This document shows, in pieces, positions 1-64,000 of a DNA stretch of 64,000 nt (positions within the stretch are counted from its first letter, which is position 1; each line of letters opens with the position of its first letter). The notes under the pieces were generated by a model, which made no database searches, had not been told where the DNA came from, and saw only the letters and a program-made list of their open reading frames with translations. The stretch is from Candidatus Omnitrophota bacterium (GTDB lineage Bacteria; Omnitrophota; Gorgyraeia; Aquiviventales; Aquiviventaceae), in contig JAHFGV010000005.1 in assembly GCA_023247255.1 (NCBI GenBank), positions 6,067 through 70,066 of the forward strand, read 5' to 3'. The translations under genes were made by a program, and so were the position numbers.

Positions 1-75
1 ATGAGACAGCACGGCAGATCGACCCAGCCACCGGCGACTTCATAAACACAGGGCACAGCTACCCTGATACAGAAA

Positions 76-1071
76 ATGCCTGATCTTCGTGTGAAGATTG
101 GTTCCCTGACGTTACCGAATCCGGTCTTGGTTGCGGCAGGGACCTTTGGTTACGGCCTTGAGTTTACCTCAGCCATCCGCTTGGATCATCTCGGTGCGTT
201 GATTACAAAAACCTTAACCGCAACGCCGCGATCGGGTCATTTGCCCCCCCGTCTTGCCGTTACTCCTTCAGGGATGCTTAACTCTGTTGGGCTGCAGAAC
301 ATTGGACTTGAGGCATTTCTTGAGACGAAGCTTCCACAACTGCGCCGGTATTCGGTGGCAGTGATCGTAAGCGTGTTGGGGGAATCGGCCAAGGAGCTGG
401 CAGAGATGGTCGGACGAATCGATCGTGCCGATGGCGTTTCCGGAGTCGAACTGAATATGTCGTGTCCCAACCTCGAAGAGGGACAGGGGACGGGGGGCGG
501 GGGGCAGGGGGGGGATTCCAGCATTCCCCTGCCCCCTGTCTCGCGCCCCTTGCCCCGTCTTATTGCGCAGGATGCTGAGGCGACGGCTGCGATGGTGCAG
601 GCGGCCCGGGCAAAAACCAGCAAACTTTTGATCGCGAAATTGAGTCCCGACGTCACCGATCTAAGGCCCATCGCGCGAGCGGCCGAGCGGGCAGGGGCCG
701 ATGCCTTGAGCGTGGGGAATACTTTCATCGGGATGAGCCTGGATCCAGAAACCCGTCGGTCCCGTCTGGGTTCCCTCACCGGCGGTTTAAGCGGACCCGC
801 GATTCGTCCGCTTTCACTTTATAGGGTGTGGTATACTGCCCCGGTTGTTCGCATTCCGGTAATCGGTGCAGGGGGTATCGTACAGGCCAAGGATGCCGTT
901 GAGTATTTCCTGGCCGGAGCCAAAGCCGTTGCAGTGGGTACCGCAAACTTTGTGCGACCGGATGCCGCCAGGCAAATCGTCCACGGTATCGAGCGCTACA
1001 TGATTCGACACAAACTAAGCGCCATACACGAACTTTATGGAGCCATCGATTTCCATTCCCCATGGCCGTAA
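76..1071 (+). CDS. pyrD: dihydroorotate dehydrogenase, class 1 catalytic subunit
   Basis: 331-aa track ORF with motifs AAGTFGYG, ELNMSCPN, GGLSGPAIRP and VIGAGGI. Carries an extra Gly/Pro-rich loop encoded by the repeat at 475-560. Confidence 0.85.
   Translation: MPDLRVKIGSLTLPNPVLVAAGTFGYGLEFTSAIRLDHLGALITKTLTATPRSGHLPPRLAVTPSGMLNSVGLQNIGLEAFLETKLPQLRRYSVAVIVSVLGESAKELAEMVGRIDRADGVSGVELNMSCPNLEEGQGTGGGGQGGDSSIPLPPVSRPLPRLIAQDAEATAAMVQAARAKTSKLLIAKLSPDVTDLRPIARAAERAGADALSVGNTFIGMSLDPETRRSRLGSLTGGLSGPAIRPLSLYRVWYTAPVVRIPVIGAGGIVQAKDAVEYFLAGAKAVAVGTANFVRPDAARQIVHGIERYMIRHKLSAIHELYGAIDFHSPWP
475..560. repeat. GC-rich palindromic element, copy P, in frame inside pyrD
   Basis: G-run arm followed by C-run arm. 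Perfect 11-bp stem GGGGGCAGGGG (500-510) / CCCCTGCCCCC (526-536). C-arm 524-556 aligns by eye at ~85% with the C-arm at 15771-15803. Confidence 0.6.
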
Positions 1072-1832
1072 GGCAGCTCAAATCAGGCGTTCCTGTAGAT
1101 TATCGAGGCACGGTTGACCATCCCCGAGTTGCTTCCGACCGTTTGATCGTGGCGTTGGACTCCGCTGATTTGCCATCCGCGCTTGCCATGGCCAGGCGCC
1201 TTAAGGGTATCGTACGGATGGTTAAAATCGGAAGCGTCCTTTTCACCGCTTGTGGGCCTGTGGCGATTCGTAAAATAAAACAGTTGGGCTTCGACGTCAT
1301 GTTGGATTTGAAATTTTTCGATATCCCCTCCACCATCGAGATGAGTTGCCGCGCGGCCGCGCGTCATCGAGTGTCTTTGCTTACGGTGCATGCCACCGGC
1401 CAGCGTCCGATGTTAGAGGCGGCTGTGCGCGGAGCAACCGAGGAGGCTTGGCGTCTTGGCTTGCCTGTTCCAGATGTGCTTGCCGTTACCGTTCTGACCA
1501 GTGTGGGAGAAAACAACCGGCGTTCGATAAGCGCCCAGGTGCTGAGATTGGCTGAGCAAGCAAGACAAGCCCATTGCCCAGGGGTAGTGGCATCCGCACA
1601 GGAAGCGGCGAAGCTTCGCAAGCGTTTTGGCCAGCAGCTGAGGATTCTCTGCCCAGGCATCCGAGCATCCAGCGCTGGAGGGGACGATCAGCACCGGGTG
1701 GCAACACCCAGCCAGGCGCTCTTGGCCGGGGCCGATTGGTTGGTGGTGGGTCGACCCATCACTGCGTCTGTCGATCCGCGTCAGGCTACGAAGCGGATCC
1801 TCAAGGAGATGGAGGCGGCAACGGAATGTTGA
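1062..1832 (+). CDS. pyrF: orotidine 5'-phosphate decarboxylase
   Basis: 256 aa with LIVALD, VKIG, DLKFFDIPST and LTVHA motifs. Overlaps pyrD by 10 nt. Confidence 0.85.
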   Translation: MAVRQLKSGVPVDYRGTVDHPRVASDRLIVALDSADLPSALAMARRLKGIVRMVKIGSVLFTACGPVAIRKIKQLGFDVMLDLKFFDIPSTIEMSCRAAARHRVSLLTVHATGQRPMLEAAVRGATEEAWRLGLPVPDVLAVTVLTSVGENNRRSISAQVLRLAEQARQAHCPGVVASAQEAAKLRKRFGQQLRILCPGIRASSAGGDDQHRVATPSQALLAGADWLVVGRPITASVDPRQATKRILKEMEAATEC

Positions 1833-2422
1833 CACGCGATCAGCTTCTTGCCATCTTTCGCCAGTGCAACGCCCTTCAGCGAGGGCATTTTGAACTCTCT
1901 TCAGGGCTGCATAGTGGGCACTACTTTCAATGCGCGCAGTTTTTGCAACACCCGAAACTAGCTGCTACCGTCTGCCGCGAGCTTGCCCGGCGATTTGTGT
2001 CGCGCAAGCCAACCGTCGTGATCGGTCCGGCGACGGGAGGCATCATCGTGGCGTATGAAGTTGCCCGAGCCCTGAGGGGCAGGGCCCTCTACGCCGAGCG
2101 GGTCGATGCCGAGATGCAATTGCGTCGCGGGTTCACCGTGACGAAGTTGGATCGGGTGCTTTTAGTGGAAGATGTGGTCACAACCGGAGAGTCTGCCCGG
2201 AAGGTGGCGGAGTTGGTAGAGGCTATGGGTGCGAAGGTAGTCGGCATCGGTGCCGTTGTGGATCGCTCCGGCGGCAAGGTTCGTTTCCGAGGCTGTCGTT
2301 ACGAAAAGCTGCTGGAACTGGACTTTGAGCACTTCGGACCGCACGACTGCCCCCTGTGTAACGAGCACATCCCTTTGACCCATCCGGGTCGGCCGAAAAA
2401 AGGCATGTTCCAAGAGAAATAA
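1826..2422 (+). CDS. pyrE: orotate phosphoribosyltransferase
   Basis: ATG 1826 overlaps the pyrF stop (ATGTTGA). GHFELSSGLHS and the PRPP-binding motif LLVEDVVTTGES are present. The track start at 1574 is in-frame read-through over pyrF. Confidence 0.85.
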   Translation: MLTRDQLLAIFRQCNALQRGHFELSSGLHSGHYFQCAQFLQHPKLAATVCRELARRFVSRKPTVVIGPATGGIIVAYEVARALRGRALYAERVDAEMQLRRGFTVTKLDRVLLVEDVVTTGESARKVAELVEAMGAKVVGIGAVVDRSGGKVRFRGCRYEKLLELDFEHFGPHDCPLCNEHIPLTHPGRPKKGMFQEK

Positions 2423-2700
2423 TAATGAGGATTGTGTCCTATTCCAAGAGAAGTAATGAGGATTGTGTCATGTTTCATGAGTCATGTGTCATGAGAGACT
2501 GTTTCATGTGTTATGTGTCATGAAAAAAGCAGAAAATAAACAGGCATCTCAAGCACGGCCAAAGTACGCCTTTTGCTTTCCATGACTCATGACACATAAA
2601 ACATGAAACATGACACAGACGTGAGTACTGGAGCTTAGAACCGTGACTCATGAAACAGACGTGAGCACTGCCACTAACCGCGATGCATTTTGAAAACCCT
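2409..2700. repeat. CATG-rich tandem plus inverted repeat element
   Basis: A ~30-nt tandem duplication spans the pyrE stop (2409-2440 / 2443-2471). A GTCATG-rich arm (2466-2523) is complementary to a CATGAC-rich arm (2579-2627). The terminal 55 nt (2645-2699) recur at 40158-40213. Confidence 0.7.
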
Positions 2701-2719
2701 CAGATCTAAGAGGTTCACC

Positions 2720-3247
2720 ATGCCTCACGAGTCGATCATCCGAGCCACGGTCGGCGTACTCTTAAGCGGCCTGATCCTCACGGCCGCCTTTTGGGTCGTG
2801 GCGTTACGGAATCTTTTTCGCGCCACCCTCAGCTTAGGGCTTGTCTTGGTCGGGGTGGCTTGTGTCTTTCTTTTGCTTGAAGCGGAGTTCTTGGCATTTG
2901 TTCAGATTTTGGTCTATGTGGGTGCGATTCTGACTTTGGTTGTGTTCGCCGTCATGTTAACGGCTCGTCTGCACATCAGCCCCGCCACACGGGTGACTCA
3001 CCGCCAAGATTCCTGGCTCGCGGGTGCGGCAGCCCTAGCCCTGTTTGGATTATTGGTCTGGGCCACGCAATCGTTGACATTTCCCCAGCGCTTGGCCGTG
3101 GAGTCGGTCCGGTTAACCGCTGTGGGCCAGCAATTCATTACGACTCTGATTTTACCCTTTGAGGCGATCTCCCTGATTTTTGTGGCGGCCATGGTAGGTG
3201 CCATTGCTTTGGTGACTCGTCAATTCCCGCCGTCGGCTGAGCCCTAA
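2720..3247 (+). CDS. nuoJ: NADH-quinone oxidoreductase subunit J
   Basis: ATG 2720 follows AAGAGG. Polytopic ND6/NuoJ-like sequence (LLEAEFLAFVQILVYVGAILTLVVF). The track TTG start at 2690 lies inside the repeat. Confidence 0.8.
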   Translation: MPHESIIRATVGVLLSGLILTAAFWVVALRNLFRATLSLGLVLVGVACVFLLLEAEFLAFVQILVYVGAILTLVVFAVMLTARLHISPATRVTHRQDSWLAGAAALALFGLLVWATQSLTFPQRLAVESVRLTAVGQQFITTLILPFEAISLIFVAAMVGAIALVTRQFPPSAEP

Positions 3248-3288
3248 CAGGTTACAGGAAAATGCCCTGTTTGCTCAAAGCTAACAAT

Positions 3289-3549
3289 GGGGGGAACGGG
3301 GTGGGAGACGTGGGGCGTGGGAGAACAGATTACAAGAGATAAAAAGTCCTACAACCGGTTTTAAAAAAGGGTTCTTCTGGTTTTGCAGTGGGTAAAAGGA
3401 GCAACACTTCCCTCTCCCAAAGGGAGAGGGAGAAGGGCATGCCCATATATCCCGGAAGCGCCTAAAAAAGAACGGGCGATGTCTAGCTTTCAAGATTTAT
3501 GGAGTGCTATTCGCACTTCCCTCGCCCCCCGCCCCGTTCCCTTTACCCC
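3289..3549. repeat. GC-rich element, copy K, with G-run/C-run terminal inverted repeats
   Basis: G-arm 3289-3328 (runs G6,G4,G3,G4,G3) and C-arm 3514-3549 are about 21/26 complementary. Internal perfect hairpin CCCTCTCCC-AAA-GGGAGAGGG (3410-3430). Confidence 0.55.
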
Positions 3550-3603
3550 GGATGCGGGTTTTTCAGCAGTCTGCTGATAGCAAGGATATTGAAACGTAAA
3601 CTC

Positions 3604-3903
3604 ATGGAGCTGCGGATTCTACTTTGGTTGTCTTGCGGTTTGTTCTCGATTGGGGTCTACGGGATGCTGACTCGGCGACACGCGATCGGTCTTTTGCTTG
3701 CCCTGGAACTCATGCTCAACGCCGCGGCCTTGAACTTCGTGCTCTTTAGTCGATGGTTCGGCCATGTGCAGGCGCAAGCCTTCGCGCTTTTCATCATCGC
3801 CCTGGCTGCCTGTGAGGCGGTGGTTGGGCTTGCGATTATCATCAGCCTGGCCCGCAGCGCCCACACCGTACTCGTCGATGAAGCGAGCCTCTTAAAAGGA
3901 TGA
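3604..3903 (+). CDS. nuoK: NADH-quinone oxidoreductase subunit K
   Basis: 100 aa from ATG 3604 with ND4L-like LALELMLNAAALNF and AACEAVVGLAII. The stop overlaps the nuoL ATG (ATGA). Confidence 0.85.
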   Translation: MELRILLWLSCGLFSIGVYGMLTRRHAIGLLLALELMLNAAALNFVLFSRWFGHVQAQAFALFIIALAACEAVVGLAIIISLARSAHTVLVDEASLLKG

Positions 3904-5816
3904 AGATGCTTTTGTGGATTCCAGGCCTGCCTTTGTTGGCCGCTGCGATATTGCTGCTCGTTGGCAGACGCTTGGGACGCTGGAGTTCTCATGTGGCGAT
4001 TGCCGCCATGAGTGGTTCGGCGGCGTTGGTCTTCTTGATAGGGAGCTGGATTCTCGATGGTCATCGGTTAGGGGTGCGCTGGATATGGTTGTCCGCGCAA
4101 AAGCCACAGTGGTCGCTGGGTCTGGCCGTCGACGGATTGAGCTGGATCATGCTCGTTGTCGTTACCCTGATCGGTACGATGATTATGGTCTACTCAGTGG
4201 GCTACATGCACGCAGACGCACGGTTCAGTCGGTTTTTCGCCTACCTGTGTCTTTTCTGTGCTTCCATGCTGGGGTTGGTGATGGCCGATCATTTTTTACT
4301 GCTCTATGGCTGCTGGGAGCTCGTCGGGCTGTGTTCCTATTTATTGATCAGCTTCTGGTTTGAAAAGCCGGCTGCAGCCGCCGCGGGCCGGAAGGCTTTT
4401 ATCACGACTCGCATTGGGGATACGGGGCTGTTGCTGGGCATCTTTCTCTTAGCCCTGACGGTTGGCGATCTTCGTCTTCAGAATCTGGAAGTTATCCGTG
4501 CGCAGTTGAGCGAACGTTCCTGGCTCTTGACTCTGATCAGTACATTGATTTTTGTGGGAGCCATGGGCAAGTCCGCGCAAATTCCTCTTCATGTCTGGCT
4601 GCCGGATGCGATGGAGGGTCCGACTGCCGTATCCGCCCTCATCCATGCAGCGACGATGGTAGCGGCCGGGGTGTATCTTGTGGCGCGCAGTTTTGTTTTG
4701 TTCACCCCGCAGAGCCTCCAGGGGGTGTTGATCGTCGGACTGCTTACCCATCTTTTGGCCGGGACCGTCGCCCTGACGATGACCGACATCAAAAAGGTCC
4801 TGGCCTACTCGACCATCAGCCAGTTGGGGTTGATGATGACGGCCCTGGGTCTTGGGGCGCAGGCGGCGGCGATGTTTCACCTGTTCACTCATGCGTTCTT
4901 CAAGGCACTTTTGTTTTTGGCGGCCGGCAGCGTCATCCATGCTACCCATCAACAGGATCTTTCCCAGCTCGGTGGACTCTTCCGAAAGATGCGCGCGACG
5001 GCGATTTTGTTTCTCATCGGCGTTCTGTCGATGAGCGGTTTTCCCTTTCTGAGCGGATTCTGGAGCAAGGATGCAATCTTGGCGGCTGCGTTACACGATG
5101 TGCCGGCGCTCTTCTGGACGTTACTGGCTGGGGCGGTTTTGACAGCGAGTTATACATTCCGGTTGTTTCTGCGGTGCTTTCACGGCGAGTCGGCAGACGC
5201 AAGAGGGCACACAGCACACAGCGTGCATGAATCGCCGGCTATCATGCTTATACCCATGGCGGTCTTGGCTCTTGGAGCGGTCTTCGCCGGTCTTTTAGGA
5301 TCGCCGTGGCTGCATCAGCCGATCTTTCATCTGCTCGGTTCAAAACGCCTGCATGAAGGGATCGATGTGCCGATTTTGCTTTTGTCGAGCGGCGCTGTGG
5401 CTGTCGGATTCGCTCTGGCGTGGCTTTCGGGTTTCAAACGCCAGCTGCACCTGCCTGAATCCTTGCGTCCGTTGGGTCAATTTTTCTATCGGCTTTCGGT
5501 GAACAAATACTATGTGGATGAGGCTTATGACCGCTGGATCGTTCAGCCGTTTCAAGCAGCGACCCGCCGATTGTCCCAGTTTGATCAGCGCGTCATTGAT
5601 GGCAGCGTCAATGGGGTCGCCGAGTTGGGCTGGAAGCTCGGTCAGGGGAAAGAGCGTTTTGACGCCAAGGTTATCGATCGGCTCGTCAACGGCATTGCCA
5701 GTTCCACGCGCCGGATGGCGATGGGGCTTCGGCTGATTCAAACCGGTGTGATTCAAAACTACCTGCTGGCTGTTGTGGTCTCAGTGGTTGTGTTCGCCTG
5801 GCTGTTGCGTCCATAA
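3900..5816 (+). CDS. nuoL: NADH-quinone oxidoreductase subunit L
   Basis: 638 aa with WELVGLCSYLLISFW, TRIGD and GKSAQIPLHVWLPDAMEGPT. Confidence 0.9.
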   Translation: MKMLLWIPGLPLLAAAILLLVGRRLGRWSSHVAIAAMSGSAALVFLIGSWILDGHRLGVRWIWLSAQKPQWSLGLAVDGLSWIMLVVVTLIGTMIMVYSVGYMHADARFSRFFAYLCLFCASMLGLVMADHFLLLYGCWELVGLCSYLLISFWFEKPAAAAAGRKAFITTRIGDTGLLLGIFLLALTVGDLRLQNLEVIRAQLSERSWLLTLISTLIFVGAMGKSAQIPLHVWLPDAMEGPTAVSALIHAATMVAAGVYLVARSFVLFTPQSLQGVLIVGLLTHLLAGTVALTMTDIKKVLAYSTISQLGLMMTALGLGAQAAAMFHLFTHAFFKALLFLAAGSVIHATHQQDLSQLGGLFRKMRATAILFLIGVLSMSGFPFLSGFWSKDAILAAALHDVPALFWTLLAGAVLTASYTFRLFLRCFHGESADARGHTAHSVHESPAIMLIPMAVLALGAVFAGLLGSPWLHQPIFHLLGSKRLHEGIDVPILLLSSGAVAVGFALAWLSGFKRQLHLPESLRPLGQFFYRLSVNKYYVDEAYDRWIVQPFQAATRRLSQFDQRVIDGSVNGVAELGWKLGQGKERFDAKVIDRLVNGIASSTRRMAMGLRLIQTGVIQNYLLAVVVSVVVFAWLLRP

Positions 5817-5826
5817 ATTCCGCAGT

Positions 5827-6325
5827 TTTTAGCAGGATGCTAAAAGACCCACGGGATGCTAGAGTGCCTAACATAATGATCGCATGGTCGCGCTGGGCGT
5901 AATTGCTTCGATGCGCAAGACGCCAGGAGGAAGCCGTACTGATCCATAGAAGTACGGTGACGACGAGCAACGCAGCGCGGCGAAGCAATTCCGCCCAGCC
6001 CTTAGGGTTGCACTGAAAGATGGCCATCTGCTGCGTCGTTCCTCCTCGGCGTAGCGCTCCTTCGGCTACGCCTTCGTCGTCACTCCTTGCATCTGGGCCA
6101 TCTTTCAGTGCAACGCGGCCATGTGCTCATTATGTTAGGCACTCTTAGGCTGCTCAAAAAGGTGCGAGATGCAAGGCGCAGCTCGATTCGGCTGAGTCCT
6201 TTGACTATCGCTCAGGACTCAGCCCTGAGCAACGTCGAAGGGCTGAGGAGGCGCGTACTTTCAAGTACGCTGACGAAGCCGTCAGGCATACAACGCAGCA
6301 GATGTGTCTTTTTCAGCAGCCTGCT
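5827..6325. repeat. multi-hairpin structured spacer (nested inverted repeats)
   Basis: Outer inverted repeat 5861-5893 / 6117-6149, containing an 18-nt perfect core. Inner inverted repeats 5894-5911/5982-5999 (17/18) and 6009-6026/6097-6114 (18/18). Further hairpins lie at 6193-6286. The spacer is bounded by the similar motifs TTTTTAGCAGGATGCT (5827) and TTTTTCAGCAGCCTGCT (6309). Confidence 0.6.
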
Positions 6326-6340
6326 TAGGGAGATGCGCAC

Positions 6341-7792
6341 ATGCTAAGTGTTTTGTTACTGTGTCCACTCATCGGGATGTTGGTGGTCTTGGCCTTGCCC
6401 AAGACAGCCGTGCGGGCCATTCGGTTTGTCGCTTTGCTCGCAAGCGGGCTGGCCTTGGCTTTTGCGATCCAGTTGTTCCAGTTCTTCCGGCCACAAGAGG
6501 CAATCCAGTTAGTCGAGCGGATAGTCTGGATCCCGCAGATGCGCATTTTCTATCACGTCGGTGTGGATGGGCTTAGCCTGCCTCTTGTGTTTTTAACCGT
6601 TCTGTTAGGGTTCATCGCCTGTCTGGCTTCCGCCTCCATCACCGAGCGTCAGAAAGAGTACTACGCCCTGTACCTGCTGTTGGAGATGGGGATGCTGGGC
6701 ACGTTCATGGCATTGGATTTTTTCTTGTTCTATGTCTTCTGGGAAGTGGTGTTGGTGCCGATGTATTTCTTGATCGGCATCTGGGGCGGCGGTCGTCGGG
6801 AATACTCGGCTTTTAAGTTTTTTGTCTACACCCTCGCCGGCAGCCTGGCGATATTGTTGGCCATCTTGATGCTTTATTTCCGCACGGGGACCTTTGATAT
6901 GGTTGCCCTTGCGCAGATGGGACCGTTGCTAGAGCCGGATCTCCAACGACTGCTTTTTGTGGCGTTCTTCTTGGGATTCGCCATCAAGGTTCCGGTTTTT
7001 CCATTCCACACCTGGCTTCCGGATGCGCACGTCGATGCCCCCACCCCGATCAGCGTCCTGTTGGCCGGGGTGTTGCTGAAAATGGGAGGCTACGGCTTTT
7101 TCCGTATCGCCTATCCTATCTGCCCTGAGGGGGCGCAATGGGCAGCAGGGGCGATGGCCGTTTTGGGGATGATCAACATTGTCTACGGCGCTTTCGTTGC
7201 GATGGCCCAGACCGATTTTAAGAAACTCGTCGCCTACTCTTCCGTTTCCCATATGGGATTTGTCCTGCTTGGGCTGGCGAGCCTTCAGACGGAAGGCGTC
7301 AACGGGGCATTGTTGCAGATGTTCAATCACGGCACGATCACCGGTGGCATGTTCTTGTTAGTCGGCGTGCTCTATGATCGGGCGCACACCCGAGACCTCA
7401 ATGCCTTCGGCGGGCTGGGCGCGCACATGCCTAAGTTTTCAGGATTGCTTATTTTTTTCGGGCTGGCTTCTTTAGGGCTTCCGGGTTTGAGTGGATTTGT
7501 GGGGGAATTTTTGTCTCTGCTGGGGGCCTTCGGGGTCTGGCGATGGCAGACGGTCGTCTCAGTGCTAGGAATCGTCGTCGCGGCGGCCTATATCCTCACG
7601 GCGATTCAGCGAGTCTTGCTGGGGCCGCCAAACGAACGCTGGAAAAATCTGCCGGATGTCAATCCGAGAGAGATGGCCAGCTTGATCCCGCTCGTTGTGC
7701 TTATCTTGGCGTTGGGGGTTTATCCTTTGTTATTGATCGATCTTCAGGATGGAGCGGTTCAGCAGTTTATCGCCCACGTCAAAGGACCGTAG
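6341..7792 (+). CDS. nuoM: NADH-quinone oxidoreductase subunit M
   Basis: 483 aa with FAIKVPVFPFHTWLPDAHVDAPT and KMGGYGFFR. Confidence 0.9.
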   Translation: MLSVLLLCPLIGMLVVLALPKTAVRAIRFVALLASGLALAFAIQLFQFFRPQEAIQLVERIVWIPQMRIFYHVGVDGLSLPLVFLTVLLGFIACLASASITERQKEYYALYLLLEMGMLGTFMALDFFLFYVFWEVVLVPMYFLIGIWGGGRREYSAFKFFVYTLAGSLAILLAILMLYFRTGTFDMVALAQMGPLLEPDLQRLLFVAFFLGFAIKVPVFPFHTWLPDAHVDAPTPISVLLAGVLLKMGGYGFFRIAYPICPEGAQWAAGAMAVLGMINIVYGAFVAMAQTDFKKLVAYSSVSHMGFVLLGLASLQTEGVNGALLQMFNHGTITGGMFLLVGVLYDRAHTRDLNAFGGLGAHMPKFSGLLIFFGLASLGLPGLSGFVGEFLSLLGAFGVWRWQTVVSVLGIVVAAAYILTAIQRVLLGPPNERWKNLPDVNPREMASLIPLVVLILALGVYPLLLIDLQDGAVQQFIAHVKGP

Positions 7793-7880
7793 TTTGTCTT
7801 TCGTGAAACACCCCTCGATAAGGATAGACATAAACTATAGAGAGCTTCTCCTTCACGAGATACGCTACGAGCTACGAAAA

Positions 7881-9383
7881 ATGAGTGCTCTGTTACTTGA
7901 GAGTCTACGCGCTTGGTGGCCTGAAACTATCCTAAGCTTCGGGGCATTGGGGGTGTTGCTACTGGGAGCCTGGGTCCGTCCGGCTGGTCCCTCGAAGGCC
8001 ACAAGCAACGGCGGCCTCTTTGCCGCCGAGACGTCTACCACGAGTACCCGTCTATTTTGGATCGCAAGTGGGGTGATCCTCGTTGCCTCAGGGGTGGCGC
8101 TTTGGTTTTCTCCGACGAGCCCGGACAGCGAGACCTTCTTTGGTTTGATCATCTGCGATCCGCTCAGCCGGGTTCTTCGGTGGATTGCCTTGGCAACGAC
8201 GGCTTTGGTTATCCTGATGGTCGTAGATTCCCGTGAGGTTGTTTCCCATCGCAGGGGTGAGTACGTGGGGCTTTTGCTGCTGATCGGTCTGGGGCTCATG
8301 CTCATGGCGGAGGCGAATCATCTGCTGATGGCCTATGTGGCGATGGAGCTGGTCAGTTTGAGTTCTTATGTCTTGGTGGGGTTCTTGGACCAGCGGCGAT
8401 CCGCCGAGGCGGCGCTCAAGTATCTGTTCTTCGGAGCCTTGTCCTCAGCGGTGATGCTTTTCGGGATGTCTCTTCTGTTCGGGCTCACAGGGCAGTTGGG
8501 TTTCCCCGACATCCTTCAAGCGCTGATGCGTCCGGTAGCCGGTTCAGGGGCGCTGATGATGGTGGCCGTGACCTTTCTTCTGGCAGGGCTCGCCTTTAAG
8601 ATTTCCATGGTGCCTTTTCACATGTGGACGCCGGATGCCTACGAAGGGGCTCCGGTGCCTGTGGCTGCTTTTTTGTCCGTAGGTCCTAAAGCGGCGGGGC
8701 TTGCCCTGTTGCTTCGAGTAATGACTGCGCTGGGGCCGAGATGGCCGGATCTGGAGCCGCTTATCCTGAGCCTTACGATTGTGACGATGACTTTAGGCAA
8801 TCTGGTAGCCATTGTGCAGACGAATGTGAAGCGGCTGCTTGCCTATTCGACGATCGCTCAGGTGGGCTATCTTTTGATTGGATTCTCTGTCAATTCCAAC
8901 CTGGGATTGCAAGCCATCCTCGTTTACCTGGTGGCTTACATGTTCATGAATCTGGGGGTTTTTGCTTGTGCGGTGGCGGTCGTGAATGATTCGGGAAACG
9001 AATCCCTGGAGGCCTTTCGAGGGCTGGCGCAACGCTCGCCGGTCCTTGCGTTTTTATGCACGCTGTTTCTCCTTTCCTTGGCGGGCATTCCCCCGCTTCT
9101 GGGATTTTTCGGAAAGTTCCTTCTCTTCGGGGCCGCGGTCGAATCGGGACAGATCGTTCTTGCTATCGCGGGCGTCGTAAACAGCGCGGTGGCGCTCTAC
9201 TACTATATCAACCTGGTACGACTGATGTACCTATTGGATCCTCAACAGGCTCGCCCCCTGCATCTTAAGCTTCCCCTGCGGCTGGCTGTGGTTCTCTGCG
9301 GGGTCGGGACACTATGGCTTGGCTTATTCCCCAACGAGTTGGTGGCGTTGCTTCGAGGGTCTTCGTTCATCAGCTTGTTCTAA
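7881..9383 (+). CDS. nuoN: NADH-quinone oxidoreductase subunit N
   Basis: ATG 7881 (500 aa) with FKISMVPFHMWTPDAYEGAP and LAYSTIAQVGY. The track start at 7749 overlaps the nuoM end. Confidence 0.85.
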   Translation: MSALLLESLRAWWPETILSFGALGVLLLGAWVRPAGPSKATSNGGLFAAETSTTSTRLFWIASGVILVASGVALWFSPTSPDSETFFGLIICDPLSRVLRWIALATTALVILMVVDSREVVSHRRGEYVGLLLLIGLGLMLMAEANHLLMAYVAMELVSLSSYVLVGFLDQRRSAEAALKYLFFGALSSAVMLFGMSLLFGLTGQLGFPDILQALMRPVAGSGALMMVAVTFLLAGLAFKISMVPFHMWTPDAYEGAPVPVAAFLSVGPKAAGLALLLRVMTALGPRWPDLEPLILSLTIVTMTLGNLVAIVQTNVKRLLAYSTIAQVGYLLIGFSVNSNLGLQAILVYLVAYMFMNLGVFACAVAVVNDSGNESLEAFRGLAQRSPVLAFLCTLFLLSLAGIPPLLGFFGKFLLFGAAVESGQIVLAIAGVVNSAVALYYYINLVRLMYLLDPQQARPLHLKLPLRLAVVLCGVGTLWLGLFPNELVALLRGSSFISLF

Positions 9384-9395
9384 GCCGTGAAAATT

Positions 9396-9425
9396 TTCAC
9401 AAAGCGAAGGCTCTTGTGTTATAAT
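9396..9425 (+). promoter_or_regulatory. sigma70-like promoter candidate for the atp operon
   Basis: TTCACA (9396-9401), 18-nt spacer, then TGT-TATAAT (extended -10, hexamer 9420-9425), about 20 nt before the atpZ ATG. Confidence 0.4.
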
Positions 9426-9445
9426 CCCCCCACCTGTGGGGGATC

Positions 9446-9676
9446 ATGCGTGCCGATTGGTCGACTTGGGCCCAGCAAGCGGGATTGTTGACGTCCATTC
9501 CCTTTGTATTGCTAGTCGGTCCCGCGATCGGCTACTCTCTCGGTGCTGCCTTAGATCATCGATGGCCCTATACTCCTTGTGGATTGGTGGGAGGAATTGT
9601 CTTAGGATTTCTCGCAAGTGGTAAGGTAACGATTCAATTGATTCGTCAGGCGCAGAAACTCAATCGCAATGGGTGA
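9446..9676 (+). CDS. atpZ: AtpZ-like small membrane protein of F-ATPase operons
   Basis: 76 aa with two TM helices and the pattern GPAIGYSLGAALD...GLVGGIVLG. Sits at the head of the atp operon. Confidence 0.55.
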   Translation: MRADWSTWAQQAGLLTSIPFVLLVGPAIGYSLGAALDHRWPYTPCGLVGGIVLGFLASGKVTIQLIRQAQKLNRNG

Positions 9677-10073
9677 CGCATTCATTCGACGACTGTGGCG
9701 CTTGGGCAGTACCCTCTTGTTAGTCAGTGGAGGGCTTGCCGGTTCTTTTTACGGTATTCGGGGTGCGCTCGGTGTGCTCTCAGGAGGGTTCTGGAATTTA
9801 ATCAACCTCTGGTGCCTTCAGAATTTGCTCAACGCTTGGTTAGGCACTACGCGCTCTACCCGTCGAGTTGTGGGGTGGATAGTGCTTAAGTTCTTATTCC
9901 TCTATGGGCTCGTAGTGCTCCTGTTGCGCCATCCAGCCATTTCCCTCATGGGGTTTGGTATTGGGTTTACTATTATATTGATCAGCGCCATCGGTATCTT
10001 TGCGGTCCAAGCAAGGGGTTTGATTGTCACTGTTTCCCAAGCAGGTCCCGGTGCAGTCCGTGGCTATCGCTGA
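9669..10073 (+). CDS. atpI: ATP synthase protein I-like membrane protein
   Basis: 134 aa, about 4 TM helices, positioned between atpZ and atpB. Confidence 0.5.
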   Translation: MGDAFIRRLWRLGSTLLLVSGGLAGSFYGIRGALGVLSGGFWNLINLWCLQNLLNAWLGTTRSTRRVVGWIVLKFLFLYGLVVLLLRHPAISLMGFGIGFTIILISAIGIFAVQARGLIVTVSQAGPGAVRGYR

Positions 10074-10076
10074 AAA

Positions 10077-10928
10077 TTGACAGATATGATCGCTGAAGCC
10101 CTCGAACGCGCTTCCCACCCAGTCGAACAAGCGACCGCGCATGCGGCAGCGTCCGCTGGATCTCACGGGACAGAGATTCCGGAACTCGCTAACTGGATCA
10201 GTCTGATAAATCATCGCCTTGCTGACTCAGCCTTTGTTGCGTGGCTTCATCACTGGGAGGATTTAGCTTTTTCACTGTTGGTGGGTCTTATGCTTTGTGC
10301 CATCAGTTGGCTCTATGCGAGAAAACCCTCAATGGTACCGCGGGGCCCGCAAAACCTCCTGGAGCTTTTAGTCGAAAGTATCGACCAATCTGTGCAAGGT
10401 ATCCTGGGTAAGGCAGGACGGCGCTACACACCCTTTATCGGCACGCTGTTTCTATACATCTTGCTTATGAACCTGTCTGTGTTGATTCCTGGTATGAAAT
10501 CCGCAACGTCCCGATTGAACACAACGCTTGGGTTGGCTCTGGTTGTTTTCTGCCACGTGCAGTGGATTGGCATAAAATCCAGAGGGTTCCTTAAGTATCT
10601 CGATCATCTGGCCGGCTCGCCACGAGATGCCGTTGGCTGGACGCTGATACCCCTGATGTTTCCGATCCATCTGTTGGGTGAGATCGTCAAGCCCATGAGC
10701 CTGAGCTTGCGACTCGGCTTCAATGTTTTTGCGGAAGATGTGCTGTTGGCGGTCCTGGTGGGTTTGGGGCTCTCGGCAGGCTTGTTACTCCATTTGCCCG
10801 TTGGCCTGCCGCTTCAGACGTTTGTTGTCCCTTTGGTTTTGATCTTTAGTACGGTGCAGGCTCTGGTATTCAGCCTGCTGAGTACAATTTACATCGCACT
10901 TTTGTTACCTCACGAAGCGCATCATTAG
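10077..10928 (+). CDS. atpB: F0 ATP synthase subunit a
   Basis: 283 aa with the conserved-Arg motif LSLRLGFNVFAED. The start may be TTG 10077 or ATG 10086. Confidence 0.9.
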   Translation: MTDMIAEALERASHPVEQATAHAAASAGSHGTEIPELANWISLINHRLADSAFVAWLHHWEDLAFSLLVGLMLCAISWLYARKPSMVPRGPQNLLELLVESIDQSVQGILGKAGRRYTPFIGTLFLYILLMNLSVLIPGMKSATSRLNTTLGLALVVFCHVQWIGIKSRGFLKYLDHLAGSPRDAVGWTLIPLMFPIHLLGEIVKPMSLSLRLGFNVFAEDVLLAVLVGLGLSAGLLLHLPVGLPLQTFVVPLVLIFSTVQALVFSLLSTIYIALLLPHEAHH

Positions 10929-10956
10929 TACACTAGAAACAAGGAGGAGAATCGCT

Positions 10957-11199
10957 ATGCCACAGACGTATCAAGCGATGTTGGCACTCACTGTGCCGTT
11001 AGCCTTAGGGTTAGCCGCGATGGCCTCGGCGTTCGGCTTGGGCCGAGCAGTGAGTGCTGCCATGGAAGCCATTGCGCGTCAGCCAGAAGCCGGTGGACAG
11101 ATCCAAACCACTATGATCATCGGCTGCGCCCTCATCGAAGCGTTGACGATCTATGTTCTTGTCATCGCCTTCGTCCTTCAAGGCAAGATTACCGTCTAG
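10957..11199 (+). CDS. atpE: F0 ATP synthase subunit c
   Basis: 80-aa hairpin protein with EAIARQPE and the carboxylate in ALIEALTIY. AAGGAGG lies upstream. Confidence 0.9.
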   Translation: MPQTYQAMLALTVPLALGLAAMASAFGLGRAVSAAMEAIARQPEAGGQIQTTMIIGCALIEALTIYVLVIAFVLQGKITV

Positions 11200-11260
11200 A
11201 AAACTGCCTGTTTGTATGCTTTCCAGTCACTGGTCACTGACCACGGATCTCTGAATTTCG

Positions 11261-11773
11261 ATGCCTCCTATTCTGCAACTGGACGTCCAGCAGATTATTT
11301 CACAGGCCATCAGCTTTCTAATCCTGCTGTGGGTGCTTAAGCGTTTTGCCTGGCGTCCGCTGCTTTCGATGCTCGATCAGCGTCGGGAGCGTATCGATCA
11401 GGACTTAGCGCAGGCGGCGGCCAAGAAAGAAGAGCTGACGCGCCTTGAGGAAGACTACCGCAAGCGCTTGGCGGCGATCGACCAGGAAGCCCGGCTAAAG
11501 ATTCAGGAAGCTGTTCAGGAAGGCAAACAGGTGGCTATGGAGATTCAAGGACAGGCGCGTGTTGCGGCTCAAAACATCCTGGCGAAAGCCCAGGAAACGG
11601 TAGAGATGGAACTCTCCAAGGCTAAAGTTACATTGAGGGATCAAGTGGTTGAGATGACTTTAGAGGCGCTCGAACGCATGCTGCGCAAAAAACTCGACGC
11701 CCAGACGGATCGTCTGCTCATCGAAGCGTCCCTCGAAGAGCTGGAGCAGCAACAATCCACGAAGACTTCGTGA
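11261..11773 (+). CDS. atpF: F0 ATP synthase subunit b
   Basis: 170 aa: an N-terminal TM helix followed by a long charged helix. Operon position fits. Confidence 0.8.
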   Translation: MPPILQLDVQQIISQAISFLILLWVLKRFAWRPLLSMLDQRRERIDQDLAQAAAKKEELTRLEEDYRKRLAAIDQEARLKIQEAVQEGKQVAMEIQGQARVAAQNILAKAQETVEMELSKAKVTLRDQVVEMTLEALERMLRKKLDAQTDRLLIEASLEELEQQQSTKTS

Positions 11774-11882
11774 ATTGCCGATTTTCGATTTTGGGCTGAG
11801 AGAATTTTCGATTGTAGATTTTAGATTGTCGATTGGAAAACACGACAAATCGACAATCGAAAATTGACAATCGACGATTCGT
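11772..11882. repeat. CGATTGTCGATT-unit palindromic element, copy A
   Basis: Starts at the atpF stop. The arms TAGATTGTCGATT and AATCGACAATCGA are complementary. Related to copy B at 19280-19363. Confidence 0.6.
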
Positions 11883-11940
11883 TGGGCCTTAAGCCAAAAG
11901 CCTTGAGCAAACAGATATTTTCCGTAGCCTGCTAGTACGA

Positions 11941-12489
11941 ATGGTAATGAATCCCATCGCGAGTCGCTACGCCGAAGCCCTCTTAGAAGTATCCAAGGAT
12001 GCAGATGCGGTTGATGAGACGCTGGGGCAACTCCTCATCATCCGCCAGGCGCTTCAGGAACATCCCGATGCTCGGGGGCTGTTCTACAATCCTGACGTGA
12101 CGCCCAAGGAGAAAGTGGCGGTGTTGGATCGATCGGTGCAAGGTCAATGGACGGGCTTAGTGCGTTCCTTCATCCAAGTGGTCGCTTCCTTTAACCGCGC
12201 CGAATGCCTCGATGAGATCATTGAGGCTTTTGGGCAAGCGGTGGATGCTGCGCAGGGACGTCTGCGAGTCACCGTTCGCTCAGCGTCCGCGATTTCCGAA
12301 GAACTCCTGGAACGTTTGCGCCTGAGCTTGGCTAAGCGGGAAGGCAAGGAGATTCTCCTGCGCAGGGAACTGGACGCGCAGCTTATCGGAGGCTTGCAGA
12401 TCGTTTTGGATCATCGCGTCATCGATGGTTCGCTGCGTCGGCAGTTGACGGAGTTGCGCCAGCGTCTGCGTCGTGTGAGGGTCCACTAA
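11941..12489 (+). CDS. atpH: F1 ATP synthase subunit delta
   Basis: 182 aa with an OSCP-like N-terminus ([11 protein letters not shown]). Operon position fits. Confidence 0.8.
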
Positions 12490-12493
12490 GAAA

Positions 12494-14038
12494 ATGGCTC
12501 GATTACATCCTGAAGAAGTCTCACTTGCCTTAAAGCAAGAGATTGAACGTTACAAGAGCCAGGTGCGCTTAGATTCTGTTGGGCGCGTCATCCAGGTGGG
12601 GGATGGGATTGCCCGCATCTATGGCCTCGACGATGCGATGGCTGGGGAGCTTTTGGAATTTCCCGGGCAAACGATGGGGATGGTCTTCAACCTGGAAGAA
12701 CATCACGTCGGCGCGGTCATCTTTGGATCCGACAGACACATCAAGGATGGGGATGGGGTTAAACGCACCAACCGCATCGCCTCTGTTCCGGTTGGAGCAG
12801 CCCTTTTGGGACGTGTGGTGGACGCCTTGGGCCGGCCGCTCGATGGGAAAGGGCCGATCGTCACCGATCATTTTCGCCCGATCGAGTCACGATCCCCCAA
12901 CGTGGTGCAGCGTCAGCCGGTCAAGGAACCAGTGCAGACGGGAATCCAGGCGATCGATGCGATGATTCCCATCGGCCGCGGCCAGCGTGAGCTCATCCTC
13001 GGGGACCGTCAGATCGGAAAGACTGCCATTCTCATCGATACCCTGCTCAACCAGAAGGGCAAAGACCTGTTCTGTATTTATGTCGCCATCGGCCAGAAGC
13101 TCTCCAGCGTCGTTGCCGTCGTGGAAACGCTCCAAAAATACGACGCCATGGATTACACGATCGTCGTCGTAGCGTCCGCGGAAGATCCCGCATCCCTGCA
13201 ATACCTCGCTCCCTATGCCGGCTGCGCGATGGGCGAGGAGTTTATGGCCGTCGGCAAACATGCCCTGTGCGTGTACGACGATCTTTCCAAGCACGCCCAG
13301 GCTTATCGGCAACTCTCCTTGCTTCTGCGTCGTCCTCCTGGCCGCGAGGCCTATCCGGGCGACGTCTTCTACCTCCACTCGCGTCTTTTGGAACGCGCGG
13401 CCAAGCTCCGCGAGGATCTGGGTGGGGGCAGCCTCACCGCCATTCCTGTGATCGAAACTCAGGCGGGTGACGTTTCAGCCTATATTCCAACCAACGTCAT
13501 TTCGATTACGGACGGGCAGATCTACCTCGAAGGGGATCTTTTCTACTCCGGCGTGCGTCCGGCCATCAACGTCGGGCTATCCGTCTCGCGTGTCGGGGGA
13601 AGCGCCCAGACAAAGGCCATGAAAAAAGTGGCCGGCCGTTTGCGTCTCAACCTGGCCCAGTACCGGGAACTGGTTGCATTCACGCAATTCGGCTCGGAAC
13701 TCGATCGAGCGACGCAAGCCCAACTGACGCGTGGGGAGCGAATGGTCGAGATCCTCAAGCAAGGCCAGTATGAGCCCATGAGCCTGGCGCATCAGGTGGC
13801 GATCATTTATGTCGGAGGCCAGGGTCATCTCGACGATATCCCCAAAGATCAGGTCAAGCCATTCGAGGAGGCCTTCCACCGTTTTATCGACGAGCACTAC
13901 CCGGACGTCATTCATGAAATCGAAAAGACCAAAGACCTCTCCGAAACGATTGCCAAGCGCTTGGATGAGGCCGCCGTCAAATGCAAGCAACAATTTTTAT
14001 CAGCAATAGCAAATGGCTCGATGGCACATAGCAGATAG
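12494..14038 (+). CDS. atpA: F1 ATP synthase subunit alpha
   Basis: 514 aa with Walker A GDRQIGKT. The last ~13 codons and the stop lie in the repeat block 14001-14142. Confidence 0.95.
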
Positions 14039-14160
14039 TAAAGAGCAAAGAATCCGCGCAACACTTATGGCACAAGAAAAGAGAATTCACGAACGACGTA
14101 CTTTTCTTTGCTATTTGCTATCGAGCTATCTGCTAAGTGCTGTGTGTTGATTGGTGGATT

Positions 14161-15060
14161 ATGGCTTCCTTGCGTCAACTCCGGCAACGCATCAAGAGCG
14201 TTCAAAATAGCTCGCAGATCATGCGGGCGATGCAATTGGTTTCCGCCTCAAAGCTCAAGCGCACGCAGGTGAAACTCCTTCGCTCTCGCGAGGTTATGCA
14301 GTTTCTCGATGATCTACTCCAGCGCGTACTGGCGGCATCTGCCGATCTGTCGCACCCTTTATGCGTCTCGCGCAAGGAAGGCCCTTGTGCCCTGGTTCTG
14401 TTTACATCGGACGCCGGCTTGAGCGGCTCTTACAACACCCGTCTGATTCAATTAGCCGAGGCGCACTTAAGGCGGGACAGTCTATCTCCGACGCAGCTTT
14501 ATTTCATCGGAAAGAAAGGCTACCGTTATTTCACCAAGCGAGGCTTTGCAGCTACGCAGGCCTATACGGATTTGGCGGGCCGGTTTGAGCCGAAAAAGAC
14601 TCTACCCATCGCCCAGGATTTGATGGACCGTTTTCTTTCCGGAAAACTCGCCGCCATCGAGTTCCTCTACTGCCGATTTGTCTCCGCCGCCGTTTATCAT
14701 CCGACTATCGTTTCATGGCTTCCCATCCAATTCAGCAGACAGCACGTAGCAGACAGCACACAGAAAATCAGCAATCAGCGCTCAACGATCAGTGAACCGA
14801 CGGAGTATATCTTCGAGCCATCCCCTCAAGCCATCTTTGAGGATTTGCTGCCGCGCTGGGCGATGGCTAAGTTTCAATGTATTCTGCTTGAGGCTTTTAC
14901 CTCCGAGCACAGCGCCCGCATGATCGCCATGAAAAACGCCACGGAAAACGCGCAAGAAATCCTCAAGACCCTGACGATGCAGCGCAACAAAATCCGCCAA
15001 GCATCCATCACCAAGGAACTGAGCGAAATCGTCGGCACCGCGGAAGCCCTCAAGGAGTGA
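14161..15060 (+). CDS. atpG: F1 ATP synthase subunit gamma
   Basis: ATG 14161 gives MASLRQLRQRIKSVQNSSQIMRAMQLVSASKL. C-terminus reads ITKELSEIVGTAEAL. Confidence 0.9.
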   Translation: MASLRQLRQRIKSVQNSSQIMRAMQLVSASKLKRTQVKLLRSREVMQFLDDLLQRVLAASADLSHPLCVSRKEGPCALVLFTSDAGLSGSYNTRLIQLAEAHLRRDSLSPTQLYFIGKKGYRYFTKRGFAATQAYTDLAGRFEPKKTLPIAQDLMDRFLSGKLAAIEFLYCRFVSAAVYHPTIVSWLPIQFSRQHVADSTQKISNQRSTISEPTEYIFEPSPQAIFEDLLPRWAMAKFQCILLEAFTSEHSARMIAMKNATENAQEILKTLTMQRNKIRQASITKELSEIVGTAEALKE

Positions 15061-15064
15061 GCCG

Positions 15065-15093
15065 TTGACAGGCGTCAAGAAGCAAGGTATCCT
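15065..15093 (+). promoter_or_regulatory. sigma70-like promoter candidate of the TA cassette
   Basis: TTGACA (15065-15070), 17-nt spacer, TATCCT (15088-15093). Begins 5 nt after the atpG stop. Confidence 0.35.
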
Positions 15094-15131
15094 TTTTTAT
15101 GGATTATCCAGAAGAAAGGAGGTGCGGTACG

Positions 15132-15392
15132 ATGACCAAGGGACTGGTGGCGCCGATATCCTCCAAGGGGCAGGTGACACTCCCAAAAGGTGTGCGCGAG
15201 CTCCTTCACGTAGAGCGTGGCGACTATATCCGCTTTGAGCCAAAGGTTGACGGAGTATGGGTCACAAAAATCCGGCTTGAGCCAGAGGGGTTCTCTGAGA
15301 ATGAGTGGAAGACCCTTGAGCGTTTAGCGCGTCAGAAAGGTAAGCGATACACCGATGCAAAGGCCTTTCTCAAAGATCTCGAAGCGCTCTGA
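15132..15392 (+). CDS. AbrB/SpoVT-family antitoxin
   Basis: ATG 15132 follows AAGGAGG. SpoVT/AbrB looped-hinge motif SSKGQVTLPKGVRELL. Confidence 0.7.
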   Translation: MTKGLVAPISSKGQVTLPKGVRELLHVERGDYIRFEPKVDGVWVTKIRLEPEGFSENEWKTLERLARQKGKRYTDAKAFLKDLEAL

Positions 15393-15401
15393 TGCGTTCT
15401 G

Positions 15402-15680
15402 ATGCGTTATGAGCGCAAGCCATCCTTTAGCCGGTCTCTGCGACGTTTGCCCCCTGATCGGAAGGTACGCATCAAAGATGCGATTCGCAACCTTGTGATC
15501 TTCCTCGAAACCAAACAGCAGCCGCATGGGCTTGGCTTAAAACGTCTGCGAGCAGACTACTGGCAGGTGCGGGCAGGATTGGGGGATCGGGTTATCTTCC
15601 GACTGGTCGATGACCTCATTGAGTTTGTGATTGTTGGGAGTCATGATGAGATCCAACGGTTTCTACGTCATTCCGTTTGA
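15402..15680 (+). CDS. RelE/ParE-superfamily toxin
   Basis: 92 aa with YWQVRAGLGDRVIFRLVDDLIEFVIVGSHDE, which fits the RelE/ParE fold pattern. Paired with the upstream antitoxin. Confidence 0.6.
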   Translation: MRYERKPSFSRSLRRLPPDRKVRIKDAIRNLVIFLETKQQPHGLGLKRLRADYWQVRAGLGDRVIFRLVDDLIEFVIVGSHDEIQRFLRHSV

Positions 15681-15710
15681 ATCGTCGGCACGGCCGAGGC
15701 CCTCAAGTGA
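15680..15710 (+). repeat. duplicate of the atpG 3' end
   Basis: AATCGTCGGCACGGCCGAGGCCCTCAAGTGA matches 15027-15060. It would encode IVGTAEALK*, with only synonymous differences from the atpG end. Confidence 0.75.
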
Positions 15711-15715
15711 CATGA

Positions 15716-17239
<1,524 letters not shown>

Positions 17240-17320
17240 CCCCACCCCCTGTCTGCGTGCTGAAGGCACGCCACGTTGTACAGGATCCCCAGGCTGCTGA
17301 TCAGTGAAGAGAGTCAATCC

Positions 17321-17611
17321 ATGACGATGACATTGCGGGTGCTGACGCCGGAAGGCCTCTACATGAAAGAGGAAGCTACAGCCATCCGTGCGCCCGGCAC
17401 TTTGGGTTACCTCGGTGTTCTCCGAAATCACGCGCCGCTGGTCACTACCATTCAACCGGGCAAACTCACCTGGAAGACAACCACCGGAGAGTCTCACGGG
17501 TTGCTCCTCGAGAGCGGTCTGATGGAAGTGATGCGCAACCAGGTGACCCTTCTCGTCGATCGTGTGCGGCCATTCGATTCATCAAAGACCCGCAGCGGGG
17601 CAACGCCATGA
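17321..17611 (+). CDS. atpC: F1 ATP synthase subunit epsilon, beta-sandwich domain only
   Basis: ATG 17321, 96 aa. N-terminal domain motifs are present (LRVLTPEG, GYLGVLRNHAPL). No C-terminal helical hairpin. Confidence 0.8.
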   Translation: MTMTLRVLTPEGLYMKEEATAIRAPGTLGYLGVLRNHAPLVTTIQPGKLTWKTTTGESHGLLLESGLMEVMRNQVTLLVDRVRPFDSSKTRSGATP

Positions 17612-19023
17612 GCAGCGACTGGATTTCCGCCAAGCGAGACTGGATCGGGTACGCCCTTTGCGTCGGGCTCACGCCTGTTTTGCTTTCCCGCCTCGGGCTG
17701 ACGGGGAGGCAAGTCATCGCCGTGGGTGGCTTCTGCACCATCCTGTATGGAGCGATCTTTTTTTGGAAGTGGCGGCTGGCCTTCGCGTGCTTCGGCATCA
17801 GTTTCCTTCTGAGTTTGGGCCTATTGGATGTGCCGCATCTGGTTGAGTTCGCCGGGCTAGACATCATCCTATTTCTCATCGCGATGATGACCGTTATCGG
17901 TTTCTTGGAAGAGAAACATTTTTTCGAGTTCGTGATCGATCGCCTCTTGCTTCTCATCGGCCCGCACCCGAAGCGCATCATGGTGGTGATGATGGTGATG
18001 GCCGCTGTTTCTGCTGCCCTGGTGGATGAGGTCACCTCGATTCTCTTCATGGTCGCGGCGATGCTCAATCTGCTCGGCCGTGCGAAGATCAATCCTGCCC
18101 CGTTTATTCTCATGCTCGTCTTCACGACCAACGTCGGATCCAGCGCAACCGTCGTGGGCAATCCGGTCGGTGTCATCATCGCGCTTCGCAGCGGGCTTAC
18201 CTTCATGGATTTTCTCCGATGGGCAACACCGATCTCTGCACTCTGTCTGGCGTTGACCATCTATCTGTGTCTGCGCCTTTTTAAGCGGGACATCAAAGCC
18301 CTCAAGACGGTCCTGGCCGGCCCCAGAGGGGAGCGTCGGCTCGAAGCGATCGTTGAGGAAGAACATCTCACCAAGCGAGGCGTGCGGCAAGCCGGTTGGT
18401 TGTTTGGGTCGGTAATCGTTGGGCTGGTTCTTCATCATCCTCTGGAGTATCTGTTGCATCTTCCGAACAACACCATGCTTTTGGGAGTTGCCCTCATCGG
18501 TGCAGGGATAGCCCTTGGCCTAATCGGCGACAAAGCCAGGGATCTCGTCGAAAAGCGGGTGGACTGGTGGACGCTTACTTTCTTTATCTTTCTATTTGCC
18601 TCGGTGGGGACACTCAAACAGACTGGTGTCACCAGTGTTATTGCCCGCAGCATCATCGAGCTTTCAGGGGGAAGCATCGCTGTGTTGACGAGTCTGTTTG
18701 CGTGGAGCTCGGGTATTCTTACCTCGGTGATGGACAACGTTCTTGCCGTCGCCACCTTCGTGCCGATTATCAGCGACGTTTCCCAGCAGGGGATTCAAAC
18801 CTTTCCCCTCTGGTGGGCGATGCTGATGGGAGGGACCTTGATGGGAAACGCGACGCTGATTGGTTCAACCGCCAATATCGTGGCTGTAGGGGTCATGGAG
18901 CGTCGAAAGCTCGGGGAAATTACCTTTGCGCAGTGGTTAGGCCCTGGCATGCTCATCGGCATCGCGACACTCCTTCTGGCTAACCTCCTTGTACTTGCGC
19001 AACTTCCGATCATGCCGCAGTGA
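17608..19023 (+). CDS. ArsB/NhaD-superfamily (CitMHS/SLC13-like) ion permease
   Basis: 471 aa, polytopic, with a two-fold repeat architecture and GSSATVVGNP / GSTANIV motifs. The ATG overlaps the atpC stop (ATGA). Confidence 0.65.
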   Translation: MSSDWISAKRDWIGYALCVGLTPVLLSRLGLTGRQVIAVGGFCTILYGAIFFWKWRLAFACFGISFLLSLGLLDVPHLVEFAGLDIILFLIAMMTVIGFLEEKHFFEFVIDRLLLLIGPHPKRIMVVMMVMAAVSAALVDEVTSILFMVAAMLNLLGRAKINPAPFILMLVFTTNVGSSATVVGNPVGVIIALRSGLTFMDFLRWATPISALCLALTIYLCLRLFKRDIKALKTVLAGPRGERRLEAIVEEEHLTKRGVRQAGWLFGSVIVGLVLHHPLEYLLHLPNNTMLLGVALIGAGIALGLIGDKARDLVEKRVDWWTLTFFIFLFASVGTLKQTGVTSVIARSIIELSGGSIAVLTSLFAWSSGILTSVMDNVLAVATFVPIISDVSQQGIQTFPLWWAMLMGGTLMGNATLIGSTANIVAVGVMERRKLGEITFAQWLGPGMLIGIATLLLANLLVLAQLPIMPQ

Positions 19024-19139
19024 CCTGTAGCGCCCACGTCTTTAGTGACGCCGTCTCACACGCCGTCTCTCTAAGTTTGGTTCCATCGCCCACAGCAGGT
19101 ATAATAAAAACTCGTTAACGGCTTTAATCTTAACGCTTC

Positions 19140-19213
19140 GGGCGGTTAGCTCAGTTGGTTAGAGCGTCTGATTTACATTCAGAAGGTCGGGGGTTCGAGT
19201 CCTCCACCGCCCA
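19140..19213 (+). tRNA. tRNA-Val (anticodon TAC)
   Basis: Cloverleaf folded by hand: acceptor GGGCGGT/ACCGCCC, D-arm GCTC..GAGC, anticodon loop TTTACAT, T-loop TTCGAGT. Confidence 0.9.
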
Positions 19214-19279
19214 GGTTTTTAACCTCCTGGTGTGGAGGATTCGAAGGGAGCCGAGCCTTCGGTCAATCAAGAGAGCCGA

Positions 19280-19363
19280 GGGAATTGTCGATTGACGATT
19301 GTCGATTTTTGATTGAACGGCCGTCTTCCAATCGACAATCCAAAATCGACAATCGAAAATTCC
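19280..19363. repeat. CGATTGTCGATT-unit palindromic element, copy B
   Basis: Ends GGGAATTGTCGATT / AATCGAAAATTCCC are 13/14 complementary. Shares AATCGACAATCGAAAATT with copy A. Confidence 0.6.
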
Positions 19364-19433
19364 CAGGCTGTTTCATGATTCCTTAGGCGAGGCGGATGGC
19401 CGACCGGAACGAGCCGAAGGCGAGTGAAGGCGC

Positions 19434-19450
19434 CGAGTCCTCCACCGCCC
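19434..19450 (+). repeat. 17-nt duplicate of the tRNA-Val 3' end
   Basis: CGAGTCCTCCACCGCCC is identical to 19196-19212. Confidence 0.7.
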
Positions 19451-19516
19451 GTATAAATTTTGCTTCGAAATGTGAGTGACCCGTTCATTAGTTTTATAGA
19501 TAAAGGACATTAGGAT

Positions 19517-20803
19517 ATGTGTGCGCGACTTGTTTTATTCGTTATTAGTCTGCTCCTCGGTTGGTTCAGTAGTCACAGGTTTTGTGCCGCTCAATCCCAA
19601 ACATCCGTTGCCCAAGATTCCAGCGGTTCGTACAACGCCGGGCTCACGCTGGTCGATGTTCCTTATCCGTCGGGGCGCGGTGAGGAAGCGATCATCACAA
19701 CGGCGGTGTGGTATCCGACCCGACAAGCCCAGGATGAATACGCCTATCGATTGACCCAAGACTATATCAGCCAAGTCGCACTGGATGCTCCGGTTGCTCC
19801 AGGAGAGCCTTATCCTTTGGTTATCTATATCCACGGTGGTTTCTCCTCCGGATTCGCCTCATCGTTTTTCACGGAGGAGCTGGCCCGTCACGGCTATGTG
19901 GTGGTGGCCCCGGATTATGTGGATACGATCCCACCGGATTATACGCAGTCCTTGGCCTTCAGCCGGATGCGCCAGGGAAAGACTGCCCGGAATATCCAGG
20001 TTCTCAAAGCCGCCAAGCAATGGGTGGCTGACATGAACGCGGATTCAGATTTCTTTCTCTCTTATCTGGCGGCCCATCGGCTTCCGCAGACCTCGTTTAT
20101 CATCGACTGGATGCTCAGGCAGAATGCTCAGTCTAGCTCGATGTTCTACCAGGCTGTTGATTCCCAGGCGATCGGAGCCATTGGCTGGTCTGAGGGAGGC
20201 GTGACTATTTTGGCAAAGATTGGAGCCCATCCCGATCCATCCGTTCAGGATTCCAGGATCCGCGCAGCCCTGTTACTTTCATCTCCCGCCTTTCCGGATC
20301 GGTTTCAGCGGATTCGCATTCCCATCATGCTCATGGCTGGAGACGATGATGCTCCGGCAGTTCACCCTGAGAATCCCAGGCGTTTGATTGTTGACCAAGC
20401 GCCGGCGCAGAAATATCACCTCGTCCTTAAAGACACGAACCACTTTGATTTTGGTAACCGCGTCTGTGGCAACACCCCGTTGTATCTAGCCGTTACCCAA
20501 AAACCCAAGGCTCGGGTGATTTTCCAGTATGGGTATACCTTTTTTCAAAAACATCTACGTGGGGATTCCTCAGCCGACCGACGATTGACGCAAGCGGATT
20601 CTCTTTTAGCGTATTATCTATACGACACGAATCCTGCGGCCGAAGGGGTGGTTGAATTTGGAAAGGAGCCAGTATCCTCGGGCCGATCTTTAGGATTGGG
20701 TCATCGATTGCGTCAGCGGTCTGGATCGCAAGAGCAAGGTGGGGGAGGATCCAGCCGGCCGCTACGTCAGTTATTTCAGCGCTTGCGCAATCGCTCCGAA
20801 TAA
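19517..20803 (+). CDS. secreted alpha/beta hydrolase (dienelactone hydrolase / PAF-acetylhydrolase-like)
   Basis: 428 aa with a signal peptide, the nucleophile elbow GWSEGG, and a later D and H (MAGDDD, TNHFDF). Basic Gly/Ser/Arg tail. Confidence 0.6.
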   Translation: MCARLVLFVISLLLGWFSSHRFCAAQSQTSVAQDSSGSYNAGLTLVDVPYPSGRGEEAIITTAVWYPTRQAQDEYAYRLTQDYISQVALDAPVAPGEPYPLVIYIHGGFSSGFASSFFTEELARHGYVVVAPDYVDTIPPDYTQSLAFSRMRQGKTARNIQVLKAAKQWVADMNADSDFFLSYLAAHRLPQTSFIIDWMLRQNAQSSSMFYQAVDSQAIGAIGWSEGGVTILAKIGAHPDPSVQDSRIRAALLLSSPAFPDRFQRIRIPIMLMAGDDDAPAVHPENPRRLIVDQAPAQKYHLVLKDTNHFDFGNRVCGNTPLYLAVTQKPKARVIFQYGYTFFQKHLRGDSSADRRLTQADSLLAYYLYDTNPAAEGVVEFGKEPVSSGRSLGLGHRLRQRSGSQEQGGGGSSRPLRQLFQRLRNRSE

Positions 20804-20940
20804 ATTTCGCTGCGCGAATCTATCAGTACCGAACACGTTCAAACCGAGGTGGACGGAAGCTGCGATTCACGATACTATCGTCACTCCGACTGAAATCAGA
20901 GATTTTCTCCGTTACGCGTTTCGCATTGCACGGTTTTTCA

Positions 20941-21106
20941 GGAGGCGCAGCTCAATGGGTTAGGCGTAGCCCCCGCAGCTTTGATCTGTCCCTAGAAATC
21001 GCGAAGCGATTTCAGGGATCAAATCCGAAATGCTTTGCATTCCATGGGACGAAGCAAATCAGTGGGAGGTGGCGGCCTATCGAGCCGTAGGTTGCGGGTT
21101 AGAGCC
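20941..21106 (+). pseudogene. disrupted tRNA-Asp paralogue
   Basis: The 5' part 20941-20963 matches the tRNA-Asp 5' half (3 mismatches). About 100 nt of hairpin-rich insert follows. 21069-21106 matches 23793-23830 (2 mismatches; anticodon becomes ATC). The T-arm and acceptor 3' side are missing. Confidence 0.6.
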
Positions 21107-21126
21107 AAGCAGACGGTGGTAAGTAT

Positions 21127-22193
21127 TAGATCTGTTGCACAATTGCCCAATTTGTAGCATCCTATCCTTAACGCAGAGGAGGAACAAAGGCATGCTACGA
21201 TTTGCCAAACTCGTGCACCACCCGAGGAAACTCTACAGAATGACGGGACTTACGCTTGACCAGTTCCAGACGCTGACGAATCGGCTCACCCCGCTGTGGG
21301 AGCAAGCGGAACGGATGTGCCTCTCGCAGCGCAAGCGAAAGCCACGCCATCGGGAAAGAGTACCAAGTACAAGCTCTCCACGATGGCGGACAAACTCCTG
21401 TGCGTGCTCAGCTTCTACCGCTTCTACCTCTACCTTTGAGCTGCTCGGCTATCTCGTCGGCCTGGATGCCAGCAATATCTGTCGGCTAAAGCCTCGGCTC
21501 GAACCGCTCATTGAGCAGGCAGCCGATCCAAGCCTGGGGCTGTCGCTCCGCCGTCGGCTCCCGCCCGGCGTCAAGAGAATCGGCACCTGGGAGGAACTCG
21601 TGGAGCGCTGTCCGGACTTCGCAGACGTGGTCACTGATGCGACCAAGCAGGCACGACTCCGTCCACCGCGACGCACCCAGCGGCGCTGGTACTCCGGCAA
21701 ACGTAAGCGCCACACACTCAAGACGCAGTTGAGCATCACTCGGCAGAGTGGCCGGATCCTCCATATCAGTTCAACCGTCCCGGGCCGTGTCCATGACTAC
21801 GCGCTCTTGAAGCGGACGCGACTGGACGAACGGCTGCCGCCGAAGACGCGCCTCACCCTGGATCGGGGGTATGATGGTGCCATGACGGACTATCCGACTC
21901 CCGCTATCGCGCTGCCCGTCAAGCGTCGAGGCAACCACCAGGTCCTGACGCGCTCGGAGCGGGCATTCAACCGCCTCCAGGCGCGGCAGCGGATCATCGT
22001 GGAGCATGTCCCAAGTTGCGTGAAGAAGTACCAGCTCCTCGCGCAGGTCTACCGCCACCGGATCGCGGACTACAACCACCGCTTTCGCAACATTGCGGCC
22101 TTGACGAACTTCCGCCTAACGCCGACGGTGACGTAACCGAACCCGGACGCGCGGAGCCTTCATCGTGTCAAGGGCAACTGCGCAATAGGTCTA
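21127..22193 (+). mobile_element. IS element (IS5/Harbinger-type DDE_Tnp_4 transposase)
   Basis: Imperfect terminal inverted repeats: TAGATCTGTTGCACAATTGCCC (21127-21148) against the reverse complement of 22172-22193 (about 17/21). One transposase ORF lies inside. Confidence 0.7.
21192..22136 (+). pseudogene. DDE_Tnp_4 transposase with compensating frameshifts
   Basis: ATG 21192 follows GAGGAGG. Core motifs DATKQARLRP, YSGKRKRHTLK, PGRVHDY and DRGYDG are present. The family-typical segment KYKLSTMADKLLCVLSFYRFYL is readable only in the +2 frame between about 21350 and 21431. Confidence 0.6.
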
Positions 22194-22278
22194 TTGAATT
22201 AGCTCATGTTGAAATGTAGTGGAACTTGTAGTGGCTGAGCTAACGTGAAAGTACAGTTTCGTAGATGAGGAGCTAACC

Positions 22279-22812
22279 GTGAAGAAGCTATCGCTGGCAA
22301 TTAGGCTCATAGCGGTCTTGCTAATTCTTAATGGAGCGGGAAGGGTAGCTGTTGTTGCTTTTGGCCTGGTAGTCTTTTCAAGAGCGATGGAACCAATCGA
22401 GCTATCGCCAGAGTGGGAAAAGGTCTTGAGCAGAACAGTCCAACGGGGCGCGATTTCACCCGAAGAAGCTGTGCAAAGGAGAGAGCAGGCTAAAAAGGTA
22501 CGTGAGCAGCAAGGGGCGTTCCCTGAGTTTAGGTCTTGGGGTGCAGTACAGGTGCTTGCGCTCATAACCAGTTTACTTGGCATGGGGAAGCTGATTGCTG
22601 GTATCGGTATCTTAATGCTGAGGGATTGGGCGCGGACGTTAGCCGTGTGGCAGTCTGGATTGTGGATTGCGTTTAGTTTTTCGTTCCAGTTATTGCTCAG
22701 GGTTTCTCAAAAGTTCCATAATGTTATCCTAGGCCATCAACAAGTAGGCCATACGGTTGGTCAATGGGTCATGTTCTTCTGCTGGGTTATCTTGAATGGC
22801 TACCTCATCTAG
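22279..22812 (+). CDS. hypothetical membrane protein
   Basis: 177 aa with a GTG start and 4 predicted TM segments. No family recognised. Confidence 0.4.
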   Translation: MKKLSLAIRLIAVLLILNGAGRVAVVAFGLVVFSRAMEPIELSPEWEKVLSRTVQRGAISPEEAVQRREQAKKVREQQGAFPEFRSWGAVQVLALITSLLGMGKLIAGIGILMLRDWARTLAVWQSGLWIAFSFSFQLLLRVSQKFHNVILGHQQVGHTVGQWVMFFCWVILNGYLI

Positions 22813-22888
22813 CTTTTCCTTCAACCTTCGGTGAAAGCACAGTTTCAAAAGCAAACGTAGCTCGTTTCGTCAGCTTTCACACTTAAAA

Positions 22889-23098
22889 TCACATCCTGCT
22901 CGACACTCCTCCTGACACCGCCACAGGAAATCGGTTAACATCCTTGTCGTACTCAGGTGAGAGATGCGCGTAATGCTCCATCGTAATTCTGGGGTTTGAG
23001 TGTCCCATCCATTTCTGGATTTTGAAAATGCTGACTTCTGCCTGAGCGACTTGGTGGTGAAGCGAAAGAGCTTGACGAATACAATAGAATATAATACA
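22889..23098 (-). pseudogene. tyrosine recombinase (phage integrase) C-terminal remnant
   Basis: A minus-strand frame not listed in the track reads ..LSLHHQVAQAEVSIFKIQKWMGHSNPRITMEHYAHLSPEY... This covers box II with the catalytic His and Tyr context. Only about 69 codons are open. Confidence 0.6.
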
Positions 23099-23123
23099 TT
23101 ATAGATATATTCAGGAGGCTCCC

Positions 23124-23366
23124 ATGGCAAAAGTGGTCACGGTACGGCTTTCGGAGGAGGACTATCGAAAGATTGCAGCCGTCGCAAAACGTGAGCGGCG
23201 CCCGCTTTCGAACTTTATGACGCTGATGGTGATCAAGGGCATCGAGGAGGGCGATTACGTCGATGCCGTGGAGATGGATCAGATCCTCGCGGACAAGTCT
23301 CTGAGGGCTAAGTTACGGGCAGGGCACTACGACGCCAAGCGACGCAAAGGCAAGCTCGTTGGCTGA
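23124..23366 (+). CDS. CopG/RHH-family antitoxin
   Basis: 80 aa with an N-terminal ribbon-helix-helix (KVVTVRLSEEDYRKIAAVAKRERRPLSNFM). GGAGG lies upstream. Confidence 0.75.
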   Translation: MAKVVTVRLSEEDYRKIAAVAKRERRPLSNFMTLMVIKGIEEGDYVDAVEMDQILADKSLRAKLRAGHYDAKRRKGKLVG

Positions 23367-23637
23367 TTTTCGTATCTTCGAGACCTCACAGTTTCAGAAG
23401 GACCTTCAGCAGGACTTCCGAGGGCAACAGGCGCGCATTGAACGCAAGCTCGCCACGTATGTCTATCCCCAGCTGCGAGCGAATTCCTACATCGGGAAGA
23501 ATATCAAGAAACTTCGGGATGCCGTTCCTGAGACCTGGCGGTATCGCATCGGGGATTACCGATTTTTCTACAGGGTCGATGAGCGGCAACGACTCATCTT
23601 TATGCTGACTGCCGACCATCGTGGTCACGCGTATTGA
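23359..23637 (+). CDS. RelE/ParE-family toxin
   Basis: 92 aa with WRYRIGDYRFFYRVDERQRLIFMLTADHR. Overlaps the antitoxin gene by 8 nt. Confidence 0.8.
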   Translation: MADFRIFETSQFQKDLQQDFRGQQARIERKLATYVYPQLRANSYIGKNIKKLRDAVPETWRYRIGDYRFFYRVDERQRLIFMLTADHRGHAY

Positions 23638-23768
23638 ACGATAACCCTGAAGTGATCAGCTTAACAGTTGACGGCAGGAAAAATCCACGATACCATCATC
23701 CCCTCGACGAGAAGCTGGAAGATTTTCTCTCATTACACACTCCACCTTAAACATTACACAGCTTTTCA

Positions 23769-23842
23769 GGGGGCGTAGCTCAATTGGTTAGAGTGGCGGC
23801 CTGTCGAGCCGTAGGTTGCGGGTTCGAGCCCCGTCGCCCCCG
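23769..23842 (+). tRNA. tRNA-Asp (anticodon GTC)
   Basis: Acceptor GGGGGCG/CGCCCCC, D-arm GCTC..GAGT, anticodon loop CTGTCGA, T-loop TTCGAGC. Confidence 0.9.
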
Positions 23843-23927
23843 TTTTTGAACTGACGGAAGCCGTTATCTCGGAAGAGGTGACGGCTTCGTCGTCTTCTGG
23901 GATGAAAAAACGTAACCGGGTTGAAGC

Positions 23928-24068
23928 TGTTTTTATGATGATCCACAGCCAGCTCTTGTACGAAATTCTCAGCCGGTTGATCCATCGGACCGAGAAGTCG
24001 TGGAACGTGTAACCGCAGCGTTTACAGCGGTACCGTTTACCCACGATCCTTTGGTTTTTCAAGCACAC
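23928..24068 (-). pseudogene. IS1595-like transposase N-terminal zinc-ribbon fragment
   Basis: KRYRCKRCGYTFHDFSVRWINRLRISYKSWLWII resembles the IS1595-family N-terminus as I recall it. The rest of track ORF 23766..24068 is antisense to the tRNA and was ignored. Confidence 0.4.
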
Positions 24069-24101
24069 CAGCCGACCGGAGTTTGAGCACAGAAAACTGA
24101 T

Positions 24102-24121
24102 TGCGCAATAGGTCTATTGAA
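24102..24121 (+). repeat. solo copy of the IS right end plus flank
   Basis: TGCGCAATAGGTCTATTGAA is identical to 22179-22198. Confidence 0.6.
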
Positions 24122-24164
24122 GCCCGCGAGAGGGCTGCTCCATTGCGAGTCCTTCTCGTTCTCC

Positions 24165-24193
24165 TTGACGGTTGTGGCGCGTAGGCGTATTCT
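24165..24193 (+). promoter_or_regulatory. sigma70-like promoter candidate for the Crp/Fnr gene
   Basis: TTGACG (24165-24170), 17-nt spacer, TATTCT (24188-24193). This would give a near-leaderless transcript for ATG 24201. Confidence 0.3.
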
Positions 24194-24200
24194 TCATGAG

Positions 24201-24875
24201 ATGGGTGACGAACCAAGAGCCTTCATGGGCCAATTCCTCTCTCGTATGGAGCCTTTCAGACGACTCAGCCAGGCTGAACGGCTACGGCTTGCTGCTGTCG
24301 CCCGTGAGAAACGCTATGACAAAGGCGACACCATCTTCCGCGCAGGTCAGCCAGCCGATGCCGTCTGCGTCGTCAGAGAAGGCCGCGTCCACTTGATGAA
24401 ATTTCTCGAAGGCGGGCAGGCGTCCACGACGTGCGTCATGACGCCCGGGGAAACGTTCTGTTGTCTGCCGGCGCTTGACGGAAAACCGTACCCCGTGGAT
24501 GCCGTCGCTGCAGTGGACTCCACGGTCATTTGCATTCCTACCAGCGCCTTCCATGAGCTCCTGCGCAAGAACCCCGCGTTCCTCCAAGACTCACTCTGCC
24601 TCTTCTGCGATCGGCTGCGCCAGGTCGAGGACAAGAGTTGCATGACCTACGACTCCGTCGAGCGGCGGCTGGCCAAATCACTCCTCATGCTCTCAAAGAA
24701 GTTCGGCCCGACGATTCCGCTGACCAAACAGGAGCTGGCCGAGCTGGCCAATACCACCCAGGAGACCACGATCCGAATTTTAAGCCAACTGAGCAAGCAA
24801 GGGGTGATTCGTTCCGCCCGCGGGAAAACCACGATCCTGCGCCCAGAGAAGCTCTCCGCCTTCCTCGACCCGTAA
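24201..24875 (+). CDS. Crp/Fnr-family transcriptional regulator
   Basis: ATG 24201. cNMP-binding-like barrel (YDKGDTIFRAGQPADAVCVVREGRVHL) plus a C-terminal HTH (LTKQELAELANTTQETTIRILSQL). No N-terminal Cys cluster. Confidence 0.8.
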   Translation: MGDEPRAFMGQFLSRMEPFRRLSQAERLRLAAVAREKRYDKGDTIFRAGQPADAVCVVREGRVHLMKFLEGGQASTTCVMTPGETFCCLPALDGKPYPVDAVAAVDSTVICIPTSAFHELLRKNPAFLQDSLCLFCDRLRQVEDKSCMTYDSVERRLAKSLLMLSKKFGPTIPLTKQELAELANTTQETTIRILSQLSKQGVIRSARGKTTILRPEKLSAFLDP

Positions 24876-24882
24876 GCCCTTC

Positions 24883-24896
24883 CTGACGGACGTCAT
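24883..24896. promoter_or_regulatory. Crp/Fnr-type dyad site 1
   Basis: CTGAC-GGAC-GTCAT, followed by AGAA. Confidence 0.45.
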
Positions 24897-25043
24897 AGAA
24901 ATCCTCTAGACCGCAAGGTATCGTTGCGGGTAGCCACGTCACAGAGGAGGTGACTCCGTCGGTTTTGCAAGACTACACTCATTGGACGACGAGGAGTTGC
25001 GGAAGCCTCCAAGGGAGATCCCACGCAACTCCATCATAATGAC

Positions 25044-25057
25044 ATGACGTACGTCAT
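25044..25057. promoter_or_regulatory. Crp/Fnr-type dyad site 2
   Basis: ATGAC-GTAC-GTCAT, a perfect 14-nt palindrome. TACAGT lies at 25080-25085. Confidence 0.5.
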
Positions 25058-25107
25058 AGAAGGATTCCCTGTTGAGCGCTACAGTTAGATATGAAAGGAG
25101 GCGCAGG

Positions 25108-25761
25108 ATGAACGCGGTCGAGCGTCTGCGGCGGGATCACACGATCCTCAGAGCCAAGCTGAGCGTCTTGGAAGGGGCGCTGACCATGGGGTCGGAGACA
25201 TGGTTCGTGCTCCGGGAAATTTGCCACGCGCTCTCTCGCCAGCTCCAGGATCACATCAAACGTGAAGAGGAGCTGGTCACGGCGTGCAAAGAAGCACTGC
25301 CCGACGACGTGCTGGCCCATCTCACCGTCGGGCATAAGGACGAGCCTGCGTTGCTGCGGACGATCAACCGGCTGTTTATCGAGGAGCAGGGGCATTCTCT
25401 TGCGAGCATCAGGCCGTCGTTGACGAGGCTCATTCTCGGCCTGCGTGGTCACATGGACGAAGAGGAGGCCGAGTTGTTCCCGGCGATTGAAGGGGTCCTG
25501 AGCGACCATGAAGCAGCGGAGGTTCAAGAGCCGCTTCCGCCTGTCAGGCTGCGCGAGGAGATGACGGTCAACCATGTACTCCATACTTACCCGCAAACCA
25601 AACCACTCCTTGAACGGCTCTTCATCAACGTTCCGTATGAGGGCTACGACTGCCTAGATGAAGTCGCCTGGAGACGGGGAATGGACTGCTGCCAATTCAT
25701 CGGGCTGCTTGAGGAGGCGATCAGCGTGGCGTACCACTGTGATGAGATCGTAGCAGCATGA
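25108..25761 (+). CDS. hemerythrin-domain protein with DUF1858/ScdA-N-like C-terminal domain
   Basis: ATG 25108 follows AAAGGAGG. H/E-rich HHE pattern (RRDH, LQDHIKREEE, HMDEEEAELFP). C-terminus reads MTVNHVLHTYPQTKPLLERLF. Confidence 0.65.
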   Translation: MNAVERLRRDHTILRAKLSVLEGALTMGSETWFVLREICHALSRQLQDHIKREEELVTACKEALPDDVLAHLTVGHKDEPALLRTINRLFIEEQGHSLASIRPSLTRLILGLRGHMDEEEAELFPAIEGVLSDHEAAEVQEPLPPVRLREEMTVNHVLHTYPQTKPLLERLFINVPYEGYDCLDEVAWRRGMDCCQFIGLLEEAISVAYHCDEIVAA

Positions 25762-25848
25762 GCTCGCTTTTGACTTGACGAACCACGAGCTTGTTAATAA
25801 GATGAAACACGCGATGGGTCGACAGGGTGTTGTGAGGAGCCGTCCAGC

Positions 25849-26925
25849 GTGAACCTCCTCGTTGTGGGACTCAGTCATCGCACCGCGCCGCTCGAATTGC
25901 GCGAGCTGCTGGCGATCCCGTCACGCGAGTTGCCCGACACACTCGGCGATCTTCATACCCAGTTCGGGATCGATGAAGCGGTGATCCTGTCGACCTGCAA
26001 TCGGGTTGAGATCTACGTCATCACACCAGACCCCTCCGCAACCTCCTACGGCCTCATCGACTTCTTGAGTCATCGAAGCCACGTGGCCCCCGAGGCGTTC
26101 CAATCCCGGATGTATTGCCTAACGGGACCTGACGCGGTGAGACAGCTCTTTGGCGTCACTGCAGGGCTGGATTCGATGGTCCTTGGGGAGTCAGAAATCA
26201 CGGCCCAAGTGAAACAAGCCTATCGGGTGGCACAAACCGAAGAGACAACCGGGCTTGTGCTCCATCGCCTCTTCCAGAAAGCCTTGCACACGGCAAAGGT
26301 CATTCGATCCAAGACACGCTTAGGCTTTGGCCAAGCCTCCATCGGATCAATCGTTGTCGCGCTTGCCAGGAAACTCTTCGAAGGGCAACTTCAAAATTGC
26401 GAAGTCTTGCTTTGGGGAGCCGGAAAGGCGGCGGAATCGACTGCACGGTATCTCATCAAGAACGGGGTGGGCCAGTTGTGGATTGTCAACCGCACACCGC
26501 TCAAAGCGCGGGATCTTGCGACGCTTTGCCAAAGCGGCTGGCTCTCGTGGGAGCAGGCGTTGAAGCACCTCGCCCACGTCGATATTGCCATCGTCTGCAC
26601 CCAAGCGCCGCACTACGTCATCGATCAAGGCGACCTCGATGCGGTTGCGGCTCAGCGCGGCAGCCGCCCCCTGTGTCTCGTTGACCTGGCGGTGCCTCGC
26701 AACGTCGAGCCGTCCCTCGCGCGGCATCCCGGTGTGCGCCTCTACAACATCGATGATCTCCAAACCATTACGCAGGCTGCACAATCGCAGCGTGAACAGG
26801 AACGCGAACGCTCTGACGCGCTCATTCAGGAGCAGGTCAACCATTTCTCTCGTTGGTGGATGGCAGTTTCCCACAAGAAGGAGGATGTTCCATGCCGATC
26901 CGTCGAGGCCTTCTCGTCGGTGTGA
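25849..26925 (+). CDS. hemA: glutamyl-tRNA reductase (short C-terminus)
   Basis: GTG start. Motifs VVGLSHRTAPLELRE, STCNRVEIY, GESEI and GAGKAAE are present. At 358 aa it is shorter than the ~420 aa I recall as typical. Confidence 0.85.
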   Translation: MNLLVVGLSHRTAPLELRELLAIPSRELPDTLGDLHTQFGIDEAVILSTCNRVEIYVITPDPSATSYGLIDFLSHRSHVAPEAFQSRMYCLTGPDAVRQLFGVTAGLDSMVLGESEITAQVKQAYRVAQTEETTGLVLHRLFQKALHTAKVIRSKTRLGFGQASIGSIVVALARKLFEGQLQNCEVLLWGAGKAAESTARYLIKNGVGQLWIVNRTPLKARDLATLCQSGWLSWEQALKHLAHVDIAIVCTQAPHYVIDQGDLDAVAAQRGSRPLCLVDLAVPRNVEPSLARHPGVRLYNIDDLQTITQAAQSQREQERERSDALIQEQVNHFSRWWMAVSHKKEDVPCRSVEAFSSV

Positions 26926-28118
26926 GTCTCGTCGCGGCGCTTACGCTCGGAGAATCAGCGTGGGCAACGATCGAGAACCTCAAAAGCTACAAGGCAGCCT
27001 ATCCCGATAAAGATCCCAAGGCCTATTCGTGCAAGGCCTGCCACGAGGGCCTCATCGGGAAGAAAGACAACCTCAACGCCTATGGTCTCACCTTGCAGAA
27101 GTTCAAAGTGGATGCCGGGGCGAAGAAATTGACCGAAGAAGATTTTCGGGCGTTCGAGGCTGCGGATGCTGATGGGGATGGCGCCTCCAATCTTGATGAG
27201 CTGGACGCGGGCACTGATCTGAATGATCCCACGTCCGTGCCGGAGGGCGCTGGGCAAACGCCAGAAAAAAAAGAAGAAAGCCCAGGCACTGAGCAGCAGA
27301 CAAGCCCTCCAGGCGGCGCGTCGCAACTGAATCCAGGGACACTGAAACAGTTGCAGGCCTACCTGGAGGAGCAGATCGTCCCAGACGTTCAAGCGGCGCC
27401 AGAGGAATCGTCAGTGTCTAGGCGGCATGACGACAAAACAGCGTCCAACGCCAAATCCTCCCAACCCGAACAGGCTGAGTACGTGGGGATGGAGACCTGC
27501 GCGATGTGTCATAACAAGCAGCACCAGGAATTTCTCCACTCAACCCATGCCAGGATCGCAATCCCCGGAGAGACCAAGGCGCAAGGTTGTGAGACCTGTC
27601 ATGGGCCCGGCAGTCTGCACGTTGCTGCCGGTGGCGGTCGTGGCGTCGGTGGGATTATCAATCCGAAGAAGGATCCCGGCGCCTGTTTTGCCTGTCACCT
27701 CGACAAGAAAGCGGAATTTCGTTTGCCCCATCACCATCCCGTGATGGAAGGCAAGATGAGTTGTGCGGATTGCCACAATCCCCACGGTGAGGATGTGCGG
27801 CCGTGGTCAGCGACGACGCTGAAGGATATCAATGAGGCCTGCTTTCGGTGCCACAAGGAACAGCGCGGCCCATTCGCCTGGGAACACGAGGCGCTGCGGG
27901 AAGGTTGCACGACCTGTCACAAGGTTCATGGCTCGATTCACGAGAAGATGCTGCTCGTCCGGGACAACAACTTGTGCCTGCGCTGCCATACGCAGACGAA
28001 CTTCCCGACCATTGGCAGGTCCAGCCATGCTGGCCGGCTTCCCCAAGGGACGTGCTTTAGCGCGGGATGCCATACGGCGGTTCACGGATCGAACTTCGAC
28101 GATCACCTCCGCTACTAA
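26892..28118 (+). CDS. periplasmic multihaem cytochrome c (MtrA/DmsE-like body)
   Basis: ATG 26892 follows AAGGAGG, then a signal peptide. 8 CXXCH motifs plus CFSAGCH (CX4CH). C-terminal motif CHTAVHGSN. TSP3-like motif DADGDGASNLDELDAGTDLNDP. Confidence 0.8.
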   Translation: MPIRRGLLVGVSLVAALTLGESAWATIENLKSYKAAYPDKDPKAYSCKACHEGLIGKKDNLNAYGLTLQKFKVDAGAKKLTEEDFRAFEAADADGDGASNLDELDAGTDLNDPTSVPEGAGQTPEKKEESPGTEQQTSPPGGASQLNPGTLKQLQAYLEEQIVPDVQAAPEESSVSRRHDDKTASNAKSSQPEQAEYVGMETCAMCHNKQHQEFLHSTHARIAIPGETKAQGCETCHGPGSLHVAAGGGRGVGGIINPKKDPGACFACHLDKKAEFRLPHHHPVMEGKMSCADCHNPHGEDVRPWSATTLKDINEACFRCHKEQRGPFAWEHEALREGCTTCHKVHGSIHEKMLLVRDNNLCLRCHTQTNFPTIGRSSHAGRLPQGTCFSAGCHTAVHGSNFDDHLRY

Positions 28119-28130
28119 AGGAGACGCCTC

Positions 28131-30191
28131 ATGCGCGCGATGCTTTGTTGGACGTTGGGAGGAATTCTGGGTGTGAGTCTATGGTTACCCTCACGCCTTG
28201 CTGAGGCTGCGGACCCGGAGGTTTCCCTTTCCCTGGAGCCCATCCGTTATGCGTTCGTCAATGGCGACCGGGATAAGTTTAGCGCCCATCATTGGATGAA
28301 AGACAACTACGTCGGAGGCGTGAAGGAGTTTTCCTTCGACTACGCCCTTGCGGATGGAACGCAGCTCTCCGCAGAAAGCCACGCGCTCATTGATCAAAAC
28401 GATTTGGGCGCTGACGTCTCACTTAAGAAAGACTCACTGGGCTTTTTCAATCTCGGCTACTCCGAATTCCGCAAGTATTACGATAAAACCGGTGGTGTGT
28501 ACTATCCGTTTACCACCCTTCGCAGCAACGATACGTTTAAGGACCTTGCTCTGGACATCGGTCACCTCAGCCTTGAAAGCGGGTTGACCCTGGAAGGCTG
28601 GCCTGACCTGACCTTCGAGTACGAGCGCGAATTCAAGGATGGGGCGAAATCGCGCCTGAGCTGGGTCCCAACGAAGGAAGGGACCACCACCCGGAATATC
28701 GGTCCCTCGTGGCAAGATCTTGATGAGGTCGTCGACTCATTTGGCCTCAAAGCCGATCATGAGATCGCAGGATTCACTCTCAAGGGCGAGCAGCGATGGG
28801 AGTTCGTGCGGACCGAAACCTTTCGGGAGGAGAAATTTCTCGCGACAACAGGTGTCGCAGCAGACACCAAGATTCGACGGCAGGACCAAGCCCCGCAAGC
28901 CACCTTGATGACGACGACGTTAGGCGGGGAGCGTTCGTTCTTCGCTGACAAGATATTTACATCGATGGGCTACCATTTCGCCCACATGGATAATCGGGAA
29001 TTCGAGACAATCGTCGAGTCGAACGCGGCTGGAACCGTAACAAACTTTTCGAATCCGAAGCAGATCCGTAATGCGCGCGCCGATAACGACTACGATACCC
29101 ATACCTGGGTAGGGAACTTCATGATCAACCCCTGGAACTGGCTGAGCCTCGGGACCAAACTCAAGGCTGAAGCGATTCACCGGGAGAGCGACTCAAGCTA
29201 TCCGGCGGATGCCTCGCCGAACTCCACGGGCGGCAGCACCCCGAATGGGGCGATCGACTCTCTCGTGGCCAGTCTCAACAAGAACAAGGCCGTTCGCTGG
29301 GGGGAAGGAGTGTCCCTGCGGTTTTTTGGCATCCCACGCACCGCTCTCTACACTGATTTGGAGTTGGAGCAATCGCGAGTAATCTTGGCAGAGGATCGGA
29401 AAGATTTAGTGACGATCCCGAATGTCAACGAGGATTTCAGCCGCTACACTGTCACCAACGTCCGACGAGGGACGTGGACATTGGGCGGCCATGTCGCGCC
29501 GGGGTCGTTCCTCGATCTGACGACGCAGGTCCGGCGACGTGTCAACAACAACGACTACGATGACCAACGGGAAACCGTCGCCTCAGGGACGGCGCTGTCC
29601 GCATTCGTCGATATGCAGAACATCCATACGGATGAGTTCACCACGCGGGCCACGCTGCGGCCCTCTCGGTGGTTTCGCCCCTCGTTCCGGTACCAGTTCC
29701 GTAACGATAAATATGCGACTCGGACGGAAGCGCAGGATACCGTAAAGACGGGTATGCTCTCGAACATCTACACTTTTGACGTAACGGCACAACCGTTGCG
29801 AGACCTCACGACCACCGCCTCCTTCTCGCGTCAGACGGCCGTCACCACCACTCCCGCGGGTTCGGCGTCGTCAGCAAACGTTCCTGGGTTTCGCGCAAAT
29901 GTCAACACGTGGCTTTTCAGCACCGACTACAGCCCAAGGGCGAATGTGAGTATCACCAACGCGCTGCTCTATTCGCGCGCAAGAAACTTCAACGATTTTA
30001 CCGCCAGCGGGATGCCGTTCGGGACCTCGTTTGATCGGCTGGATGTGACCACAGGTCTGAAGTGGGCGCTGACCGAGGATACGTCTGTTGGCACCGAATA
30101 CGCATTCTACTCGTATCTGCCCAATTCGCTGACCGAAGTGGGCGACTACCATGCCCACGTCATCTGGCTCGAGTTGTCGAAGCAGTTTTGA
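28131..30191 (+). CDS. outer-membrane beta-barrel protein (MtrB/PioB-like porin candidate)
   Basis: 686 aa with a signal peptide (..SRLAEA/AD) and alternating aromatic/Gly-rich strands. The C-terminal ..WLELSKQF ends in Phe. Begins 13 nt after the cytochrome gene. Confidence 0.6.
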   Translation: MRAMLCWTLGGILGVSLWLPSRLAEAADPEVSLSLEPIRYAFVNGDRDKFSAHHWMKDNYVGGVKEFSFDYALADGTQLSAESHALIDQNDLGADVSLKKDSLGFFNLGYSEFRKYYDKTGGVYYPFTTLRSNDTFKDLALDIGHLSLESGLTLEGWPDLTFEYEREFKDGAKSRLSWVPTKEGTTTRNIGPSWQDLDEVVDSFGLKADHEIAGFTLKGEQRWEFVRTETFREEKFLATTGVAADTKIRRQDQAPQATLMTTTLGGERSFFADKIFTSMGYHFAHMDNREFETIVESNAAGTVTNFSNPKQIRNARADNDYDTHTWVGNFMINPWNWLSLGTKLKAEAIHRESDSSYPADASPNSTGGSTPNGAIDSLVASLNKNKAVRWGEGVSLRFFGIPRTALYTDLELEQSRVILAEDRKDLVTIPNVNEDFSRYTVTNVRRGTWTLGGHVAPGSFLDLTTQVRRRVNNNDYDDQRETVASGTALSAFVDMQNIHTDEFTTRATLRPSRWFRPSFRYQFRNDKYATRTEAQDTVKTGMLSNIYTFDVTAQPLRDLTTTASFSRQTAVTTTPAGSASSANVPGFRANVNTWLFSTDYSPRANVSITNALLYSRARNFNDFTASGMPFGTSFDRLDVTTGLKWALTEDTSVGTEYAFYSYLPNSLTEVGDYHAHVIWLELSKQF

Positions 30192-30634
30192 TGTGTCCTC
30201 GTCAGCCCCTCAGTCGCCGGGTTTTCCTGGCGCTTTGCCTCAGGGGTGGTGGGCTTGCCCTGCTTGGGGCTGCGCTCTATCCCATCCTGCGGTATCTCTA
30301 TCCTCCCCGAGGCGTTGAATCCTCCGTCTCCAGCGTTGCGGCGGCGAAGGTGGGGGATCTGGCGACGAATACCGCGAAGATCTTCCGGTTCGGCAGTCGG
30401 CCCGGCCTCCTCATTCGTTCCCCCCAAGGCGAGCTCAAAGCCTTCTCGGCGGTGTGCACCCACCTCAACTGCACCGTTCAGTACGACAGCGACGCGAGCA
30501 TCATCTGGTGCGCCTGCCACAACGGCAAGTATGACTTAAACGGACAGGTCATCTCCGGCCCTCCCCCACGACCACTCGATGCCTACCAGGTGAACGTCCG
30601 CGGAGAAGACATCATCGTCTCCAAGACGTCCTAG
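30191..30634 (+). CDS. Rieske [2Fe-2S] protein
   Basis: ATG 30191 overlaps the porin stop (TGATG). RR-containing N-terminus plus a TM helix. Cluster motifs CTHLNC and CACHNG. Confidence 0.85.
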   Translation: MCPRQPLSRRVFLALCLRGGGLALLGAALYPILRYLYPPRGVESSVSSVAAAKVGDLATNTAKIFRFGSRPGLLIRSPQGELKAFSAVCTHLNCTVQYDSDASIIWCACHNGKYDLNGQVISGPPPRPLDAYQVNVRGEDIIVSKTS

Positions 30635-30638
30635 CCTG

Positions 30639-31709
30639 ATGGGGTACTTCGAGCACCTACGCGCATTCTTGCATGAGCGCTACCGGCTGGGTGGCCTAGT
30701 GGATCTCGCCACGCATAAGACGGTCCCCATCCACCGCCACAGCGTCTGGTACTACTGGGGCGGCATGACGCTCGTGCTCATCGGCATCCAGATCATCAGC
30801 GGTGTGCTGCTGTTGCTGTACTACCGCCCATCAGCCCAGGAAGCCTTCGAGTCGGTTCGCTTCCTCATGACGCGGGTGCAATTCGGGTGGCTGGTGCGCT
30901 CCGTGCACGCGTGGGCGGCGAACCTGGCGATCTTCTGCGCGATGGTGCATCTGGCCAGCGTCTTTTTCCTGAAGGCGTATCGGCCACCCCGTGAACTGAC
31001 CTGGGTGACCGGGGTTGTGTTGTTGTTTCTGCTATTTGGTTTCGGATTTACCGGCTACCTCCTGCCGTGGAATACGCTGGCGTTTTTCGCCACCAAGGTC
31101 GGCACGGAAATCGCGGGGATTGTGCCCGTCGTCGGGCCTGTCGTTCAAATCTTTCTGCGCGGTGGAAGCGACGTTGGGGATGTGACGATCACGCGGTTCT
31201 TTTGGCTTCATGTCGCAATCCTGCCAATCGGCCTGATGACACTCTTAAGCCTTCATCTGCTCATGATCCAGCTCCAGGGCATGAGCAAACCGCCTTGGGT
31301 TAAGAGCAATCGGTCCATGCCGTTCTTTCCGAATTTTTTCCTGCGCGATCTGGTTGCCTGGTCACTCATACTGGGGATAGTGCTGTGTGTGAGCGTGCAC
31401 TGGCCCGCGACGCTCGGCGAAAAGGCCGATCCGTTCGCTCCGACACCCGTGGGCATCCAACCGGAATGGTATTTTCTCTGGATGTTTCAGACGCTCAAGA
31501 TTTTCCCTGGCCACCTGTTTGGTCTCGAGGGTGAGTTAGTCGCGGTGGGATTGACCGGACTGGCGGGTCTTGCGCTGCTACTCGTTCCATGGCTGGATCG
31601 CCCCGCCCGACGGGAGCAATCATCCTGGCTGGTATGGGCTGTTGGCGTGTTGGGCATTGCCTATGTCGTCGGGATGACCGGCTACGCGCTATGGGTGAAA
31701 CCTCACTGA
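30639..31709 (+). CDS. cytochrome b (b6 plus subunit-IV-like, fused)
   Basis: 356 aa with WYYWGGMTL, VRSVHAWAANL and GYLLPWN, plus the paired His context. Confidence 0.9.
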   Translation: MGYFEHLRAFLHERYRLGGLVDLATHKTVPIHRHSVWYYWGGMTLVLIGIQIISGVLLLLYYRPSAQEAFESVRFLMTRVQFGWLVRSVHAWAANLAIFCAMVHLASVFFLKAYRPPRELTWVTGVVLLFLLFGFGFTGYLLPWNTLAFFATKVGTEIAGIVPVVGPVVQIFLRGGSDVGDVTITRFFWLHVAILPIGLMTLLSLHLLMIQLQGMSKPPWVKSNRSMPFFPNFFLRDLVAWSLILGIVLCVSVHWPATLGEKADPFAPTPVGIQPEWYFLWMFQTLKIFPGHLFGLEGELVAVGLTGLAGLALLLVPWLDRPARREQSSWLVWAVGVLGIAYVVGMTGYALWVKPH

Positions 31710-32995
31710 TGACAGGGTATCGTCTACGGGTGGCACTCGGACTTCTGCTGTGCCCTGGCTTTGTGTGGTCGGCTGAGAAGCCGAATAGTTGTGTCGAGTG
31801 CCACAAGCAGGTGGAGGGCCAAACGCGAGGGCCGGCCACACTGGCTGCAGAGGACGTGCATTTCCAGCGAGGCTTGTCCTGCGTGGATTGCCATGGCGGC
31901 GATCCAACAGCGATGGATCCTCAAGCCGCGATGGACCCGGCTAAAGGGTTCCTCGGTCGCCCGAGGCGGGAGCAGATTCCCCAGTTTTGCGCCCGGTGCC
32001 ACGCGGATCCGGCCACCATGCGCAAGTACAATCCCAATCTTCCGACTGACCAATACGCGAAGTACCTGACCAGTCAGCACGGGAAGCGCTTCAGTGTTGG
32101 CGATGCCGATGTGCCGGTCTGCATCAGTTGCCACGAGGCGCACGGCATCCGCTCGAAAAAAGACCCAGCCTCGCCGGTCTACCCGACGAACATCCCCGGA
32201 ACCTGCGCGAGCTGCCACAGCGACGCGTCGATCATGGACAAACACGGCTTGCCGGTGAACCAGCACTGGGACTACTCGCAGAGCGTCCACGGCCAGGCGC
32301 TGTTGTTCCGTGGCGATCGTGCGGCTCCCCATTGCGCGAGCTGCCACGGATCGCACGAAGCGGCCAAACCTAGGACGGTCGCAATCGGCAACGTCTGCGC
32401 TCAGTGCCATAGCCTCACGCGCGATCTGTTTGCAAAGAGTCCCCACAAGGCCGCGCATGAAGCCTTAGGGCTTCCGGAGTGCGAGGTCTGCCACGGCAAT
32501 CACCTGATCCGCAAGCCAAGCGACGAGATGCTTGGGACGGGACAAGATGCGGTGTGTGTCAGTTGTCACGAGCCAGGGTCGACCGGCTACGTCACCGCGC
32601 AGCAGATGCGCAGCGCCATCGAGCAACTGAAAACCCACATGGCCAGCGCTGAGGCAGCCGTCAGGCACGCAGCGGAGTTGGGCATGGATGTCGGTGACGC
32701 GGAATTTGAGCTTCGCGAGGCGATGACCCAACTCACGCAAGAGCGCACCTACGTCCACTCTTTCTCCGCCGCAACCATGGAACCCATTGCCGAGGAGGGA
32801 ACTCACCACGCCCTGCGGGCCGAGGGGCAAGCCCGCCAGGCGATCCGTGAGTTTCATTTCCGCCGTCAGGGCTTGTGGGTCACCCTGATCATTCTCGCCC
32901 TCGTGGTTTCTGGACTCCTTCTGAAGATTCGAGACTTGGAGCGATCGGACTCGACAGACAAGATGGACGACACATCCCCTCGCGACTCCTCGTAA
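31709..32995 (+). CDS. nonahaem cytochrome c with C-terminal membrane anchor
   Basis: ATG 31709 overlaps the cyt b stop (TGATG). Signal peptide, 9 CXXCH motifs, a helical region and a C-terminal TM (LWVTLIILALVVSGLLL). Confidence 0.8.
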   Translation: MTGYRLRVALGLLLCPGFVWSAEKPNSCVECHKQVEGQTRGPATLAAEDVHFQRGLSCVDCHGGDPTAMDPQAAMDPAKGFLGRPRREQIPQFCARCHADPATMRKYNPNLPTDQYAKYLTSQHGKRFSVGDADVPVCISCHEAHGIRSKKDPASPVYPTNIPGTCASCHSDASIMDKHGLPVNQHWDYSQSVHGQALLFRGDRAAPHCASCHGSHEAAKPRTVAIGNVCAQCHSLTRDLFAKSPHKAAHEALGLPECEVCHGNHLIRKPSDEMLGTGQDAVCVSCHEPGSTGYVTAQQMRSAIEQLKTHMASAEAAVRHAAELGMDVGDAEFELREAMTQLTQERTYVHSFSAATMEPIAEEGTHHALRAEGQARQAIREFHFRRQGLWVTLIILALVVSGLLLKIRDLERSDSTDKMDDTSPRDSS

Positions 32996-33032
32996 AATCT
33001 GCCATTTCCGGCTATGATATCTGCGGAGCATC

Positions 33033-34550
33033 ATGAACCACACATCGATGCCAAAACCCCCCAGCCTCTTGCGCAACCCGCTGAGCTTTTTCGGCCTCGC
33101 CGTCGCCATCACGAGCACGGCGTTTGGCCTGCCCATGATGTTCGTCGACATGTTCAGTCGACGCACGCATCCGTATCTTGCTGTGCTCGTTTATCTCGTG
33201 CTGCCGTTCGTTGCAGCAGGCGGCGTCGGCTTAGTCCTGCTTGGAGCATTGTGGGAACGCCGTCGAAGACGCCGACGGCCTGGCATGGTAGTGCCACCCC
33301 TGCCATCCATCGATCTCAATCGAAGCGCCCACCAGATTGCTGTGGCTGGAGCACTCACAACGTTCATGACTATTGTGGCCATGCTCTCCGTGACCGGCTA
33401 CCGGGCGTACCACTTTACGGAGTCGGTCAAATTCTGCGGCCTGGTCTGTCACCAGGTGATGAAACCGGAGTATACGGCGTATCAGTATTCTCCGCATGCG
33501 CGCGTGGCCTGCACCCAGTGCCATGTCGGGCCTGGTGCAAGCTGGTTCGTGCGCTCAAAGATCACAGGAGCGTATCAGGTTTACGCGGTTACATTCAACA
33601 AGTACCCGCGCCCGATTCCCACACCCGTGAAGAGCCTGCGTCCGGCGCAAGAAACTTGCGAGCAATGCCACTGGCCGGCGAAGTTTTTTGGCGCGCAGCA
33701 GAAAACCTTCACGCACTACATGGCGGATGAGCACAACAGCCCGTGGCAGATTCAGATGCTGCTGAAAATCGGCGGCGGCGATCCGTCGGTTGGCGCTCCT
33801 GCGGGCATTCACTGGCACATGAACATCAAGAACGATATTTATTACATTGCCTCAGATGAGCAGCGGGAAACCATTCCGTGGGTGCGCGTGGTCGAGCCGC
33901 AGGGACGCATCGCCGAATATATGTCGATGGAAAGTCCGCTCTCGCCGGAGCAGATCGTAAAGAGCGAAGTGCGCCGCATGGACTGCGTGGATTGCCACAA
34001 CCGGCCCTCCCACATCTTTCGACCGCCGGATCGTGCGGTGGAGGAGGCCTTCGAGACCGGCCGGCTAGAGCGGTCCCTGCCGTATCTGAAGCGCGAAGCC
34101 ATAAGGTTGTTGGCGCAAGAGTACCCCTCGGAGGAGCAGGCGTTATCAGCCATCCTGAAAGGCTTGGCCGAGTTCTACCAGAAGGACTATCCAGAGGTGT
34201 ATCGCGAACAGGCAGTCGCTATTCAACAGGCCACAGCTGAGTTGCAACGCATCTATTCGAGGAATTTCTTTCCCGAGATGCGCGCCGATTGGCGCGCCCA
34301 TCCCAACCACATGGGCCATCTAAATGCCGAAGGCTGCTTCCGCTGCCACGATGGGCTGCACAAAAACCGCGAGGGCAAGGTGCTAACCAAAGACTGTACC
34401 GCCTGTCACACGATCTTGGCCCAGGGGCCACCTGAGGAGGTGGCGCAAGCCAAGCTTGAAGCGCAGCCGTTTCGCCACCCGGTCGACGTGGGGATGGACG
34501 TGACGGAATTTAAGTGCAGCCAGTGTCATACCGGCACGAGCGGTCTCTAG
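33033..34550 (+). CDS. membrane-anchored multihaem cytochrome (NapC/NirT-related, ImcH-like architecture)
   Basis: 505 aa with N-terminal TM helices. CGLVCH (CX3CH) followed by 6 CXXCH motifs. Confidence 0.7.
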   Translation: MNHTSMPKPPSLLRNPLSFFGLAVAITSTAFGLPMMFVDMFSRRTHPYLAVLVYLVLPFVAAGGVGLVLLGALWERRRRRRRPGMVVPPLPSIDLNRSAHQIAVAGALTTFMTIVAMLSVTGYRAYHFTESVKFCGLVCHQVMKPEYTAYQYSPHARVACTQCHVGPGASWFVRSKITGAYQVYAVTFNKYPRPIPTPVKSLRPAQETCEQCHWPAKFFGAQQKTFTHYMADEHNSPWQIQMLLKIGGGDPSVGAPAGIHWHMNIKNDIYYIASDEQRETIPWVRVVEPQGRIAEYMSMESPLSPEQIVKSEVRRMDCVDCHNRPSHIFRPPDRAVEEAFETGRLERSLPYLKREAIRLLAQEYPSEEQALSAILKGLAEFYQKDYPEVYREQAVAIQQATAELQRIYSRNFFPEMRADWRAHPNHMGHLNAEGCFRCHDGLHKNREGKVLTKDCTACHTILAQGPPEEVAQAKLEAQPFRHPVDVGMDVTEFKCSQCHTGTSGL

Positions 34551-34627
34551 GCCTGCCCGCCTGTCGTCCAAAAGTGTGATCTGGGTCATAGTTCGTCTCC
34601 CTGCGTTCTGAGAAGATTACTTAGGCG

Positions 34628-36183
34628 ATGGGGGAGGCTCTGACGAGAAACGGCGGACGGATACGGCGCGTAGCGCTCTGCGCGCTCTTCACGTGCTGGA
34701 CCTGGGCGCCGCGGGCCATGGGAGAGGGCAGCGTCTCTCCAGCCGCGCAAGAGATCGACAACGCTGCCTGTCTGGCTTGCCATGGTGATCCCTCGGCAAT
34801 CCGCTTTGTGGACCACGCGAAGTTCGAGGCTTCCGTCCATGGGAGTTTTTCCTGCACTACCTGCCACGCGGATGTCGTCACCATTCCCCATGACGTGCCG
34901 CTGGAGTCGATCAGTCAGTCGCAGATCCCCCTCACGTGCGGCCAGTGCCATGAAGACATCAAGGCTGCCTACCAGCGGAGTATCCACGCTCAGGCGGTCG
35001 CCGCCGGCAAGCGCCATGCGCCCGTCTGCACCGACTGCCATGGTGAGCACTATGTGGCCCCGGTGAAAACGGAGGCGTCGAAAGTGTTTCCCTCGCACAT
35101 CCCGCAGACGTGCGCACAGTGCCACGCGGCGGAGCGCATCGTTACGAAGTATCGGTTGCCGGCGTACGTGGTCGATACGTACATGAGCAGCTTCCACGGC
35201 CTCATACACCAACTGGGATCCGTGACGGCCGCGAACTGCGCCTCCTGCCACGGGGCGCATGACATTCTCCCCGCGAACGACGAGCGTTCCTCGGTCAATC
35301 CGAAGAACCTGCCGAAAACCTGTGGCTCCTGCCATCCGGGCGTCGGCGCGTTCGTCGCACAGGGAAAGATTCACTCCGGCACACAGCCCGGAGCGGAACA
35401 TCCTGCGGTGACATTCGTTCGCCGGTTCTACCTCATCCTCATCGGTTTGGTCATTGGGGGCATGCTGATTCACAACGGTCTCGATTTCCGCAAAAAACTC
35501 TCGATCCATTACCAACGGATGGCCGCCAGCAGCGCGGTACAACGGATGAGTCTTAATGAGCGCCTTCAACATGGCGTGCTCTTGATCGCCTTTGCGACGC
35601 TCGCCTATACCGGATTTGCGTTAAAGTTCCCGCATGTCTGGTGGGCACGCCCCTTCATGGGCCGCGTCGACTGGCGCCGCCTGGGGCATCGGGGAGCGGC
35701 GGTCGTCTTCTGCCTGCTCGCCGGCTACCACCTCTGGTTCATGACGTGCACGAAACGGGGGCGGAGCGAGTTGCGCGCCTTGCGACCCGAACGAGCCGAC
35801 TTCACGCACCTGAGACGGATGCTCGGCTTCTATCTGGGTAGGAGCCGGGAGCAGCCGCGCGCGGCGCGGTACAGCTACGTGGAGAAAGCGGAGTATTGGG
35901 CGCGGTCTGGGGTTCAGTCATCATGGTGCTCACCGGCGGTCTGATGACCTGGCAGAATTGGACATTGCGCTTCCTGCCCAAGTGGGCGTTCGATGTTTTT
36001 ATCACGGTGCATTTTTATGAAGCACTCCTCGCATGCTTGGCGATCCTTATTTGGCACCTCTACTTCGTCATGTACGATCCCGATGAATACCCGATGAAGT
36101 GGACGTGGATCAGCGGCAAGGCCTCACCCACCGACGAGGCACATCGGCATCCAGGCGACGCCGAGGAAGGCAATCCAGGCTGA
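34628..36183 (+). pseudogene. CbcL-like fusion of a heptahaem cytochrome c to an FdnI/HydC-type cytochrome b membrane domain, frameshifted
   Basis: Signal peptide, 7 CXXCH motifs, then TM helices. The reading frame breaks near 35899-35905 (..KAEYWA / VWGSVIMVLTG..). The track shows two ORFs, 34628..35944 and 35896..36183. Confidence 0.65.
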
Positions 36184-36269
36184 ATCCTCTAAGACTTAAC
36201 GCCGTGTTGGCGCAAAAACATACCTCGGAGGCGCAAACGTCCTCTGTATGATAAAATAGAAACCTTGCC

Positions 36270-38051
36270 ATGACACCCTTCGTCCGATTCCTTGGATCGC
36301 TGAGCATCGCGGTGCCGCTGCTGATCGTGATTGCCCTGGTGCTCGCATGGGGCACCATCTATGAAACCCGCTTTGGCACGGCGGCGGTTCAGCGCTTTGT
36401 CTACCACGCGTGGTGGTTTCAAGCGCTCCTCGGCTTTCTGGCGATCAACCTCGCCGTGGCTGCGCTCGAGCGCTATCCGTGGCAGCGTCGACACCTGCCG
36501 TTTGTCCTGGCCCACATCGGCATCATCCTCATCCTGATTGGGGGGATTATCGGAGCCCGATTCGGCATCGAGGGTCAGATGATCATTCCGGAAGCTCAGG
36601 CCGAGCGCGTCCTCGAGCAGCCAGGCAATGTCCTTGTAGTGCGCCAGCCAAACCCGGGTCTATCTATCATCATCCCCACGCAGTTTGAAACGCAGGCCTG
36701 GGTGCATGAGCCGAACGCGACCTTTCCCGTGACTCTCGATGGCCGGACGATTGCGCTCACCGTCGACCGCTACTATCCCGACGCGGTGACGGATGAAGAA
36801 ATCACAAGCGGTGGCGCTGAGGACAATCCGGCTCTCCACATGCTGCTTACGCACAACGAGCAGCAGGATGCGGTGTGGCTCATGAGCAGGGACTCTGAGC
36901 GTTTTGGTATGGGCTGGGGTGAGGCGCACGTGCTCTTCCTTGAACCAAGAACTGCTTCTGAAGTCGATCGGCTTACTGGGGCTGGGCGCTCACCTGGCGT
37001 CGCGTCTGCGCGAGGCGTGATCGTTATCCGCCTACCCGGGATGCATGCGCCACGCGAGATTCCGGTTCCCGATGAGCGCAACCGATCCGTCGACGTCACA
37101 GGCACGCCCTATCAGATCATCTTCAAGGATTACTTTCCCGATTTTGCGATTACCGAACAGGGGATCGTGAGCCGCTCGCTTGAGGCCAATAACCCTGCGG
37201 TTTCTTTCATCATCACCGGACCCGAGGGAACCGATGCGTATTTGCTGTTTGCGCTCCATCCCGATTTTCAAACGATCCATGGCTTCGAACATAAGATCGA
37301 CGCCCAGGTGAGTTATACCCACACCGCCAGCGCTGCGCTGCCTCCCAATTGTATCGGGCTCATCCGTGCACCATCAGGAACCTTAATCGGTATCTTGACC
37401 GGCAGCGGGACCGATCGATCCGTGATCAATCCGCTGGAACTTGGCAAACGGTACACCCACCCTTCGCTCGGCTATCAGTTTGAAGTCGCCACGTACTATC
37501 CCCGTGCGGTTCTCACGCAGCACGTCACCAACCGAGGAGATGAAATCAAAGCCGAAACGCTTCATCTCGTGGGACGTGAAGGTGATCAGAGCGCAGAGGC
37601 GTGGTTGGGTTTGCGCGGCTCGGCAGAATTCGCGTTGGGAAAGGAGCCGGTTACGATTGAGTACCGACCGGCCCGATGGGAGCTGCCGTTTACCATCAAG
37701 CTCTTGGACTTTCGCAAGATCGACTATCCAGGAACGCAGATGGCCTCGGCGTTTGAAAGCGACGTGGAGCTCACCGATTCTCAGCGGGGTGTCATCCTGA
37801 TGCGCAAGATTACGATGAACAACCCCCTGCGCTACCGCGGGTTTAGCGTGTACCAATCCAGCTACATCGAAGGCCCGACGGAAACCACAGTGCTCTCGGT
37901 GCGCAATGATCCAGGAACCCCATTTGTTTATGCGGGGTTCATCATTGTGATCGCCGGCGTCGTCAGTATGTTTGTGCTCGGCACCCCCTCCACGACCGCA
38001 ACCCCTCCGCCTTCGATCCGGCGAGTACGCAGAAGGAGCCGCTCTTCATGA
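36270..38051 (+). CDS. ccsB: cytochrome c biogenesis protein CcsB/ResB (System II)
   Basis: 593 aa with the ResB-like N-terminus (SIAVPLLIVIALVLAWGTIYE), a large periplasmic domain and a C-terminal TM. Confidence 0.85.
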   Translation: MTPFVRFLGSLSIAVPLLIVIALVLAWGTIYETRFGTAAVQRFVYHAWWFQALLGFLAINLAVAALERYPWQRRHLPFVLAHIGIILILIGGIIGARFGIEGQMIIPEAQAERVLEQPGNVLVVRQPNPGLSIIIPTQFETQAWVHEPNATFPVTLDGRTIALTVDRYYPDAVTDEEITSGGAEDNPALHMLLTHNEQQDAVWLMSRDSERFGMGWGEAHVLFLEPRTASEVDRLTGAGRSPGVASARGVIVIRLPGMHAPREIPVPDERNRSVDVTGTPYQIIFKDYFPDFAITEQGIVSRSLEANNPAVSFIITGPEGTDAYLLFALHPDFQTIHGFEHKIDAQVSYTHTASAALPPNCIGLIRAPSGTLIGILTGSGTDRSVINPLELGKRYTHPSLGYQFEVATYYPRAVLTQHVTNRGDEIKAETLHLVGREGDQSAEAWLGLRGSAEFALGKEPVTIEYRPARWELPFTIKLLDFRKIDYPGTQMASAFESDVELTDSQRGVILMRKITMNNPLRYRGFSVYQSSYIEGPTETTVLSVRNDPGTPFVYAGFIIVIAGVVSMFVLGTPSTTATPPPSIRRVRRRSRSS

Positions 38052-39709
38052 AACGCGCCTTTATGACGATTATGACGATGGCGTTATTGTTCGGAGCCTT
38101 GGCGAGATTTATGAGCGTATTCGCAGATCAGCCCGTTGCCCTGCCGCGCGAGGCGCTCGAGACCATACGTCGCATGGCCATCCAACACAATGGACGCAAC
38201 AAACCCTTCGACAGCTTTGCGCGAGAAACCCTCCGACTCATCACCGGCTCAGCGCGCGTGGGAAATGAAGATCCTGTCGAAACCATCTTGACCCTCATGG
38301 CCAGTCCCGACCATGGGCAGCAGTTGCTGCTTGTGTCGGTTCCATTTATCCCTCTGCGAAAGGCTCTGGGCATGGATCCCAAGGCGACGCAGGTGTCCTA
38401 CAACGATTTGGTTGCGACACGCAAGCTCATGCGGCTGCTGCCCCCGATTGTCCAAAAGCAGCAGCGCGAAGAGAAACTTTCGATGCTGGAAGAAGAGACG
38501 ATGGATGTCTTCCAGCGATTTGCCACCCTGAGCACTCTGCTCGAGCAAAAGCTCAACCTCGTGCCTCCACCTGTTGGATCTGCAGAGCGTGTGTGGCAGC
38601 TTGTTGAGGAGCCGTCGGGCTATGCGCCAGCGCAGCAAGAGACCATTCGTACCGCATGGTCCGGGCTGATCGGTGCGGTGCAAGCTGGGCGGGGCGATGC
38701 GGTGATTACCTCAGCGCGTCATGCGGCAGATGCGCTGCGAGATCTGAGCCCTTCTCGCTATCCTCCTCGGTGGCGATTAGCGTTCGAGGTGTTCTACAAC
38801 CACGTCGCGCCATTTCGAATCGCCCAAGGGTTCTATCTGCTCTCAGCGATCCTGTTGTTTCTGAGCCTTGGCGCATTGAAGAAATTCCGGCCAGCGCTTT
38901 TGGGATTTGTCGCTTGCTGCTTCGCGTTTCTCGCGCATGGATCAGGTATCCTGATGCGCGTTGTTCTGGGTGAGCGTCCGCCGGTCTCGAATTTTTTTGA
39001 GACCACGCTGTGGCTGCCGTTCGTCGCAGTCGCCATTGCGCTCATCCTGGAACGTGTGTACCGGACTCGTTACATCGCCCTGGCTGCGGCGATCCTTGCG
39101 ACAATCACCCTGGTTCTCGCGGATCATCTGCCGCTGGACTCGAGCATCTCTCCGGTGGTCGCCGTGCTCCACAGCAATCTCTGGTTGACGATTCACGTGT
39201 TGACCATCGTGGCGAGCTACGGCGCGCTGACCCTGGCGATTGTGCTGGCGCACATGTATGGGGGGATGTACCTGAGTCGCCGCACGAGCGGCTCAACGTT
39301 AGATGCGTTGGGGACATTTCTCTATCGCGTCATCCAAGTCGGCGTCGTGTTATTGGCGGCGGGGATCATGCTGGGCGCCGTGTGGGCCAACGCCTCTTGG
39401 GGCCGTTACTGGGGCTGGGATCCGAAAGAGACCTGGGCGTTGATTACCCTCATCTGGTTCCTGGCGCTGCTGCACGGACGCTTCGCCGGATGGATCAGCG
39501 GTGTTGGCGTAGCCCTGTGCACCGTCGGCGGATTTTTTCTGCTGCTGATGACCTACTACGGTGTCAGCTTCTATCTCGTCGGTCTGCACAGCTATGCCGG
39601 TGCTCATGCCAAGCCCTTGCCCCCAGTTCTCATCGCCTACCTCATCGCTGAACTGGCGTTCATCATCGTGGTGAGCGTCTCAGCCATACTCCGCAGGCGG
39701 CCAGCGTAG
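38048..39709 (+). CDS. ccsA: cytochrome c biogenesis protein CcsA/ResC with N-terminal extension
   Basis: The ATG overlaps the ccsB stop (ATGA). W-rich motif WGRYWGWDPKETWALITLIW. About 240 extra N-terminal residues. Confidence 0.85.
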   Translation: MKRAFMTIMTMALLFGALARFMSVFADQPVALPREALETIRRMAIQHNGRNKPFDSFARETLRLITGSARVGNEDPVETILTLMASPDHGQQLLLVSVPFIPLRKALGMDPKATQVSYNDLVATRKLMRLLPPIVQKQQREEKLSMLEEETMDVFQRFATLSTLLEQKLNLVPPPVGSAERVWQLVEEPSGYAPAQQETIRTAWSGLIGAVQAGRGDAVITSARHAADALRDLSPSRYPPRWRLAFEVFYNHVAPFRIAQGFYLLSAILLFLSLGALKKFRPALLGFVACCFAFLAHGSGILMRVVLGERPPVSNFFETTLWLPFVAVAIALILERVYRTRYIALAAAILATITLVLADHLPLDSSISPVVAVLHSNLWLTIHVLTIVASYGALTLAIVLAHMYGGMYLSRRTSGSTLDALGTFLYRVIQVGVVLLAAGIMLGAVWANASWGRYWGWDPKETWALITLIWFLALLHGRFAGWISGVGVALCTVGGFFLLLMTYYGVSFYLVGLHSYAGAHAKPLPPVLIAYLIAELAFIIVVSVSAILRRRPA

Positions 39710-39820
39710 CGTTCTCGCCTTCTTCCCTAAGGGATCATGCGCCCAAGGAATTCTCATCTCCTCTTTATCCTTGACCTCCTCTACGGCACATCTTAGTTGT
39801 CCAGCCGACAAAAGGTCTCC

Positions 39821-39834
39821 ATGACGTTCGTCAT
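39821..39834. promoter_or_regulatory. Crp/Fnr-type dyad site 3
   Basis: CC-ATGAC-GTTC-GTCAT-GGAAGA. Confidence 0.5.
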
Positions 39835-39929
39835 GGAAGACTCTTATCCGGAGCCGCTATCCTCTTTTTCATGACACATCCGTGAATCACGGCTACAAAT
39901 GGCCGACTTGCTGACGATAAGGTCGTTTC

Positions 39930-39960
39930 TCACAAAGTTCACACCCTGTGAACATTGTGA
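39930..39960. promoter_or_regulatory. 31-nt near-perfect palindrome (operator or hairpin candidate)
   Basis: TCACAAAGTTCACA-CCC-TGTGAACATTGTGA. Arms are 13/14 complementary. Confidence 0.35.
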
Positions 39961-40157
39961 GAGGTACGTTACCGTCGACGAAGCGTGAAATTCCCGCCAG
40001 GTTTGCAACGGAGCTGTCCGGGAAGCGAGGCCGCTCCGACGAGACAGCGGTTGCCTTCGAACTCAATGTTCCCGGTTCCGTACGGTTTTGCAACACTTCT
40101 CGCTCCGCCATCGACGAGGAGCAGCGTAACTCAGACGCGATTCAGGACATAACACAG

Positions 40158-40213
40158 GACTCATGAAACAGACGTGAGCACTGCCACTAACCTCGATGCA
40201 TTTTGTAAAACCC
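40158..40213 (+). repeat. 55-nt satellite copy of the 2645-2699 element end
   Basis: GACTCATGAAACAGACGTGAGCACTGCCACTAACC is identical in both copies. CGATGCATTTTG..AAAACCC follows with 2 differences. Confidence 0.8.
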
Positions 40214-42250
40214 CAGTTACGACTGACGCCTTCCAAGTCTTCTTGCACCTGCTGTAGTGAATCCATCTGCTGCAGCGAATCTCGCGAAAGGTTGACAGGC
40301 TTGTCTGGCCAGCGTCACACGCCGAGCCTCATCGTAACCGGCAACCCCAACGTCGGGAAAAGCGTCATCTTCCAGCTCCTCACCGGCCGCTACGCCACCG
40401 TGTCGAACTATCCGGGCACCACGGTTGCAGTTACCCGAGGATCGGCTTCGTTAGACGGCCGGGTGGTTCGCGTCTACGACACGCCAGGAATCAATAGCTT
40501 GTTCGCCGCCTCAGAAGATGAGCTGGTCGCACGCGATCTGCTGCTGGGTGAACGAACCACCGTGGTGCAGGTTAGCGATGCCAAGAACCTGCTACGTGCC
40601 CTCACACTGACCTTGGAACTGGCTGAAGCTGGACTTCCATCCGTCCTGGATCTGAACATGATGGACGAAGCCAGGGAACGTCGAATCAGCATTGATACGA
40701 AGAAGCTCTCAGGGTTACTTGGGATCTCGGTTGTGCCGACCATTGCAACGCAGCGGTGGGGTATCGAGCGGTTGCGTCGAGTGATCCTGCAGGCACAGCA
40801 GGCTCGGGTTGGCGTTTGCTACCCCAAAGTGATTGAAGATGCCATTGCCAAGATGGTGGAGGTCCTACCAAAGACGCTGGGCGTACGGAAAGCCCTGGCG
40901 TTGTTCTGGCTTGCTGGGGATCGGAACATCATCGAGCAGCTCAAGAAGCAATTCGACCCATCAATCATCGAGGCGCTGACGGCAATCGCTGCGCAGGCTC
41001 AAGAACAGACCTCTGGCCCATTAGGGTTGCTGATCAGTCAAGCCCGACTCCGCGAGGCCGAGCGACTCGTCAAGCAGGTGATGACGACTGCACCTCTGGA
41101 GCGCCAGCGGTGGTTTTACCGCCTGGGTGATTGGGCGATGCACCCGGTTTGGGGGGTGCCCATCCTCGTTGGCGTCCTGGTCATGATGTACTTCCTCGTC
41201 GGAAATCTCGCAGCTCAGCGTGGCGTAGATTTCCTAGAAGACGTGGTCTTTGGGCGCTACCTCACCCCAGTCTTTCAGTGGGTTGTTCAAGGGGCGATCC
41301 CTTGGGGGTGGCTCAAGGCGCTCTTCATCGGTGAGTACGGCCTGCTGACGATGGCTCTGCCCTACGCTTTTGCGATCATCCTGCCCATCGTGGGGATGTT
41401 CTTTCTCTGCTTCGGATTGCTTGAGGATGTGGGCTACCTTCCTCGACTAGCCGTGATGGCCAATCGCTTTTGTCGGCTCCTGGGTCTCAACGGCAAGGCG
41501 GTGCTCCCACTCGTGCTGGGGTTGGGATGCGACACAATGGCCACGATGACCGCCCGCATCCTCGACTCGGATCGGGATCGGATCATCACAACGCTCTTGT
41601 TGGCACTCGGCATCCCTTGTTCCGCTCAACTGGGCGTCATCCTAGCGATGCTGGCGGGCCGCCCGCCGTTGGCCCTGGGGATTTGGCTTGGCGTGTTACT
41701 CATGGTGATCATTGTGGTTGGTCAAGCCGCGTCAAGAATCCTGCCGGGCGAGGAGAGCCCGTTTCTCTACGAGATCCCACCGCTTCGCACGCCGAAGCTG
41801 TCGAATGTGCTGATCAAGACGCTGGGTCGCATCGAGTGGTATGTGAAAGAAGCCGTCCCGCTGTTCTTCCTGGGAACCCTGGTGTTATTCCTCCTCGATG
41901 TGACAGGAGCCCTGGCGGTCTTCGAGCGAATCGGGACCCCGCTCATTGTCTCGTGGCTCGGGCTGCCAGCCAAAGCGACCAGTGCATTTCTGGTGGGATT
42001 TCTCCGACGGGATTTTGGTGCGGCCGGGCTCTTCGCGCTTCAGCGAAACGGAATGTTATCTGGAGTCCAGACCGTCGTCAGCCTCGTTACCATCACGCTG
42101 TTTGTCCCCTGCATCGCCCAGTACTTCATGATGGTCAAAGAGCGCGGCTGGAAACTCGCAAATCTGATGGCGGGGTTTGTCTTCGGGATGGCGCTGCTTG
42201 TTGGAGGTCTCCTCTTGCGCGTTCTCACCCTGTTGCGAGTTACCCTATGA
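40196..42250 (+). CDS. feoB: ferrous iron transporter FeoB
   Basis: G-domain motifs GNPNVGKS and NYPGTTV, followed by a polytopic permease. The ATG at 40196 lies in the repeat, so the true start is uncertain (TTG near 40293 is possible). Confidence 0.9.
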   Translation: MHFVKPQLRLTPSKSSCTCCSESICCSESRERLTGLSGQRHTPSLIVTGNPNVGKSVIFQLLTGRYATVSNYPGTTVAVTRGSASLDGRVVRVYDTPGINSLFAASEDELVARDLLLGERTTVVQVSDAKNLLRALTLTLELAEAGLPSVLDLNMMDEARERRISIDTKKLSGLLGISVVPTIATQRWGIERLRRVILQAQQARVGVCYPKVIEDAIAKMVEVLPKTLGVRKALALFWLAGDRNIIEQLKKQFDPSIIEALTAIAAQAQEQTSGPLGLLISQARLREAERLVKQVMTTAPLERQRWFYRLGDWAMHPVWGVPILVGVLVMMYFLVGNLAAQRGVDFLEDVVFGRYLTPVFQWVVQGAIPWGWLKALFIGEYGLLTMALPYAFAIILPIVGMFFLCFGLLEDVGYLPRLAVMANRFCRLLGLNGKAVLPLVLGLGCDTMATMTARILDSDRDRIITTLLLALGIPCSAQLGVILAMLAGRPPLALGIWLGVLLMVIIVVGQAASRILPGEESPFLYEIPPLRTPKLSNVLIKTLGRIEWYVKEAVPLFFLGTLVLFLLDVTGALAVFERIGTPLIVSWLGLPAKATSAFLVGFLRRDFGAAGLFALQRNGMLSGVQTVVSLVTITLFVPCIAQYFMMVKERGWKLANLMAGFVFGMALLVGGLLLRVLTLLRVTL

Positions 42251-42323
42251 TTCCACCACCTGTGTGTTGGCCGCAGGCCGGGCGCTGGCGTGGCACGCGG
42301 CCCCCTCGATGGAGCCAGCGACC

Positions 42324-42344
42324 GGTTTCGCCTTCGGCGAAACC
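42324..42344 (+). terminator. stem-loop after feoB (weak terminator candidate)
   Basis: GGTTTCGCC-TTC-GGCGAAACC, a perfect 9-bp stem. No clear U-tract. Confidence 0.3.
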
Positions 42345-42359
42345 ATATAGTGTGGTAGG

Positions 42360-42563
42360 ATGACCTGTCCGCTCTGCGGCTTTGCCTTCGGAGAGAGGGA
42401 GCAAACCTGGGCTTGTCAGCGTTGCCCCTTGGCGTCCGGCTGTCGACTTACCCGCTGCCCACGATGCGGCTATGAGTGGGCAGAGGAATCACGGTTGGTG
42501 AACTGGCTCAAAGAGCGCTGGCGTATCCTCGAACGCCCCAACGGTCATGACGATCCATCGTGA
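42360..42563 (+). CDS. small Cys-rich zinc-ribbon protein
   Basis: 67 aa with three CXXC pairs (CPLC, CQRC, CPRC) plus one extra Cys. Overlaps the downstream regulator gene. Confidence 0.45.
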   Translation: MTCPLCGFAFGEREQTWACQRCPLASGCRLTRCPRCGYEWAEESRLVNWLKERWRILERPNGHDDPS

Positions 42564-43254
42564 GCAGATTGAAGAGTTGCTGGAGCTGTGCTGGACAGCG
42601 GCAGAGGACGGCCTGGCGCCGCTTGATCGCCACCAGTTGCCGACGCAGCTTCTGTGTTTTCTTCCGCACCCCATTGAGCCAAACGGCGATGTCCAACAGG
42701 AAACTATCGATGTGATGGTTCAGGAAGGACTCCTGTTGAGTGACGGTCGGCGCATCCGATTAAGTGCGACGGGAACGCCCCAGGCCAAAGAGGTGGTCCG
42801 TCGGCATCGCCTTACCGAGGTGCTCCTCCATACCCTCCTTGACATCTCCGAAGAATCTATGGAGTCGACCGCTTGCCAAGTGGAGCATATCCTCAATGCC
42901 GAGGTGACCGAAGCGGTGTGCACATTCCTGGGTCATCCCCCGATCTGCCCGCATGGCCGTGCCATCCCACAGGGCCATTGCTGTGAAACTTCGCGCGCGA
43001 GGCTAGAGCCACTCATTGTTCCTTTAGCTCGCTTAACGATTGGCGAGACAGCGAGCGTCGCGTTTGTACACACCACGCGACACGCCTATCTTCAGCGTCT
43101 GAGCACGTTGGGGCTTGCACCCGGACGGCCCATTCGATTGCGTCAAACGCAACCTGCGCTTGTTGTGCAAGTGGGAGAAACCGAGCTCGCCTTAGATAAC
43201 GAGGCTGGCCAAGAAATCTTCGTGAGGCGAAACCCACACAACACCCCTGCGTAG
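42547..43254 (+). CDS. DtxR/MntR-family metalloregulator with C-terminal FeoA (SH3-like) domain
   Basis: VVRRHRLTEVLLHTLL...ACQVEHIL...GHPPICPHGRAIP (metal-site and dimerisation region). The C-terminus is FeoA-like. Confidence 0.7.
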   Translation: MTIHREQIEELLELCWTAAEDGLAPLDRHQLPTQLLCFLPHPIEPNGDVQQETIDVMVQEGLLLSDGRRIRLSATGTPQAKEVVRRHRLTEVLLHTLLDISEESMESTACQVEHILNAEVTEAVCTFLGHPPICPHGRAIPQGHCCETSRARLEPLIVPLARLTIGETASVAFVHTTRHAYLQRLSTLGLAPGRPIRLRQTQPALVVQVGETELALDNEAGQEIFVRRNPHNTPA

Positions 43255-43308
43255 CCTTCCACACGACCCAAGTCCCCTGGACGCCGTGTAATCAGAATCT
43301 ATCCATCC

Positions 43309-43322
43309 ATGACTCCCGTCAT
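43309..43322. promoter_or_regulatory. Crp/Fnr-type dyad site 4
   Basis: CC-ATGAC-TCCC-GTCAT-GGAAGA. Flanks are identical to site 3. Confidence 0.5.
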
Positions 43323-43581
43323 GGAAGAGCCTAGAGCAGATGCTGTAGGCTTTGATGTGCAGATGGACACAGTGACGGTCCGTGAGAAAATTAAGCGGCT
43401 GAAGACTACTCGACAGGCGCTGAGCTGGTCCGAGGAGGTCTGTGCCTATCACCTGGGCGTGACGTACTCGACCTTGAACCGTTGGGAGCGCGGCGAGTCC
43501 TTGCCGAAGAGCCGCGCGGTGCTCAAAGCGATTGACCAGTTCATTGCCCGGCACAGCAAGGAACAAGTCGGAAGGAGGTAA
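43309..43581 (+). CDS. XRE-family helix-turn-helix protein
   Basis: HTH sequence [29 protein letters not shown]. The track ATG at 43309 is part of the dyad, so ATG 43363 is the more likely start. Confidence 0.55.
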
Positions 43582-43586
43582 CAGGC

Positions 43587-43760
43587 ATGTTTGGGAATAT
43601 TGGGTTTCCAGAGCTGTTGGTGATTTTGTCGATCGTGCTCCTCCTCTTTGGGGCCAAGCGGCTGCCGGAGATTGCGCGTGGCTTGGGGAAGTCGCTCTCT
43701 GAATTCAAGAAGGGACTGAAGGAGATCGAGCACGACGTCAACGATGTCAAGAAGGTCTGA
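43587..43760 (+). CDS. tatA: twin-arginine translocase subunit TatA/E
   Basis: 57 aa, below the track cutoff. [42 protein letters not shown] lies upstream. Confidence 0.85.
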
Positions 43761-43766
43761 GCGAAG

Positions 43767-45365
43767 GTGGCGGCTCCGGTCAACCGGCCGATGACGGAAG
43801 CGTTGAGGATGCGTCTCGGTATGCTGATTGCGGTGGTTGCGCTAGGCTCAGGGTGCGCCAAGGAGCCATCCGCAACACTCTCGAGCGCGAAACCGTCTGT
43901 GACCCCGCAGATCGTTGAAATGGGCCGGCGGCTTTACAACAAGCAGTGCGCGGTCTGTCATGGCCCGAAGGGCGCGGGCGACGGCCAGGCAGCTTACCTC
44001 CTCTATCCTAAGCCGCGCGATTTCACACAAAACGAATTCCGACTTGTCTCGACCAGCACGATGCAGGCCACCGATGAAGATCTGTTTCTCACCATTACCC
44101 GTGGGACGCCCGGCTCCGCGATGCCCTCCTGGGAGACGCTGACGTCGGAGCAGCGCTGGGCGTTGGTGTATTACGTTCGCCACCTCACGGGTGCGAGCGA
44201 ATCCATTGATCCAGCCTCAATCATCCACGTCCCTCCAGAGACGCCGAAGACCCCCGAGAGCATCGCGCGTGGCCGCCAAATTTTTGTCCAGGCGTGCGCG
44301 TCCTGCCATGGGCCACAAGGCCGCGGTGATGGGCAGCAGGTCATGGCGGACAACGCCGGATATCCTATCAAGCCACGCGATCTCACCGCAGGCGTCTTTA
44401 AGGGGTCGTCTGAGAGCAACGATTTGTATTACCGAATTGTCGCTGGATTGCCGGGCAGCCCGATGCCAAGTTACGCTGACGTCTACACCGACGAGCAGTT
44501 GTGGGATCTCATCCACTACGTTCAATCGCTCGTACCGTCGGGAGTCGAGGATCGCGTCCGCATGCATGCACGGAGCATCCGCGCCCATCGGGTCAGAGGC
44601 GACATCCCATTAGAACCGACAGCGAAAATCTGGAGCACGAGACAACCGGTCTCTATCGCCCTCACACCATTGTGGTGGCGCGATCACCGAGTCGAAGGGG
44701 TCGAGGTCAAAGCGTTGCACAACGGCAAAGAGCTCGCGCTTCAATTGTCATGGAACGACCAGACGCGTGACAACTCGACCCTCACCCCGCAGGCGTTTTC
44801 CGATGGTGTCGCGGTAGAATTCTCCTTAGAACAGGACCCGCCGTTCTTTGGGATGGGTGACGCAAACGGAGTCGTGCAGATATGGCACTGGAAAGCCTCC
44901 TGGCAGGAGGACCTCAAGGGCTGGCAGGACGTGGAGACCGCCTACCCCAATGCTGCCGTGGATTGGTATCCCGCACAGCGTGACTATCAGCACGGTGAAC
45001 CCTCCGAGGTGAGCCAGTCGAGGACGGCCTCGCAGGACCCACGGTTCATGGGCGGATGGGGAGCGGGCAATCCCCTCTCCGATCCGAATCGAACGTCAGC
45101 GGCTGAGGAAGCGATGGCCAAGGGATTGGGGACGCTGACCTCACGCGCACCTTCGATGCAACGGATCCAAGCGGATGGTCTCTGGCAAGACGGTCGGTGG
45201 CAGGTCGTGCTGCATCGACCGCTTGCGCCCAACGAGGAGGGGGATCTGAGGCTGAAGCCTGGGCAGCAAGTCAGCGCGGCGTTTGCGATCTGGGATGGCC
45301 ATGCCGGGGATCGCAACGGCCAAAAGAGCGTGTCGATTTGGAACATCTTGGAGCTGGAGCGATAG
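43767..45365 (+). CDS. NxrC/EbdC-like gamma subunit candidate: lipoprotein with two class-I cytochrome c domains plus an EB_dh haem-b domain
   Basis: Lipobox VALGSGC. CAVCH and CASCH, each with a downstream MP(S). C-terminal EB_dh-like region FSDGVAVEF..FFGMG..VQIWHWKASW. GTG start, with ATG 43791 or 43809 as alternatives. Confidence 0.7.
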   Translation: MAAPVNRPMTEALRMRLGMLIAVVALGSGCAKEPSATLSSAKPSVTPQIVEMGRRLYNKQCAVCHGPKGAGDGQAAYLLYPKPRDFTQNEFRLVSTSTMQATDEDLFLTITRGTPGSAMPSWETLTSEQRWALVYYVRHLTGASESIDPASIIHVPPETPKTPESIARGRQIFVQACASCHGPQGRGDGQQVMADNAGYPIKPRDLTAGVFKGSSESNDLYYRIVAGLPGSPMPSYADVYTDEQLWDLIHYVQSLVPSGVEDRVRMHARSIRAHRVRGDIPLEPTAKIWSTRQPVSIALTPLWWRDHRVEGVEVKALHNGKELALQLSWNDQTRDNSTLTPQAFSDGVAVEFSLEQDPPFFGMGDANGVVQIWHWKASWQEDLKGWQDVETAYPNAAVDWYPAQRDYQHGEPSEVSQSRTASQDPRFMGGWGAGNPLSDPNRTSAAEEAMAKGLGTLTSRAPSMQRIQADGLWQDGRWQVVLHRPLAPNEEGDLRLKPGQQVSAAFAIWDGHAGDRNGQKSVSIWNILELER

Positions 45366-45367
45366 CC

Positions 45368-48300
45368 ATGTATCTGACGCGTCGTCAGTTTTTAAAACTC
45401 TCAGGAGCTACTGGAATCGGGTTGTATCTCGCCTCACGCGAGGTCTCGCTCTGGGCGCTGGAGCCGGTGAGCGAGATAGAGAATCCGCTCGCCTACTATC
45501 CTTCGCGAGACTGGGAGAAGCTCTACCGCGACCAGTACCGGTATGACAGCACCTTCTCCTGGGTCTGCTCGCCCAACGACACGCACGCCTGCCGGGTCCT
45601 GGCGTACGTGAGAAACGGCGTCGTGGTGCGTCTTGGCTCAGAGTACAACTATGAAACCTACGCCGACCTGTACGGAAACAAGGCCACTCCCAACTGGAAC
45701 CCGCGCCAGTGCGCCAAAGGTTTCACCTTTCATCGGCTCATCTACGGTCCTTACCGCTTGAAACATCCCATCATCCGTAACGGTTGGAAGCGCTGGGCCG
45801 ACGACGGATTCCCAACGCTGACCCCTGAGAAAAAGACACAATACAAGTTTGACTCGCGCGGCACAGACACTTTTGAAAAAATCAGTTGGGAGGATATCTA
45901 CGGCTACATTGCCCGCGGCCTCATCGCTATCGCTACGCGCTACAGCGGCGAGCCGGGCATAACACTCCTGCGCGCACAGGGCTATCCCGAGGAAATGATC
46001 CAAGCGATGGGTGGGGCCGGGACACGGACCTTGAAGTTCCGCGGCGGGATGGGCCTGCTTGGGGTGTTTGGCAAGTACGGCATGTACCGACTGGCGAACA
46101 CGATGGCGCTTCTCGATGTCCACCTGCGCGGTGTCAAGCCTGAGGAGGCGAAGGCCGGACGGACGTGGTCCAACTACACGTGGCACGGCGATCAGGCGCC
46201 GGGGCATCCCTGGGTGCATGGATTGCAGAACGCCGACTGCGATTTCAACGACCTTCGTTTTTCCAAGCTGATCATCCAGGACGGCAAGAACCTCTGCGAG
46301 AACAAGATGACCGACTCGCACTGGTTCATTGAATGTATGGAGCGTGGGGCAAAGCTGGTGACGATCGCGCCCGAATACAGCCCGCCGGCGTCGAAGTCGG
46401 ACTATTGGATTCCGATTCGCCCGCAGACCGATGCCGCGCTCTTCTTGGGTATCACGCGCCTCATGATCGACCGAGGCTGGTACGACCGGGAGTTTATCCT
46501 GAACTTCACCGACTTTCCGCTCTTGGTGCGAACCGACACCCTGCGGCGCCTTCGAGCGAATGAGATCCTGCCGGGCTACCAAGGGCAGTTGTCCAAGGAC
46601 GGCCCAAGCTACAAGCTCCAGGGATTGAAGGACGAGCAGTATGCCAAGTTGGGGGACTTCGTCGTCTGGGATGAATCCTCCGGAGCGCCCGCCGCAATCA
46701 CACGCGACGACGTCGGCAAGCGTCTCGTACAGAAAGGCGTCCACCCCGCGCTTGAAGGGACGTTTACACTCAACACGGTGGATGGGAAGCGTATTGAGGT
46801 GATGACGCTCTTTTCGCTCTATCAACTCCACCTCAAGGACTACGACCTTGATACCGTGCATGAGATCACTCGCGCGCCGAGAGAGCAGATCGAACAACTC
46901 GCGAAGGACATCGCCACTATCTCGCCAGTCGCGATCCACCAAGGCGAGGGCATCAACCACTACTTCCACGCCACCGAGGCCAATCGCGCCGCCTATCTGC
47001 CGCTGATGCTGACCGGCAACATCGGCCAACGCGGTGCTGGCTGCTACGGATGGGCCGGCAACTACAAGGCTGCGCTTTTCCAAGGCTCTCCATGGACCGG
47101 TCCGGGATTCAAAGGCTGGGTGGCCGAGGATCCGTTTGAGCCTAACCTTGACCCCAACGCGCACGGGAAAGACATCCACGCGCACGCCTACTTCAAGGAC
47201 GAAGAGCCGGCTTATTGGAACCACGGGGATAAGCCGCTGATCGTCGAGACGCCCAAGGGCGGCCGCAAGGTCTTCACCGGCAACACTCACATGCCCACAC
47301 CCACAAAGGCGATGCTTTTCACCAACGTGAACCTCATCAACAATGCCAAGTGGGTCTATGAGATGCTCAAGAACGTCAACCCGAATGTCGAGATGATCCT
47401 TTCTATCGACATCCAAATGACCGCTTCGATCGAATACGCGGACTTAGCACTGCCGGCGAATAGCTGGCTTGAGTTCGAGGGGCTGGAGGTTACGGCGTCA
47501 TGCTCCAACCCTTTCCTCCAGATCTGGAAGGGCGGGATTCCGCCTGTGTTCGACAGCCGGGATGATCTGGTGATTCTCGCCCAGATCGCCGAAGCGCTCG
47601 GCAAGGAAATCGGCGATACGCGCTGCAGCGACTACTGGAAGTTTGCGCTCGAGGGCAAGCGCGAAGTCTACATCCAGCGGCTGCTGGATTCCTGCACGAC
47701 GACGGTTGGCTATCGTCTGGAGGACATCATGGCGGGCAAGTACGGGCCGCCGGGGGCGGCACTCATGCTCTTTCGCACCTATCCCCGGATCCCCTTCTGG
47801 GAGCAGGTGCACGAGGACTTACCTTTCTACACCGACCACGGGAGGCTTTCGGCCTACACCGATGTGCCCGAGGCGATCGAGTACGGCGAGAATTTCATCG
47901 TCCACCGTGAAGGTGCGGAGGCGACACCCTACCTGCCGAACGTCATCGTCAGCAGCAACCCGTACATCCGCCCCAACGATTACGGTATTCCCTTATCGGC
48001 GGAGCACTGGGATGACCGCACGGTGCGCAACGTGAAGATGCCGTGGGATCAGGTCAAAGGCACAAAGAATTTCCTCTGGGAAAAGGGCTTTCAGTTTTAC
48101 TGTCTAACTCCCAAGAGCCGCCATCGCGTCCACTCGCTTTGGAGCAACGTGGACTGGCACCAAATCTGGGACTCCAACTTCGGCGATCCCTACCGGATGG
48201 ACAAACGCAGCCCTGGTGTTGGCGAACACCAGGTTCACATGAATCCCCAGGCGGCAAAGGATTTAGGGATCAATGACGGCGATTACGCCTATGTCGATGC

Positions 48301-48820
48301 GAATCCAGCAGATCGTCCCTACATTGGGGCGAAACCTGACGATCCGTTCTATCGGGTGGCGCGGCTGATGCTGCGTGTCAAGTACAACGCAGCCTACCCG
48401 TACAACGTCGTCATGATGAAGCACGGGACCTATATTGCCACCGAGAAATCTGTGAAGGCCCACGAGACGCGCAAGGATGGACGGGCCCTCTCCGCTGACA
48501 CCGGCTACCAGGCGAACTTCCGCTACGGGTCGCAGCAGAGTGTCACGCGCAACTGGCACATGCCGATGCACCAGACCGACTCACTCTTCCACAAGGCGAA
48601 GGTCTTCATGGGCTTTCTCTTCGGCGGCGAGGCGGACAATCACGCGGTCAACACGGTTCCGAAAGAGACGCTGGTGCGCGTGACGAAAGCGGAAGACGGC
48701 GGGTTGGGTGGCCAGGGCGTGTGGGCTCCGGCGACGACCGGCTATACCCCGGCCAACGAGAACGACACGATGAAGAAGTACCTCGAAGGCCGGTTCGTTG
48801 AGGAGAGCAAGAAATGGTAA
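45368..48820 (+). CDS. nxrA: periplasmic NxrA/NarG-type molybdopterin (bis-MGD) oxidoreductase alpha subunit
   Basis: ATG 45368, 1150 aa. TAT signal MYLTRRQFLKLSG. The N-terminal FeS region WVCSPNDTHACRV...RQCAKG resembles Nitrospira/anammox NxrA as I recall it. Confidence 0.85.
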   Translation: MYLTRRQFLKLSGATGIGLYLASREVSLWALEPVSEIENPLAYYPSRDWEKLYRDQYRYDSTFSWVCSPNDTHACRVLAYVRNGVVVRLGSEYNYETYADLYGNKATPNWNPRQCAKGFTFHRLIYGPYRLKHPIIRNGWKRWADDGFPTLTPEKKTQYKFDSRGTDTFEKISWEDIYGYIARGLIAIATRYSGEPGITLLRAQGYPEEMIQAMGGAGTRTLKFRGGMGLLGVFGKYGMYRLANTMALLDVHLRGVKPEEAKAGRTWSNYTWHGDQAPGHPWVHGLQNADCDFNDLRFSKLIIQDGKNLCENKMTDSHWFIECMERGAKLVTIAPEYSPPASKSDYWIPIRPQTDAALFLGITRLMIDRGWYDREFILNFTDFPLLVRTDTLRRLRANEILPGYQGQLSKDGPSYKLQGLKDEQYAKLGDFVVWDESSGAPAAITRDDVGKRLVQKGVHPALEGTFTLNTVDGKRIEVMTLFSLYQLHLKDYDLDTVHEITRAPREQIEQLAKDIATISPVAIHQGEGINHYFHATEANRAAYLPLMLTGNIGQRGAGCYGWAGNYKAALFQGSPWTGPGFKGWVAEDPFEPNLDPNAHGKDIHAHAYFKDEEPAYWNHGDKPLIVETPKGGRKVFTGNTHMPTPTKAMLFTNVNLINNAKWVYEMLKNVNPNVEMILSIDIQMTASIEYADLALPANSWLEFEGLEVTASCSNPFLQIWKGGIPPVFDSRDDLVILAQIAEALGKEIGDTRCSDYWKFALEGKREVYIQRLLDSCTTTVGYRLEDIMAGKYGPPGAALMLFRTYPRIPFWEQVHEDLPFYTDHGRLSAYTDVPEAIEYGENFIVHREGAEATPYLPNVIVSSNPYIRPNDYGIPLSAEHWDDRTVRNVKMPWDQVKGTKNFLWEKGFQFYCLTPKSRHRVHSLWSNVDWHQIWDSNFGDPYRMDKRSPGVGEHQVHMNPQAAKDLGINDGDYAYVDANPADRPYIGAKPDDPFYRVARLMLRVKYNAAYPYNVVMMKHGTYIATEKSVKAHETRKDGRALSADTGYQANFRYGSQQSVTRNWHMPMHQTDSLFHKAKVFMGFLFGGEADNHAVNTVPKETLVRVTKAEDGGLGGQGVWAPATTGYTPANENDTMKKYLEGRFVEESKKW

Positions 48821-49521
48821 ACGAGAGCCGCGCTTACCGCAATCGATGGAAATATCTATGTGCAGGGCTTACGAGCGTCATGCTCGTTCTAGGACTCACT
48901 CCAATGAGCTGGGCGAGGGATGATCTCCAGGTGTGGAATACCATCGAGCTCAGCAAGCGGCTCGGTCCACATTGGGAGGTGTTTTTCCTTCCGGAGATAC
49001 GGATACGCGATGATGCGGGCGAGTTCTTTTACCACGAGTACCGCCAGGGTGTGCGCTACAAGCCCTCCAAACACTGGCAACTCGGGCTCAATTACCTATT
49101 CGTTCGCAACGAGTCCTCCGGCAAACCGCTCGAGGAGCATACCGGCGAGCTCGACCTCACGCCTAAAACGACGCTAGGCCCCCTCGAGGTCTCTCTGCGA
49201 GGGCGGCTGGCGCTGCGGACCATTCAAGGCAGCACCGGCGAGCAGGAATGGCAGTTTCGAGTGATGCCGAAGGTCGCGTATCCGACCCAGTTCGTCGGTC
49301 ACAAGCTCATCCCCTACGCCGCCGATGATCTGTACTACGACTACACCCGCGACGCGTGGAACCAGAACCGGGTGTTCCTTGGTCTTGCCATCCCCATGGG
49401 CAAGGCGCTTGGCGCCGAGACGACGGTGGATGTCTACTACATGCTCCAGAGTCAACTCGGCAAACGGCACGACTGGAGCAGCAGCCACGTCCTGGGGACG
49501 AAACTGAGTGTCAGATTTTGA
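48814..49521 (+). CDS. small outer-membrane beta-barrel protein (DUF2490-like)
   Basis: 235 aa with a signal peptide (..TPMSWA) and amphipathic strand pattern. The C-terminal ..GTKLSVRF ends in Phe. Overlaps the nxrA stop (ATGGTAA). Confidence 0.5.
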   Translation: MVNESRAYRNRWKYLCAGLTSVMLVLGLTPMSWARDDLQVWNTIELSKRLGPHWEVFFLPEIRIRDDAGEFFYHEYRQGVRYKPSKHWQLGLNYLFVRNESSGKPLEEHTGELDLTPKTTLGPLEVSLRGRLALRTIQGSTGEQEWQFRVMPKVAYPTQFVGHKLIPYAADDLYYDYTRDAWNQNRVFLGLAIPMGKALGAETTVDVYYMLQSQLGKRHDWSSSHVLGTKLSVRF

Positions 49522-49541
49522 CGAGATGAGGCGTGTGAGCG

Positions 49542-49818
49542 ATGCCGTATAAGGAACCCGAACCGGATGATCCTTTGGAGCTGACGGGAGTCGTCCTACC
49601 TGCTTCGGACGAGACGTCACTGAAGGAAATGGCCGTGTGTTTCGTCGAAGAGTTCCTGCGCGACGGCTGGTCGGATGAGCAGCTTCGTGCGATGTTCCGC
49701 AATCCCTACTACCGAGGTCCCTACCTCGTGTGGCGGCAGAAGGGCGATGCATACGTGGAGGCTGTGATCCAGGAAGTCCGTCACATCTGGCGCCCCAACG
49801 CAGCCGGAGGAGCGACTC

Positions 49819-49826
<8 letters not shown>
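49542..49826 (+). CDS. hypothetical 94-aa protein
   Basis: Acidic N-terminus and W/Y-rich core, with no signal peptide. The stop overlaps the nxrB start by 8 nt, suggesting co-translation. Confidence 0.35.
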
Positions 49827-51057
<1,231 letters not shown>

Positions 51058-51087
51058 ATTTTGCTGCGCAACATTTATTAACCGGAT

Positions 51088-51867
51088 ATGAATCCTACGA
51101 TAAATCTTCCTTCGGAAAATTTAATTGAGGACCTGCTGGCGAGAAGCGCCGTCTATCATGCGCTGTCGCTGCTGCTGCGCCATCCAGACGCGGCCGCCAT
51201 GAAGTGGCTGTCGATGCGGGAATATCAGCGGCTGGCTGAGGTCGTGGAGATGCTGACGAAGGAACGAAAGGGATCATTGCACGAGGCTGTGCGGTATATG
51301 ATGACGGCGTTCGAGGGGGTGTCGATTGCGGAGTGGACCCGCGACTATGAACGGATCTTCGGACACTCGGTCCAGAGCGCGGCGCCACCCTATGAACTGG
51401 AGTACGGCGAGGAGCACAGCCATCGGCAGCCGCAGGAGCTGGGCGATATCGCGGCATTCTATCGAGCGTTCGGCCTTCGCGTGGCCTTTGCCTCGCATGA
51501 GCGGATCGATCATATCGTCACGGAGTGCGACTTCATGCAGTACCTGCTCTATAAGCAAGCCTGTGCACTTGATGAGGGGAGCGAGGAGCGGGCGGATGTG
51601 TGCGAAACGGCAGCCCAGCAGTTCCTCGCTGATCACCTCGGTCGCTGGGGTCCGGCCTTTGCCCTAAGACTCTCGCGAGCGGCTGAGCAGAGAGTCTTGG
51701 GAGCGCTTGCCGATACGACCCTGGCATGGCTGGTGCAGGATTGCGAGCGTATGCAGGTGCCTACCGGATCACGCGACCTCCCGCTGCGACTGCCCAAGGA
51801 ACGGGATGAGGTGGGATGCGCAGCGTGCGCACCTCAGCAGCTAGGAAATACTGATGGCAAGCGTTGA
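51088..51867 (+). CDS. TorD/NarJ-family redox enzyme maturation chaperone
   Basis: 259 aa with the pattern YHALSLLL...EYERIFG...PPYELEYG...DHI..ECDFMQYL. Confidence 0.7.
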   Translation: MNPTINLPSENLIEDLLARSAVYHALSLLLRHPDAAAMKWLSMREYQRLAEVVEMLTKERKGSLHEAVRYMMTAFEGVSIAEWTRDYERIFGHSVQSAAPPYELEYGEEHSHRQPQELGDIAAFYRAFGLRVAFASHERIDHIVTECDFMQYLLYKQACALDEGSEERADVCETAAQQFLADHLGRWGPAFALRLSRAAEQRVLGALADTTLAWLVQDCERMQVPTGSRDLPLRLPKERDEVGCAACAPQQLGNTDGKR

Positions 51868-52801
51868 TGTCCAGTTTGATCCAGCATTTGTGGAAGAGAC
51901 GGTTTTCCTTGAATTGAGGAACCGGGAAGCCCTCGGCAATTGCGCGATGGCGCAGGCGTTTCATGTACAGCGCAGCGCCCTCTATGACACCACGACCGCA
52001 ACAGGCGAGCGCGAGGCGCGATTTCAGCAGCTGGCAGCCCGCTATTTCCAGGAGCTTGGATTCTCCGAGCTCTTTGCGAAACGGTTCGAAGAGTTTCCGC
52101 TGATCGGAGCGCATGTTCCTGTTGCGCTGGTGCGACGCGCCTGGAGCCGCAAGGAAGAGCGCGTTGAGTTATACGTTCCCCCTACGCCCGGTGGGGGCTC
52201 AAGCCTCAAAGCTTTTCCGACGCTGTGGATCGGTTTTCAGGTCGCCCGGTGCTTAAATCGCGAGCAGCTCGTGGCGTTCCTGCGGCATGAGCTCATGCAC
52301 ATCTCTGATATGTTTGACCCGGCGTTCGGGTACCAACCGCATCCAGACTTCGGCGCGGAGTGTGAAACAGAAGAGGACCTAATCCGTAAGCGCTTCCGAT
52401 TGCTGTGGAACCTCGTTGTGGATGGGCGGATGCGCCGGAAGGGCTGGCCGGCCGTTGACCATGGAACGACACGTCTTCGGGAGTTTGAGCGGGCGTTTGC
52501 CTCCTGGGACCCGCAGCGCCGCGAGGCGGTGTGGCCGGATCTTGGCAACCGAGCATCCTGCACGCAACGTGAGCTCCTGGAACTGGCGAAGGACGAACGT
52601 CTCACCCGGATGCTGGGGCAAGGCGGCGTTCGCTGCCCCTTGTGCCATTTTCCGACGCGGGAGGGCGTGTGCGATTGGCGTGGCGAACGCGCGGCTGTTG
52701 CTGAAGCGATCCAAACGGATTACGCCTGGTGGGATCCGGTTCAGGGAGCATGCCGGCAGTGCTTCGAGTTGTATCGCGCAAGGCTACCGGTGATGGGATG
52801 A
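51854..52801 (+). CDS. hypothetical HExxH-motif protein with C-terminal Cys4 zinc ribbon
   Basis: 315 aa with LRHELMHISD (HExxH) and CPLCH..C..CRQC near the C-terminus. Overlaps both neighbouring genes. Confidence 0.45.
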   Translation: MASVDVQFDPAFVEETVFLELRNREALGNCAMAQAFHVQRSALYDTTTATGEREARFQQLAARYFQELGFSELFAKRFEEFPLIGAHVPVALVRRAWSRKEERVELYVPPTPGGGSSLKAFPTLWIGFQVARCLNREQLVAFLRHELMHISDMFDPAFGYQPHPDFGAECETEEDLIRKRFRLLWNLVVDGRMRRKGWPAVDHGTTRLREFERAFASWDPQRREAVWPDLGNRASCTQRELLELAKDERLTRMLGQGGVRCPLCHFPTREGVCDWRGERAAVAEAIQTDYAWWDPVQGACRQCFELYRARLPVMG

Positions 52802-53172
52802 CGCGCGAAGACGCAAATGCGACGAACGGCGAAATCAATCGGCGCACGTTTCTCGCCTCGGCGCCTCGGCACCTGCTGGACGGGCTGAGAGCGCTGATGA
52901 GCGATCTCAGAGGGCTCTCGCCGCCTGTCTTGGATGACCAGGCATGGCCGCTTCCTCGAAAGGTGGCGATGCTGGATGTCTCGCGGTGTCTCGCGTGGGG
53001 AGGAGGGGGCTGTCAGGTGTGTTATCTCCGGTGTCCCCTGCGTGAGCGTGCGATGGTGTTTGAGGATGGCAAACCAACGGTGGTGGCTTCCATGTGCGAC
53101 GGCTGTGGTGTCTGTGTCGAGGCGTGCGAAGCCGTCAATGACCTTGGAGCGATGACGCGTGTGAGTGTATGA
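52798..53172 (+). CDS. TAT-signal 4Fe-4S ferredoxin-like protein
   Basis: ATG 52798 overlaps the upstream stop. NRRTFLAS, then the Cys clusters CLAWGGGGCQVCYLRCP and CDGCGVCVEAC. Confidence 0.6.
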   Translation: MTREDANATNGEINRRTFLASAPRHLLDGLRALMSDLRGLSPPVLDDQAWPLPRKVAMLDVSRCLAWGGGGCQVCYLRCPLRERAMVFEDGKPTVVASMCDGCGVCVEACEAVNDLGAMTRVSV

Positions 53173-53182
53173 CGCGCGTCAG
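53169..53182. promoter_or_regulatory. Crp/Fnr-type dyad site 5
   Basis: ATGAC-GCGC-GTCAG (9/10). TAGGGT lies at 53204-53209. Confidence 0.4.
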
Positions 53183-53347
53183 GGTTCTTTGGGGTGTGAT
53201 CGCGTAGGGTACGTGGTGGGATGACAATTCGAAACGACGCTCCGAGTTCAGCGACCTAAGCTCGCGTGATGGCGGGGATGGTCCCTGAACCCCTGTCCCA
53301 CACGCAACGCCGCGTGTAGGACCGGGCCGGGAAGGAAACGACTCGGC

Positions 53348-53432
53348 CTCCTCGTGTTCGGAAAGGAGACGGCAGGCTGGAGTATCGTCAAGCCAGCTTC
53401 TCTTTCCACACGAGGAGCTGGCTTGTTTCGTC
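53348..53432 (+). promoter_or_regulatory. leader RNA with alternative stems (attenuator or riboswitch candidate)
   Basis: Stem CTCCTCGTGT (53348-57) / ACACGAGGAG (53408-17) competes with the terminator-like stem AAGCCAGCT (53390-98) / AGCTGGCTT (53416-24), which is followed by GTTTCGT. Confidence 0.3.
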
Positions 53433-53450
53433 ACTGAGGGACGGTACCCG

Positions 53451-53732
53451 ATGCAGGAACAACGTGTGACGCTCTGGTGCAAGGTGTTGGGTCGGCTGGT
53501 TGAGGTGGTCATCGCCAGGAATCACCATGCCCAGCCACCAGTCCCAGGGGTCCCTGAAGGCTGGAAGGTAACGGAGTGTCTGGAGAAAGACACGCCGTGT
53601 TTTGGCAAGGGCTGTCCGTTCACTACGGATGGTGGAGAGTCCCCCTTTGGGGAGGCGGGCGAGCTGCCCGATCTCTCCTCTGAGTCGTTCGATCCGCTCG
53701 CTGAACCAGGGTCTGAGGGAAAGGGTAGTTGA
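53451..53732 (+). CDS. hypothetical 93-aa protein
   Basis: Track ORF only. Cys-containing core (WKVTECLEKDTPCFGKGCPF) with an acidic tail. No family recognised. Confidence 0.3.
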   Translation: MQEQRVTLWCKVLGRLVEVVIARNHHAQPPVPGVPEGWKVTECLEKDTPCFGKGCPFTTDGGESPFGEAGELPDLSSESFDPLAEPGSEGKGS

Positions 53733-53888
53733 CCCCACCACCTGTCTGTCAAGGCAGCTCCGTTGTTCCACGCTGACAGGATGCCTTGATGGACGTGACA
53801 GGGAATCGGACACGATGTTTCGGTATACAGTAAAAAGATTAGTAGGCACGTCCAAGACCGCCGTCTGCGGTTCCAGCCAGGTGGTGCG

Positions 53889-54875
53889 GTGATGGGCGCA
53901 CTCTGCGATCGGTTTGGCCGTCGCATCGAGTACCTGCGCATCTCGGTGACGGATCGGTGTAACCTCCGCTGCATCTATTGCCTGCCGGCGTGCGGAATCA
54001 AGTGGCTGCCGCGCGAGGAGATCCTGCGGTTTGAGGAGATCCGGGAAATCGTTCGCGTTGGGATAGCCCTGGGACTCACCCATGTGCGGCTGACCGGCGG
54101 CGAGCCACTCATCCGCGAAGGCCTTGCCGAGCTCGTCCAGATGCTCGCGGCGATCCCACACCTCGAAGACCTCTCCTTGAGTACGAACGGGGTGTTGCTC
54201 TCGCGAGACGCGAGGACGCTTGCGCGCGCCGGCCTTCGGCGCGTCAACATCAGCCTCGACACGCTAAAGGCTGAGCGGTTTCATGCCATCACGCGCTTCG
54301 GCGCGGTGTCCGATGTCCAGGCGGGGATTGAAGCTGCCTTGGAAGTGGGGCTTGATCCGGTCAAGCTCAATGTCGTGGTCATGCGCGGAATCAACGACGA
54401 TGAACTCGTTGAACTGGGTCGCCTCACAATCGATCGACCACTCCATGTGCGCTTTATCGAGCTGATGCCCATCGGGGATTTCTTCTCACGGGAGCGCCTG
54501 GTGCCGTCCGAGGAAATCCTCGCGTGTCTGGGCGCGTTGGGTGAGCTGTGGCCGAGTAGTGGCCCAGGTGGTTGCGGCCCGGCGAGAACGTTTGCGTTGG
54601 ACAAAGCGCAGGGAACCATCGGCATCATCGGGGCGGTAACGCAGGCCTTCTGTGCGCAGTGCAATCGGCTTCGGCTGACGGCAACCGGCCAGTTGCGGCC
54701 GTGTCTTGATGATACCGCAGCGGTTGATCTCAAACCCGCGCTGCGCCCCGCGATTGATCCCGGGCGGCTCGCTGAGTTGGTGCAACAGGCCGTAGAAGCA
54801 AAACCAGAGCAGCACAGCATGGCGCAACGGGATGCGGGGACCCCCCGCTTCTGCATGGCGGGAGTCGGCGGATGA
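53889..54875 (+). CDS. moaA: GTP 3',8-cyclase (radical SAM)
   Basis: LRISVTDRCNLRCIYC radical-SAM motif and C-terminal CAQCNRLRLTATGQLRPC. The start is GTG 53889 or ATG 53892. Confidence 0.9.
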   Translation: MMGALCDRFGRRIEYLRISVTDRCNLRCIYCLPACGIKWLPREEILRFEEIREIVRVGIALGLTHVRLTGGEPLIREGLAELVQMLAAIPHLEDLSLSTNGVLLSRDARTLARAGLRRVNISLDTLKAERFHAITRFGAVSDVQAGIEAALEVGLDPVKLNVVVMRGINDDELVELGRLTIDRPLHVRFIELMPIGDFFSRERLVPSEEILACLGALGELWPSSGPGGCGPARTFALDKAQGTIGIIGAVTQAFCAQCNRLRLTATGQLRPCLDDTAAVDLKPALRPAIDPGRLAELVQQAVEAKPEQHSMAQRDAGTPRFCMAGVGG

Positions 54876-55348
54876 AGATGGTTTCGACGCAGCGTCGACA
54901 CAACGCGCAGGTGCGCATGGCGGATGTAAGCGCGAAGTCCCCAATCCTCCGGACGGCGGTGGCGCGGTGTGAACTGGTGATGAAGCCAAGGACGCTGGCG
55001 ACCATTAAGGCGGGCAAACTGCCAAAGGGCGATGTATGGCCGGTCGCCCAGGTCGCGGGGATTCTGGCGACGAAGCGAACGGCCGAGCTCATCCCCCTGT
55101 GCCATCCAATTTCAATCAACCATGTCACCTTGCGTCAGGAATTGAATGGGCGATGTGTGACAATTGAAGCTGAGGTCACCACGACGGCGCCCACAGGCCC
55201 GGAAATGGAAGCCCTGACGGCGGCGGCCGTCGCGGCGCTTACGGTCTACGACATGTGCAAAGTCATCGAACGGGGCATCGTGATTCGACAGCTGTATCTG
55301 GTGAGCAAGTCAGGTGGTAAGAGCGGCACGTGGAGGCGACATCAGTAA
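54872..55348 (+). CDS. moaC: cyclic pyranopterin monophosphate synthase
   Basis: 158 aa with KGDVWPVAQVAGILATKRTAELIPLCHP. Confidence 0.9.
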   Translation: MKMVSTQRRHNAQVRMADVSAKSPILRTAVARCELVMKPRTLATIKAGKLPKGDVWPVAQVAGILATKRTAELIPLCHPISINHVTLRQELNGRCVTIEAEVTTTAPTGPEMEALTAAAVAALTVYDMCKVIERGIVIRQLYLVSKSGGKSGTWRRHQ

Positions 55349-55584
55349 TGTGGTCACGCTGTTGGTGGGCGACCTGGGTGTCAGGGTTCTTCGGGATCGC
55401 CGGTGTCTTGCATGTGGCGAGGTTCTTCTTCCGCGTTCCCGTGCGGGTCGGGACGTATGATGTCCCGCTCAGGGTCAGCGTGCTGGTTGGCGTGGTGTTC
55501 GTCAGCATCTCAGCGGGGTTGCTCTGGATCGAGGTCCAGCGTGAGCGAACCAAGCGTCGCTCAGTGGGAGAACAGAAGGCGTAA
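55330..55584 (+). CDS. hypothetical small membrane protein
   Basis: Two hydrophobic segments and a basic tail. The start is uncertain (55330 or 55348). Confidence 0.3.
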   Translation: MEATSVMWSRCWWATWVSGFFGIAGVLHVARFFFRVPVRVGTYDVPLRVSVLVGVVFVSISAGLLWIEVQRERTKRRSVGEQKA

Positions 55585-55585
55585 G

Positions 55586-56068
55586 ATGACGTGGGAGGTG
55601 GGGATTCTGACCGTCAGCGACACGCGCTCTCAAGGCATCCGGGCAGACACGGCGACAGCGCTCATCCGCCAACTCTTGGAGAAGGCCGGGTTTGCGGTGT
55701 GCGAGACCCTCCTGGTTCCAGATGATGTCCGGCAGATTCAAGAGCTGCTCATCGACTTCGCCGATCGGCGGAAGCTTCCACTCGTTATCACAACCGGGGG
55801 GACAGGCTTTGGGCCACGCGACGTGACCCCGGAGGCGACGTGTCGTGTGATCGAACGCGAGGTGCCGGGTTTGCCTGAAGCGATGCGAGTGGCCACGGCA
55901 GAACGAAATCCTCTAGCTTGGTTATCACGTGGCGTGGCGGGACTGCGAGGCCGCACCCTGATCGTCAATCTCCCAGGTAATCCCGATGGCGCAATGGAGT
56001 GCTTAGAGGCGCTCCTGCCGCTATTGCCGCATGCACTTGAGATGGTCAACGGATGCGCTCATGGGTGA
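55586..56068 (+). CDS. moaB: MoaB/Mog-family molybdopterin adenylyltransferase
   Basis: ATG 55586 with ILTVSDT and ITTGGTGFGPRDVTPEA. Confidence 0.85.
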   Translation: MTWEVGILTVSDTRSQGIRADTATALIRQLLEKAGFAVCETLLVPDDVRQIQELLIDFADRRKLPLVITTGGTGFGPRDVTPEATCRVIEREVPGLPEAMRVATAERNPLAWLSRGVAGLRGRTLIVNLPGNPDGAMECLEALLPLLPHALEMVNGCAHG

Positions 56069-56705
56069 CCATCAGCACCACGCGCAGACCATTCGGCACT
56101 TTGGGCACCTGGCCGCCCACTACGACCATCGGCATCGGCACTATAACCAGGTGACCTTGAGCCGGGCGGTGGAAGCGCTAAAGCTCTCTCCGGCGGGATG
56201 TGTGCTCGACGTGGGGTGTGGGACCGGGGAGCTGATGCGGCTCGTGCAGAGTCACCATCCGCAGGCAACCCTCGTCGGGATCGGTGTGACGCCTGAGATG
56301 ATTGCGGTCACACGGGAGAAATTTCAGCACGTGCCTCGGGTGAGGTTGTGCCTCGCGGAAGCCGAGGCGCTGCCGTTTGCTGCGGAAAGTTTCGAGGCGG
56401 TCGTCTCCTGTAACATGTTGCATCATGTGCACGCGATCGACCAGTTGTTTCGCGAATGTGCGCGGGTCCTGCGACCCCAGGGTCAATTGGTCGTTGTCGA
56501 CTGGTCCCGGGACTTCTGGCACTGCCAGCTGGCCCACTACTGTCTCCGTCTTGTCAAGCGTAGCTACGTGAAGATGTACCGCGCGTCCGAACTCGTCAAG
56601 CTCGCTGCGCCGCTTGGCCTAGCCGTGGAGGATGTCAGCCGGTTCTTCGTGCCACCCTATTTCGGGATGATGCGGGTGGTGGCCACAAGGCAGGAGACGC
56701 CTTGA
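56061..56705 (+). CDS. class I SAM-dependent methyltransferase
   Basis: ATG 56061. Motif I VLDVGCGTGEL and a His-rich N-terminus. Confidence 0.7.
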   Translation: MGDHQHHAQTIRHFGHLAAHYDHRHRHYNQVTLSRAVEALKLSPAGCVLDVGCGTGELMRLVQSHHPQATLVGIGVTPEMIAVTREKFQHVPRVRLCLAEAEALPFAAESFEAVVSCNMLHHVHAIDQLFRECARVLRPQGQLVVVDWSRDFWHCQLAHYCLRLVKRSYVKMYRASELVKLAAPLGLAVEDVSRFFVPPYFGMMRVVATRQETP

Positions 56706-56706
56706 G

Positions 56707-57440
56707 ATGGACGGCCTGTGGTGGCTTGTCCCTGTGTTTTTTGTGATTGCCCTGGCATACGCTTCGGTGGGGCACGGGGGCGCATCGGGGTATCTGGCGG
56801 CGCTGTCGTTTTTCGCCTTCTGTCCGGATGAAATGGCCACGACGGCGCTCACGTTGAATCTCTTCGTAGCTGGCATAGCCCTGATGAGCTTTGCGCGGGC
56901 AGGCCATTTTGTCGGCCGACTCACGTGGCCGTTTGTCGTCGCGTCGGTCCCAGCCGCTTTTCTGGGAGGGCTCATCCCTGTGTCGGTTCGCTTCTATCAG
57001 GTGCTGCTCGCGATCGCCTTGGGCGTGGCGGCGGTCCGTCTTTCCCTGGATCTCCGTGGCCGAGAAGAGGGTCGTGTCGTGAGGCCCAGCTTGGCGCTCG
57101 CGTTGCCGACCGGCGGCGGAATCGGGTGGCTCTCGGGAGTAGTCGGCGTAGGAGGAGGGATTTTCCTGAGCCCCTTTCTGCTGTTATTGCGCTGGGCTAC
57201 CCCAAAGCAGACAGCCGCCGCTTCAGCCGCGTTCATCCTCATCAATTCAGCCGCCGGTCTTTGCGGGCGGTCAGATCCGGCCTTGAGTATGGAACCCTGT
57301 GGCCGTTGCTCGCAGCCGCCCTGATCGGTGGATGGGTTGGCGCACACCTGGGCGCGAACCATTTCTCTGGACAGATACTAAAACGGCTCCTGGCGGTCAT
57401 ACTTCTCATCGCAGCTGCCAAGTTGCTTATCAGCCAATGA
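56707..57440 (+). pseudogene. TauE/SafE (DUF81) family membrane transporter, frameshifted
   Basis: The two track ORFs (56707..57324, 56925..57440) join as ..INSAAGLCG / AVRSGLEYGTLWPLL.. across a G-run at 57265-57267. GGASGY and GVGGGIF motifs are present. Confidence 0.6.
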
Positions 57441-58690
57441 GCGCACACAGGACACAGGTTCACGTTTCGGCACCCCGCCTCACCCGTGTTGACGAAGCCA
57501 GACGCATCGTGCTGGCGCAGGCCACGACGCTTGGCCCAGAACGGGTGCGGTTGGAGGATGGCATCGGCCGGGTCCTTGCGCAAGACGTCATCGCCGAGGC
57601 GAGCTTACCTCCCTTTGACAACTCGGCGATGGATGGCTATACCGTTCGATCCGCCGATACGGCTGGTGCGTCACGAGAACAACCCGTGAGGCTGAAGCTT
57701 GTCGGTAAGGTGGCTGCTGGTCAGACGCTGGAACGTGAGGTCAACCGAGGCGAGGCGGCCAAGATCATGACCGGGGCGCCGCTTCCGATCGGGGCCGATA
57801 GCGTCGTGATGTTAGAAGAAGCGCGGTTCCGTGATGGGATCGTCGAGATCCGAAGTCCCGTGGCGCCTGGGAGCCACATCCGCAAAGTAGGTGAGGATAT
57901 CCCGGCGGGCAACAGCGTCCTCACGGCGGGGTCCCGGATTCGCCTCCAGCATCTCGGTCTGCTCGCTGGGTTGGGATATGCGACGCTTCCGGTCTATCGC
58001 TCGCCCACCGTCGTGGTCCTGGCGACCGGCAGCGAACTCGTGAACATCGACGAGCCACTGGCGCCAGGAAAGATCCGCAACTCCAACGGCTTGGTGCTGG
58101 CTGCCCTCCTGCGCCAGCTTGGGATCCAGCCCCTTGATCTGGGCACGGCGGTTGATGAACGAGTGCGCATCCAGCGAAAGCTCCAGGAAGCTGCCGCGTC
58201 TGACGTCATCCTGATTTCTGGAGGCGTGTCAGTTGGCGAACACGATCTCGTGAAGCGCATTCTGCGGGATCTGGGGATGGAGATATTCTTCTGGCGGGTC
58301 AACATGAAACCCGGAAAGCCGCTGCTCTTCGGGCGCTGGCGAGGCAAAGTGATATTTGGGTTGCCAGGCAATCCCATTTCCTGTGTGGTGTGTTTTCTGG
58401 AATTCATCAGTCCGTTTCTGAGAAAAGTGATGGGGGAACGGGACGTGGATCAGGGACGGGTTCACGCACGGCTCACTCAGTCGATCAGGAAGAAAGAGCC
58501 ACGTAGGCAACTCTTCACGGCGAAGCTCGAAGAGGATCAGGGCGGGCTTTCGGTGACGCCGACACCGCAGCAGGGCTCAGGGATGCTCAACAGCCTTGCG
58601 CAGGCGAATGCCTTCATCGTCGTTCCTGAGGAAACGATGCGACTTGAGGCCAGTGATCTCGTCGAAGTCCTACCACTGTGGGGTGACTGA
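57437..58690 (+). CDS. moeA: molybdopterin molybdotransferase
   Basis: ATG 57437 overlaps the upstream stop (ATGA). LPPFDNSAMDGY and a GGVSVG-like motif. Confidence 0.9.
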   Translation: MSAHRTQVHVSAPRLTRVDEARRIVLAQATTLGPERVRLEDGIGRVLAQDVIAEASLPPFDNSAMDGYTVRSADTAGASREQPVRLKLVGKVAAGQTLEREVNRGEAAKIMTGAPLPIGADSVVMLEEARFRDGIVEIRSPVAPGSHIRKVGEDIPAGNSVLTAGSRIRLQHLGLLAGLGYATLPVYRSPTVVVLATGSELVNIDEPLAPGKIRNSNGLVLAALLRQLGIQPLDLGTAVDERVRIQRKLQEAAASDVILISGGVSVGEHDLVKRILRDLGMEIFFWRVNMKPGKPLLFGRWRGKVIFGLPGNPISCVVCFLEFISPFLRKVMGERDVDQGRVHARLTQSIRKKEPRRQLFTAKLEEDQGGLSVTPTPQQGSGMLNSLAQANAFIVVPEETMRLEASDLVEVLPLWGD

Positions 58691-59172
58691 TGGCGCTCGT
58701 GGTGAGTATCTATGGCCCGTCAGGCAGCGGTAAGACGACGCTGATCGAACGTTTGATCCCTCGGCTTGTGGCACGTGGCCTCAAGATCGGTGTGATCAAG
58801 CATACTCACCACGGCCTTACGGTGGATCCTCAAGGGAAGGATAGCTGGCGAATATGGCAGGCTGGCGCGCAGGCGGTGCTTCTGGCTGCGCCACAGGAAA
58901 TTCTACTGAGGCAGCGGAGTTCGGAACCTTCCTTTGGCAGCGCACTGGCACTGATGCCCGGTGATCTGGATTGCATTTTTGTCGAGGGGTTTGCAGGTGA
59001 CACCACAGCACCGCAAGCGAATGTGCAATTACGGCTGGCCGTTTCTCATGAGGGTGTGTGGCTCAACGGGAGGCAGCGATCTCGCGATGATCTTGCCGCT
59101 GTTGAAGAAGCCATCATTGAGTTGATGAAGGGTTCTACGGGTGCCGACCTGATCAGAATGATGCAGGGATGA
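58690..59172 (+). CDS. mobB: molybdopterin-guanine dinucleotide biosynthesis adaptor MobB
   Basis: P-loop GPSGSGKTT followed by GVIKHTHHG. Confidence 0.85.
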   Translation: MALVVSIYGPSGSGKTTLIERLIPRLVARGLKIGVIKHTHHGLTVDPQGKDSWRIWQAGAQAVLLAAPQEILLRQRSSEPSFGSALALMPGDLDCIFVEGFAGDTTAPQANVQLRLAVSHEGVWLNGRQRSRDDLAAVEEAIIELMKGSTGADLIRMMQG

Positions 59173-59195
59173 CCGTTTCGAGCATAGCAGTCCAA

Positions 59196-59441
59196 ATGTC
59201 CGTCCGAGTTCTGTCGTTTGCCCAGTTACGGGGGCTGTTTGGAGCCGACGAGCTGGTCGTGTCCCTGCCGGGTGGATCGACTGGTCGGGACGTGATGAGA
59301 TGGTTTGTCCAACGCAACCCTAAGGTGGAAGATTTGCTTTCGGTTTCGCGGCTGGCGGTCAACGGTGAGTACGTGTCGTTGGAGCAGGTATTGAAGGATC
59401 GGGATGAGGTCGTGATCATCCCTCCGGTGAGCGGAGGCTGA
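59196..59441 (+). CDS. moaD: molybdopterin synthase sulfur-carrier subunit
   Basis: 81 aa from ATG 59196 (alternative start 59169), ending ..IIPPVSGG. Confidence 0.8.
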   Translation: MSVRVLSFAQLRGLFGADELVVSLPGGSTGRDVMRWFVQRNPKVEDLLSVSRLAVNGEYVSLEQVLKDRDEVVIIPPVSGG

Positions 59442-59443
59442 CG

Positions 59444-59872
59444 ATGGCCTTTTTGACGCATGACCCCATTTCAGTGACCGAGTGGCACGACATTACTGTT
59501 GATCAGCGCAACGGTGCCTCTGTGGAGTTTCTGGGGATTGTGCGCGGACACGAGGGGAATCGAGCGATCGTCTATCTCGAGTATGAGGCGTATGAGCCGA
59601 TGGCAGAGCGGCTCATCGCCCAGTTTGTTAAGGAAGCTAAAACGCGCTGGCCTCTTCACCAGGTCTACGCGCGTCATCGCTTGGGCCGAGTGGATGTGGG
59701 AGAGATTGCCGTGCTGATCGGCGTCCAGGCGCCACACCGGGACCAAGTGTTTGAAGCGTGCCGCTTCCTCATCGACGCCATCAAACGTGATGCGCCGATC
59801 TGGAAGATAGCCTATGACGCAACCGGCGAAGTCGCCCAGGAATACCATGTCTACGAAGGCCGAAATCACTGA
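59444..59872 (+). CDS. moaE: molybdopterin synthase catalytic subunit
   Basis: 142 aa with GASVEFLGIVR, YEAYEPMAE and APIWK. Confidence 0.85.
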   Translation: MAFLTHDPISVTEWHDITVDQRNGASVEFLGIVRGHEGNRAIVYLEYEAYEPMAERLIAQFVKEAKTRWPLHQVYARHRLGRVDVGEIAVLIGVQAPHRDQVFEACRFLIDAIKRDAPIWKIAYDATGEVAQEYHVYEGRNH

Positions 59873-60644
59873 CACAATCGCACACCCAGCGCCTGCAACA
59901 TTAGCAGAAGATCGACTACTTTCAACTGAAGATCGTAAGCTCTCGATCCTTGGGCACCTCGAAGAACTCAGGCGGCGTCTGTGGGTCTGCCTGCTCGCCG
60001 TCGCTGGGGCGTCGGCGGTGAGCTTCACATGGGTCGGGCAACTCATCGAGTGGCTGAAACGGCCGGCTGGTGCGGCATTGCCAAAGCTGGCGTTCTTCAG
60101 CCCTCCTGAGGCGCTCCTCGCCTACATGAAGGTGGCTGTGACGGCGGGGCTGTTCCTTTGCATGCCGGTCGTGCTCTATGAGCTGTGGGCTTTTGTGAAA
60201 CCTGGCCTGAGCCGTCAGGAGGGCCGCTACGGCGTGGCGTTTGTCTGGTGGGGCAGCGTGCTCTTTCTGGCAGGTGGTGCCTTTGCCTATTGGGTACTCC
60301 TGCCTGTATCGCTGAAGTTCCTGCTCGGCTTTGGCGGGGGGACCCTTGAGCCGATCATCTCGATCAGCAAGTACCTGTCGTTCACCGTGGCGGTCATTCT
60401 GGCCTGTGGGATGGTGTTCCAGCTTCCGCTATTGATCTTCCTGCTGGCGAAACTGGATCTGGTGAAGCCGCGCACGCTCCGGAGCAAGTGGCGCCATGCC
60501 GTGGTGGCGATGGTGGTTGCCGCAGCCCTGCTGACGCCGACCACCGATGTTGCCACGATGCTGCTGCTGGTCGTGCCGATGCTCGCACTCTACGAAGTCT
60601 CAATCTGGATCGCGGGCGTTGCAACACCCAAAGGACGGATGTAA
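59847..60644 (+). CDS. tatC: twin-arginine translocase subunit TatC
   Basis: LSILGHLEELRRRL followed by 6 TM helices. The start is 59847 or 59814; both overlap moaE. Confidence 0.85.
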   Translation: MSTKAEITDTIAHPAPATLAEDRLLSTEDRKLSILGHLEELRRRLWVCLLAVAGASAVSFTWVGQLIEWLKRPAGAALPKLAFFSPPEALLAYMKVAVTAGLFLCMPVVLYELWAFVKPGLSRQEGRYGVAFVWWGSVLFLAGGAFAYWVLLPVSLKFLLGFGGGTLEPIISISKYLSFTVAVILACGMVFQLPLLIFLLAKLDLVKPRTLRSKWRHAVVAMVVAAALLTPTTDVATMLLLVVPMLALYEVSIWIAGVATPKGRM

Positions 60645-61435
60645 TGGCAGCCGGAGTGACTGGAATCATCCTGGCAGGGGGTGAGAGCCGGCGCATGGGC
60701 CGGAACAAAGCGTTCCTGCCGTGGGGAGACACCACGCTCATCGAACATCTGCTTGAGCGGCTTAAGCCCGTGACGGATGAGCTGATCGTGGCGGTGAAGG
60801 ATGCGCGGGCGTTCCGGAATCTCAAGGCGAGGGTCGTGGAGGATTGCGTGCCGGATGCGCATGCGCTCGGCGGGCTTTACACCGGTTTGCGGACGGCATC
60901 GCATGAGCTGTGCTTCGTGTGTGGATGCGACGCGCCGTTCGTCAGCCCAGGACTGGTGTCTGCGCTGGCCGGACTCAGTGACGGCCATGATCTTGTCATC
61001 CCTCGGAGCCCACGCGGACTCGAGCCGCTTCACGCAGTCTATGCACGCTCATCGTCGCTGCCGGCGATCGAATGGCAACTACGGCGGCAGGTGTGGGATC
61101 TGCTGGTTCTGGTCTCGCGGCTTCGCGTGCGCATCGTGGAAGGCGAGGCGCTTCGGCGGATCGATCCGGCGGGACGCTGCTTCGTGAACCTCAACACCGA
61201 GGCGGACTACGCGATGGCGGAGGCCGTGAGGGTCAGACTTGCGCGGCGCGGGCAAGCAGCGGATGAGAGGTCAGCAGCGCGATCCAGACGCGACGAGCCT
61301 CCCTGCACGCCAGGCGTTTGGCCGCAACCTGTTCCTTCAAGGTCAGCAGGGATGTTTGGGAAGCTTCGGAGAGGGTCTCGCGCAATCGGCGGTACTCCTT
61401 CTCCCAGCGTTCCCATTCGTACAGGGCGGCCTTGA
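60644..61435 (+). CDS. mobA: molybdenum cofactor guanylyltransferase with ~65-aa tail
   Basis: ATG 60644 overlaps the tatC stop (TAATG). GIILAGGESRRMGRNKAFL. The tail runs antisense into the desaturase 3' end. Confidence 0.8.
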   Translation: MAAGVTGIILAGGESRRMGRNKAFLPWGDTTLIEHLLERLKPVTDELIVAVKDARAFRNLKARVVEDCVPDAHALGGLYTGLRTASHELCFVCGCDAPFVSPGLVSALAGLSDGHDLVIPRSPRGLEPLHAVYARSSSLPAIEWQLRRQVWDLLVLVSRLRVRIVEGEALRRIDPAGRCFVNLNTEADYAMAEAVRVRLARRGQAADERSAARSRRDEPPCTPGVWPQPVPSRSAGMFGKLRRGSRAIGGTPSPSVPIRTGRP

Positions 61436-62384
61436 GCGTCGCATACCGCTCACGAACCAGCTCCAGCAAGCGAGGGCCTTCGGTTACACGCTGGCCTCCC
61501 AGGGTCCGCTCAATCCGCTGGTGTTCCGCGGCCGCCTTCGCCGCCAGGATGGCATGCTGGGGTGTCCGGTAGAGCTTCCGTGCAAGGCCGCACCACCTCA
61601 TGGCCGCGATGAGCCATTTGCTGGGATCCCAGTGATACCACCGCACCCCGTTGCGGTAGTCGCTGGCGAAGCGATGGTGGAAGTTGTGGTAGCCTTCGCC
61701 GTTGGTGATGAGCGCCACCAGCCAGTGATCGCGGGCCGTGGCGTCGATGTCATAGGTGGCTCTGCCGAAGACGTGGCAGACGGAATTGATGCACCAGGTG
61801 GAGTGGTGGACGAAGGTGAGCCTCCCCACAACCCCCAAGAGGAAGGCGCCTAAGAGATGATCCGTCGCGGCGCCGATGGCCAGTGGCACCAGCACCCCGG
61901 CGGTGATGGCCCATAACAAGTAGTAGCGGTGCTGATGCATGACCAGGGCGTCGGCCTGGAGGTCCTTGACGTTGCTGTAGTCGGGCGCGGAGCGCCAGAA
62001 CAGGAGCCACCCCCAATGGGCGTGCCAAAAGCCCTGCTTGATGTTGTAGGGATCACGTTCCGTGTCGACATAGCGGTGATGATCGCGATGAAGGGACGAC
62101 CACCACAGGGCTGACTGCTCGAAGGCGGCCGCCCCGAAGAAGAGGTTCAGGAGCGTCACGAGGGGATGGGCCTGGAACGAGCGATGGGCGAACAGACGGT
62201 GGTAGCCGACGGTGATACTGCAGCCCGTCAGGATGACGAACGCTAGAAATAAGCCCCACTCCGCGCGGGAAATGCCGACCCGCATGGCGTACCACGGCAG
62301 CGCGGTGAGGCTTACCAGCAGCAACGTCCCAAAGAAGCAGAGGTTGACCACATTGACTGTTCGAACCATACGAACGGGTGACAT
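61233..62384 (-). CDS. acyl-CoA/acyl-lipid delta-9-type fatty acid desaturase
   Basis: 383 aa with His boxes HRLFAH, HRDHH and HNFHH, plus a C-terminal helical extension. Confidence 0.85.
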   Translation of the reverse strand: MSPVRMVRTVNVVNLCFFGTLLLVSLTALPWYAMRVGISRAEWGLFLAFVILTGCSITVGYHRLFAHRSFQAHPLVTLLNLFFGAAAFEQSALWWSSLHRDHHRYVDTERDPYNIKQGFWHAHWGWLLFWRSAPDYSNVKDLQADALVMHQHRYYLLWAITAGVLVPLAIGAATDHLLGAFLLGVVGRLTFVHHSTWCINSVCHVFGRATYDIDATARDHWLVALITNGEGYHNFHHRFASDYRNGVRWYHWDPSKWLIAAMRWCGLARKLYRTPQHAILAAKAAAEHQRIERTLGGQRVTEGPRLLELVRERYATLKAALYEWERWEKEYRRLRETLSEASQTSLLTLKEQVAAKRLACREARRVWIALLTSHPLLARAAQV

Positions 62385-62468
62385 CTCTCTGGGGCCTCCG
62401 GCTGTGGGCCTGATCGGCCGTGTGTTGCGCTTGATCCCACATGTTCTCTGGATCCGCGCATGTTGTCC

Positions 62469-62482
62469 ATGATCGCGGTCAT
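62469..62482. promoter_or_regulatory. Crp/Fnr-type dyad site 6
   Basis: CC-ATGAT-CGCG-GTCAT-GG (9/10), in the divergent desaturase/cupredoxin-like spacer. GACAAT lies at 62505-62510. Confidence 0.4.
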
Positions 62483-62532
62483 GGTCAGGGCCAACGGCGA
62501 TGGAGACAATCTTTCCGAGAGGAGGATCTTAC

Positions 62533-63255
62533 ATGCGTAGAAACGCTTTACTGGTCGTGGGGGTTGCGGTTGGGATGCTCGGTATCCAACCGGCGGATGC
62601 GGCGGAAGGAGAGGGTGTGGGAGGGACGATCGCCGGGCAGGTGCAGTTTGCAGGAACACCGCCGGCCCGCGCGCCGGTGAAGATGAGCGCGGATCCGACC
62701 TGCCAACAGAAACACGCAGAGCCGGTATTGTCAGAGGACGTTATCGTCAACGATAACGGAACGCTCCGCAACGTGTTCGTCTACGTCAAGGAGGGTCTGG
62801 CTGGATCATTTCCACCATCCACCACGCCCGTTGTGCTAGATCAAGATGGTTGCCGCTATCGACCGCGGGTGGTAGGCCTGCAGGTAAGCCAACCGCTGGA
62901 AATCCGCAATAGCGATTCGACGTTGCACAACGTGAACGCCAAACCCAGCACCAACAAGCCCTTCAACCTGGCTCAGCCGGTGCAAGGAATGAAAACCACC
63001 AAAACCTTCAGCTCTCCAGAAGTGATGGTGGAGTTCAGATGCAACGTCCATCCATGGATGCGGGCCTATGTCGGTGTGGTAGCGTACCCTTTCTTCGCGG
63101 TGTCGGATGAGACCGGCGCATTTGGTATCTCCGGCCTGCCGGCGGGGAGCTACACGCTCGAGGCCTGGCACGAGGTCTACGGCACGCAGTCCCAGACGGT
63201 CACGGTGGCGGCGGGCCAGAGTGCGTCTGTCACGTTTTCGTTTTCCGCCAACTAA
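62533..63255 (+). CDS. secreted cupredoxin-like plus carboxypeptidase-regulatory-like domain protein
   Basis: ATG 62533 follows GAGAGGAGG, then a signal peptide. CNVHPWMRAYVGV and GISGLPAGSYTLEAWHE. Confidence 0.5.
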   Translation: MRRNALLVVGVAVGMLGIQPADAAEGEGVGGTIAGQVQFAGTPPARAPVKMSADPTCQQKHAEPVLSEDVIVNDNGTLRNVFVYVKEGLAGSFPPSTTPVVLDQDGCRYRPRVVGLQVSQPLEIRNSDSTLHNVNAKPSTNKPFNLAQPVQGMKTTKTFSSPEVMVEFRCNVHPWMRAYVGVVAYPFFAVSDETGAFGISGLPAGSYTLEAWHEVYGTQSQTVTVAAGQSASVTFSFSAN

Positions 63256-63283
63256 TCTGGGCTGGCGTAGTCAGCCAACCTCA

Positions 63284-63297
63284 ATGATCTCCATCAT
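63284..63297. promoter_or_regulatory. Crp/Fnr-type dyad site 7 (FNR-like variant)
   Basis: ATGAT-CTCC-ATCAT-GGAAG. TATTAT lies at 63320-63325. Confidence 0.4.
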
Positions 63298-63340
63298 GGA
63301 AGTCCTGGAGGGATAGTTGTATTATGTGAATTTAGCGTAA

Positions 63341-63988
63341 ATGAGCATGGGGGCGTTTCCGAAAGAGACCGCGCCTCTTGAACAGACGGAGGTACGGCGA
63401 ATCGGTCCGGACCTCTACGCGGAGGCTCTGAACCGATTCCGGACGTTGCTTGAGCGCGCACAGCGCTGCGGCCTGCCGGAACCGACGGCCATAACGCTGG
63501 CAACGACCGATGGCCAGGGATACCCATCGGACCGGACCGTGCTGCTGAAAGCTGTCGATGAGCGAGGCTTCGTGTTCTACACGAGCCTGGCGAGCCGGAA
63601 GGCGCGACAGCTTGCCGCCAATCCACAGGCCGCACTGTGCTTCTTCTGGCAACCCCTCATGGAGCAAGTGCTGGTTGAAGGGGCGGTCGAGCAGGTCTCT
63701 GACGAGGAAGCGGATGCGTATTGGGCGTCCCGGCCACGCACGCACCAGCTTGGCGTCTGGGCGTCGTGGCAGTCCAGTCGGTTAGACGGTCCGAGGACCC
63801 TGGACCTGCGTTGGGTGGAGCAAGCGCTGAGATTCTTGGGGCAGCCGGTGCCGCGGCCCGCCTATTGGAGAGGATTTCGCGTCGTGCCGCACCGTATCGA
63901 GTTCTGGAAACGTCGCGCGGCTCGCTTGCACGAGCGCGTGTACGAACGGCACGAGGCTCAGTGGACCAAAGCGTGGCTTGCTCCATGA
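63341..63988 (+). CDS. pdxH: pyridoxamine 5'-phosphate oxidase
   Basis: 215 aa with PSDRTVLLK, FVFYTSLASRKARQL, RIEFW and HERV. Confidence 0.85.
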   Translation: MSMGAFPKETAPLEQTEVRRIGPDLYAEALNRFRTLLERAQRCGLPEPTAITLATTDGQGYPSDRTVLLKAVDERGFVFYTSLASRKARQLAANPQAALCFFWQPLMEQVLVEGAVEQVSDEEADAYWASRPRTHQLGVWASWQSSRLDGPRTLDLRWVEQALRFLGQPVPRPAYWRGFRVVPHRIEFWKRRAARLHERVYERHEAQWTKAWLAP

Positions 63989-64000
63989 GGACGATTTATC

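What the first reader, a model, noticed from the sequence alone, without database searches (positions are those of the whole stretch)
43587..53172. Non-canonical periplasmic NXR/NAR-type molybdoenzyme cluster
The gene order is tatA, then a dihaem-c::EB_dh lipoprotein, then a TAT-signal alpha subunit (1150 aa). Next come a small outer-membrane-type barrel, a 94-aa protein and the beta subunit. A NarJ/TorD-like chaperone, an HExxH/zinc-ribbon protein and a TAT-signal ferredoxin complete the cluster. The alpha and beta sequences recall the periplasmic Nitrospira/anammox NXR lineage of type II DMSO reductases (for example, beta begins MPKVFNWQLGREMSYPYEE..MWWNNVETKPYGGYP). The accessory set differs from the narGHJI, nxrABC and ebd/ser/clr/ddh operons I know. 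The alpha and beta genes are not adjacent, no membrane-anchor NarI is present, and a dedicated tatA precedes the cluster. The substrate (nitrite oxidation, nitrate reduction or another oxyanion) cannot be read from the sequence.
Basis: partly seen in the sequence, partly recalled or inferred. Interest (0 to 1): 0.8.

Follow-up and report, generated by a model that had tools for sequence, protein, structure and literature searches.

The report
Periplasmic nitrite/nitrate oxidoreductase (NXR) operon
This is a real operon for a periplasmic molybdenum enzyme that interconverts nitrite and nitrate, closely related to the solved anammox NXR; its gene layout looks unusual but is standard for a large group of uncultured bacteria, so it is a new member of a known kind.

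Summary
All nine genes exist as described, on the + strand at 43587-53172, packed tightly like one operon. The alpha subunit is 65.5% identical, essentially without gaps, to the crystallised Kuenenia NxrA (PDB 7B04). It keeps the Mo ligand Asp275, the substrate residue Asn70 and the unusual 3Cys/1Asp FS0 ligands. Beta matches NxrB at E 8e-187. The dihaem-c::EB_dh protein is an NxrC with conserved Met/Lys haem b ligands, fused to a c4-like dihaem domain behind a lipoprotein signal.

The order c-NxrC, alpha, p94, beta, NarJ, 315-aa Zn-ribbon protein recurs in nearly all of 80 species-level genomes from more than 10 phyla. The closest are labelled Omnitrophota. One relative at 92% identity has the identical order, including DUF2490. 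NarJ and the Zn-ribbon protein also lie between nxrB and nxrA in an anammox cluster.

DUF2490 is limited to this narrow sub-lineage. tatA, the TAT ferredoxin and a Moco-riboswitch-controlled moa operon go with the Omnitrophota-labelled clusters. p94 and the Zn-ribbon protein have no known family or fold. The physiological direction, nitrite oxidation or nitrate respiration, cannot be read from the sequence. Published metagenome surveys already report such genes in these phyla.

The parts
43309..43581 (+). XRE/HTH_31 regulator 5 nt upstream of tatA. It is possibly the first gene of the unit.
   Evidence: PF13560 E 1e-6. An HTH gene precedes tatA in L004, L038, L084 and L086.
43587..43760 (+). 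tatA (57 aa), the pore-forming component of the TAT translocase.
   Evidence: TIGR01411, 72 bits against a cut-off of 53.9. It is linked to NXR clusters in most Omnitrophota-labelled loci, either upstream or downstream, and was not seen in the other phyla.
43767..45365 (+). Gamma subunit: a putative lipoprotein with a c4-like dihaem cytochrome c domain fused to an NxrC-type EB_dh haem b domain.
   Evidence: Pfam Cytochrom_C x2 plus EB_dh. Residues 47-257 match PDB 6H5L_B (E 5e-49). Residues 309-532 match NXR-C 7B04_C (E 4e-30), with the Met (GMGD) and Lys (NGQK) haem b ligands aligned. Two CxxCH motifs. Lipobox ...VALGSGC.
45368..48820 (+). NxrA catalytic Mo-bisPGD subunit (1150 aa) with the twin-arginine signal TRRQFLK.
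   Evidence: 7B04_B, 1848 bits over the full length. 65.5% identity, with C67, N70, D71, C75, C115 and D275 conserved. These residues are invariant in 83 of 83 relatives.
48814..49521 (+). DUF2490 protein (235 aa) with a signal peptide, probably an outer-membrane barrel. This insertion is specific to the window's narrow sub-lineage.
   Evidence: PF10677 E 2e-24. Its start overlaps the nxrA stop by 7 nt. It is found only in L084 (85% identical) and in none of the other 85 related loci.
49542..49826 (+). p94, a small cytoplasmic protein of unknown family that always lies between alpha and beta in the non-anammox clusters.
   Evidence: Present in 76 of 80 loci. No Pfam, PDB-sequence or fold match. 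The AF2 model is a three-helix bundle (residues 24-83) with a disordered N-terminal tail that carries a conserved motif.
49819..51057 (+). NxrB iron-sulfur subunit (412 aa) with no signal peptide. It is presumably exported together with NxrA.
   Evidence: 7B04_A E 8e-187. 65.6% identical to anammox NxrB. The Cys motifs fit three [4Fe-4S] clusters plus one [3Fe-4S] cluster.
51088..51867 (+). NarJ/TorD-type chaperone for Moco insertion and TAT proofreading.
   Evidence: PF02613 E 1e-19. TIGR03482 E 2e-22, below its cut-off. Homologous to the anammox-cluster chaperone, E 2e-39.
51854..52801 (+). 315-aa cytoplasmic Cys4 zinc-ribbon protein. It carries HELMH here, but that motif is not conserved in the family. 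It is presumed to be a maturation factor.
   Evidence: Follows NarJ in 56 of 80 loci. Homologue in the anammox cluster, E 5e-39. The four Cys are invariant and the first His is variable. 777 representative clusters in the 50%-identity library. No Pfam or PDB match.
52798..53172 (+). Small 2x[4Fe-4S]-type ferredoxin with an RR motif (INRRTFLAS).
   Evidence: Fer4_10 E 4e-6. Weak NapG and RnfB hits below their cut-offs. Sequence. Homologues occur only in Omnitrophota-labelled loci.
53228..53385 (+). Moco riboswitch. It marks the 3' boundary of the NXR operon and controls the downstream moa genes.
   Evidence: RF01055, 61.6 bits against a gathering score of 36, E 2e-12. It sits in the same position in 7 of 7 related loci.
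53889..59172 (+). Molybdenum cofactor genes: moaA, moaC, moaB/mog, a methyltransferase, TauE, moeA and mobB.
   Evidence: Pfam annotations of the called genes.
59814..61435 (+). tatC (59814-60644) and a mobA-like gene (60488-61435).
   Evidence: PF00902 E 2e-64 and PF12804 E 3e-34.
62500..63255 (+). CarboxypepD_reg-domain protein, homologous to the gene next to nxrA in anammox clusters (by position, the kustd1699 equivalent).
   Evidence: 35-37% identical, E 2e-29 and 5e-26, to the genes flanking nxrA in L082 (Kuenenia MAG) and L083. It recurs near the cluster in 7 further loci.
30062..34550 (+). Rieske protein, cytochrome b and two multihaem c subunits. This is a likely membrane redox partner.
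   Evidence: Pfam hits. Haem motif counts. The same block lies directly upstream of tatA-NXR in L085.

Best explanation
The cluster encodes a periplasmic, TAT-exported nitrite:nitrate oxidoreductase of the anammox/Nitrospina/Nitrospira type, together with its assembly machinery.

Shown by sequence comparison: NxrA carries Mo-bisPGD, FS0 with 3Cys/1Asp ligands, Asn70 and Asp275. NxrB has Cys motifs for three [4Fe-4S] clusters and one [3Fe-4S] cluster. The gamma subunit is an NxrC haem b domain (Met/Lys ligands) fused to two c haems behind a lipoprotein signal.

Inferred assembly:
1. NarJ holds apo-NxrA in the cytoplasm until Moco is inserted. Moco comes from the adjacent riboswitch-controlled moa/moe/mob genes.
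2. p94 and the Zn-ribbon protein have no signal peptides and keep fixed positions, so they probably assist maturation in the cytoplasm.
3. Folded NxrAB leaves through TatA/TatC on NxrA's RR signal.
4. The gamma subunit leaves through Sec, receives its c haems from ResB/CcsA (36270-39709), and tethers the complex to the membrane by a lipid anchor in place of NarI.

Inferred catalysis: NO2- + H2O <-> NO3- + 2H+ + 2e-. Electrons run Mo - FS0 - FS1 to FS4 - haem b - two haems c, then to periplasmic cytochromes or the Rieske/cytochrome b complex.

The enzyme is probably reversible, like the Kuenenia enzyme. I lean slightly towards nitrite oxidation as the physiological direction. My confidence in the enzyme identity is about 0.9. 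The 0.5 given here covers identity plus the nitrite-oxidising direction.
For: - Alpha matches 7B04_B over its full length (1848 bits). It is 65.5% identical without real gaps, and all six functional residues named in PMC8387239 sit at the same numbering. They are invariant in 83 relatives.
- Beta matches 7B04_A at E 8e-187 and has the expected Cys motifs.
- The EB_dh domain matches 7B04_C with the Met/Lys ligands aligned. The paper links that ligation to a high haem potential.
- NarJ, the Zn-ribbon protein and the kustd1699-like protein have homologues in anammox NXR clusters.
- The RR signal on alpha, tatA and tatC are present.
- ResB/CcsA, the Rieske/cytochrome b block and multihaem cytochromes lie upstream. 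L085 has the same block directly next to its cluster.
- The Moco riboswitch and moa operon lie downstream.
- By published identities, the window's NxrA is as close to Kuenenia's as Scalindua's is (66%), and closer than those of the nitrite oxidisers (about 60-62%). These all oxidise nitrite in vivo (PMC8387239, PMC3578206).
Against: - No activity, expression or whole-genome data were available. The window holds no terminal oxidase and no CO2-fixation genes.
- The Kuenenia enzyme reduces nitrate about 25 times faster than it oxidises nitrite in vitro with artificial partners.
- The cassette occurs in many lineages that are unlikely to be lithoautotrophic nitrite oxidisers. Speth 2016 makes this point for an Armatimonadetes genome.
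- OP3 (Omnitrophica) genes classed as narG by read assignment dominate even in anoxic sediment layers. I did not show that those are this NXR-type gene.
- The wider clade also contains the nitrate reducers Methanoperedens and Thermogutta.
- The roles given to p94, the Zn-ribbon protein, DUF2490 and the ferredoxin rest on position and predicted location only.
Confidence: 0.5

Rival explanations
1. It is the same enzyme and architecture, but the organism uses it as a periplasmic respiratory nitrate reductase. Quinol would feed the Rieske/cytochrome b complex, then c-type cytochromes, then the c2-NxrC subunit, NxrB and NxrA, which reduces nitrate.
For: - A Rieske/cytochrome b plus multihaem block lies next to the cluster here and in L085. 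A Crp/Fnr regulator and a hemerythrin gene sit just upstream of the cytochrome genes.
- Kuenenia NXR reduces nitrate faster than it oxidises nitrite in vitro.
- OP3 genomes were described as carrying a respiratory nitrate reductase, and OP3 reads classed as narG dominate in anoxic sediment.
- The cassette is spread among probable heterotrophs in more than 10 phyla.
- Nitrate reducers occur in the wider clade.
Against: - Every biochemically or physiologically studied enzyme at 60% identity or more oxidises nitrite in vivo.
- Thermogutta's NarG is described as a deep lineage, and its G and H genes are adjacent.
- Met/Lys haem b ligation and c4-type haems point to high-potential carriers. That is expected for accepting electrons from nitrite, although it is also compatible with nitrate reduction.
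Confidence: 0.4
2. It is a type II DMSO-reductase-family enzyme for another substrate, such as chlorate, perchlorate, selenate, dimethylsulfide or a hydrocarbon, that merely resembles NXR.
For: - The general type II family models hit alpha, beta and the chaperone (TIGR03479, TIGR03478, TIGR03482).
- Having a soluble EB_dh-type gamma subunit and no NarI is the architecture of the Ebd, Ser, Clr and Ddh enzymes.
Against: - Those hits fall far below the family cut-offs (341 bits against 985 for alpha).
- Identity to PcrA-type and EbdA structures is far lower than to NxrA (185 and 160 bits against 1848).
- The substrate-coordinating Asn70, which is Ile in EbdA, and the 3Cys/1Asp FS0 ligands are conserved.
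Confidence: 0.07
3. It is a horizontally acquired cassette that is not functional in this organism.
For: - The alpha tree does not follow the phylum labels of the genomes, and the genes flanking the cassette differ between phyla.
- A transposase gene lies at 21135-22136.
- One nearby cytochrome gene is frameshifted in this assembly.
Against: - All nine ORFs are intact, tightly spaced and at the GC content of the surrounding DNA.
- The cluster is embedded among cofactor-synthesis, TAT and cytochrome-maturation genes, and this arrangement is shared with relatives at 84-92% identity.
- Every catalytic residue is intact.
Confidence: 0.03

Closest known systems
Kuenenia stuttgartiensis NXR (PDB 7B04; gene cluster kustd1699-1713)
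   Same: - NxrA is 65.5% identical and NxrB about 66% identical (the beta figure is against a relative whose NxrA is 85% identical to Kuenenia's).
- The NxrC domain is homologous and keeps the Met/Lys haem ligands.
- The FS0 ligands (3Cys/1Asp), Asn70, Asp275 and the TAT signal are the same.
- Alpha and beta are not adjacent.
- A NarJ/TorD chaperone, a roughly 315-aa Zn-ribbon protein and a CarboxypepD_reg protein are shared.
   Different: - The gene order in the anammox locus is C-B-J-X-A, against cC-A-(DUF2490)-p94-B-J-X here.
- NxrC here is fused to a dihaem c domain and has a lipoprotein signal.
- p94, DUF2490, the TAT ferredoxin and tatA have no counterpart in the anammox locus.
- The anammox-cluster Usp and 495-aa multihaem proteins have no homologue in the window. 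Its 191-aa cytochrome c gives only a weak, generic match to the dihaem domain. I could not test NXR-T (kustd1705) itself.
- No anammoxosome or tubule context applies here.
Nitrospira / Nitrospina periplasmic NXR (nxrAB(C) operons)
   Same: - It is the same enzyme lineage with a periplasmic orientation.
- A TorD-like chaperone is present.
- 'Alternative NxrC' proteins with c-haem sites plus an EB_dh domain, and a zinc-finger protein, are described among the conserved NXR-linked genes (PMC3578206).
   Different: - In Nitrospina nxrA, nxrB and nxrC form one operon, and in Nitrospira, from my own knowledge, nxrA and nxrB are adjacent.
- The accessory genes there are scattered rather than in one cassette.
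- Published identities to Kuenenia NxrA are lower (about 55-62%).
- I could not fetch their sequences, so neither the absence of p94 nor their tree position was tested directly.
Uncharacterised NXR-like clusters in Omnitrophota, Methylomirabilota, Binatia, Acidobacteriota, Planctomycetota and other metagenome-assembled genomes
   Same: - The six-gene order is identical.
- Alpha is 72-92% identical.
- L084 matches gene for gene.
- Surveys already report these as a putative Nxr, and OP3 genomes as carrying a nitrate reductase (PMC10732223, PMC11265455, PMC5552932, PMC4821891).
   Different: Nothing essential differs. DUF2490 occurs only in the window and L084. tatA, the ferredoxin and the riboswitch-moa linkage occur only in the Omnitrophota-labelled loci.
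Soluble periplasmic type II DMSO reductases (EbdABCD, SerABCD, ClrABDC, DdhABDC, PcrABCD)
   Same: - They share the alpha-beta-gamma(EB_dh haem b)-chaperone architecture.
- Alpha has a TAT signal and there is no NarI anchor.
- Electrons are exchanged with c-type cytochromes.
   Different: - Similarity is much lower (160-185 bits against 1848).
- The alpha and beta genes are adjacent in those operons (own knowledge).
- They have no c-haem fusion, no p94 and no Zn-ribbon protein.
- FS0 has a His ligand in EbdA, and Ile replaces Asn70.
NarGHJI membrane-bound nitrate reductase
   Same: It catalyses the same reaction, and its catalytic, Fe-S and chaperone subunits are homologous.
   Different: - It faces the cytoplasm and has the NarI dihaem b anchor.
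- FS0 has 3Cys/1His ligands.
- The narG model scores 130 bits against a cut-off of 1084.

Membership tests
Periplasmic NXR (anammox/Nitrospina/Nitrospira type) | Full-length NxrA homologue close to a biochemically characterised NXR-A | tested here: met
   65.5% identity over 1145 residues to 7B04_B, 1848 bits.
Periplasmic NXR (anammox/Nitrospina/Nitrospira type) | Twin-arginine signal on alpha, giving a periplasmic orientation | tested here: met
   MYLTRRQFLKLSG... Weak hits to the TAT_signal models. tatA and tatC lie in the window. Export itself was not tested.
Periplasmic NXR (anammox/Nitrospina/Nitrospira type) | Mo ligand Asp275, substrate residue Asn70, and FS0 ligands Cys67, Asp71, Cys75 and Cys115 | tested here: met
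   All six are present at the same numbering and are invariant in 83 relatives. The residue list comes from PMC8387239.
Periplasmic NXR (anammox/Nitrospina/Nitrospira type) | NxrB with three [4Fe-4S] clusters and one [3Fe-4S] cluster | tested here: met
   7B04_A E 8e-187. Four Cys groups, including CxxYxxCxxxCP.
Periplasmic NXR (anammox/Nitrospina/Nitrospira type) | EB_dh-type haem b gamma subunit with Met/Lys ligation | tested here: met
   The C-terminal domain matches 7B04_C at E 4e-30, and the positions of Met155 and Lys305 are conserved. Here the domain is fused to two c haems.
Periplasmic NXR (anammox/Nitrospina/Nitrospira type) | Catalyses nitrite oxidation in vivo | not testable with these tools
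   This needs enzyme assays, isotope tracing or expression data.
Anammox nxr gene cluster (kustd1699-1713 layout) | Same gene order and the anammox-specific partners (NXR-T, Usp, multihaem cytochromes, bd-like oxidase) | tested here: not met
   The order differs (C-B-J-X-A in L083). The Usp and 495-aa multihaem genes of L083 have no homologue in the window, and the 191-aa cytochrome c gives only a weak generic match.
Conserved six-gene NXR cassette of uncultured lineages (c-NxrC, A, p94, B, NarJ, Zn-ribbon protein) | All six genes present, on one strand, in that order | tested here: met
   The same order is seen in nearly all of the 80 loci where the contig allows. L068 and L079 are rearranged. 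L084 is identical to the window, including the extra genes.
NarGHJI respiratory nitrate reductase | NarI membrane anchor, cytoplasmic alpha, and a score above the narG model cut-off | tested here: not met
   No NarI gene is in the cluster. Alpha has an RR signal. TIGR01580 scores 130 bits against a cut-off of 1084.
Ebd/Ser/Clr/Ddh/Pcr-type type II DMSO reductases | Score above the TIGR03479 / ebdA family cut-offs | tested here: not met
   341 bits against 985, and 168 against 2000. Asn70 is kept, where EbdA has Ile.
HExxH zinc metallopeptidases (for the 315-aa protein) | Both His and the Glu of HExxH conserved across the family | tested here: not met
   The first His is replaced in 14 of the 38 aligned members. 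Only Glu146, Asp152 and the four Cys are invariant or nearly so. No peptidase family hit reaches significance.

The most novel reading that the evidence does not exclude
The widespread cassette may define a distinct, functionally uncharacterised NXR subclass: a lipid-anchored complex with a fused haem b / dihaem c gamma subunit, two cassette-specific assembly factors of unknown fold (p94 and the Zn-ribbon protein) and, in this lineage, an operon-encoded outer-membrane DUF2490 barrel. Bacteria outside the recognised nitrite-oxidiser guilds, here an Omnitrophota-like one, would use it for nitrite oxidation with oxygen or another acceptor. That would make them a hidden nitrate-producing guild in groundwater and sediments.
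Probability: 0.2. Interest if true: 0.7.

Novelty: new member of a known kind. Interest (0 to 1): 0.35.

Why it matters
NXR is the only known biological source of nitrate. This family is very abundant in metagenomes: more than 2,400 90%-identity clusters scored E <= 1e-50, and 590 relatives turned up in species-representative genomes. If the cassette oxidises nitrite in Omnitrophota, Binatia, Acidobacteriota, Planctomycetota and similar groups, nitrification budgets and the marker-gene practice of calling 'nxrA' versus 'narG' would need revising. If it reduces nitrate instead, many metagenomic 'nitrite oxidiser' calls are wrong. The locus also offers two conserved, unstudied proteins, p94 and the Zn-ribbon protein (by position the kustd1701 equivalent), as candidates for NXR maturation factors. 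The locus itself does not change current understanding.

Tried and rejected
- p94 and the 315-aa protein gave nothing significant against Pfam, either per member or for the window proteins.
- They also gave nothing against NCBIfam or in PDB profile searches.
- The Foldseek-PDB search with the p94 model had a best E of 3. The afdb50 library was not available.
- Single-sequence AlphaFold of the 315-aa protein was unusable, with pLDDT 37. Sequences taken from the fetched loci could not be used for its alignment.
- I rejected the idea that the 315-aa protein is an HExxH metallopeptidase, because the motif is not conserved.
- The promoter and terminator scan found no more sites than shuffled sequence.
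- A Pfam census of the genes downstream of the cassette in 83 flanking ORFs found no recurrent partner outside the Omnitrophota-labelled loci.
The Omnitrophota assignment rests on best hits and shared flanking genes only.
- I recalled that the Methylomirabilis oxyfera Nar belonged here. PMC10732223 places that NarG in the other, Nar/Nitrobacter clade, so I dropped it.
- I could not fetch Nitrospira, Nitrospina, Scalindua, Methanoperedens or Thermogutta sequences. The tree is a neighbour-joining tree of fetched loci plus Kuenenia, without those references.

Full report

Yes.

- tatA, 43587-43760.
- A 532-aa protein with two CxxCH cytochrome c domains and a C-terminal EB_dh domain, 43767-45365.
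- A 1150-aa molybdopterin subunit with the signal TRRQFLK. Its start is 45368, two bases after the preceding stop.
- A DUF2490 protein, 48814-49521.
- A 94-aa ORF with no family, 49542-49826.
- A four-cluster ferredoxin subunit that begins MPKVFNWQLGREMSYPYEE, 49819-51057.
- A NarJ/TorD-family protein, 51088-51867.
- A 315-aa protein with HELMH and two CxxC pairs, 51854-52801.
- A small ferredoxin with INRRTFLAS. The public gene call starts it at 52798.

The genes overlap or are separated by at most 30 nt. GC content matches the surrounding DNA. The N-terminus of the 532-aa protein (MRLGMLIAVVALGSGC) fits the lipoprotein signal rule as I recall it. Close relatives keep a Cys at that place, but only about 26 of 65 homologues do.

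**2. What is it?**

- *Alpha.* It matches the crystallised Kuenenia stuttgartiensis NXR-A (7B04_B) over its whole length at 1848 bits. The next best solved structures are the perchlorate-reductase-type enzyme at 185 bits and EbdA at 160 bits. I rebuilt the Kuenenia sequence from the printed alignments and measured 65.5% identity over 1145 residues with essentially no gaps. All residues singled out in the structure paper sit at identical numbering: FS0 ligands Cys67, Asp71, Cys75 and Cys115, substrate-coordinating Asn70, and Mo ligand Asp275. They are invariant in 83 related sequences.
- *Beta.* It matches NXR-B at E 8e-187. Its cysteine groups fit three [4Fe-4S] clusters and one [3Fe-4S] cluster.
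- *Gamma.* The EB_dh domain matches NXR-C at E 4e-30, and the Met and Lys haem b ligands are aligned. The N-terminal dihaem domain matches PDB 6H5L chain B at E 5e-49.

NCBIfam models for narG, ebdA and the general type II family all score far below their cut-offs. This is therefore a periplasmic NXR-type enzyme. It is not a NarGHI enzyme or an Ebd/Ser/Clr-type enzyme.

**3. Is the gene order unusual?**

It is unusual only against textbook operons. A scan of one genome per species found 590 loci that encode relatives. I kept the best 80. They are labelled Omnitrophota (the closest, at 79-87%), Methylomirabilota, Binatia, Acidobacteriota, Planctomycetota/Phycisphaerae, Verrucomicrobiia, Gemmatimonadota, Sumerlaeota, Hydrogenedentota, Eiseniibacteriota, Nitrospinota and others, at 72-76%.

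Mapping the window's proteins onto these loci shows the order c-NxrC, alpha, p94, beta, NarJ, 315-aa protein in nearly all of them, wherever the contig is long enough. L068 and L079 are rearranged. A metagenomic contig whose alpha is 92% identical has exactly the window's order: HTH, tatA, c-NxrC, alpha, DUF2490, p94, beta, NarJ, 315-aa protein, ferredoxin, moaA and onward. Relatives at 88% and 90% lack DUF2490, and one of them has an unrelated 117-aa gene at that site. DUF2490 is thus a recent insertion in a narrow sub-lineage, at a variable spot between alpha and p94.

tatA, the TAT ferredoxin and the moa genes accompany the cluster only in Omnitrophota-labelled loci. Outside those loci the genes downstream of the cassette are heterogeneous. 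The six-gene cassette therefore behaves as the unit that moves between genomes.

**4. How does it relate to the characterised anammox cluster?**

In Kuenenia, nxrA is kustd1700 and nxrB is kustd1703. Two 'unknown' or 'hypothetical' genes lie between them, and kustd1699 next to nxrA is abundant at the protein level (PMC6423088). I fetched an anammox-type locus, L083, whose NxrA is 85% identical to Kuenenia's. Its order is NxrC, NxrB, TorD-like protein, 317-aa protein, NxrA, CarboxypepD_reg protein.

The window's NarJ and 315-aa proteins are full-length homologues of the two intervening proteins (E 2e-39 and 5e-39). The window's ORF at 62500-63255 is homologous to the protein in the kustd1699 position (E 2e-29). 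That last protein recurs near the cassette in seven other loci.

Separation of alpha from beta, the chaperone and the Zn-ribbon protein are therefore shared with the best-studied NXR. Lücker et al. had also listed a zinc-finger protein, a TorD-like chaperone and 'alternative NxrC' proteins with c-haem sites plus the haem b domain among the genes conserved with NXR (PMC3578206). In contrast, p94, DUF2490, the ferredoxin and tatA have no counterpart in the anammox locus.

A neighbour-joining tree rooted on a 43-44% paralogue puts the anammox NxrA as sister to the multi-phylum radiation. The window sits inside the Omnitrophota-labelled clade. Reference sequences from Nitrospira and Nitrospina could not be fetched. 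From published identities, the window's protein (65.5%) is as close to Kuenenia's as Scalindua's is (66%), and closer than those of the nitrite oxidisers (about 60-62%).

**5. The accessory proteins**

- *p94.* It is present in 76 of the 80 loci and has no Pfam, PDB-sequence or fold match. An AlphaFold model built on 33 close homologues gives a confident three-helix bundle (residues 24-83, pLDDT above 90). In front of it lies a disordered tail that carries the conserved motif EPDPxDPxELxGV.
- *The 315-aa protein.* Its family has 777 representative clusters in a library of 1.84 billion proteins. In an alignment of 38 members the four cysteines are invariant, along with E14, D152, F158, R180 and W185, and E146 is nearly invariant. 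The first His of 'HExxH' is replaced in 14 of the 38. I therefore read it as a Cys4 zinc-ribbon protein and not as a metallopeptidase.

Both proteins lack signal peptides and keep fixed positions next to the chaperone or between the catalytic genes. I infer cytoplasmic roles in maturation, without direct evidence.

**6. Genomic context**

- Upstream lie a Crp/Fnr regulator, a hemerythrin gene, hemA, several multihaem cytochromes with 6-9 CxxCH motifs, a Rieske protein, cytochrome b, ResB/CcsA and FeoB with a DtxR-type regulator. Further upstream are complex I subunits and an F-type ATP synthase.
- The Rieske/cytochrome b/multihaem block sits directly in front of tatA-NXR in the 88% relative.
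- Downstream, a Moco riboswitch at 53228-53385 (61.6 bits, E 2e-12) precedes moaA, moaC, moaB, moeA and mobB. After these come tatC and a mobA-like gene.
- The riboswitch occupies the same position in all seven related loci I tested.

The region is a respiratory island that brings the enzyme together with its export, haem-attachment and cofactor-supply genes.

**7. Mechanism and direction**

The electron path is inferred by homology to the Kuenenia structure: Mo, FS0, FS1 to FS4, haem b, then two c haems. The lipoprotein signal would give membrane tethering without NarI.

Kuenenia NXR works in both directions in vitro, so the sequence cannot fix the direction.

For nitrite oxidation:
- The nearest studied enzymes oxidise nitrite in vivo.
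- The haem ligation is linked to a high potential.

For nitrate respiration:
- A Rieske/cytochrome b complex is linked to the cluster.
- The cassette is common in probable heterotrophs and in lineages typical of anoxic habitats.
- Earlier papers describe OP3 genomes as carrying a respiratory nitrate reductase.
- Nitrate reducers occur in the wider clade.

I put enzyme identity at about 0.9. For direction I estimate roughly 0.5 nitrite oxidation, 0.4 nitrate reduction, and the remainder other readings.

**8. Novelty**

NXR-type genes in Omnitrophota, Planctomycetota, Desulfobacterota and similar groups have already been reported from metagenomes, with the direction left open (PMC10732223, PMC11265455, PMC5552932, PMC4821891). 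The locus is a new member of a known kind.

I did not find the following described in the papers I searched:
- conservation of the six-gene cassette with p94;
- homology of the cassette's Zn-ribbon protein with the gene that sits in the kustd1701 position of an anammox cluster;
- the Omnitrophota-specific layout of NXR operon, Moco riboswitch and moa operon;
- the DUF2490 insertion.

These are modest additions and not a new system.

Noticed in passing
window 53228-53385 (+): A Moco (molybdenum cofactor) riboswitch, RF01055, 61.6 bits, E 2e-12. It lies between the last NXR-operon gene and moaA. The same element sits in the same position in 7 of 7 related Omnitrophota-type loci. A 93-aa ORF with no family (53451-53732) lies between the riboswitch and moaA.
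   Followed up: yes
window 62500-63255 (+): A CarboxypepD_reg-domain protein homologous (35-37% identical, E 2e-29) to the gene next to nxrA in anammox clusters. By position that gene is the kustd1699 equivalent, which is abundant in the Kuenenia proteome. It recurs near the NXR cassette in L007, L008, L021, L022, L038, L061 and L077. Its function is unknown.
   Followed up: partly
window 26853-35944 (+): A block of multihaem cytochromes c (8, 9, 6 and 7 CxxCH motifs), a Rieske protein (30062-30634), cytochrome b (30639-31709) and a 686-aa secreted protein with no Pfam hit (28131-30191). It resembles the Rieske/cytochrome b complexes with multihaem subunits known from anammox bacteria. In L085 it is syntenic with the NXR cluster.
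   Followed up: partly
window about 35940-36183 (+): The multihaem-cytochrome b561 fusion gene (34628-35944, 438 aa) is cut short by a frameshift. The otherwise matching ENA contig L081 calls a 518-aa product. This is either an assembly error or a pseudogene.
   Followed up: partly
window 19140-23842: Two tRNA genes (19140-19213 and 23769-23842) bracket an alpha/beta-hydrolase gene, a DDE_Tnp_4 transposase (21135-22136) and a 177-aa ORF with no family. This may be a small insertion between the ATP synthase region and the cytochrome/NXR island.
   Followed up: no
window 24117-25761 (+): A Crp/Fnr-type regulator and a hemerythrin-domain protein lie immediately upstream of hemA and the cytochrome genes. 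They are candidate O2/NO-responsive regulators of the respiratory island.
   Followed up: no
L086 6188-7903: In the 90% relative, a ferredoxin-type nitrite/sulfite reductase gene (NIR_SIR domains) lies between the DtxR-type regulator and HTH-tatA-NXR. That links the cluster to cytoplasmic nitrite assimilation in that genome.
   Followed up: no
L026 16608-21305: One Methylomirabilota contig carries a second, divergent alpha/beta pair (43% and 50% identical) directly downstream of the cassette. I used the alpha copy as the outgroup. Its type is unknown.
   Followed up: no

Follow-up and report, generated by a model that had tools for sequence, protein, structure and literature searches.

Nitrite oxidoreductase (NXR) is the source of almost all nitrate on Earth. 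How electrons leave or enter its gamma subunit is unsettled, and in the only NXR with a solved structure, that of Kuenenia, the haem-b subunit is described as having no known redox partner (PMC8387239). The Kuenenia enzyme, the only one for which NXR activity is known (PMC8387239), has a soluble gamma subunit, NXR-C (Kustd1704, chain C of 7B04), that binds one haem b. [quoted passage not shown] EbdC, and by extension SerC, ClrC and DdhC, have neither c-haem domains nor a lipid anchor and deliver electrons to a separate cytochrome c.

Proteins that combine haem-c motifs with a haem-b domain have been described under the name "alternative NxrC", in 2013 for Nitrospina gracilis (alt_NxrC2-4; PMC3578206) and in 2019 for Nitrospira moscoviensis (alt_NxrC_2; PMC6606698). 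Their genes are found apart from nxrAB, either within clusters for cytochrome bd-like oxidases or beside other genes. The Nitrospira alt_NxrC_2 has a C-terminal transmembrane helix and is transcribed 2.5- to 4-fold below the core subunits, which led its authors to doubt a role as core subunit (PMC6606698). A further point of comparison is Kustc0457 (chain B of 6H5L), the dihaem partner of the nitrite-reducing HAO-like protein Kustc0458, which is free-standing and forms an alpha6-beta6 complex with the octahaem HAO (PMC8042395).

Domain content of the fused candidate gamma protein

In the window, by which we mean the whole 64-kb stretch of DNA analysed, the gamma reading frame coincides exactly with the interval given in the initial annotation (Table 1). 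It opens with a GTG codon, and alternative in-frame ATGs at 43791 and 43809 would each still give a valid signal peptide. The product had been read from a handful of sequence strings as two class-I c-haem domains fused to an EB_dh haem-b domain. Every one of these strings (CAVCH, PGSAMPS, CASCH, PGSPMPS, FSDGVAVEF, FFGMG and VQIWHWKASW) is found in the protein, and Pfam recovers both the cytochrome c domains (aa 52-137 and 166-255; Cytochrom_C 9.4e-27, Cytochrome_CBB3 8.6e-24) and the C-terminal EB_dh domain (PF09459, 97.2 bits against a cut-off of 33.3), with the Met and Lys ligands intact. The match to NCBIfam TIGR03477 (DMSO_red_II_gam) stays below the curated cut-off (137.5 vs 169.85 bits) and is split into two stretches. 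Gamma exceeds the single haem b of that family by two extra CxxCH motifs with conserved distal Met residues. Its C-terminus (...SIWNILELER) ends inside the EB_dh domain with no transmembrane helix after it, such C-terminal helices being present only in other members of the gamma family (P0179, P0266 and probably P0181).

Table 1. Features of the fused gamma gene and its operon, in positions of the window
Feature	Position	Strand	Basis or remark
tatA-like gene directly upstream of gamma	43587..43760	+	Pfam TatA_B_E 1.5e-17
Fused gamma ORF, 532 aa	43767..45365	+	lipoprotein signal + dihaem cytochrome c module + EB_dh haem-b domain
Signal peptide with lipobox LIAVVALGSG/C (slash, predicted cleavage)	43767..43856	+	PROSITE PS51257 pattern match
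Dihaem class-I cytochrome c module, aa 47-257	43905..44537	+	Pfam Cytochrom_C, Cytochrome_CBB3; 6H5L_B match
Haem 1 site, C61xxC64H65 (CAVCH) + Met119	43947-43961, 44121-44123	+	
Haem 2 site, C177xxC180H181 (CASCH) + Met233	44295-44309, 44463-44465	+	
EB_dh haem-b domain, aa 306-521	44682..45329	+	Pfam EB_dh (PF09459) 2.1e-27
Predicted haem-b axial ligands, Met363 and Lys520	44853-44855, 45324-45326	+	alignment to NXR-C and EbdC
Alpha, NxrA-type molybdopterin subunit, 1150 aa	45368..48820	+	Pfam Molybdopterin, TIGR03479; TAT signal TRRQFLK
DUF2490 ORF, probable outer-membrane barrel, operon insert	48814..49521	+	Pfam DUF2490 1.8e-24
Small ORF between alpha and beta, 94 aa	49542..49826	+	conserved by position
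Beta, NxrB-type, four Fe-S clusters	49819..51057	+	Fer4_11, TIGR03478
Delta, TorD/NarJ-type chaperone	51088..51867	+	Pfam Nitrate_red_del 1.4e-19, TIGR03482 1.8e-22
Accessory ORF, 315 aa, HELMH motif, Cys-rich C-terminus	51854..52801	+	syntenic in ~50 loci
Small ferredoxin-like ORF, 123 aa, RRTFL motif	52798..53169	+	Fer4_10 1.1e-05

The haem sites are strictly conserved. In an alignment of 38 diverse gamma homologues, 49-81% identical to the query and with a mean column identity of 52%, all ten haem ligand residues are invariant in every sequence (38/38), including the c-haem pairs His65/Met119 and His181/Met233 and the haem-b pair Met363/Lys520. The EB_dh region matches NXR-C (7B04_C) at 3.9e-30 and EbdC (2IVF_C) at 3e-13, with Met363 and Lys520 in register with NXR-C Met155 and Lys305, and Met363 also with EbdC Met108; the haem-b ligand residues of both proteins are named in PMC8387239. 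The N-terminal half aligns with Kustc0457 at an E value of 5.3e-49 over 211 residues (about 39% identity over about 215 residues), so that gamma resembles a two-domain class-I dihaem cytochrome in one half and NXR-C and EbdC, with their EB_dh fold and Met/Lys-ligated haem b, in the other. Unlike NXR-C, gamma carries some 260 additional N-terminal residues with two predicted c haems and a lipobox, and unlike free-standing Kustc0457, its dihaem module is covalently joined to an NxrC; no HAO-type gene, such as the one that pairs with Kustc0457, was found among the multihaem ORFs of the window.

These relationships recur at the level of fold. An AF2 model of gamma (protein only, cofactors omitted; pLDDT 79, pTM 0.76), searched with Foldseek, returned the same three structures as the sequence search, with TMt values of 0.73 for 7B04_C, 0.86 for 6H5L_B (rmsd 2.2 Å) and 0.78 for 2IVF_C. 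No solved chain covers both halves.

An origin of the fusion by artefact or chance is excluded by the same Pfam architecture in the best 120 database homologues (both CxxCH motifs in 117), by relatives encoded in 390 species-level genomes that span at least ten phyla, and by the invariant haem ligands. In particular, we rejected the possibility that faulty assembly or a frameshift had joined two genes, since the fusion recurs in hundreds of independent assemblies. The layout of two predicted cytochrome c domains followed by a haem-b domain is real.

Operon context and distribution of the fusion

The genomic setting supports the proposal that the protein is the gamma candidate of an enzyme in the type II DMSO-reductase family. 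Gamma is the first gene of an operon (43767-51867) that continues with alpha, the DUF2490 insert, the small ORF, beta and the TorD-like delta, and it ends 2 bp upstream of alpha, whereas NXR-C is encoded after beta. No other EB_dh gene lies in the window, nor was a canonical nxrC or a separate dihaem gene found in these 64 kb. A single-haem nxrC may lie elsewhere in the genome, as it does in Nitrospira, where nxrC genes are kept apart from nxrAB (PMC6606698), and this weighs against the reading preferred below.

The remaining genes are conserved to different degrees. The tatA-like gene, annotated as a 57-aa gene on the public contig, precedes gamma in the near clade and also, with less identity, in L014, L017 and L031. 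The DUF2490 insert found no counterpart in 88 related loci searched. The 94-aa ORF has no family or PDB match; tblastn detects it at the same position in most loci that reach that far. The 315-aa ORF matches nothing in Pfam, NCBIfam or the PDB, and comparison with solved chains found no NXR-T-like protein in it, unlike the situation in Kuenenia. We rejected this ORF as an NXR-T or an extra c-haem subunit; it has a single CPLCH within its Cys-rich C-terminus, an HELMH motif and no signal peptide, and on these grounds we read it as a putative cytoplasmic accessory protein and not as a cytochrome. The 123-aa ferredoxin-like ORF is conserved in 20 loci.

About 80 loci, spread over at least ten phyla, share the gene order gamma, alpha, small ORF, beta, delta and an ORF of about 310 aa; none of these loci has a second EB_dh gene in the operon, and in variant loci ordered A, x, B, D, gamma the fused gene still lies inside the operon. 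Closed genomes, OZ252100.1 (locus L069) among them, also bear the operon. One conserved operon is thus common to the NXR-like enzymes of Omnitrophota, Acidobacteriota, Methylomirabilota, Binatia and other groups. A search for a split version, with adjoining but independent dihaem and EB_dh genes, led to P0153, a stand-alone EB_dh representative on a 1.2-kb contig, which is uninformative.

The initial annotation had implied that the fusion is rare and had named common occurrence in described NXR/NAR systems as a refutation; the rarity is not supported, and for NXR such occurrence largely holds. The fusion is present in the 390 species genomes and spans more than 150 clusters at 50% identity, and its members include proteins from Nitrospinaceae and Nitrospinota, namely a Nitrospinota MAG protein (P0146) that matches the gamma family profile at 6.4e-143 and a cluster from Nitrospinaceae MAGs (P0264) that matches it at 6.5e-96. 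These proteins are 525-532 aa long; the comparison is with MAG proteins and not with the published sequences of cultured strains. The alternative NxrC proteins of Nitrospina gracilis and Nitrospira moscoviensis likewise combine, in a single polypeptide, motifs for c-type haem with a haem-b domain of the DMSO-reductase type. The fused layout is common in uncultured bacteria and was noted before in the genomes of nitrite oxidisers. Gamma differs from the described alternative NxrC in standing first in an nxrAB operon, in bearing a lipobox and in being the only gamma candidate in the 64-kb window, and it differs from the Nitrospira protein in having no C-terminal transmembrane helix. On Omnitrophota (Omnitrophica) with NXR, literature searches gave passing mentions only: Speth 2016 scored an OP3 genome as having a nitrate reductase, which may or may not be the present operon. 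A 2025 GBE paper on anammox enzymes does not cover the NXR gamma subunit.

Predicted function and alternative readings

We consider it likely that gamma is a lipid-anchored NxrC fused to a cytochrome c relay and acts, in a nitrite:nitrate oxidoreductase of the Nitrospira/Nitrospina/anammox type, as the subunit through which electrons leave or enter. The enzyme would be periplasmic, in a compartment equivalent to that of NXR-C. By sequence rules, gamma would be exported by Sec, cleaved at its lipobox and tethered to a membrane through a lipidated Cys30, and homology together with operon structure suggests that the alpha/beta pair would be exported by Tat. The C-terminal EB_dh domain would bind one haem b through Met363 and Lys520 and dock on beta beside the final Fe-S cluster, the arrangement seen for NXR-C in the Kuenenia crystal structure. 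The N-terminal module would hold two covalently bound His/Met c haems and carry electrons between haem b and either the pool of c-type cytochromes or a Rieske/cytochrome b complex. Single-haem gamma subunits depend on diffusion to reach their soluble cytochrome c partner; the present protein would in effect be an NxrC fused to that partner. The "built-in wire" from the molybdoenzyme to cytochromes that the initial annotation envisaged is a reasonable reading of these predicted domains, and the link it drew to the cytochromes encoded upstream is conjecture.

Consistent with the lipobox VVALGSGC initially noted, the segment LIAVVALGSGC follows RMRLGM and satisfies the complete PROSITE PS51257 pattern after a positive n-region and a hydrophobic h-region, with Cys30 (codon 43854-43856) as the predicted lipidated residue. 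Of 26 near-clade homologues, 21 have a lipobox-like Cys at exactly 31 residues ahead of the first CxxCH and two more have it at 32, so that a Cys after Gly, Ala or Ser is kept in 23 of the 26 despite divergent surroundings. In the wider family a lipobox-like motif occurs in only 18 of 84 members, and the predicted lipobox appears to be specific to the nearest clade. It is from this wider family that an alternative draws its support, namely that gamma is a genuine gamma subunit but not a lipoprotein, its N-terminus being either a standard signal for signal peptidase I or a membrane anchor that stays uncleaved, with an incidental Cys: most relatives lack a lipobox and instead have Sec-type signals or hydrophobic N-terminal anchors, some with a C-terminal transmembrane helix in their place, and position -3 of the gamma lipobox is Gly where the canonical residue is Leu. 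Against it stand the intact pattern and the retention of the Cys in the near clade, and we regard this alternative as unlikely.

Two further readings question the place of gamma in the enzyme or the identity of the enzyme itself. Gamma could be a separate electron shuttle or adaptor in the manner of alternative NxrC, serving as the link from NXR, or from some other molybdoenzyme, to the respiratory chain while the true NxrC is encoded elsewhere. Nitrospira and Nitrospina do have both a canonical NxrC and a haem-c/haem-b form (PMC6606698, PMC3578206), alt_NxrC_2 is expressed below the level of the core subunits as noted above, and the Nitrospinaceae members of the present family adjoin FGE-sulfatase and sulfite-oxidase-type (Oxidored_molyb) genes and not nxrAB, an arrangement which indicates that the gamma fold can serve other enzymes. 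Against this stand the position of gamma inside the operon immediately before alpha, the synteny across many phyla with no second EB_dh gene in any operon, the lack of a canonical nxrC in the window and the full conservation of the Met/Lys haem-b site, which contacts beta in NXR-C; we judge a pure shuttle role to be quite improbable. Still harder to sustain is the idea that the enzyme does not act on nitrite or nitrate and that gamma serves another type II DMSO-reductase-family activity, such as one on chlorate, selenate or a hydrocarbon. All NCBIfam models for that family matched below their curated cut-offs, and no family member from these phyla has been assayed. Alpha, however, aligns end to end (residues 1-1145) with the crystallised and assayed Kuenenia NXR-A (7B04_B) at 1848 bits, compared with 185 bits for PcrA and 160 for EbdA; it retains the SPNDTH and WHGDQ motifs and the equivalents of the substrate-positioning Asn70 and the Mo-ligand Asp275 of NXR-A (PMC8387239), and beta matches NXR-B (7B04_A) at 625 bits. 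With partner subunits so similar to those of NXR-C, a different substrate is very improbable indeed.

On the preferred reading of gamma as an NxrC joined to a cytochrome c relay, a broad set of NXR-type operons with an attached dihaem cytochrome c suggests what the partner of the gamma subunit looks like. With the fused gamma, the enzyme would also be self-contained in three subunits, have a defined entry point at the c haems and so be a simpler target for biochemistry, and the conserved operon bears on whether "nxr" or "nar" matches in metagenomes are to be read as nitrite oxidation or as nitrate reduction. Specialists will find no surprise in the protein type as such, haem-c/haem-b NxrC-like proteins having been known from nitrite-oxidiser genomes since 2013; what may be new is the fused protein as the sole operon-encoded gamma.

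Two bolder readings of a lipid-anchored, tri-haem gamma can be put forward, which taken together we hold to be improbable. As a "Rosetta stone", the fusion may indicate that NxrC and Kustc0457-type dihaem cytochromes c are direct redox partners wherever they are separate proteins; if so, the missing electron acceptor of the anammox NXR-C would be named and NXR would be wired to an HAO-type nitrite reductase. In the other reading, which concerns this organism, the enzyme may be a periplasmic NXR-type nitrate reductase that draws electrons from the porin-cytochrome-like conduit and the Rieske/cytochrome b complex encoded nearby; extracellular Fe(II) could then be oxidised enzymatically with nitrate.

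Electrons could flow either way, with the enzyme acting as a cytochrome c-dependent nitrate reductase or oxidising nitrite, and we lean slightly towards anaerobic nitrate reduction.

The surroundings of the operon contain several genes that can be taken as hints to direction and partner. A Rieske/cytochrome b pair and multihaem cytochromes are encoded 8-17 kb upstream; farther upstream still come genes for a Crp/Fnr regulator and for hemerythrin. A haem-copper oxidase was not among the window ORFs scanned, a set that left out several short ORFs. In one related locus (L003), genes for NnrS, Crp and hemerythrin adjoin the operon.

Domain architecture and haem ligands of the fused gamma subunit

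The reading frame for the fused gamma subunit lies exactly where the initial annotation placed it, opens with GTG and encodes 532 residues; were translation to begin at either in-frame ATG (43791 or 43809), the signal peptide would lose part of its n-region and nothing else. Pfam analysis bore out the proposed architecture, with two cytochrome c domains (residues 52-137 and 166-255, carrying CAVCH at residue 61 and CASCH at residue 177) followed by a C-terminal EB_dh domain (residues 306-521, E 2.1e-27, scoring 97 bits where the gathering cut-off is 33). The N-terminal lipobox was likewise recovered, as LIAVVALGSGC fits PROSITE PS51257 with Cys30 as the predicted lipidated residue. An identical copy of the protein occurs on ENA contig k141_5670910, and existing database names for fused proteins are "ethylbenzene dehydrogenase-related protein" and "c-type cytochrome".

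Comparison with all PDB sequences resolved the protein into two halves. Residues 47-257 match 6H5L chain B (E 5.3e-49), which is Kustc0457, the dihaem cytochrome c complexed with the nitrite-reducing HAO-like Kustc0458 of Kuenenia stuttgartiensis (PMC8042395), whereas residues 309-532 match Kuenenia NXR-C (7B04_C, E 3.9e-30) and, more weakly, EbdC (2IVF_C, E 3e-13). An AlphaFold2 model built from 38 homologues (mean pLDDT 79, pTM 0.76) retrieved the same three structures in a Foldseek search of the PDB (7B04_C, TMt 0.73; 6H5L_B, TMt 0.86, rmsd 2.2 A; 2IVF_C, TMt 0.78), and no solved chain in that search spans both halves. The homology of the c-haem half to the dihaem cytochrome that partners the anammox nitrite reductase is a modestly new angle on this family.

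The Met of FFGMG and the Lys of NGQK align with NXR-C Met155 and Lys305, the haem-b ligands described by Chicano et al. (PMC8387239), and the same Met also aligns with EbdC Met108. Across an alignment of 38 homologues sharing 49-81% identity with the fused gamma, C61, C64, H65 and M119, C177, C180, H181 and M233, and M363 and K520 are all invariant, so selection acts on all three haem sites. The predicted axial ligation is His/Met for both c haems and Met/Lys for the b haem. With such ligation all three should be high-potential centres.

Operon context and type of the holoenzyme

The fused gene opens an operon (see table) whose alpha product matches Kuenenia NXR-A over its full length (1848 bits; identity estimated by eye at roughly 70%), with perchlorate reductase (185 bits) and ethylbenzene dehydrogenase (160 bits) as runners-up. 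Alpha retains residues corresponding to Asn70 (substrate positioning) and Asp275 (Mo ligand) of NXR-A, and beta scores 625 bits against NXR-B; these scores and retained residues therefore argue for a nitrite oxidoreductase of the periplasmic Nitrospira/Nitrospina/anammox type. Searching the 64-kb window by tblastn with each half of the fused gamma as query revealed no second copy of either, so the fused protein is the sole gamma candidate in the window.

Features of the operon and its surroundings (window coordinates)
Feature	Coordinates	Strand	Basis or remark
DDE_Tnp_4 transposase gene	21135-22136	+	
Crp/Fnr-family regulator and hemerythrin-domain protein	24117-25761	+	
DmsE/MtrA-like multihaem cytochrome, then 686-aa protein	26853-30191	+	TIGR03508, 2e-47 (cytochrome)
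Rieske, cytochrome b and three multihaem cytochromes	30062-35944	+	Rieske 30062-30634; cytochrome b 30639-31709
tatA-like gene	43587-43760		directly upstream of gamma
Fused gamma	43767-45365	+	
Alpha, 1150 aa	45368-48820		start 2 bp past gamma stop; TRRQFLK twin-arginine motif
DUF2490 ORF	48814-49521	+	Pfam
94-aa ORF, conserved	49542-49826	+	tblastn across loci
Beta	49819-51057		match to NXR-B
Delta, TorD-like	51088-51867		
315-aa ORF, conserved	51854-52801	+	
Ferredoxin-like ORF, 123 aa	52798-53169		
TauE/SafE-family permease gene	56707-57324	+	

Several smaller genes accompany the core subunits. The DUF2490 ORF, which overlaps the 3' end of alpha by 7 bp and precedes the 94-aa ORF, is absent from all 88 related loci searched; its product has a signal peptide and the C-terminal sequence ...LSVRF, suggestive of an outer-membrane barrel. 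An Alginate_exp-type barrel gene is found upstream of the fused gamma in five further distinct loci (L003/L023, L004/L005, L006, L039 and L045), and such operon-linked barrels may provide a dedicated outer-membrane anion channel. The 94-aa ORF in the gap between alpha and beta belongs to no known family and has a tblastn match in the same place in most related loci of sufficient length. In about 50 loci the chaperone gene is succeeded by the 315-aa ORF; its product contains an HELMH motif, is Cys-rich at its C-terminus, is without a signal peptide, has no match in Pfam, NCBIfam or the PDB, and may be the "zinc-finger" protein in the list of conserved NXR-cluster genes of Lücker et al. Downstream of the operon lie molybdenum-cofactor genes, and the TauE/SafE permease gene sits inside them, as it also does in the distant relatives L001 and L004. 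For genes of this family Speth et al. 2016 suggested a function in nitrite export, which would be unnecessary with a periplasmic enzyme.

Distribution, precedent and membrane anchoring

The rarity of the fusion implied by the initial annotation was not upheld: the fusion is common, with relatives in 390 species genomes, and it already figures in database annotations and in earlier descriptions of nitrite-oxidiser genomes. A word-indexed search returned 2264 matches, the best 120 of which all share the same Pfam domain set, with both CxxCH motifs in 117; these are mainly from Omnitrophota MAGs, with some from Chlamydiota, the PVC group and Desulfobacterales. Profile searching of 1.84 billion representatives at 50% identity gave 2101 proteins at E <= 1e-30. 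The top 150 are mostly 430-610 aa long, with two CxxCH motifs and then an EB_dh domain that includes the Lys-containing motif; about a dozen, which have one CxxCH or none, are shorter and look truncated. The 390 genomes come from a scan in which each GTDB species was represented by one genome, and the best 80 of them, every one a MAG, include Omnitrophota, Planctomycetota, Acidobacteriota, Desulfobacterota, Binatia, Methylomirabilota/Rokubacteria, Verrucomicrobiia, Latescibacterota and Krumholzibacteriia. The nearest species-level relatives are groundwater Omnitrophota (gamma 70-74%, alpha 84-91% identical), which makes that phylum the most probable source of the window. In a tblastn comparison of 85 loci, the order gamma, alpha, small ORF, beta, delta, roughly 310-aa ORF recurs almost everywhere the contig is long enough; in one Nitrospinota and one Bdellovibrionota MAG the genes run x, A, x, B, D, gamma, and the Bdellovibrionota protein apparently has a C-terminal TM helix. 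A small ORF lies between alpha and beta in the Nitrospinota and Bdellovibrionota operons as well.

Characterised gamma subunits are, as the initial annotation had it, single haem-b proteins: KsNXR-C and EbdC bind one haem b each (PMC8387239), and those of Ser, Clr and Ddh are described as soluble haem-b subunits (PMC3578206). Fusions with c haems have been noted in nitrite oxidisers. Lücker et al. 2013 described "alt_NxrC" copies in Nitrospina gracilis with one to three cytochrome c sites and a haem-b domain, and proposed that they hand on nitrite-derived electrons (PMC3578206). The alt_NxrC_2 of Nitrospira moscoviensis has a signal peptide, a TM helix and a dihaem cytochrome c, and its transcription is high, yet 2.5- to 4-fold under that of the core subunits (Mundinger et al. 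2019, PMC6606698); a conserved cluster with an alternative NxrC is mentioned by Mueller et al. (10.1101/2020.06.09.141952). Proteins of 525-532 aa from Nitrospinaceae/Nitrospinota MAGs belong to the same family as the fused gamma. Unlike the gene in the window, which lies within its operon, the Nitrospinaceae gene adjoins FGE-sulfatase and sulfite-oxidase-type (Oxidored_molyb) genes and not nxrAB (locus L086 of Nitrospinaceae MAGs, 2692-5951), and the same electron-transfer module may there serve a different molybdoenzyme. The fusion of c haems to haem b is thus of an already known, biochemically uncharacterised kind, of which the window protein is one more member. A search of an incomplete literature library did not find an operon type with the fused protein as sole, first-encoded gamma across many uncultured phyla; that it is the one gamma of its operon, in an NXR clade both broad and uncultured, is a second modestly new angle.

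Among 26 near-clade homologues with a complete N-terminus (the 65-82% identity block), in 23 a Gly, Ala or Ser precedes the Cys of a lipobox-like motif, and the spacing from this Cys to the first CxxCH is exactly 31 residues in 21 and 32 in two. The motif appears in only 18 of 84 members of the wider family; those without it carry conventional signal peptides or are anchored by a hydrophobic N-terminus, with C-terminal TM helices in a few. Lipid anchoring therefore appears to be a clade-level variant of a common theme in which the gamma subunit is kept at a membrane. The fused gamma has Ala at position +2 after the lipobox Cys, which under the E. coli sorting rule directs a lipoprotein to the outer membrane, a rule not to be assumed for this phylum.

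The fused protein could be a gamma subunit without lipidation. Alternatively, it could serve as an accessory shuttle and not as the core gamma, for which Nitrospira offers a precedent, but its invariant operon position and the lack of any other EB_dh gene in the 64-kb window speak against that role. That the enzyme acts on a different substrate is unlikely given the full-length alignment of alpha to NXR-A.

Proposed electron path and neighbouring genes

Domain composition, conserved ligands, operon membership and homology to structurally defined parts are observed directly; from these we infer a path for the core gamma in which the EB_dh domain would dock on beta beside FS4, as in 7B04, the dihaem module would carry the chain on beyond haem b, ending in an exposed c haem, and this haem would swap electrons with membrane-side cytochromes. 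In Kuenenia NXR, electrons halt at the NXR-C haem b, which must pass them to a yet unidentified partner docking at a positively charged groove (Chicano et al., PMC8387239). The fused gamma would be a covalent form of this NXR-C/partner pairing, and the built-in wire suggested by the initial annotation seems a sensible idea.

NXRs are reversible (PMC8387239), and here we lean only slightly towards anaerobic nitrate reduction fed via a bc-type complex. This leaning derives from the upstream Rieske/cytochrome b pair and multihaem cytochromes, the Crp/Fnr-family regulator and hemerythrin gene just upstream of the cytochrome cluster, the absence of a haem-copper oxidase among the window ORFs scanned, and the NnrS, Crp and hemerythrin genes that flank the operon in the related locus L003.

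The three cytochromes after cytochrome b are a 9-haem protein, a 6-haem NrfH/NapC-like protein and a 7-haem protein with a b561-like membrane domain, and the last is followed by ResB/CcsA, FeoB and DtxR-FeoA. A Rieske/cytochrome b pair and a hexahaem gene are also found upstream of the fused gamma in the related locus L024. The DmsE/MtrA-like cytochrome has eight CxxCH motifs, and the 686-aa protein after it has a signal peptide, no family match and the C-terminus ...VIWLELSKQF; the pair resembles a porin-cytochrome conduit that would move electrons across the outer membrane. The transposase gene separates the ATP synthase/complex I region from the cytochrome cluster.

Follow-up and report, generated by a model that had tools for sequence, protein, structure and literature searches.

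Between the genes for the alpha and beta subunits of a predicted periplasmic NXR-type molybdoenzyme, a Candidatus Omnitrophota bacterium carries two further genes, one encoding a 235-aa predicted outer-membrane beta-barrel and the other a 94-aa protein (small94). Does a protein of the outer membrane in this position belong to the enzyme, and do the two genes share a history? We examined these questions in the 64,000-nt stretch of DNA that contains the locus (the window) and in related clusters. The reading that we favor, with a probability of roughly 0.6, is that the two histories are unrelated. On this reading small94 is a core gene with a putative escort role, and the barrel gene is a recent insert that would encode a generic porin. 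The evidence below shows that the genes are real, what family and fold class they have, how they are distributed and coupled, and how old they are relative to their neighbors; both functions we infer from it.

An NXR-type cluster with two genes between alpha and beta

NXR-A of Kuenenia (PDB 7B04, residues 1-1145, 1848 bits) matches the alpha subunit over its full length. Alpha carries the Tat motif RRQFLK and is accompanied by an NxrB Fe-S subunit and a haem subunit of the EB_dh type (Table 1). Shared with Kuenenia NXR-ABC, which represents the periplasmic Nitrospira/Nitrospina/anammox type, are a Tat signal on alpha, an Fe-S protein as beta, a gamma of the EB_dh type and a NarJ-like delta, but gamma has two extra cytochrome c domains here and the gene order differs. 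The gamma and beta subunits match the NCBIfam models TIGR03477 (3.6e-40) and TIGR03478 (1.5e-77), in both cases below the model's cut-off, and beta retains 70-89% identity across 80 genomes. The name nxrA is a label by homology, which does not imply a nitrite-oxidizing or a nitrate-reducing direction. Further downstream, p315 gave no family match above threshold in Pfam or NCBIfam, and the true start of the ferredoxin-like gene may lie further downstream than annotated.

Table 1. Features of the NXR-type cluster, in window coordinates
Feature	Position	Strand	Remarks
TatA-like gene, 57 aa	43587..43760	+	directly 5' of the cluster; equivalents in L001, L099 and L101 match PF02416
gamma subunit, two cytochrome c domains and an EB_dh haem-b domain	43767..45365	+	Pfam EB_dh 2.1e-27, Cytochrom_C 9.4e-27
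alpha, NxrA-type molybdopterin subunit	45368..48820	+	Tat signal MYLTRRQFLKL; Pfam Molybdopterin and TAT_signal matches
signal peptide of the DUF2490 protein, residues 1-34, predicted cleavage after SWA	48814..48915	+	locus-specific
mature DUF2490 barrel, ~201 aa, C-terminus LSVRF	48916..49521	+	module apparently recently inserted or exchanged
small94, acidic conserved uncharacterized protein of 94 aa, no signal peptide	49542..49826	+	
beta, NxrB-type Fe-S subunit	49819..51057	+	Pfam Fer4_11 2.8e-24; start overlaps the small94 stop by 8 nt
delta, NarJ/TorD-type chaperone	51088..51867	+	PF02613 1.4e-19; TIGR03482 1.8e-22
p315, conserved accessory protein, HELMH motif and C-terminal CxxC..CxxC	51854..52801	+	found by tblastn in most related clusters
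small ferredoxin-like protein	52729..53172	+	Fer4_10 3.6e-06; conserved in many related loci

The sequence-only reading had the 235-aa ORF begin at the alpha stop and the stop of the 94-aa ORF overlap the beta start; both observations are correct, as are its other statements on the sequence. The 235-aa ORF occupies 48814-49521 on the forward strand, its ATG overlapping the alpha stop (AAATGGTAA), and the stop of the 94-aa ORF overlaps the beta ATG by 8 nt (ATGCCTAA). On the forward strand, the stretch from the alpha stop to the beta start has no intrinsic-terminator-like site, and neither the barrel gene nor small94 contains a promoter-like site; counts did not differ from the level of shuffled sequences. 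Given the tight coupling on both sides and the lack of these signals, the two are true operon members, as had been argued, and are predicted to be co-transcribed. Homologues and dN/dS values (0.25-0.31 for the barrel, 0.06-0.10 for small94) identify them as real genes and not chance ORFs. The barrel appears to be kept by purifying selection and would be translated through its coupling to the alpha stop, by which it would also be co-expressed with the enzyme. Such coupling, nonetheless, need not signal an ancestral functional partnership.

The 235-aa protein is a predicted DUF2490 barrel

The signal peptide claimed for this protein was recognized by inspection, with R6, R9, R11 and K13 making the n-region basic, a hydrophobic core behind it and a junction between SWA and RDD, and by a helix at residues 5-27 of the AF2 model. 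The protein does end in the aromatic C-terminus LSVRF; among 83 homologues F235 is conserved in at least 90%, and A34, D36 and D37 vary hardly or not at all. The AF2 model and structural comparison agreed with the predicted barrel, and DSSP assigned it 11 long strands and a 3-residue element, which would make ~12 strands. Multihaem cytochromes encoded upstream had raised the idea of a porin-cytochrome conduit. The yardstick for the size needed to sheath a cytochrome is given by MtrB-type barrels, and a barrel of ~12 strands would be too small.

The resemblance to DUF2490 noted in the sequence-only reading was recovered as PF10677 with E=1.8e-24 (86.9 bits versus a cut-off of 29.8) over residues 39-219, covering profile positions 2-182 of 186. 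The protein has 95 database homologues, and all 94 close ones have a precomputed match to PF10677. It thus belongs to DUF2490 and is predicted with confidence to be a beta-barrel of the outer membrane, sharing with the family a Sec-type signal peptide, a barrel model and a C-terminal aromatic residue. DUF2490 has been listed as a putative porin family, TC 1.B.81 (PMC4827864), and described as an outer-membrane barrel with Sec signal peptides and a buried Arg/Glu/Tyr network, which in 238 members consists of two cations, two anions and one tyrosine (bioRxiv 10.64898/2026.07.29.741452). In the homologues of the present protein R63, R77, R129, R131, R149, R186, E75, E108, E112, Y175 and Y209 are invariant and mostly occupy polar strand faces, which are taken to be those turned toward the lumen. 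The family is already recognized and has no member with a known function; the few papers found that mention DUF2490 describe no member inside a molybdoenzyme operon, and the 64,000-nt window contains no paralogue.

The closest folds were those of KdgM/NanC, 12-stranded monomeric porins for acidic sugars (PDB 4PR7, 2WJR, 8XUA). These proteins share the small monomeric 12-stranded fold, but identity is only 8-10% and there is no Pfam match to their family, so that the likeness is one of fold and not of family membership. Structurally, then, the protein would be a Sec-exported barrel of ~12 strands with the size and fold of KdgM/NanC.

Distribution and relative age of the two genes

The barrel was searched for within +/-10 kb of 80 species-representative loci of related clusters, and small94 was scored in 73 clusters. 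The implied proposal that the gene pair is a feature of NXR-like clusters held for one half of the pair only. Its own refuting condition, a lack of conservation in homologous clusters, turned out oppositely for the two genes: small94 occupies the alpha-beta junction in 71 of the 73 clusters, which come from many phyla, whereas the barrel is missing from 80/80 loci. Directly 3' of alpha it occurs only in the window and in five close relatives (L090, L091, L099, L101 and L100). L090, L091 and L099 have the order alpha-barrel-small-beta, and the contig of L101 agrees with it up to its end; in L100 the barrel follows alpha and is itself followed by unrelated genes instead of small94 and beta, and this contig may be chimeric. 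The barrel starts with ATG in the window and with GTG in L090, L091 and L100, with the overlap with the alpha stop kept, and lacks a canonical start codon in L099. Other inserts have also been tolerated in the spacer between alpha and small94, namely a 117-aa ORF with two TM segments (L011) and a GIY-YIG ORF (L018).

Near-identical barrel DNA, with different signal peptides, was also detected after a ChrB_C gene (L093) and after a ConA-like gene and an MFS gene (L096), and in L100 it precedes a ConA-like/MFS pair. These copies in unrelated contexts have 89-93% nucleotide identity; the similarity begins only after the signal peptide, which is where pN peaks. More distant members of the family occupy housekeeping or TonB-receptor contexts. 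Taken together, the barrel would behave as a moving or recombining cassette.

Synonymous divergence pointed in the same direction. In all six pairs pS was 0.13-0.23 for the barrel against 0.27-0.62 for alpha, beta and gamma, a 2-4-fold reduction relative to the genes on either side. The barrel value also lay below those of all 40 windows cut from the flanking genes at lengths of up to 235 codons, the lowest of which was 0.37, for small94 with its 94 codons. Codon bias was discarded as the cause, with an ordinary ENC of 47.8 and GC3 of 0.74 and with alpha and beta more biased. No flanking direct or inverted repeats beyond chance and no shift in composition mark the insert; GC is uniform at ~0.6. 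Low synonymous divergence could in principle reflect constraint at the nucleotide level (an RNA structure, an internal regulatory element or an antisense gene) instead of recent spread. The uniformly low pS along the gene and a 235-aa antisense ORF overlapping 49174-49881 are compatible with such a function, which we nevertheless regard as very unlikely: the same conservation is seen in barrel copies outside the operon, the 5' half of the gene is equally conserved although outside the antisense ORF, small94 lies under that same ORF and is not consistently conserved, and neither promoter-like sites inside the two genes nor intrinsic-terminator-like sites on the forward strand between them were present. 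The barrel is a lineage-restricted insert, younger than its flanks, and in the favored reading it entered the spacer between alpha and small94 recently, in one Omnitrophota-like lineage.

Is the barrel a partner of the enzyme?

A more distant DUF2490 copy (64% identity) is found just 5' of TatA-gamma in another NXR-type cluster (L001-L003). Linkage of DUF2490 to this kind of cluster must therefore have arisen two or more times, which hints more at a functional tie than at a passenger.

This second, independent linkage is among the observations that would suit a dedicated partner, recruited for better substrate supply, that acts as a nitrite/nitrate channel of the outer membrane or docks the periplasmic complex there. 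Passage of substrate or anchoring of the enzyme had been suggested in the sequence-only reading, and either role is purely speculative. Start-codon turnover has left the coupling to the alpha stop in place, dN/dS is 0.25-0.31, the insert has apparently spread fast among diverged lineages, many invariant Arg residues lie on polar strand faces, and the closest folds are porins specific for acidic sugars. We still consider a dedicated partner unlikely. The gene is missing from every one of the species-representative clusters, its 89-93% identical copies adjoin ConA-like/MFS and ChrB_C genes with no link to nitrogen metabolism, and its distant relatives keep housekeeping or TonB-receptor company. 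A NarK-type nitrate/nitrite transporter beside the other copies was looked for, and the MFS neighbors gave no NarK match. Moreover, general porins normally let nitrite and nitrate through.

A bolder variant would make the DUF2490 barrel an oxyanion channel that NXR-type clusters acquired on two or more occasions, one copy between alpha and small94 and another 5' of TatA-gamma. A gene-specific sweep would now be carrying it through diverged Omnitrophota-like populations because it improves the delivery of nitrite/nitrate to the periplasmic enzyme; this is a speculative scenario to which we give little credence. Nothing in our analysis ties the barrel specifically to nitrite/nitrate or makes it part of the enzyme. 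The favored reading instead sees in it a generic channel for small solutes, possibly anions, and not an enzyme component.

small94 is a conserved companion of NXR-type genes

The description of the 94-aa protein as acidic and aromatic was borne out (pI 4.79, 16 D+E versus 10 K+R, 11 aromatic residues). In the usual arrangement the alpha stop is followed after 1-20 nt by small94, which overlaps beta by 4, 8 or 17 nt. The family comprises over 1000 clusters when grouped at 90% identity and 654 when grouped at 50%, every one annotated as hypothetical, and three of three reverse look-ups fell in the same gene order. Its AF2 model (pLDDT 82.7) is all-alpha, with a conserved extended N-terminus, bearing the motif DPxDPxELxGVxLP, and three helices. 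No match to small94 was obtained in Pfam, NCBIfam or PDB: 28 family members searched against Pfam at E<=5 gave scattered noise only, the family profile against PDB sequences gave only designed repeat proteins with no matched stretch, and the best Foldseek hit of the model to PDB had E=1.7. Thus small94 is a core gene, and in the favored reading an ancestral one, of a widespread clade of periplasmic NXR-type clusters with the order gamma-alpha-small-beta-delta-p315.

Several known helpers of molybdoenzymes were compared and set aside. A NarJ/TorD-type chaperone is contradicted by the absence of PF02613 matches at E<=5 in the 28 members, and a fragment or paralogue of the NarJ-like delta by an hhalign probability of 1% against the delta of the same cluster. 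NapD is a Tat signal-binding chaperone with a ferredoxin-like alpha/beta fold; small94 has no Pfam match, an all-alpha model and no fold match in PDB. An isomerase of the NxrX/PpiC type did not fit either, with no rotamase domain in Pfam or NCBIfam and a three-helix bundle as the model. The NXR of Nitrobacter belongs to the other type, which faces the cytoplasm. Its nxrX (norX) likewise is an accessory gene wedged between nxrA and nxrB, and it encodes a predicted peptidyl-prolyl isomerase helping NXR folding (PMC4786786); the likeness to this presumed folding helper is positional only, and small94 lacks a rotamase or any other Pfam domain. In Kuenenia, two unnamed ORFs between nxrA and nxrB (kustd1701 and kustd1702) are transcribed and were not detected in the proteome (PMC6423088). 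Apart from the Kuenenia tables and Nitrobacter nxrX, we found no literature on genes in this position.

Lacking a signal peptide and usually being translationally coupled to the beta gene, small94 would bind NxrA/NxrB in the cytoplasm, most likely as an assembly or escort factor before Tat export and less likely as a small co-exported subunit. The preference for a chaperone over a subunit has only three grounds: the lack of a signal peptide, the place of the gene and analogy. In this enzyme class NxrB itself has no signal peptide of its own and is co-exported. By the same route small94 might hitch-hike with NxrA/NxrB through Tat and stay bound to the periplasmic enzyme as a structural fourth subunit, and its near-universal presence and overlap with the beta start do suggest equimolar synthesis. 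This alternative is possible but doubtful, since purified Kuenenia NXR consists of A, B and C only, with NXR-T in tubules (PMC8387239), the Kuenenia intergenic ORFs, comparable to small94 in position, were not detected in the proteome (PMC6423088), and the small94 family profile matches no PDB chain.

Implications

Most of the nitrate in nature is made by enzymes of the NXR type, and groundwater and sediment phyla commonly possess relatives of these enzymes that have no assigned role. The barrel gene, a clear case of a gene younger than its host operon, matters less for the enzyme, but it provides a way into the unstudied DUF2490 family; the oxyanion-channel scenario, if true, would provide the first function for that family. 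On the other hand, small94, which has neither a name nor a domain model, is a concrete candidate for an NXR assembly factor or subunit that has so far been missing, and as such would be relevant to the heterologous expression and annotation of NXR-type enzymes.

Genomic setting of the two genes

The two ORFs that the sequence-only reading had placed between the alpha and beta subunit genes are located exactly where it put them, and its view of them as genuine operon members holds. Both are real genes, co-oriented and coupled in one operon, in a region of uniform GC content (~0.6). No intrinsic-terminator-like sites were detected on the forward strand from the alpha stop to the beta start, and no promoter-like sites inside either gene, counts in both cases being at the level of shuffled sequence. 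An antisense ORF, also of exactly 235 aa, covers the 3' half of the barrel gene, the 94-aa gene and the beta start; nothing suggests that it is a real gene.

By homology, the surrounding cluster is of the periplasmic nitrite-oxidoreductase (NXR) type. Over its full length the alpha subunit aligns with Kuenenia NXR-A (PDB 7B04; 1848 bits), which justifies the nxr label as a statement of homology. The 315-aa protein encoded after delta, for which no family assignment was obtained, occupies the same place in most related clusters and precedes alpha in Planctomycetota and Methylomirabilota loci.

Features of the NXR-type cluster and its upstream region in the window
Feature	Position	Strand	Remarks
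Respiratory and iron island	30639-43760		Cytochrome b; three multihaem cytochromes c, one fused to a cytochrome b561-like domain; ResB/CcsA; FeoB; DtxR-FeoA fusion; HTH protein; TatA
TatA	43587-43760		First gene of the cluster order
Gamma subunit			After TatA; two cytochrome c domains and an EB_dh haem domain
Alpha subunit	from 45368 (MYLTRRQFLKL)		After gamma; Tat-dependent
235-aa ORF (barrel)	48814-49521	+	Between alpha and beta; ATG overlaps alpha stop (AAATGGTAA)
94-aa ORF	49542-49826	+	Between alpha and beta; TAA inside first beta codons (ATGCCTAA, 8-nt overlap)
Antisense ORF	49174-49881	-	
Beta Fe-S subunit			After the 94-aa ORF
Delta, NarJ/TorD-like			After beta
Conserved 315-aa protein	51854-52801		After delta; HELMH motif, C-terminal CxxC..CxxC
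Small ferredoxin gene			After the 315-aa protein gene
Molybdenum cofactor genes			After the small ferredoxin

Family and predicted fold of the 235-aa protein

The 235-aa protein matched Pfam DUF2490 with E=1.8e-24 and 86.9 bits, well over the cut-off of 29.8, so the likeness noted earlier was right and the protein is assigned to this family on its sequence. An AlphaFold2 model built from 83 sequences (mean pLDDT 91.5) comprised an N-terminal helix (residues 5-27) representing the signal peptide, which would be cleaved behind SWA (residue 34), together with 11 long strands and one three-residue element. Foldseek searches of this model against the PDB returned outer-membrane barrels as the sole matches. 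The model shows a predicted Sec-exported outer-membrane barrel, in line with the barrel proposed earlier; its size and fold are similar to those of the KdgM/NanC porins, although it falls outside that family. Most strands have one hydrophobic face, and the opposite face is polar, more conserved and carries many invariant Arg, Glu and Tyr residues, in agreement with the buried charge network recently described for DUF2490 barrels (bioRxiv 10.64898/2026.07.29.741452). TCDB lists DUF2490 as putative porin family 1.B.81, with no established function (PMC4827864). For the barrel we favour a role as a generic channel for small solutes, possibly anions, whose place in a permissive spacer would bring co-expression with the enzyme.

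Distribution and relative age of the barrel gene

Through the beta subunit (70-89% identity) we collected 80 species-representative loci from MAGs labelled Omnitrophota, Planctomycetota, Acidobacteriota, Methylomirabilota, Binatia, Deltaproteobacteria/Desulfobacterales and other groups, 73 of which had the alpha-beta junction on the contig. No DUF2490 gene was found within +/-10 kb in any of the 80 loci, and with 999 nt the window has a longer alpha-to-beta distance than any of the 73 (at most 723). The order alpha-barrel-small-beta was retrieved from three metagenome contigs (L090 and L091, with ~83% nucleotide identity to the window, and L101) and one MAG contig (L099). Other members of the subfamily were located between a glycosylase and a NUDIX gene, adjoining a TonB-dependent receptor, near a pyruvyl transferase gene, after ChrB_C (contig L093, 91% identity), and after a ConA-like (3-keto-disaccharide-hydrolase-like) gene and an MFS transporter gene (contig L096, 81% identity). 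The MFS proteins beside barrel copies are not NarK-type. The L093 and L096 contigs stop inside or just past the barrel gene, as at repeat-caused assembly breaks. On contig L100 (1-3567), the nxrA 3' end and the barrel are followed by a ConA-like/MFS pair in place of the 94-aa gene and nxrB; either this contig is chimeric, or a genuine rearrangement took place between two copies of the barrel.

A further subfamily member (64% identity; loci L001-L003) lies upstream of TatA-gamma of a different NXR-type cluster, after ResB/CcsA. In L001 it directly follows CcsA, the place of FeoB in the window. This second linkage to an NXR-type cluster and the charged lumen of the predicted barrel are the only points toward a dedicated nitrite/nitrate channel or outer-membrane dock, a role that we consider unlikely. 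In other lineages the alpha-beta spacer takes different inserts. A 117-aa ORF with two predicted TM helices lies between alpha and the small gene in L011 (9423-9776), the closest genome representative, and a GIY-YIG ORF (Pfam E=5e-15) between the small gene and beta in another locus (L018, 7328-7744).

The four full loci give six pairwise comparisons, and in these the barrel had a proportion of synonymous differences (pS) of 0.13-0.23, compared with 0.35-0.59 for alpha, 0.29-0.51 for beta and 0.27-0.62 for gamma. Barrel pS was below that of all 40 flanking-gene windows of <=235 codons (medians 0.58 and 0.60), the lowest of which (0.37) came from the 94-codon window of the small gene. Codon bias was rejected as the cause (ENC 47.8, GC3 0.74), since alpha and beta are more biased. 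Barrel DNA (window 48908-49519) was 89-95% identical in the seven contigs L090, L091, L093, L096 and L099-L101, while their neighbour genes and signal peptides were far more diverged. The strong similarity spans the signal-peptide cleavage site to the stop codon; even in the unrelated contexts of L093 and L096 nucleotide identity was 93.5% and 89.4%, respectively, with quite different signal peptides. The remaining homologues had <=75% identity and saturated third codon positions. Barrel dN/dS was 0.25-0.31, and the gene is therefore under purifying selection. The ATG start of the barrel gene in the window is replaced in L090, L091 and L100 by a GTG lying one codon further downstream, with the alpha-stop overlap kept. 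L099 (6976-7070) lacks ATG, GTG or TTG at the conserved start (ATC GTA AAC), although the signal-peptide region remains in frame; translation from the annotated start at 7066 would delete the signal peptide. In our reading, the barrel-coding module has a more recent shared ancestry than its flanks, and could stem from an insertion allele spreading by recombination or from exchange among several copies.

Conservation and possible role of the 94-aa protein

A homologue of the 94-aa gene was found between alpha and beta in 71 of the 73 loci. Conservation in homologous clusters therefore holds for one half of the gene pair singled out by the sequence-only reading, but not for the barrel. Typically, 1-20 nt separate the alpha stop from the start of the small gene, whose 3' end shares 4, 8 or 17 nt with the beta start, and reverse look-ups from three relatives (39-96% identity) all recovered the order gamma-alpha-small-beta-delta-p3xx, p3xx being the counterpart of the 315-aa protein gene. 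The sole related clusters without it (L073 and L089, a Schekmanbacteria MAG and a MAG labelled Hydrothermarchaeota) have alpha-to-beta gaps of 127 and 27 nt.

The protein is acidic (pI 4.79) and rich in aromatics, as first described, and has no signal peptide. No Pfam or NCBIfam match was obtained, even at E<=5 over 28 diverse members, and no PDB relatives by sequence or fold. Identity as a rotamase or as a NarJ-, TorD- or NapD-like protein was rejected, and the NarJ-like subunit of the same cluster is not a relative. The protein is conserved, helical and synthesised in the cytoplasm; its model (pLDDT 82.7) has an extended N-terminal stretch that holds the most conserved motif (DPxDPxELxGVxLP), followed by helices 24-40, 45-52 and 58-83. 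Clustered at 90% identity, the family comprises >1000 clusters, and at 50% identity 654; members are nearly always stand-alone proteins of 85-150 aa and 'hypothetical' in every source.

The near-universal position, the coupling to beta and the lack of a signal peptide suggest that the 94-aa protein may bind NxrA/NxrB before Tat export. We favour an assembly or escort factor (probability about 0.5) over a co-exported small subunit. The latter appears rather unlikely, as Kuenenia NXR in purified form consists of A, B and C alone (PMC8387239), and the two unnamed ORFs that Kuenenia has between nxrA and nxrB (kustd1701 and kustd1702), positional counterparts of the 94-aa gene, are transcribed but were not detected in the proteome (PMC6423088). 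Besides these two ORFs, a positional precedent for a gene between nxrA and nxrB is Nitrobacter nxrX, a predicted prolyl isomerase gene (PMC4786786).

An outer-membrane barrel gene does lie between the catalytic-subunit genes. It belongs to a known family, was inserted recently, has a narrow distribution and does not characterise NXR-like clusters as such. What is conserved, and hitherto undescribed, is the less conspicuous 94-aa gene.
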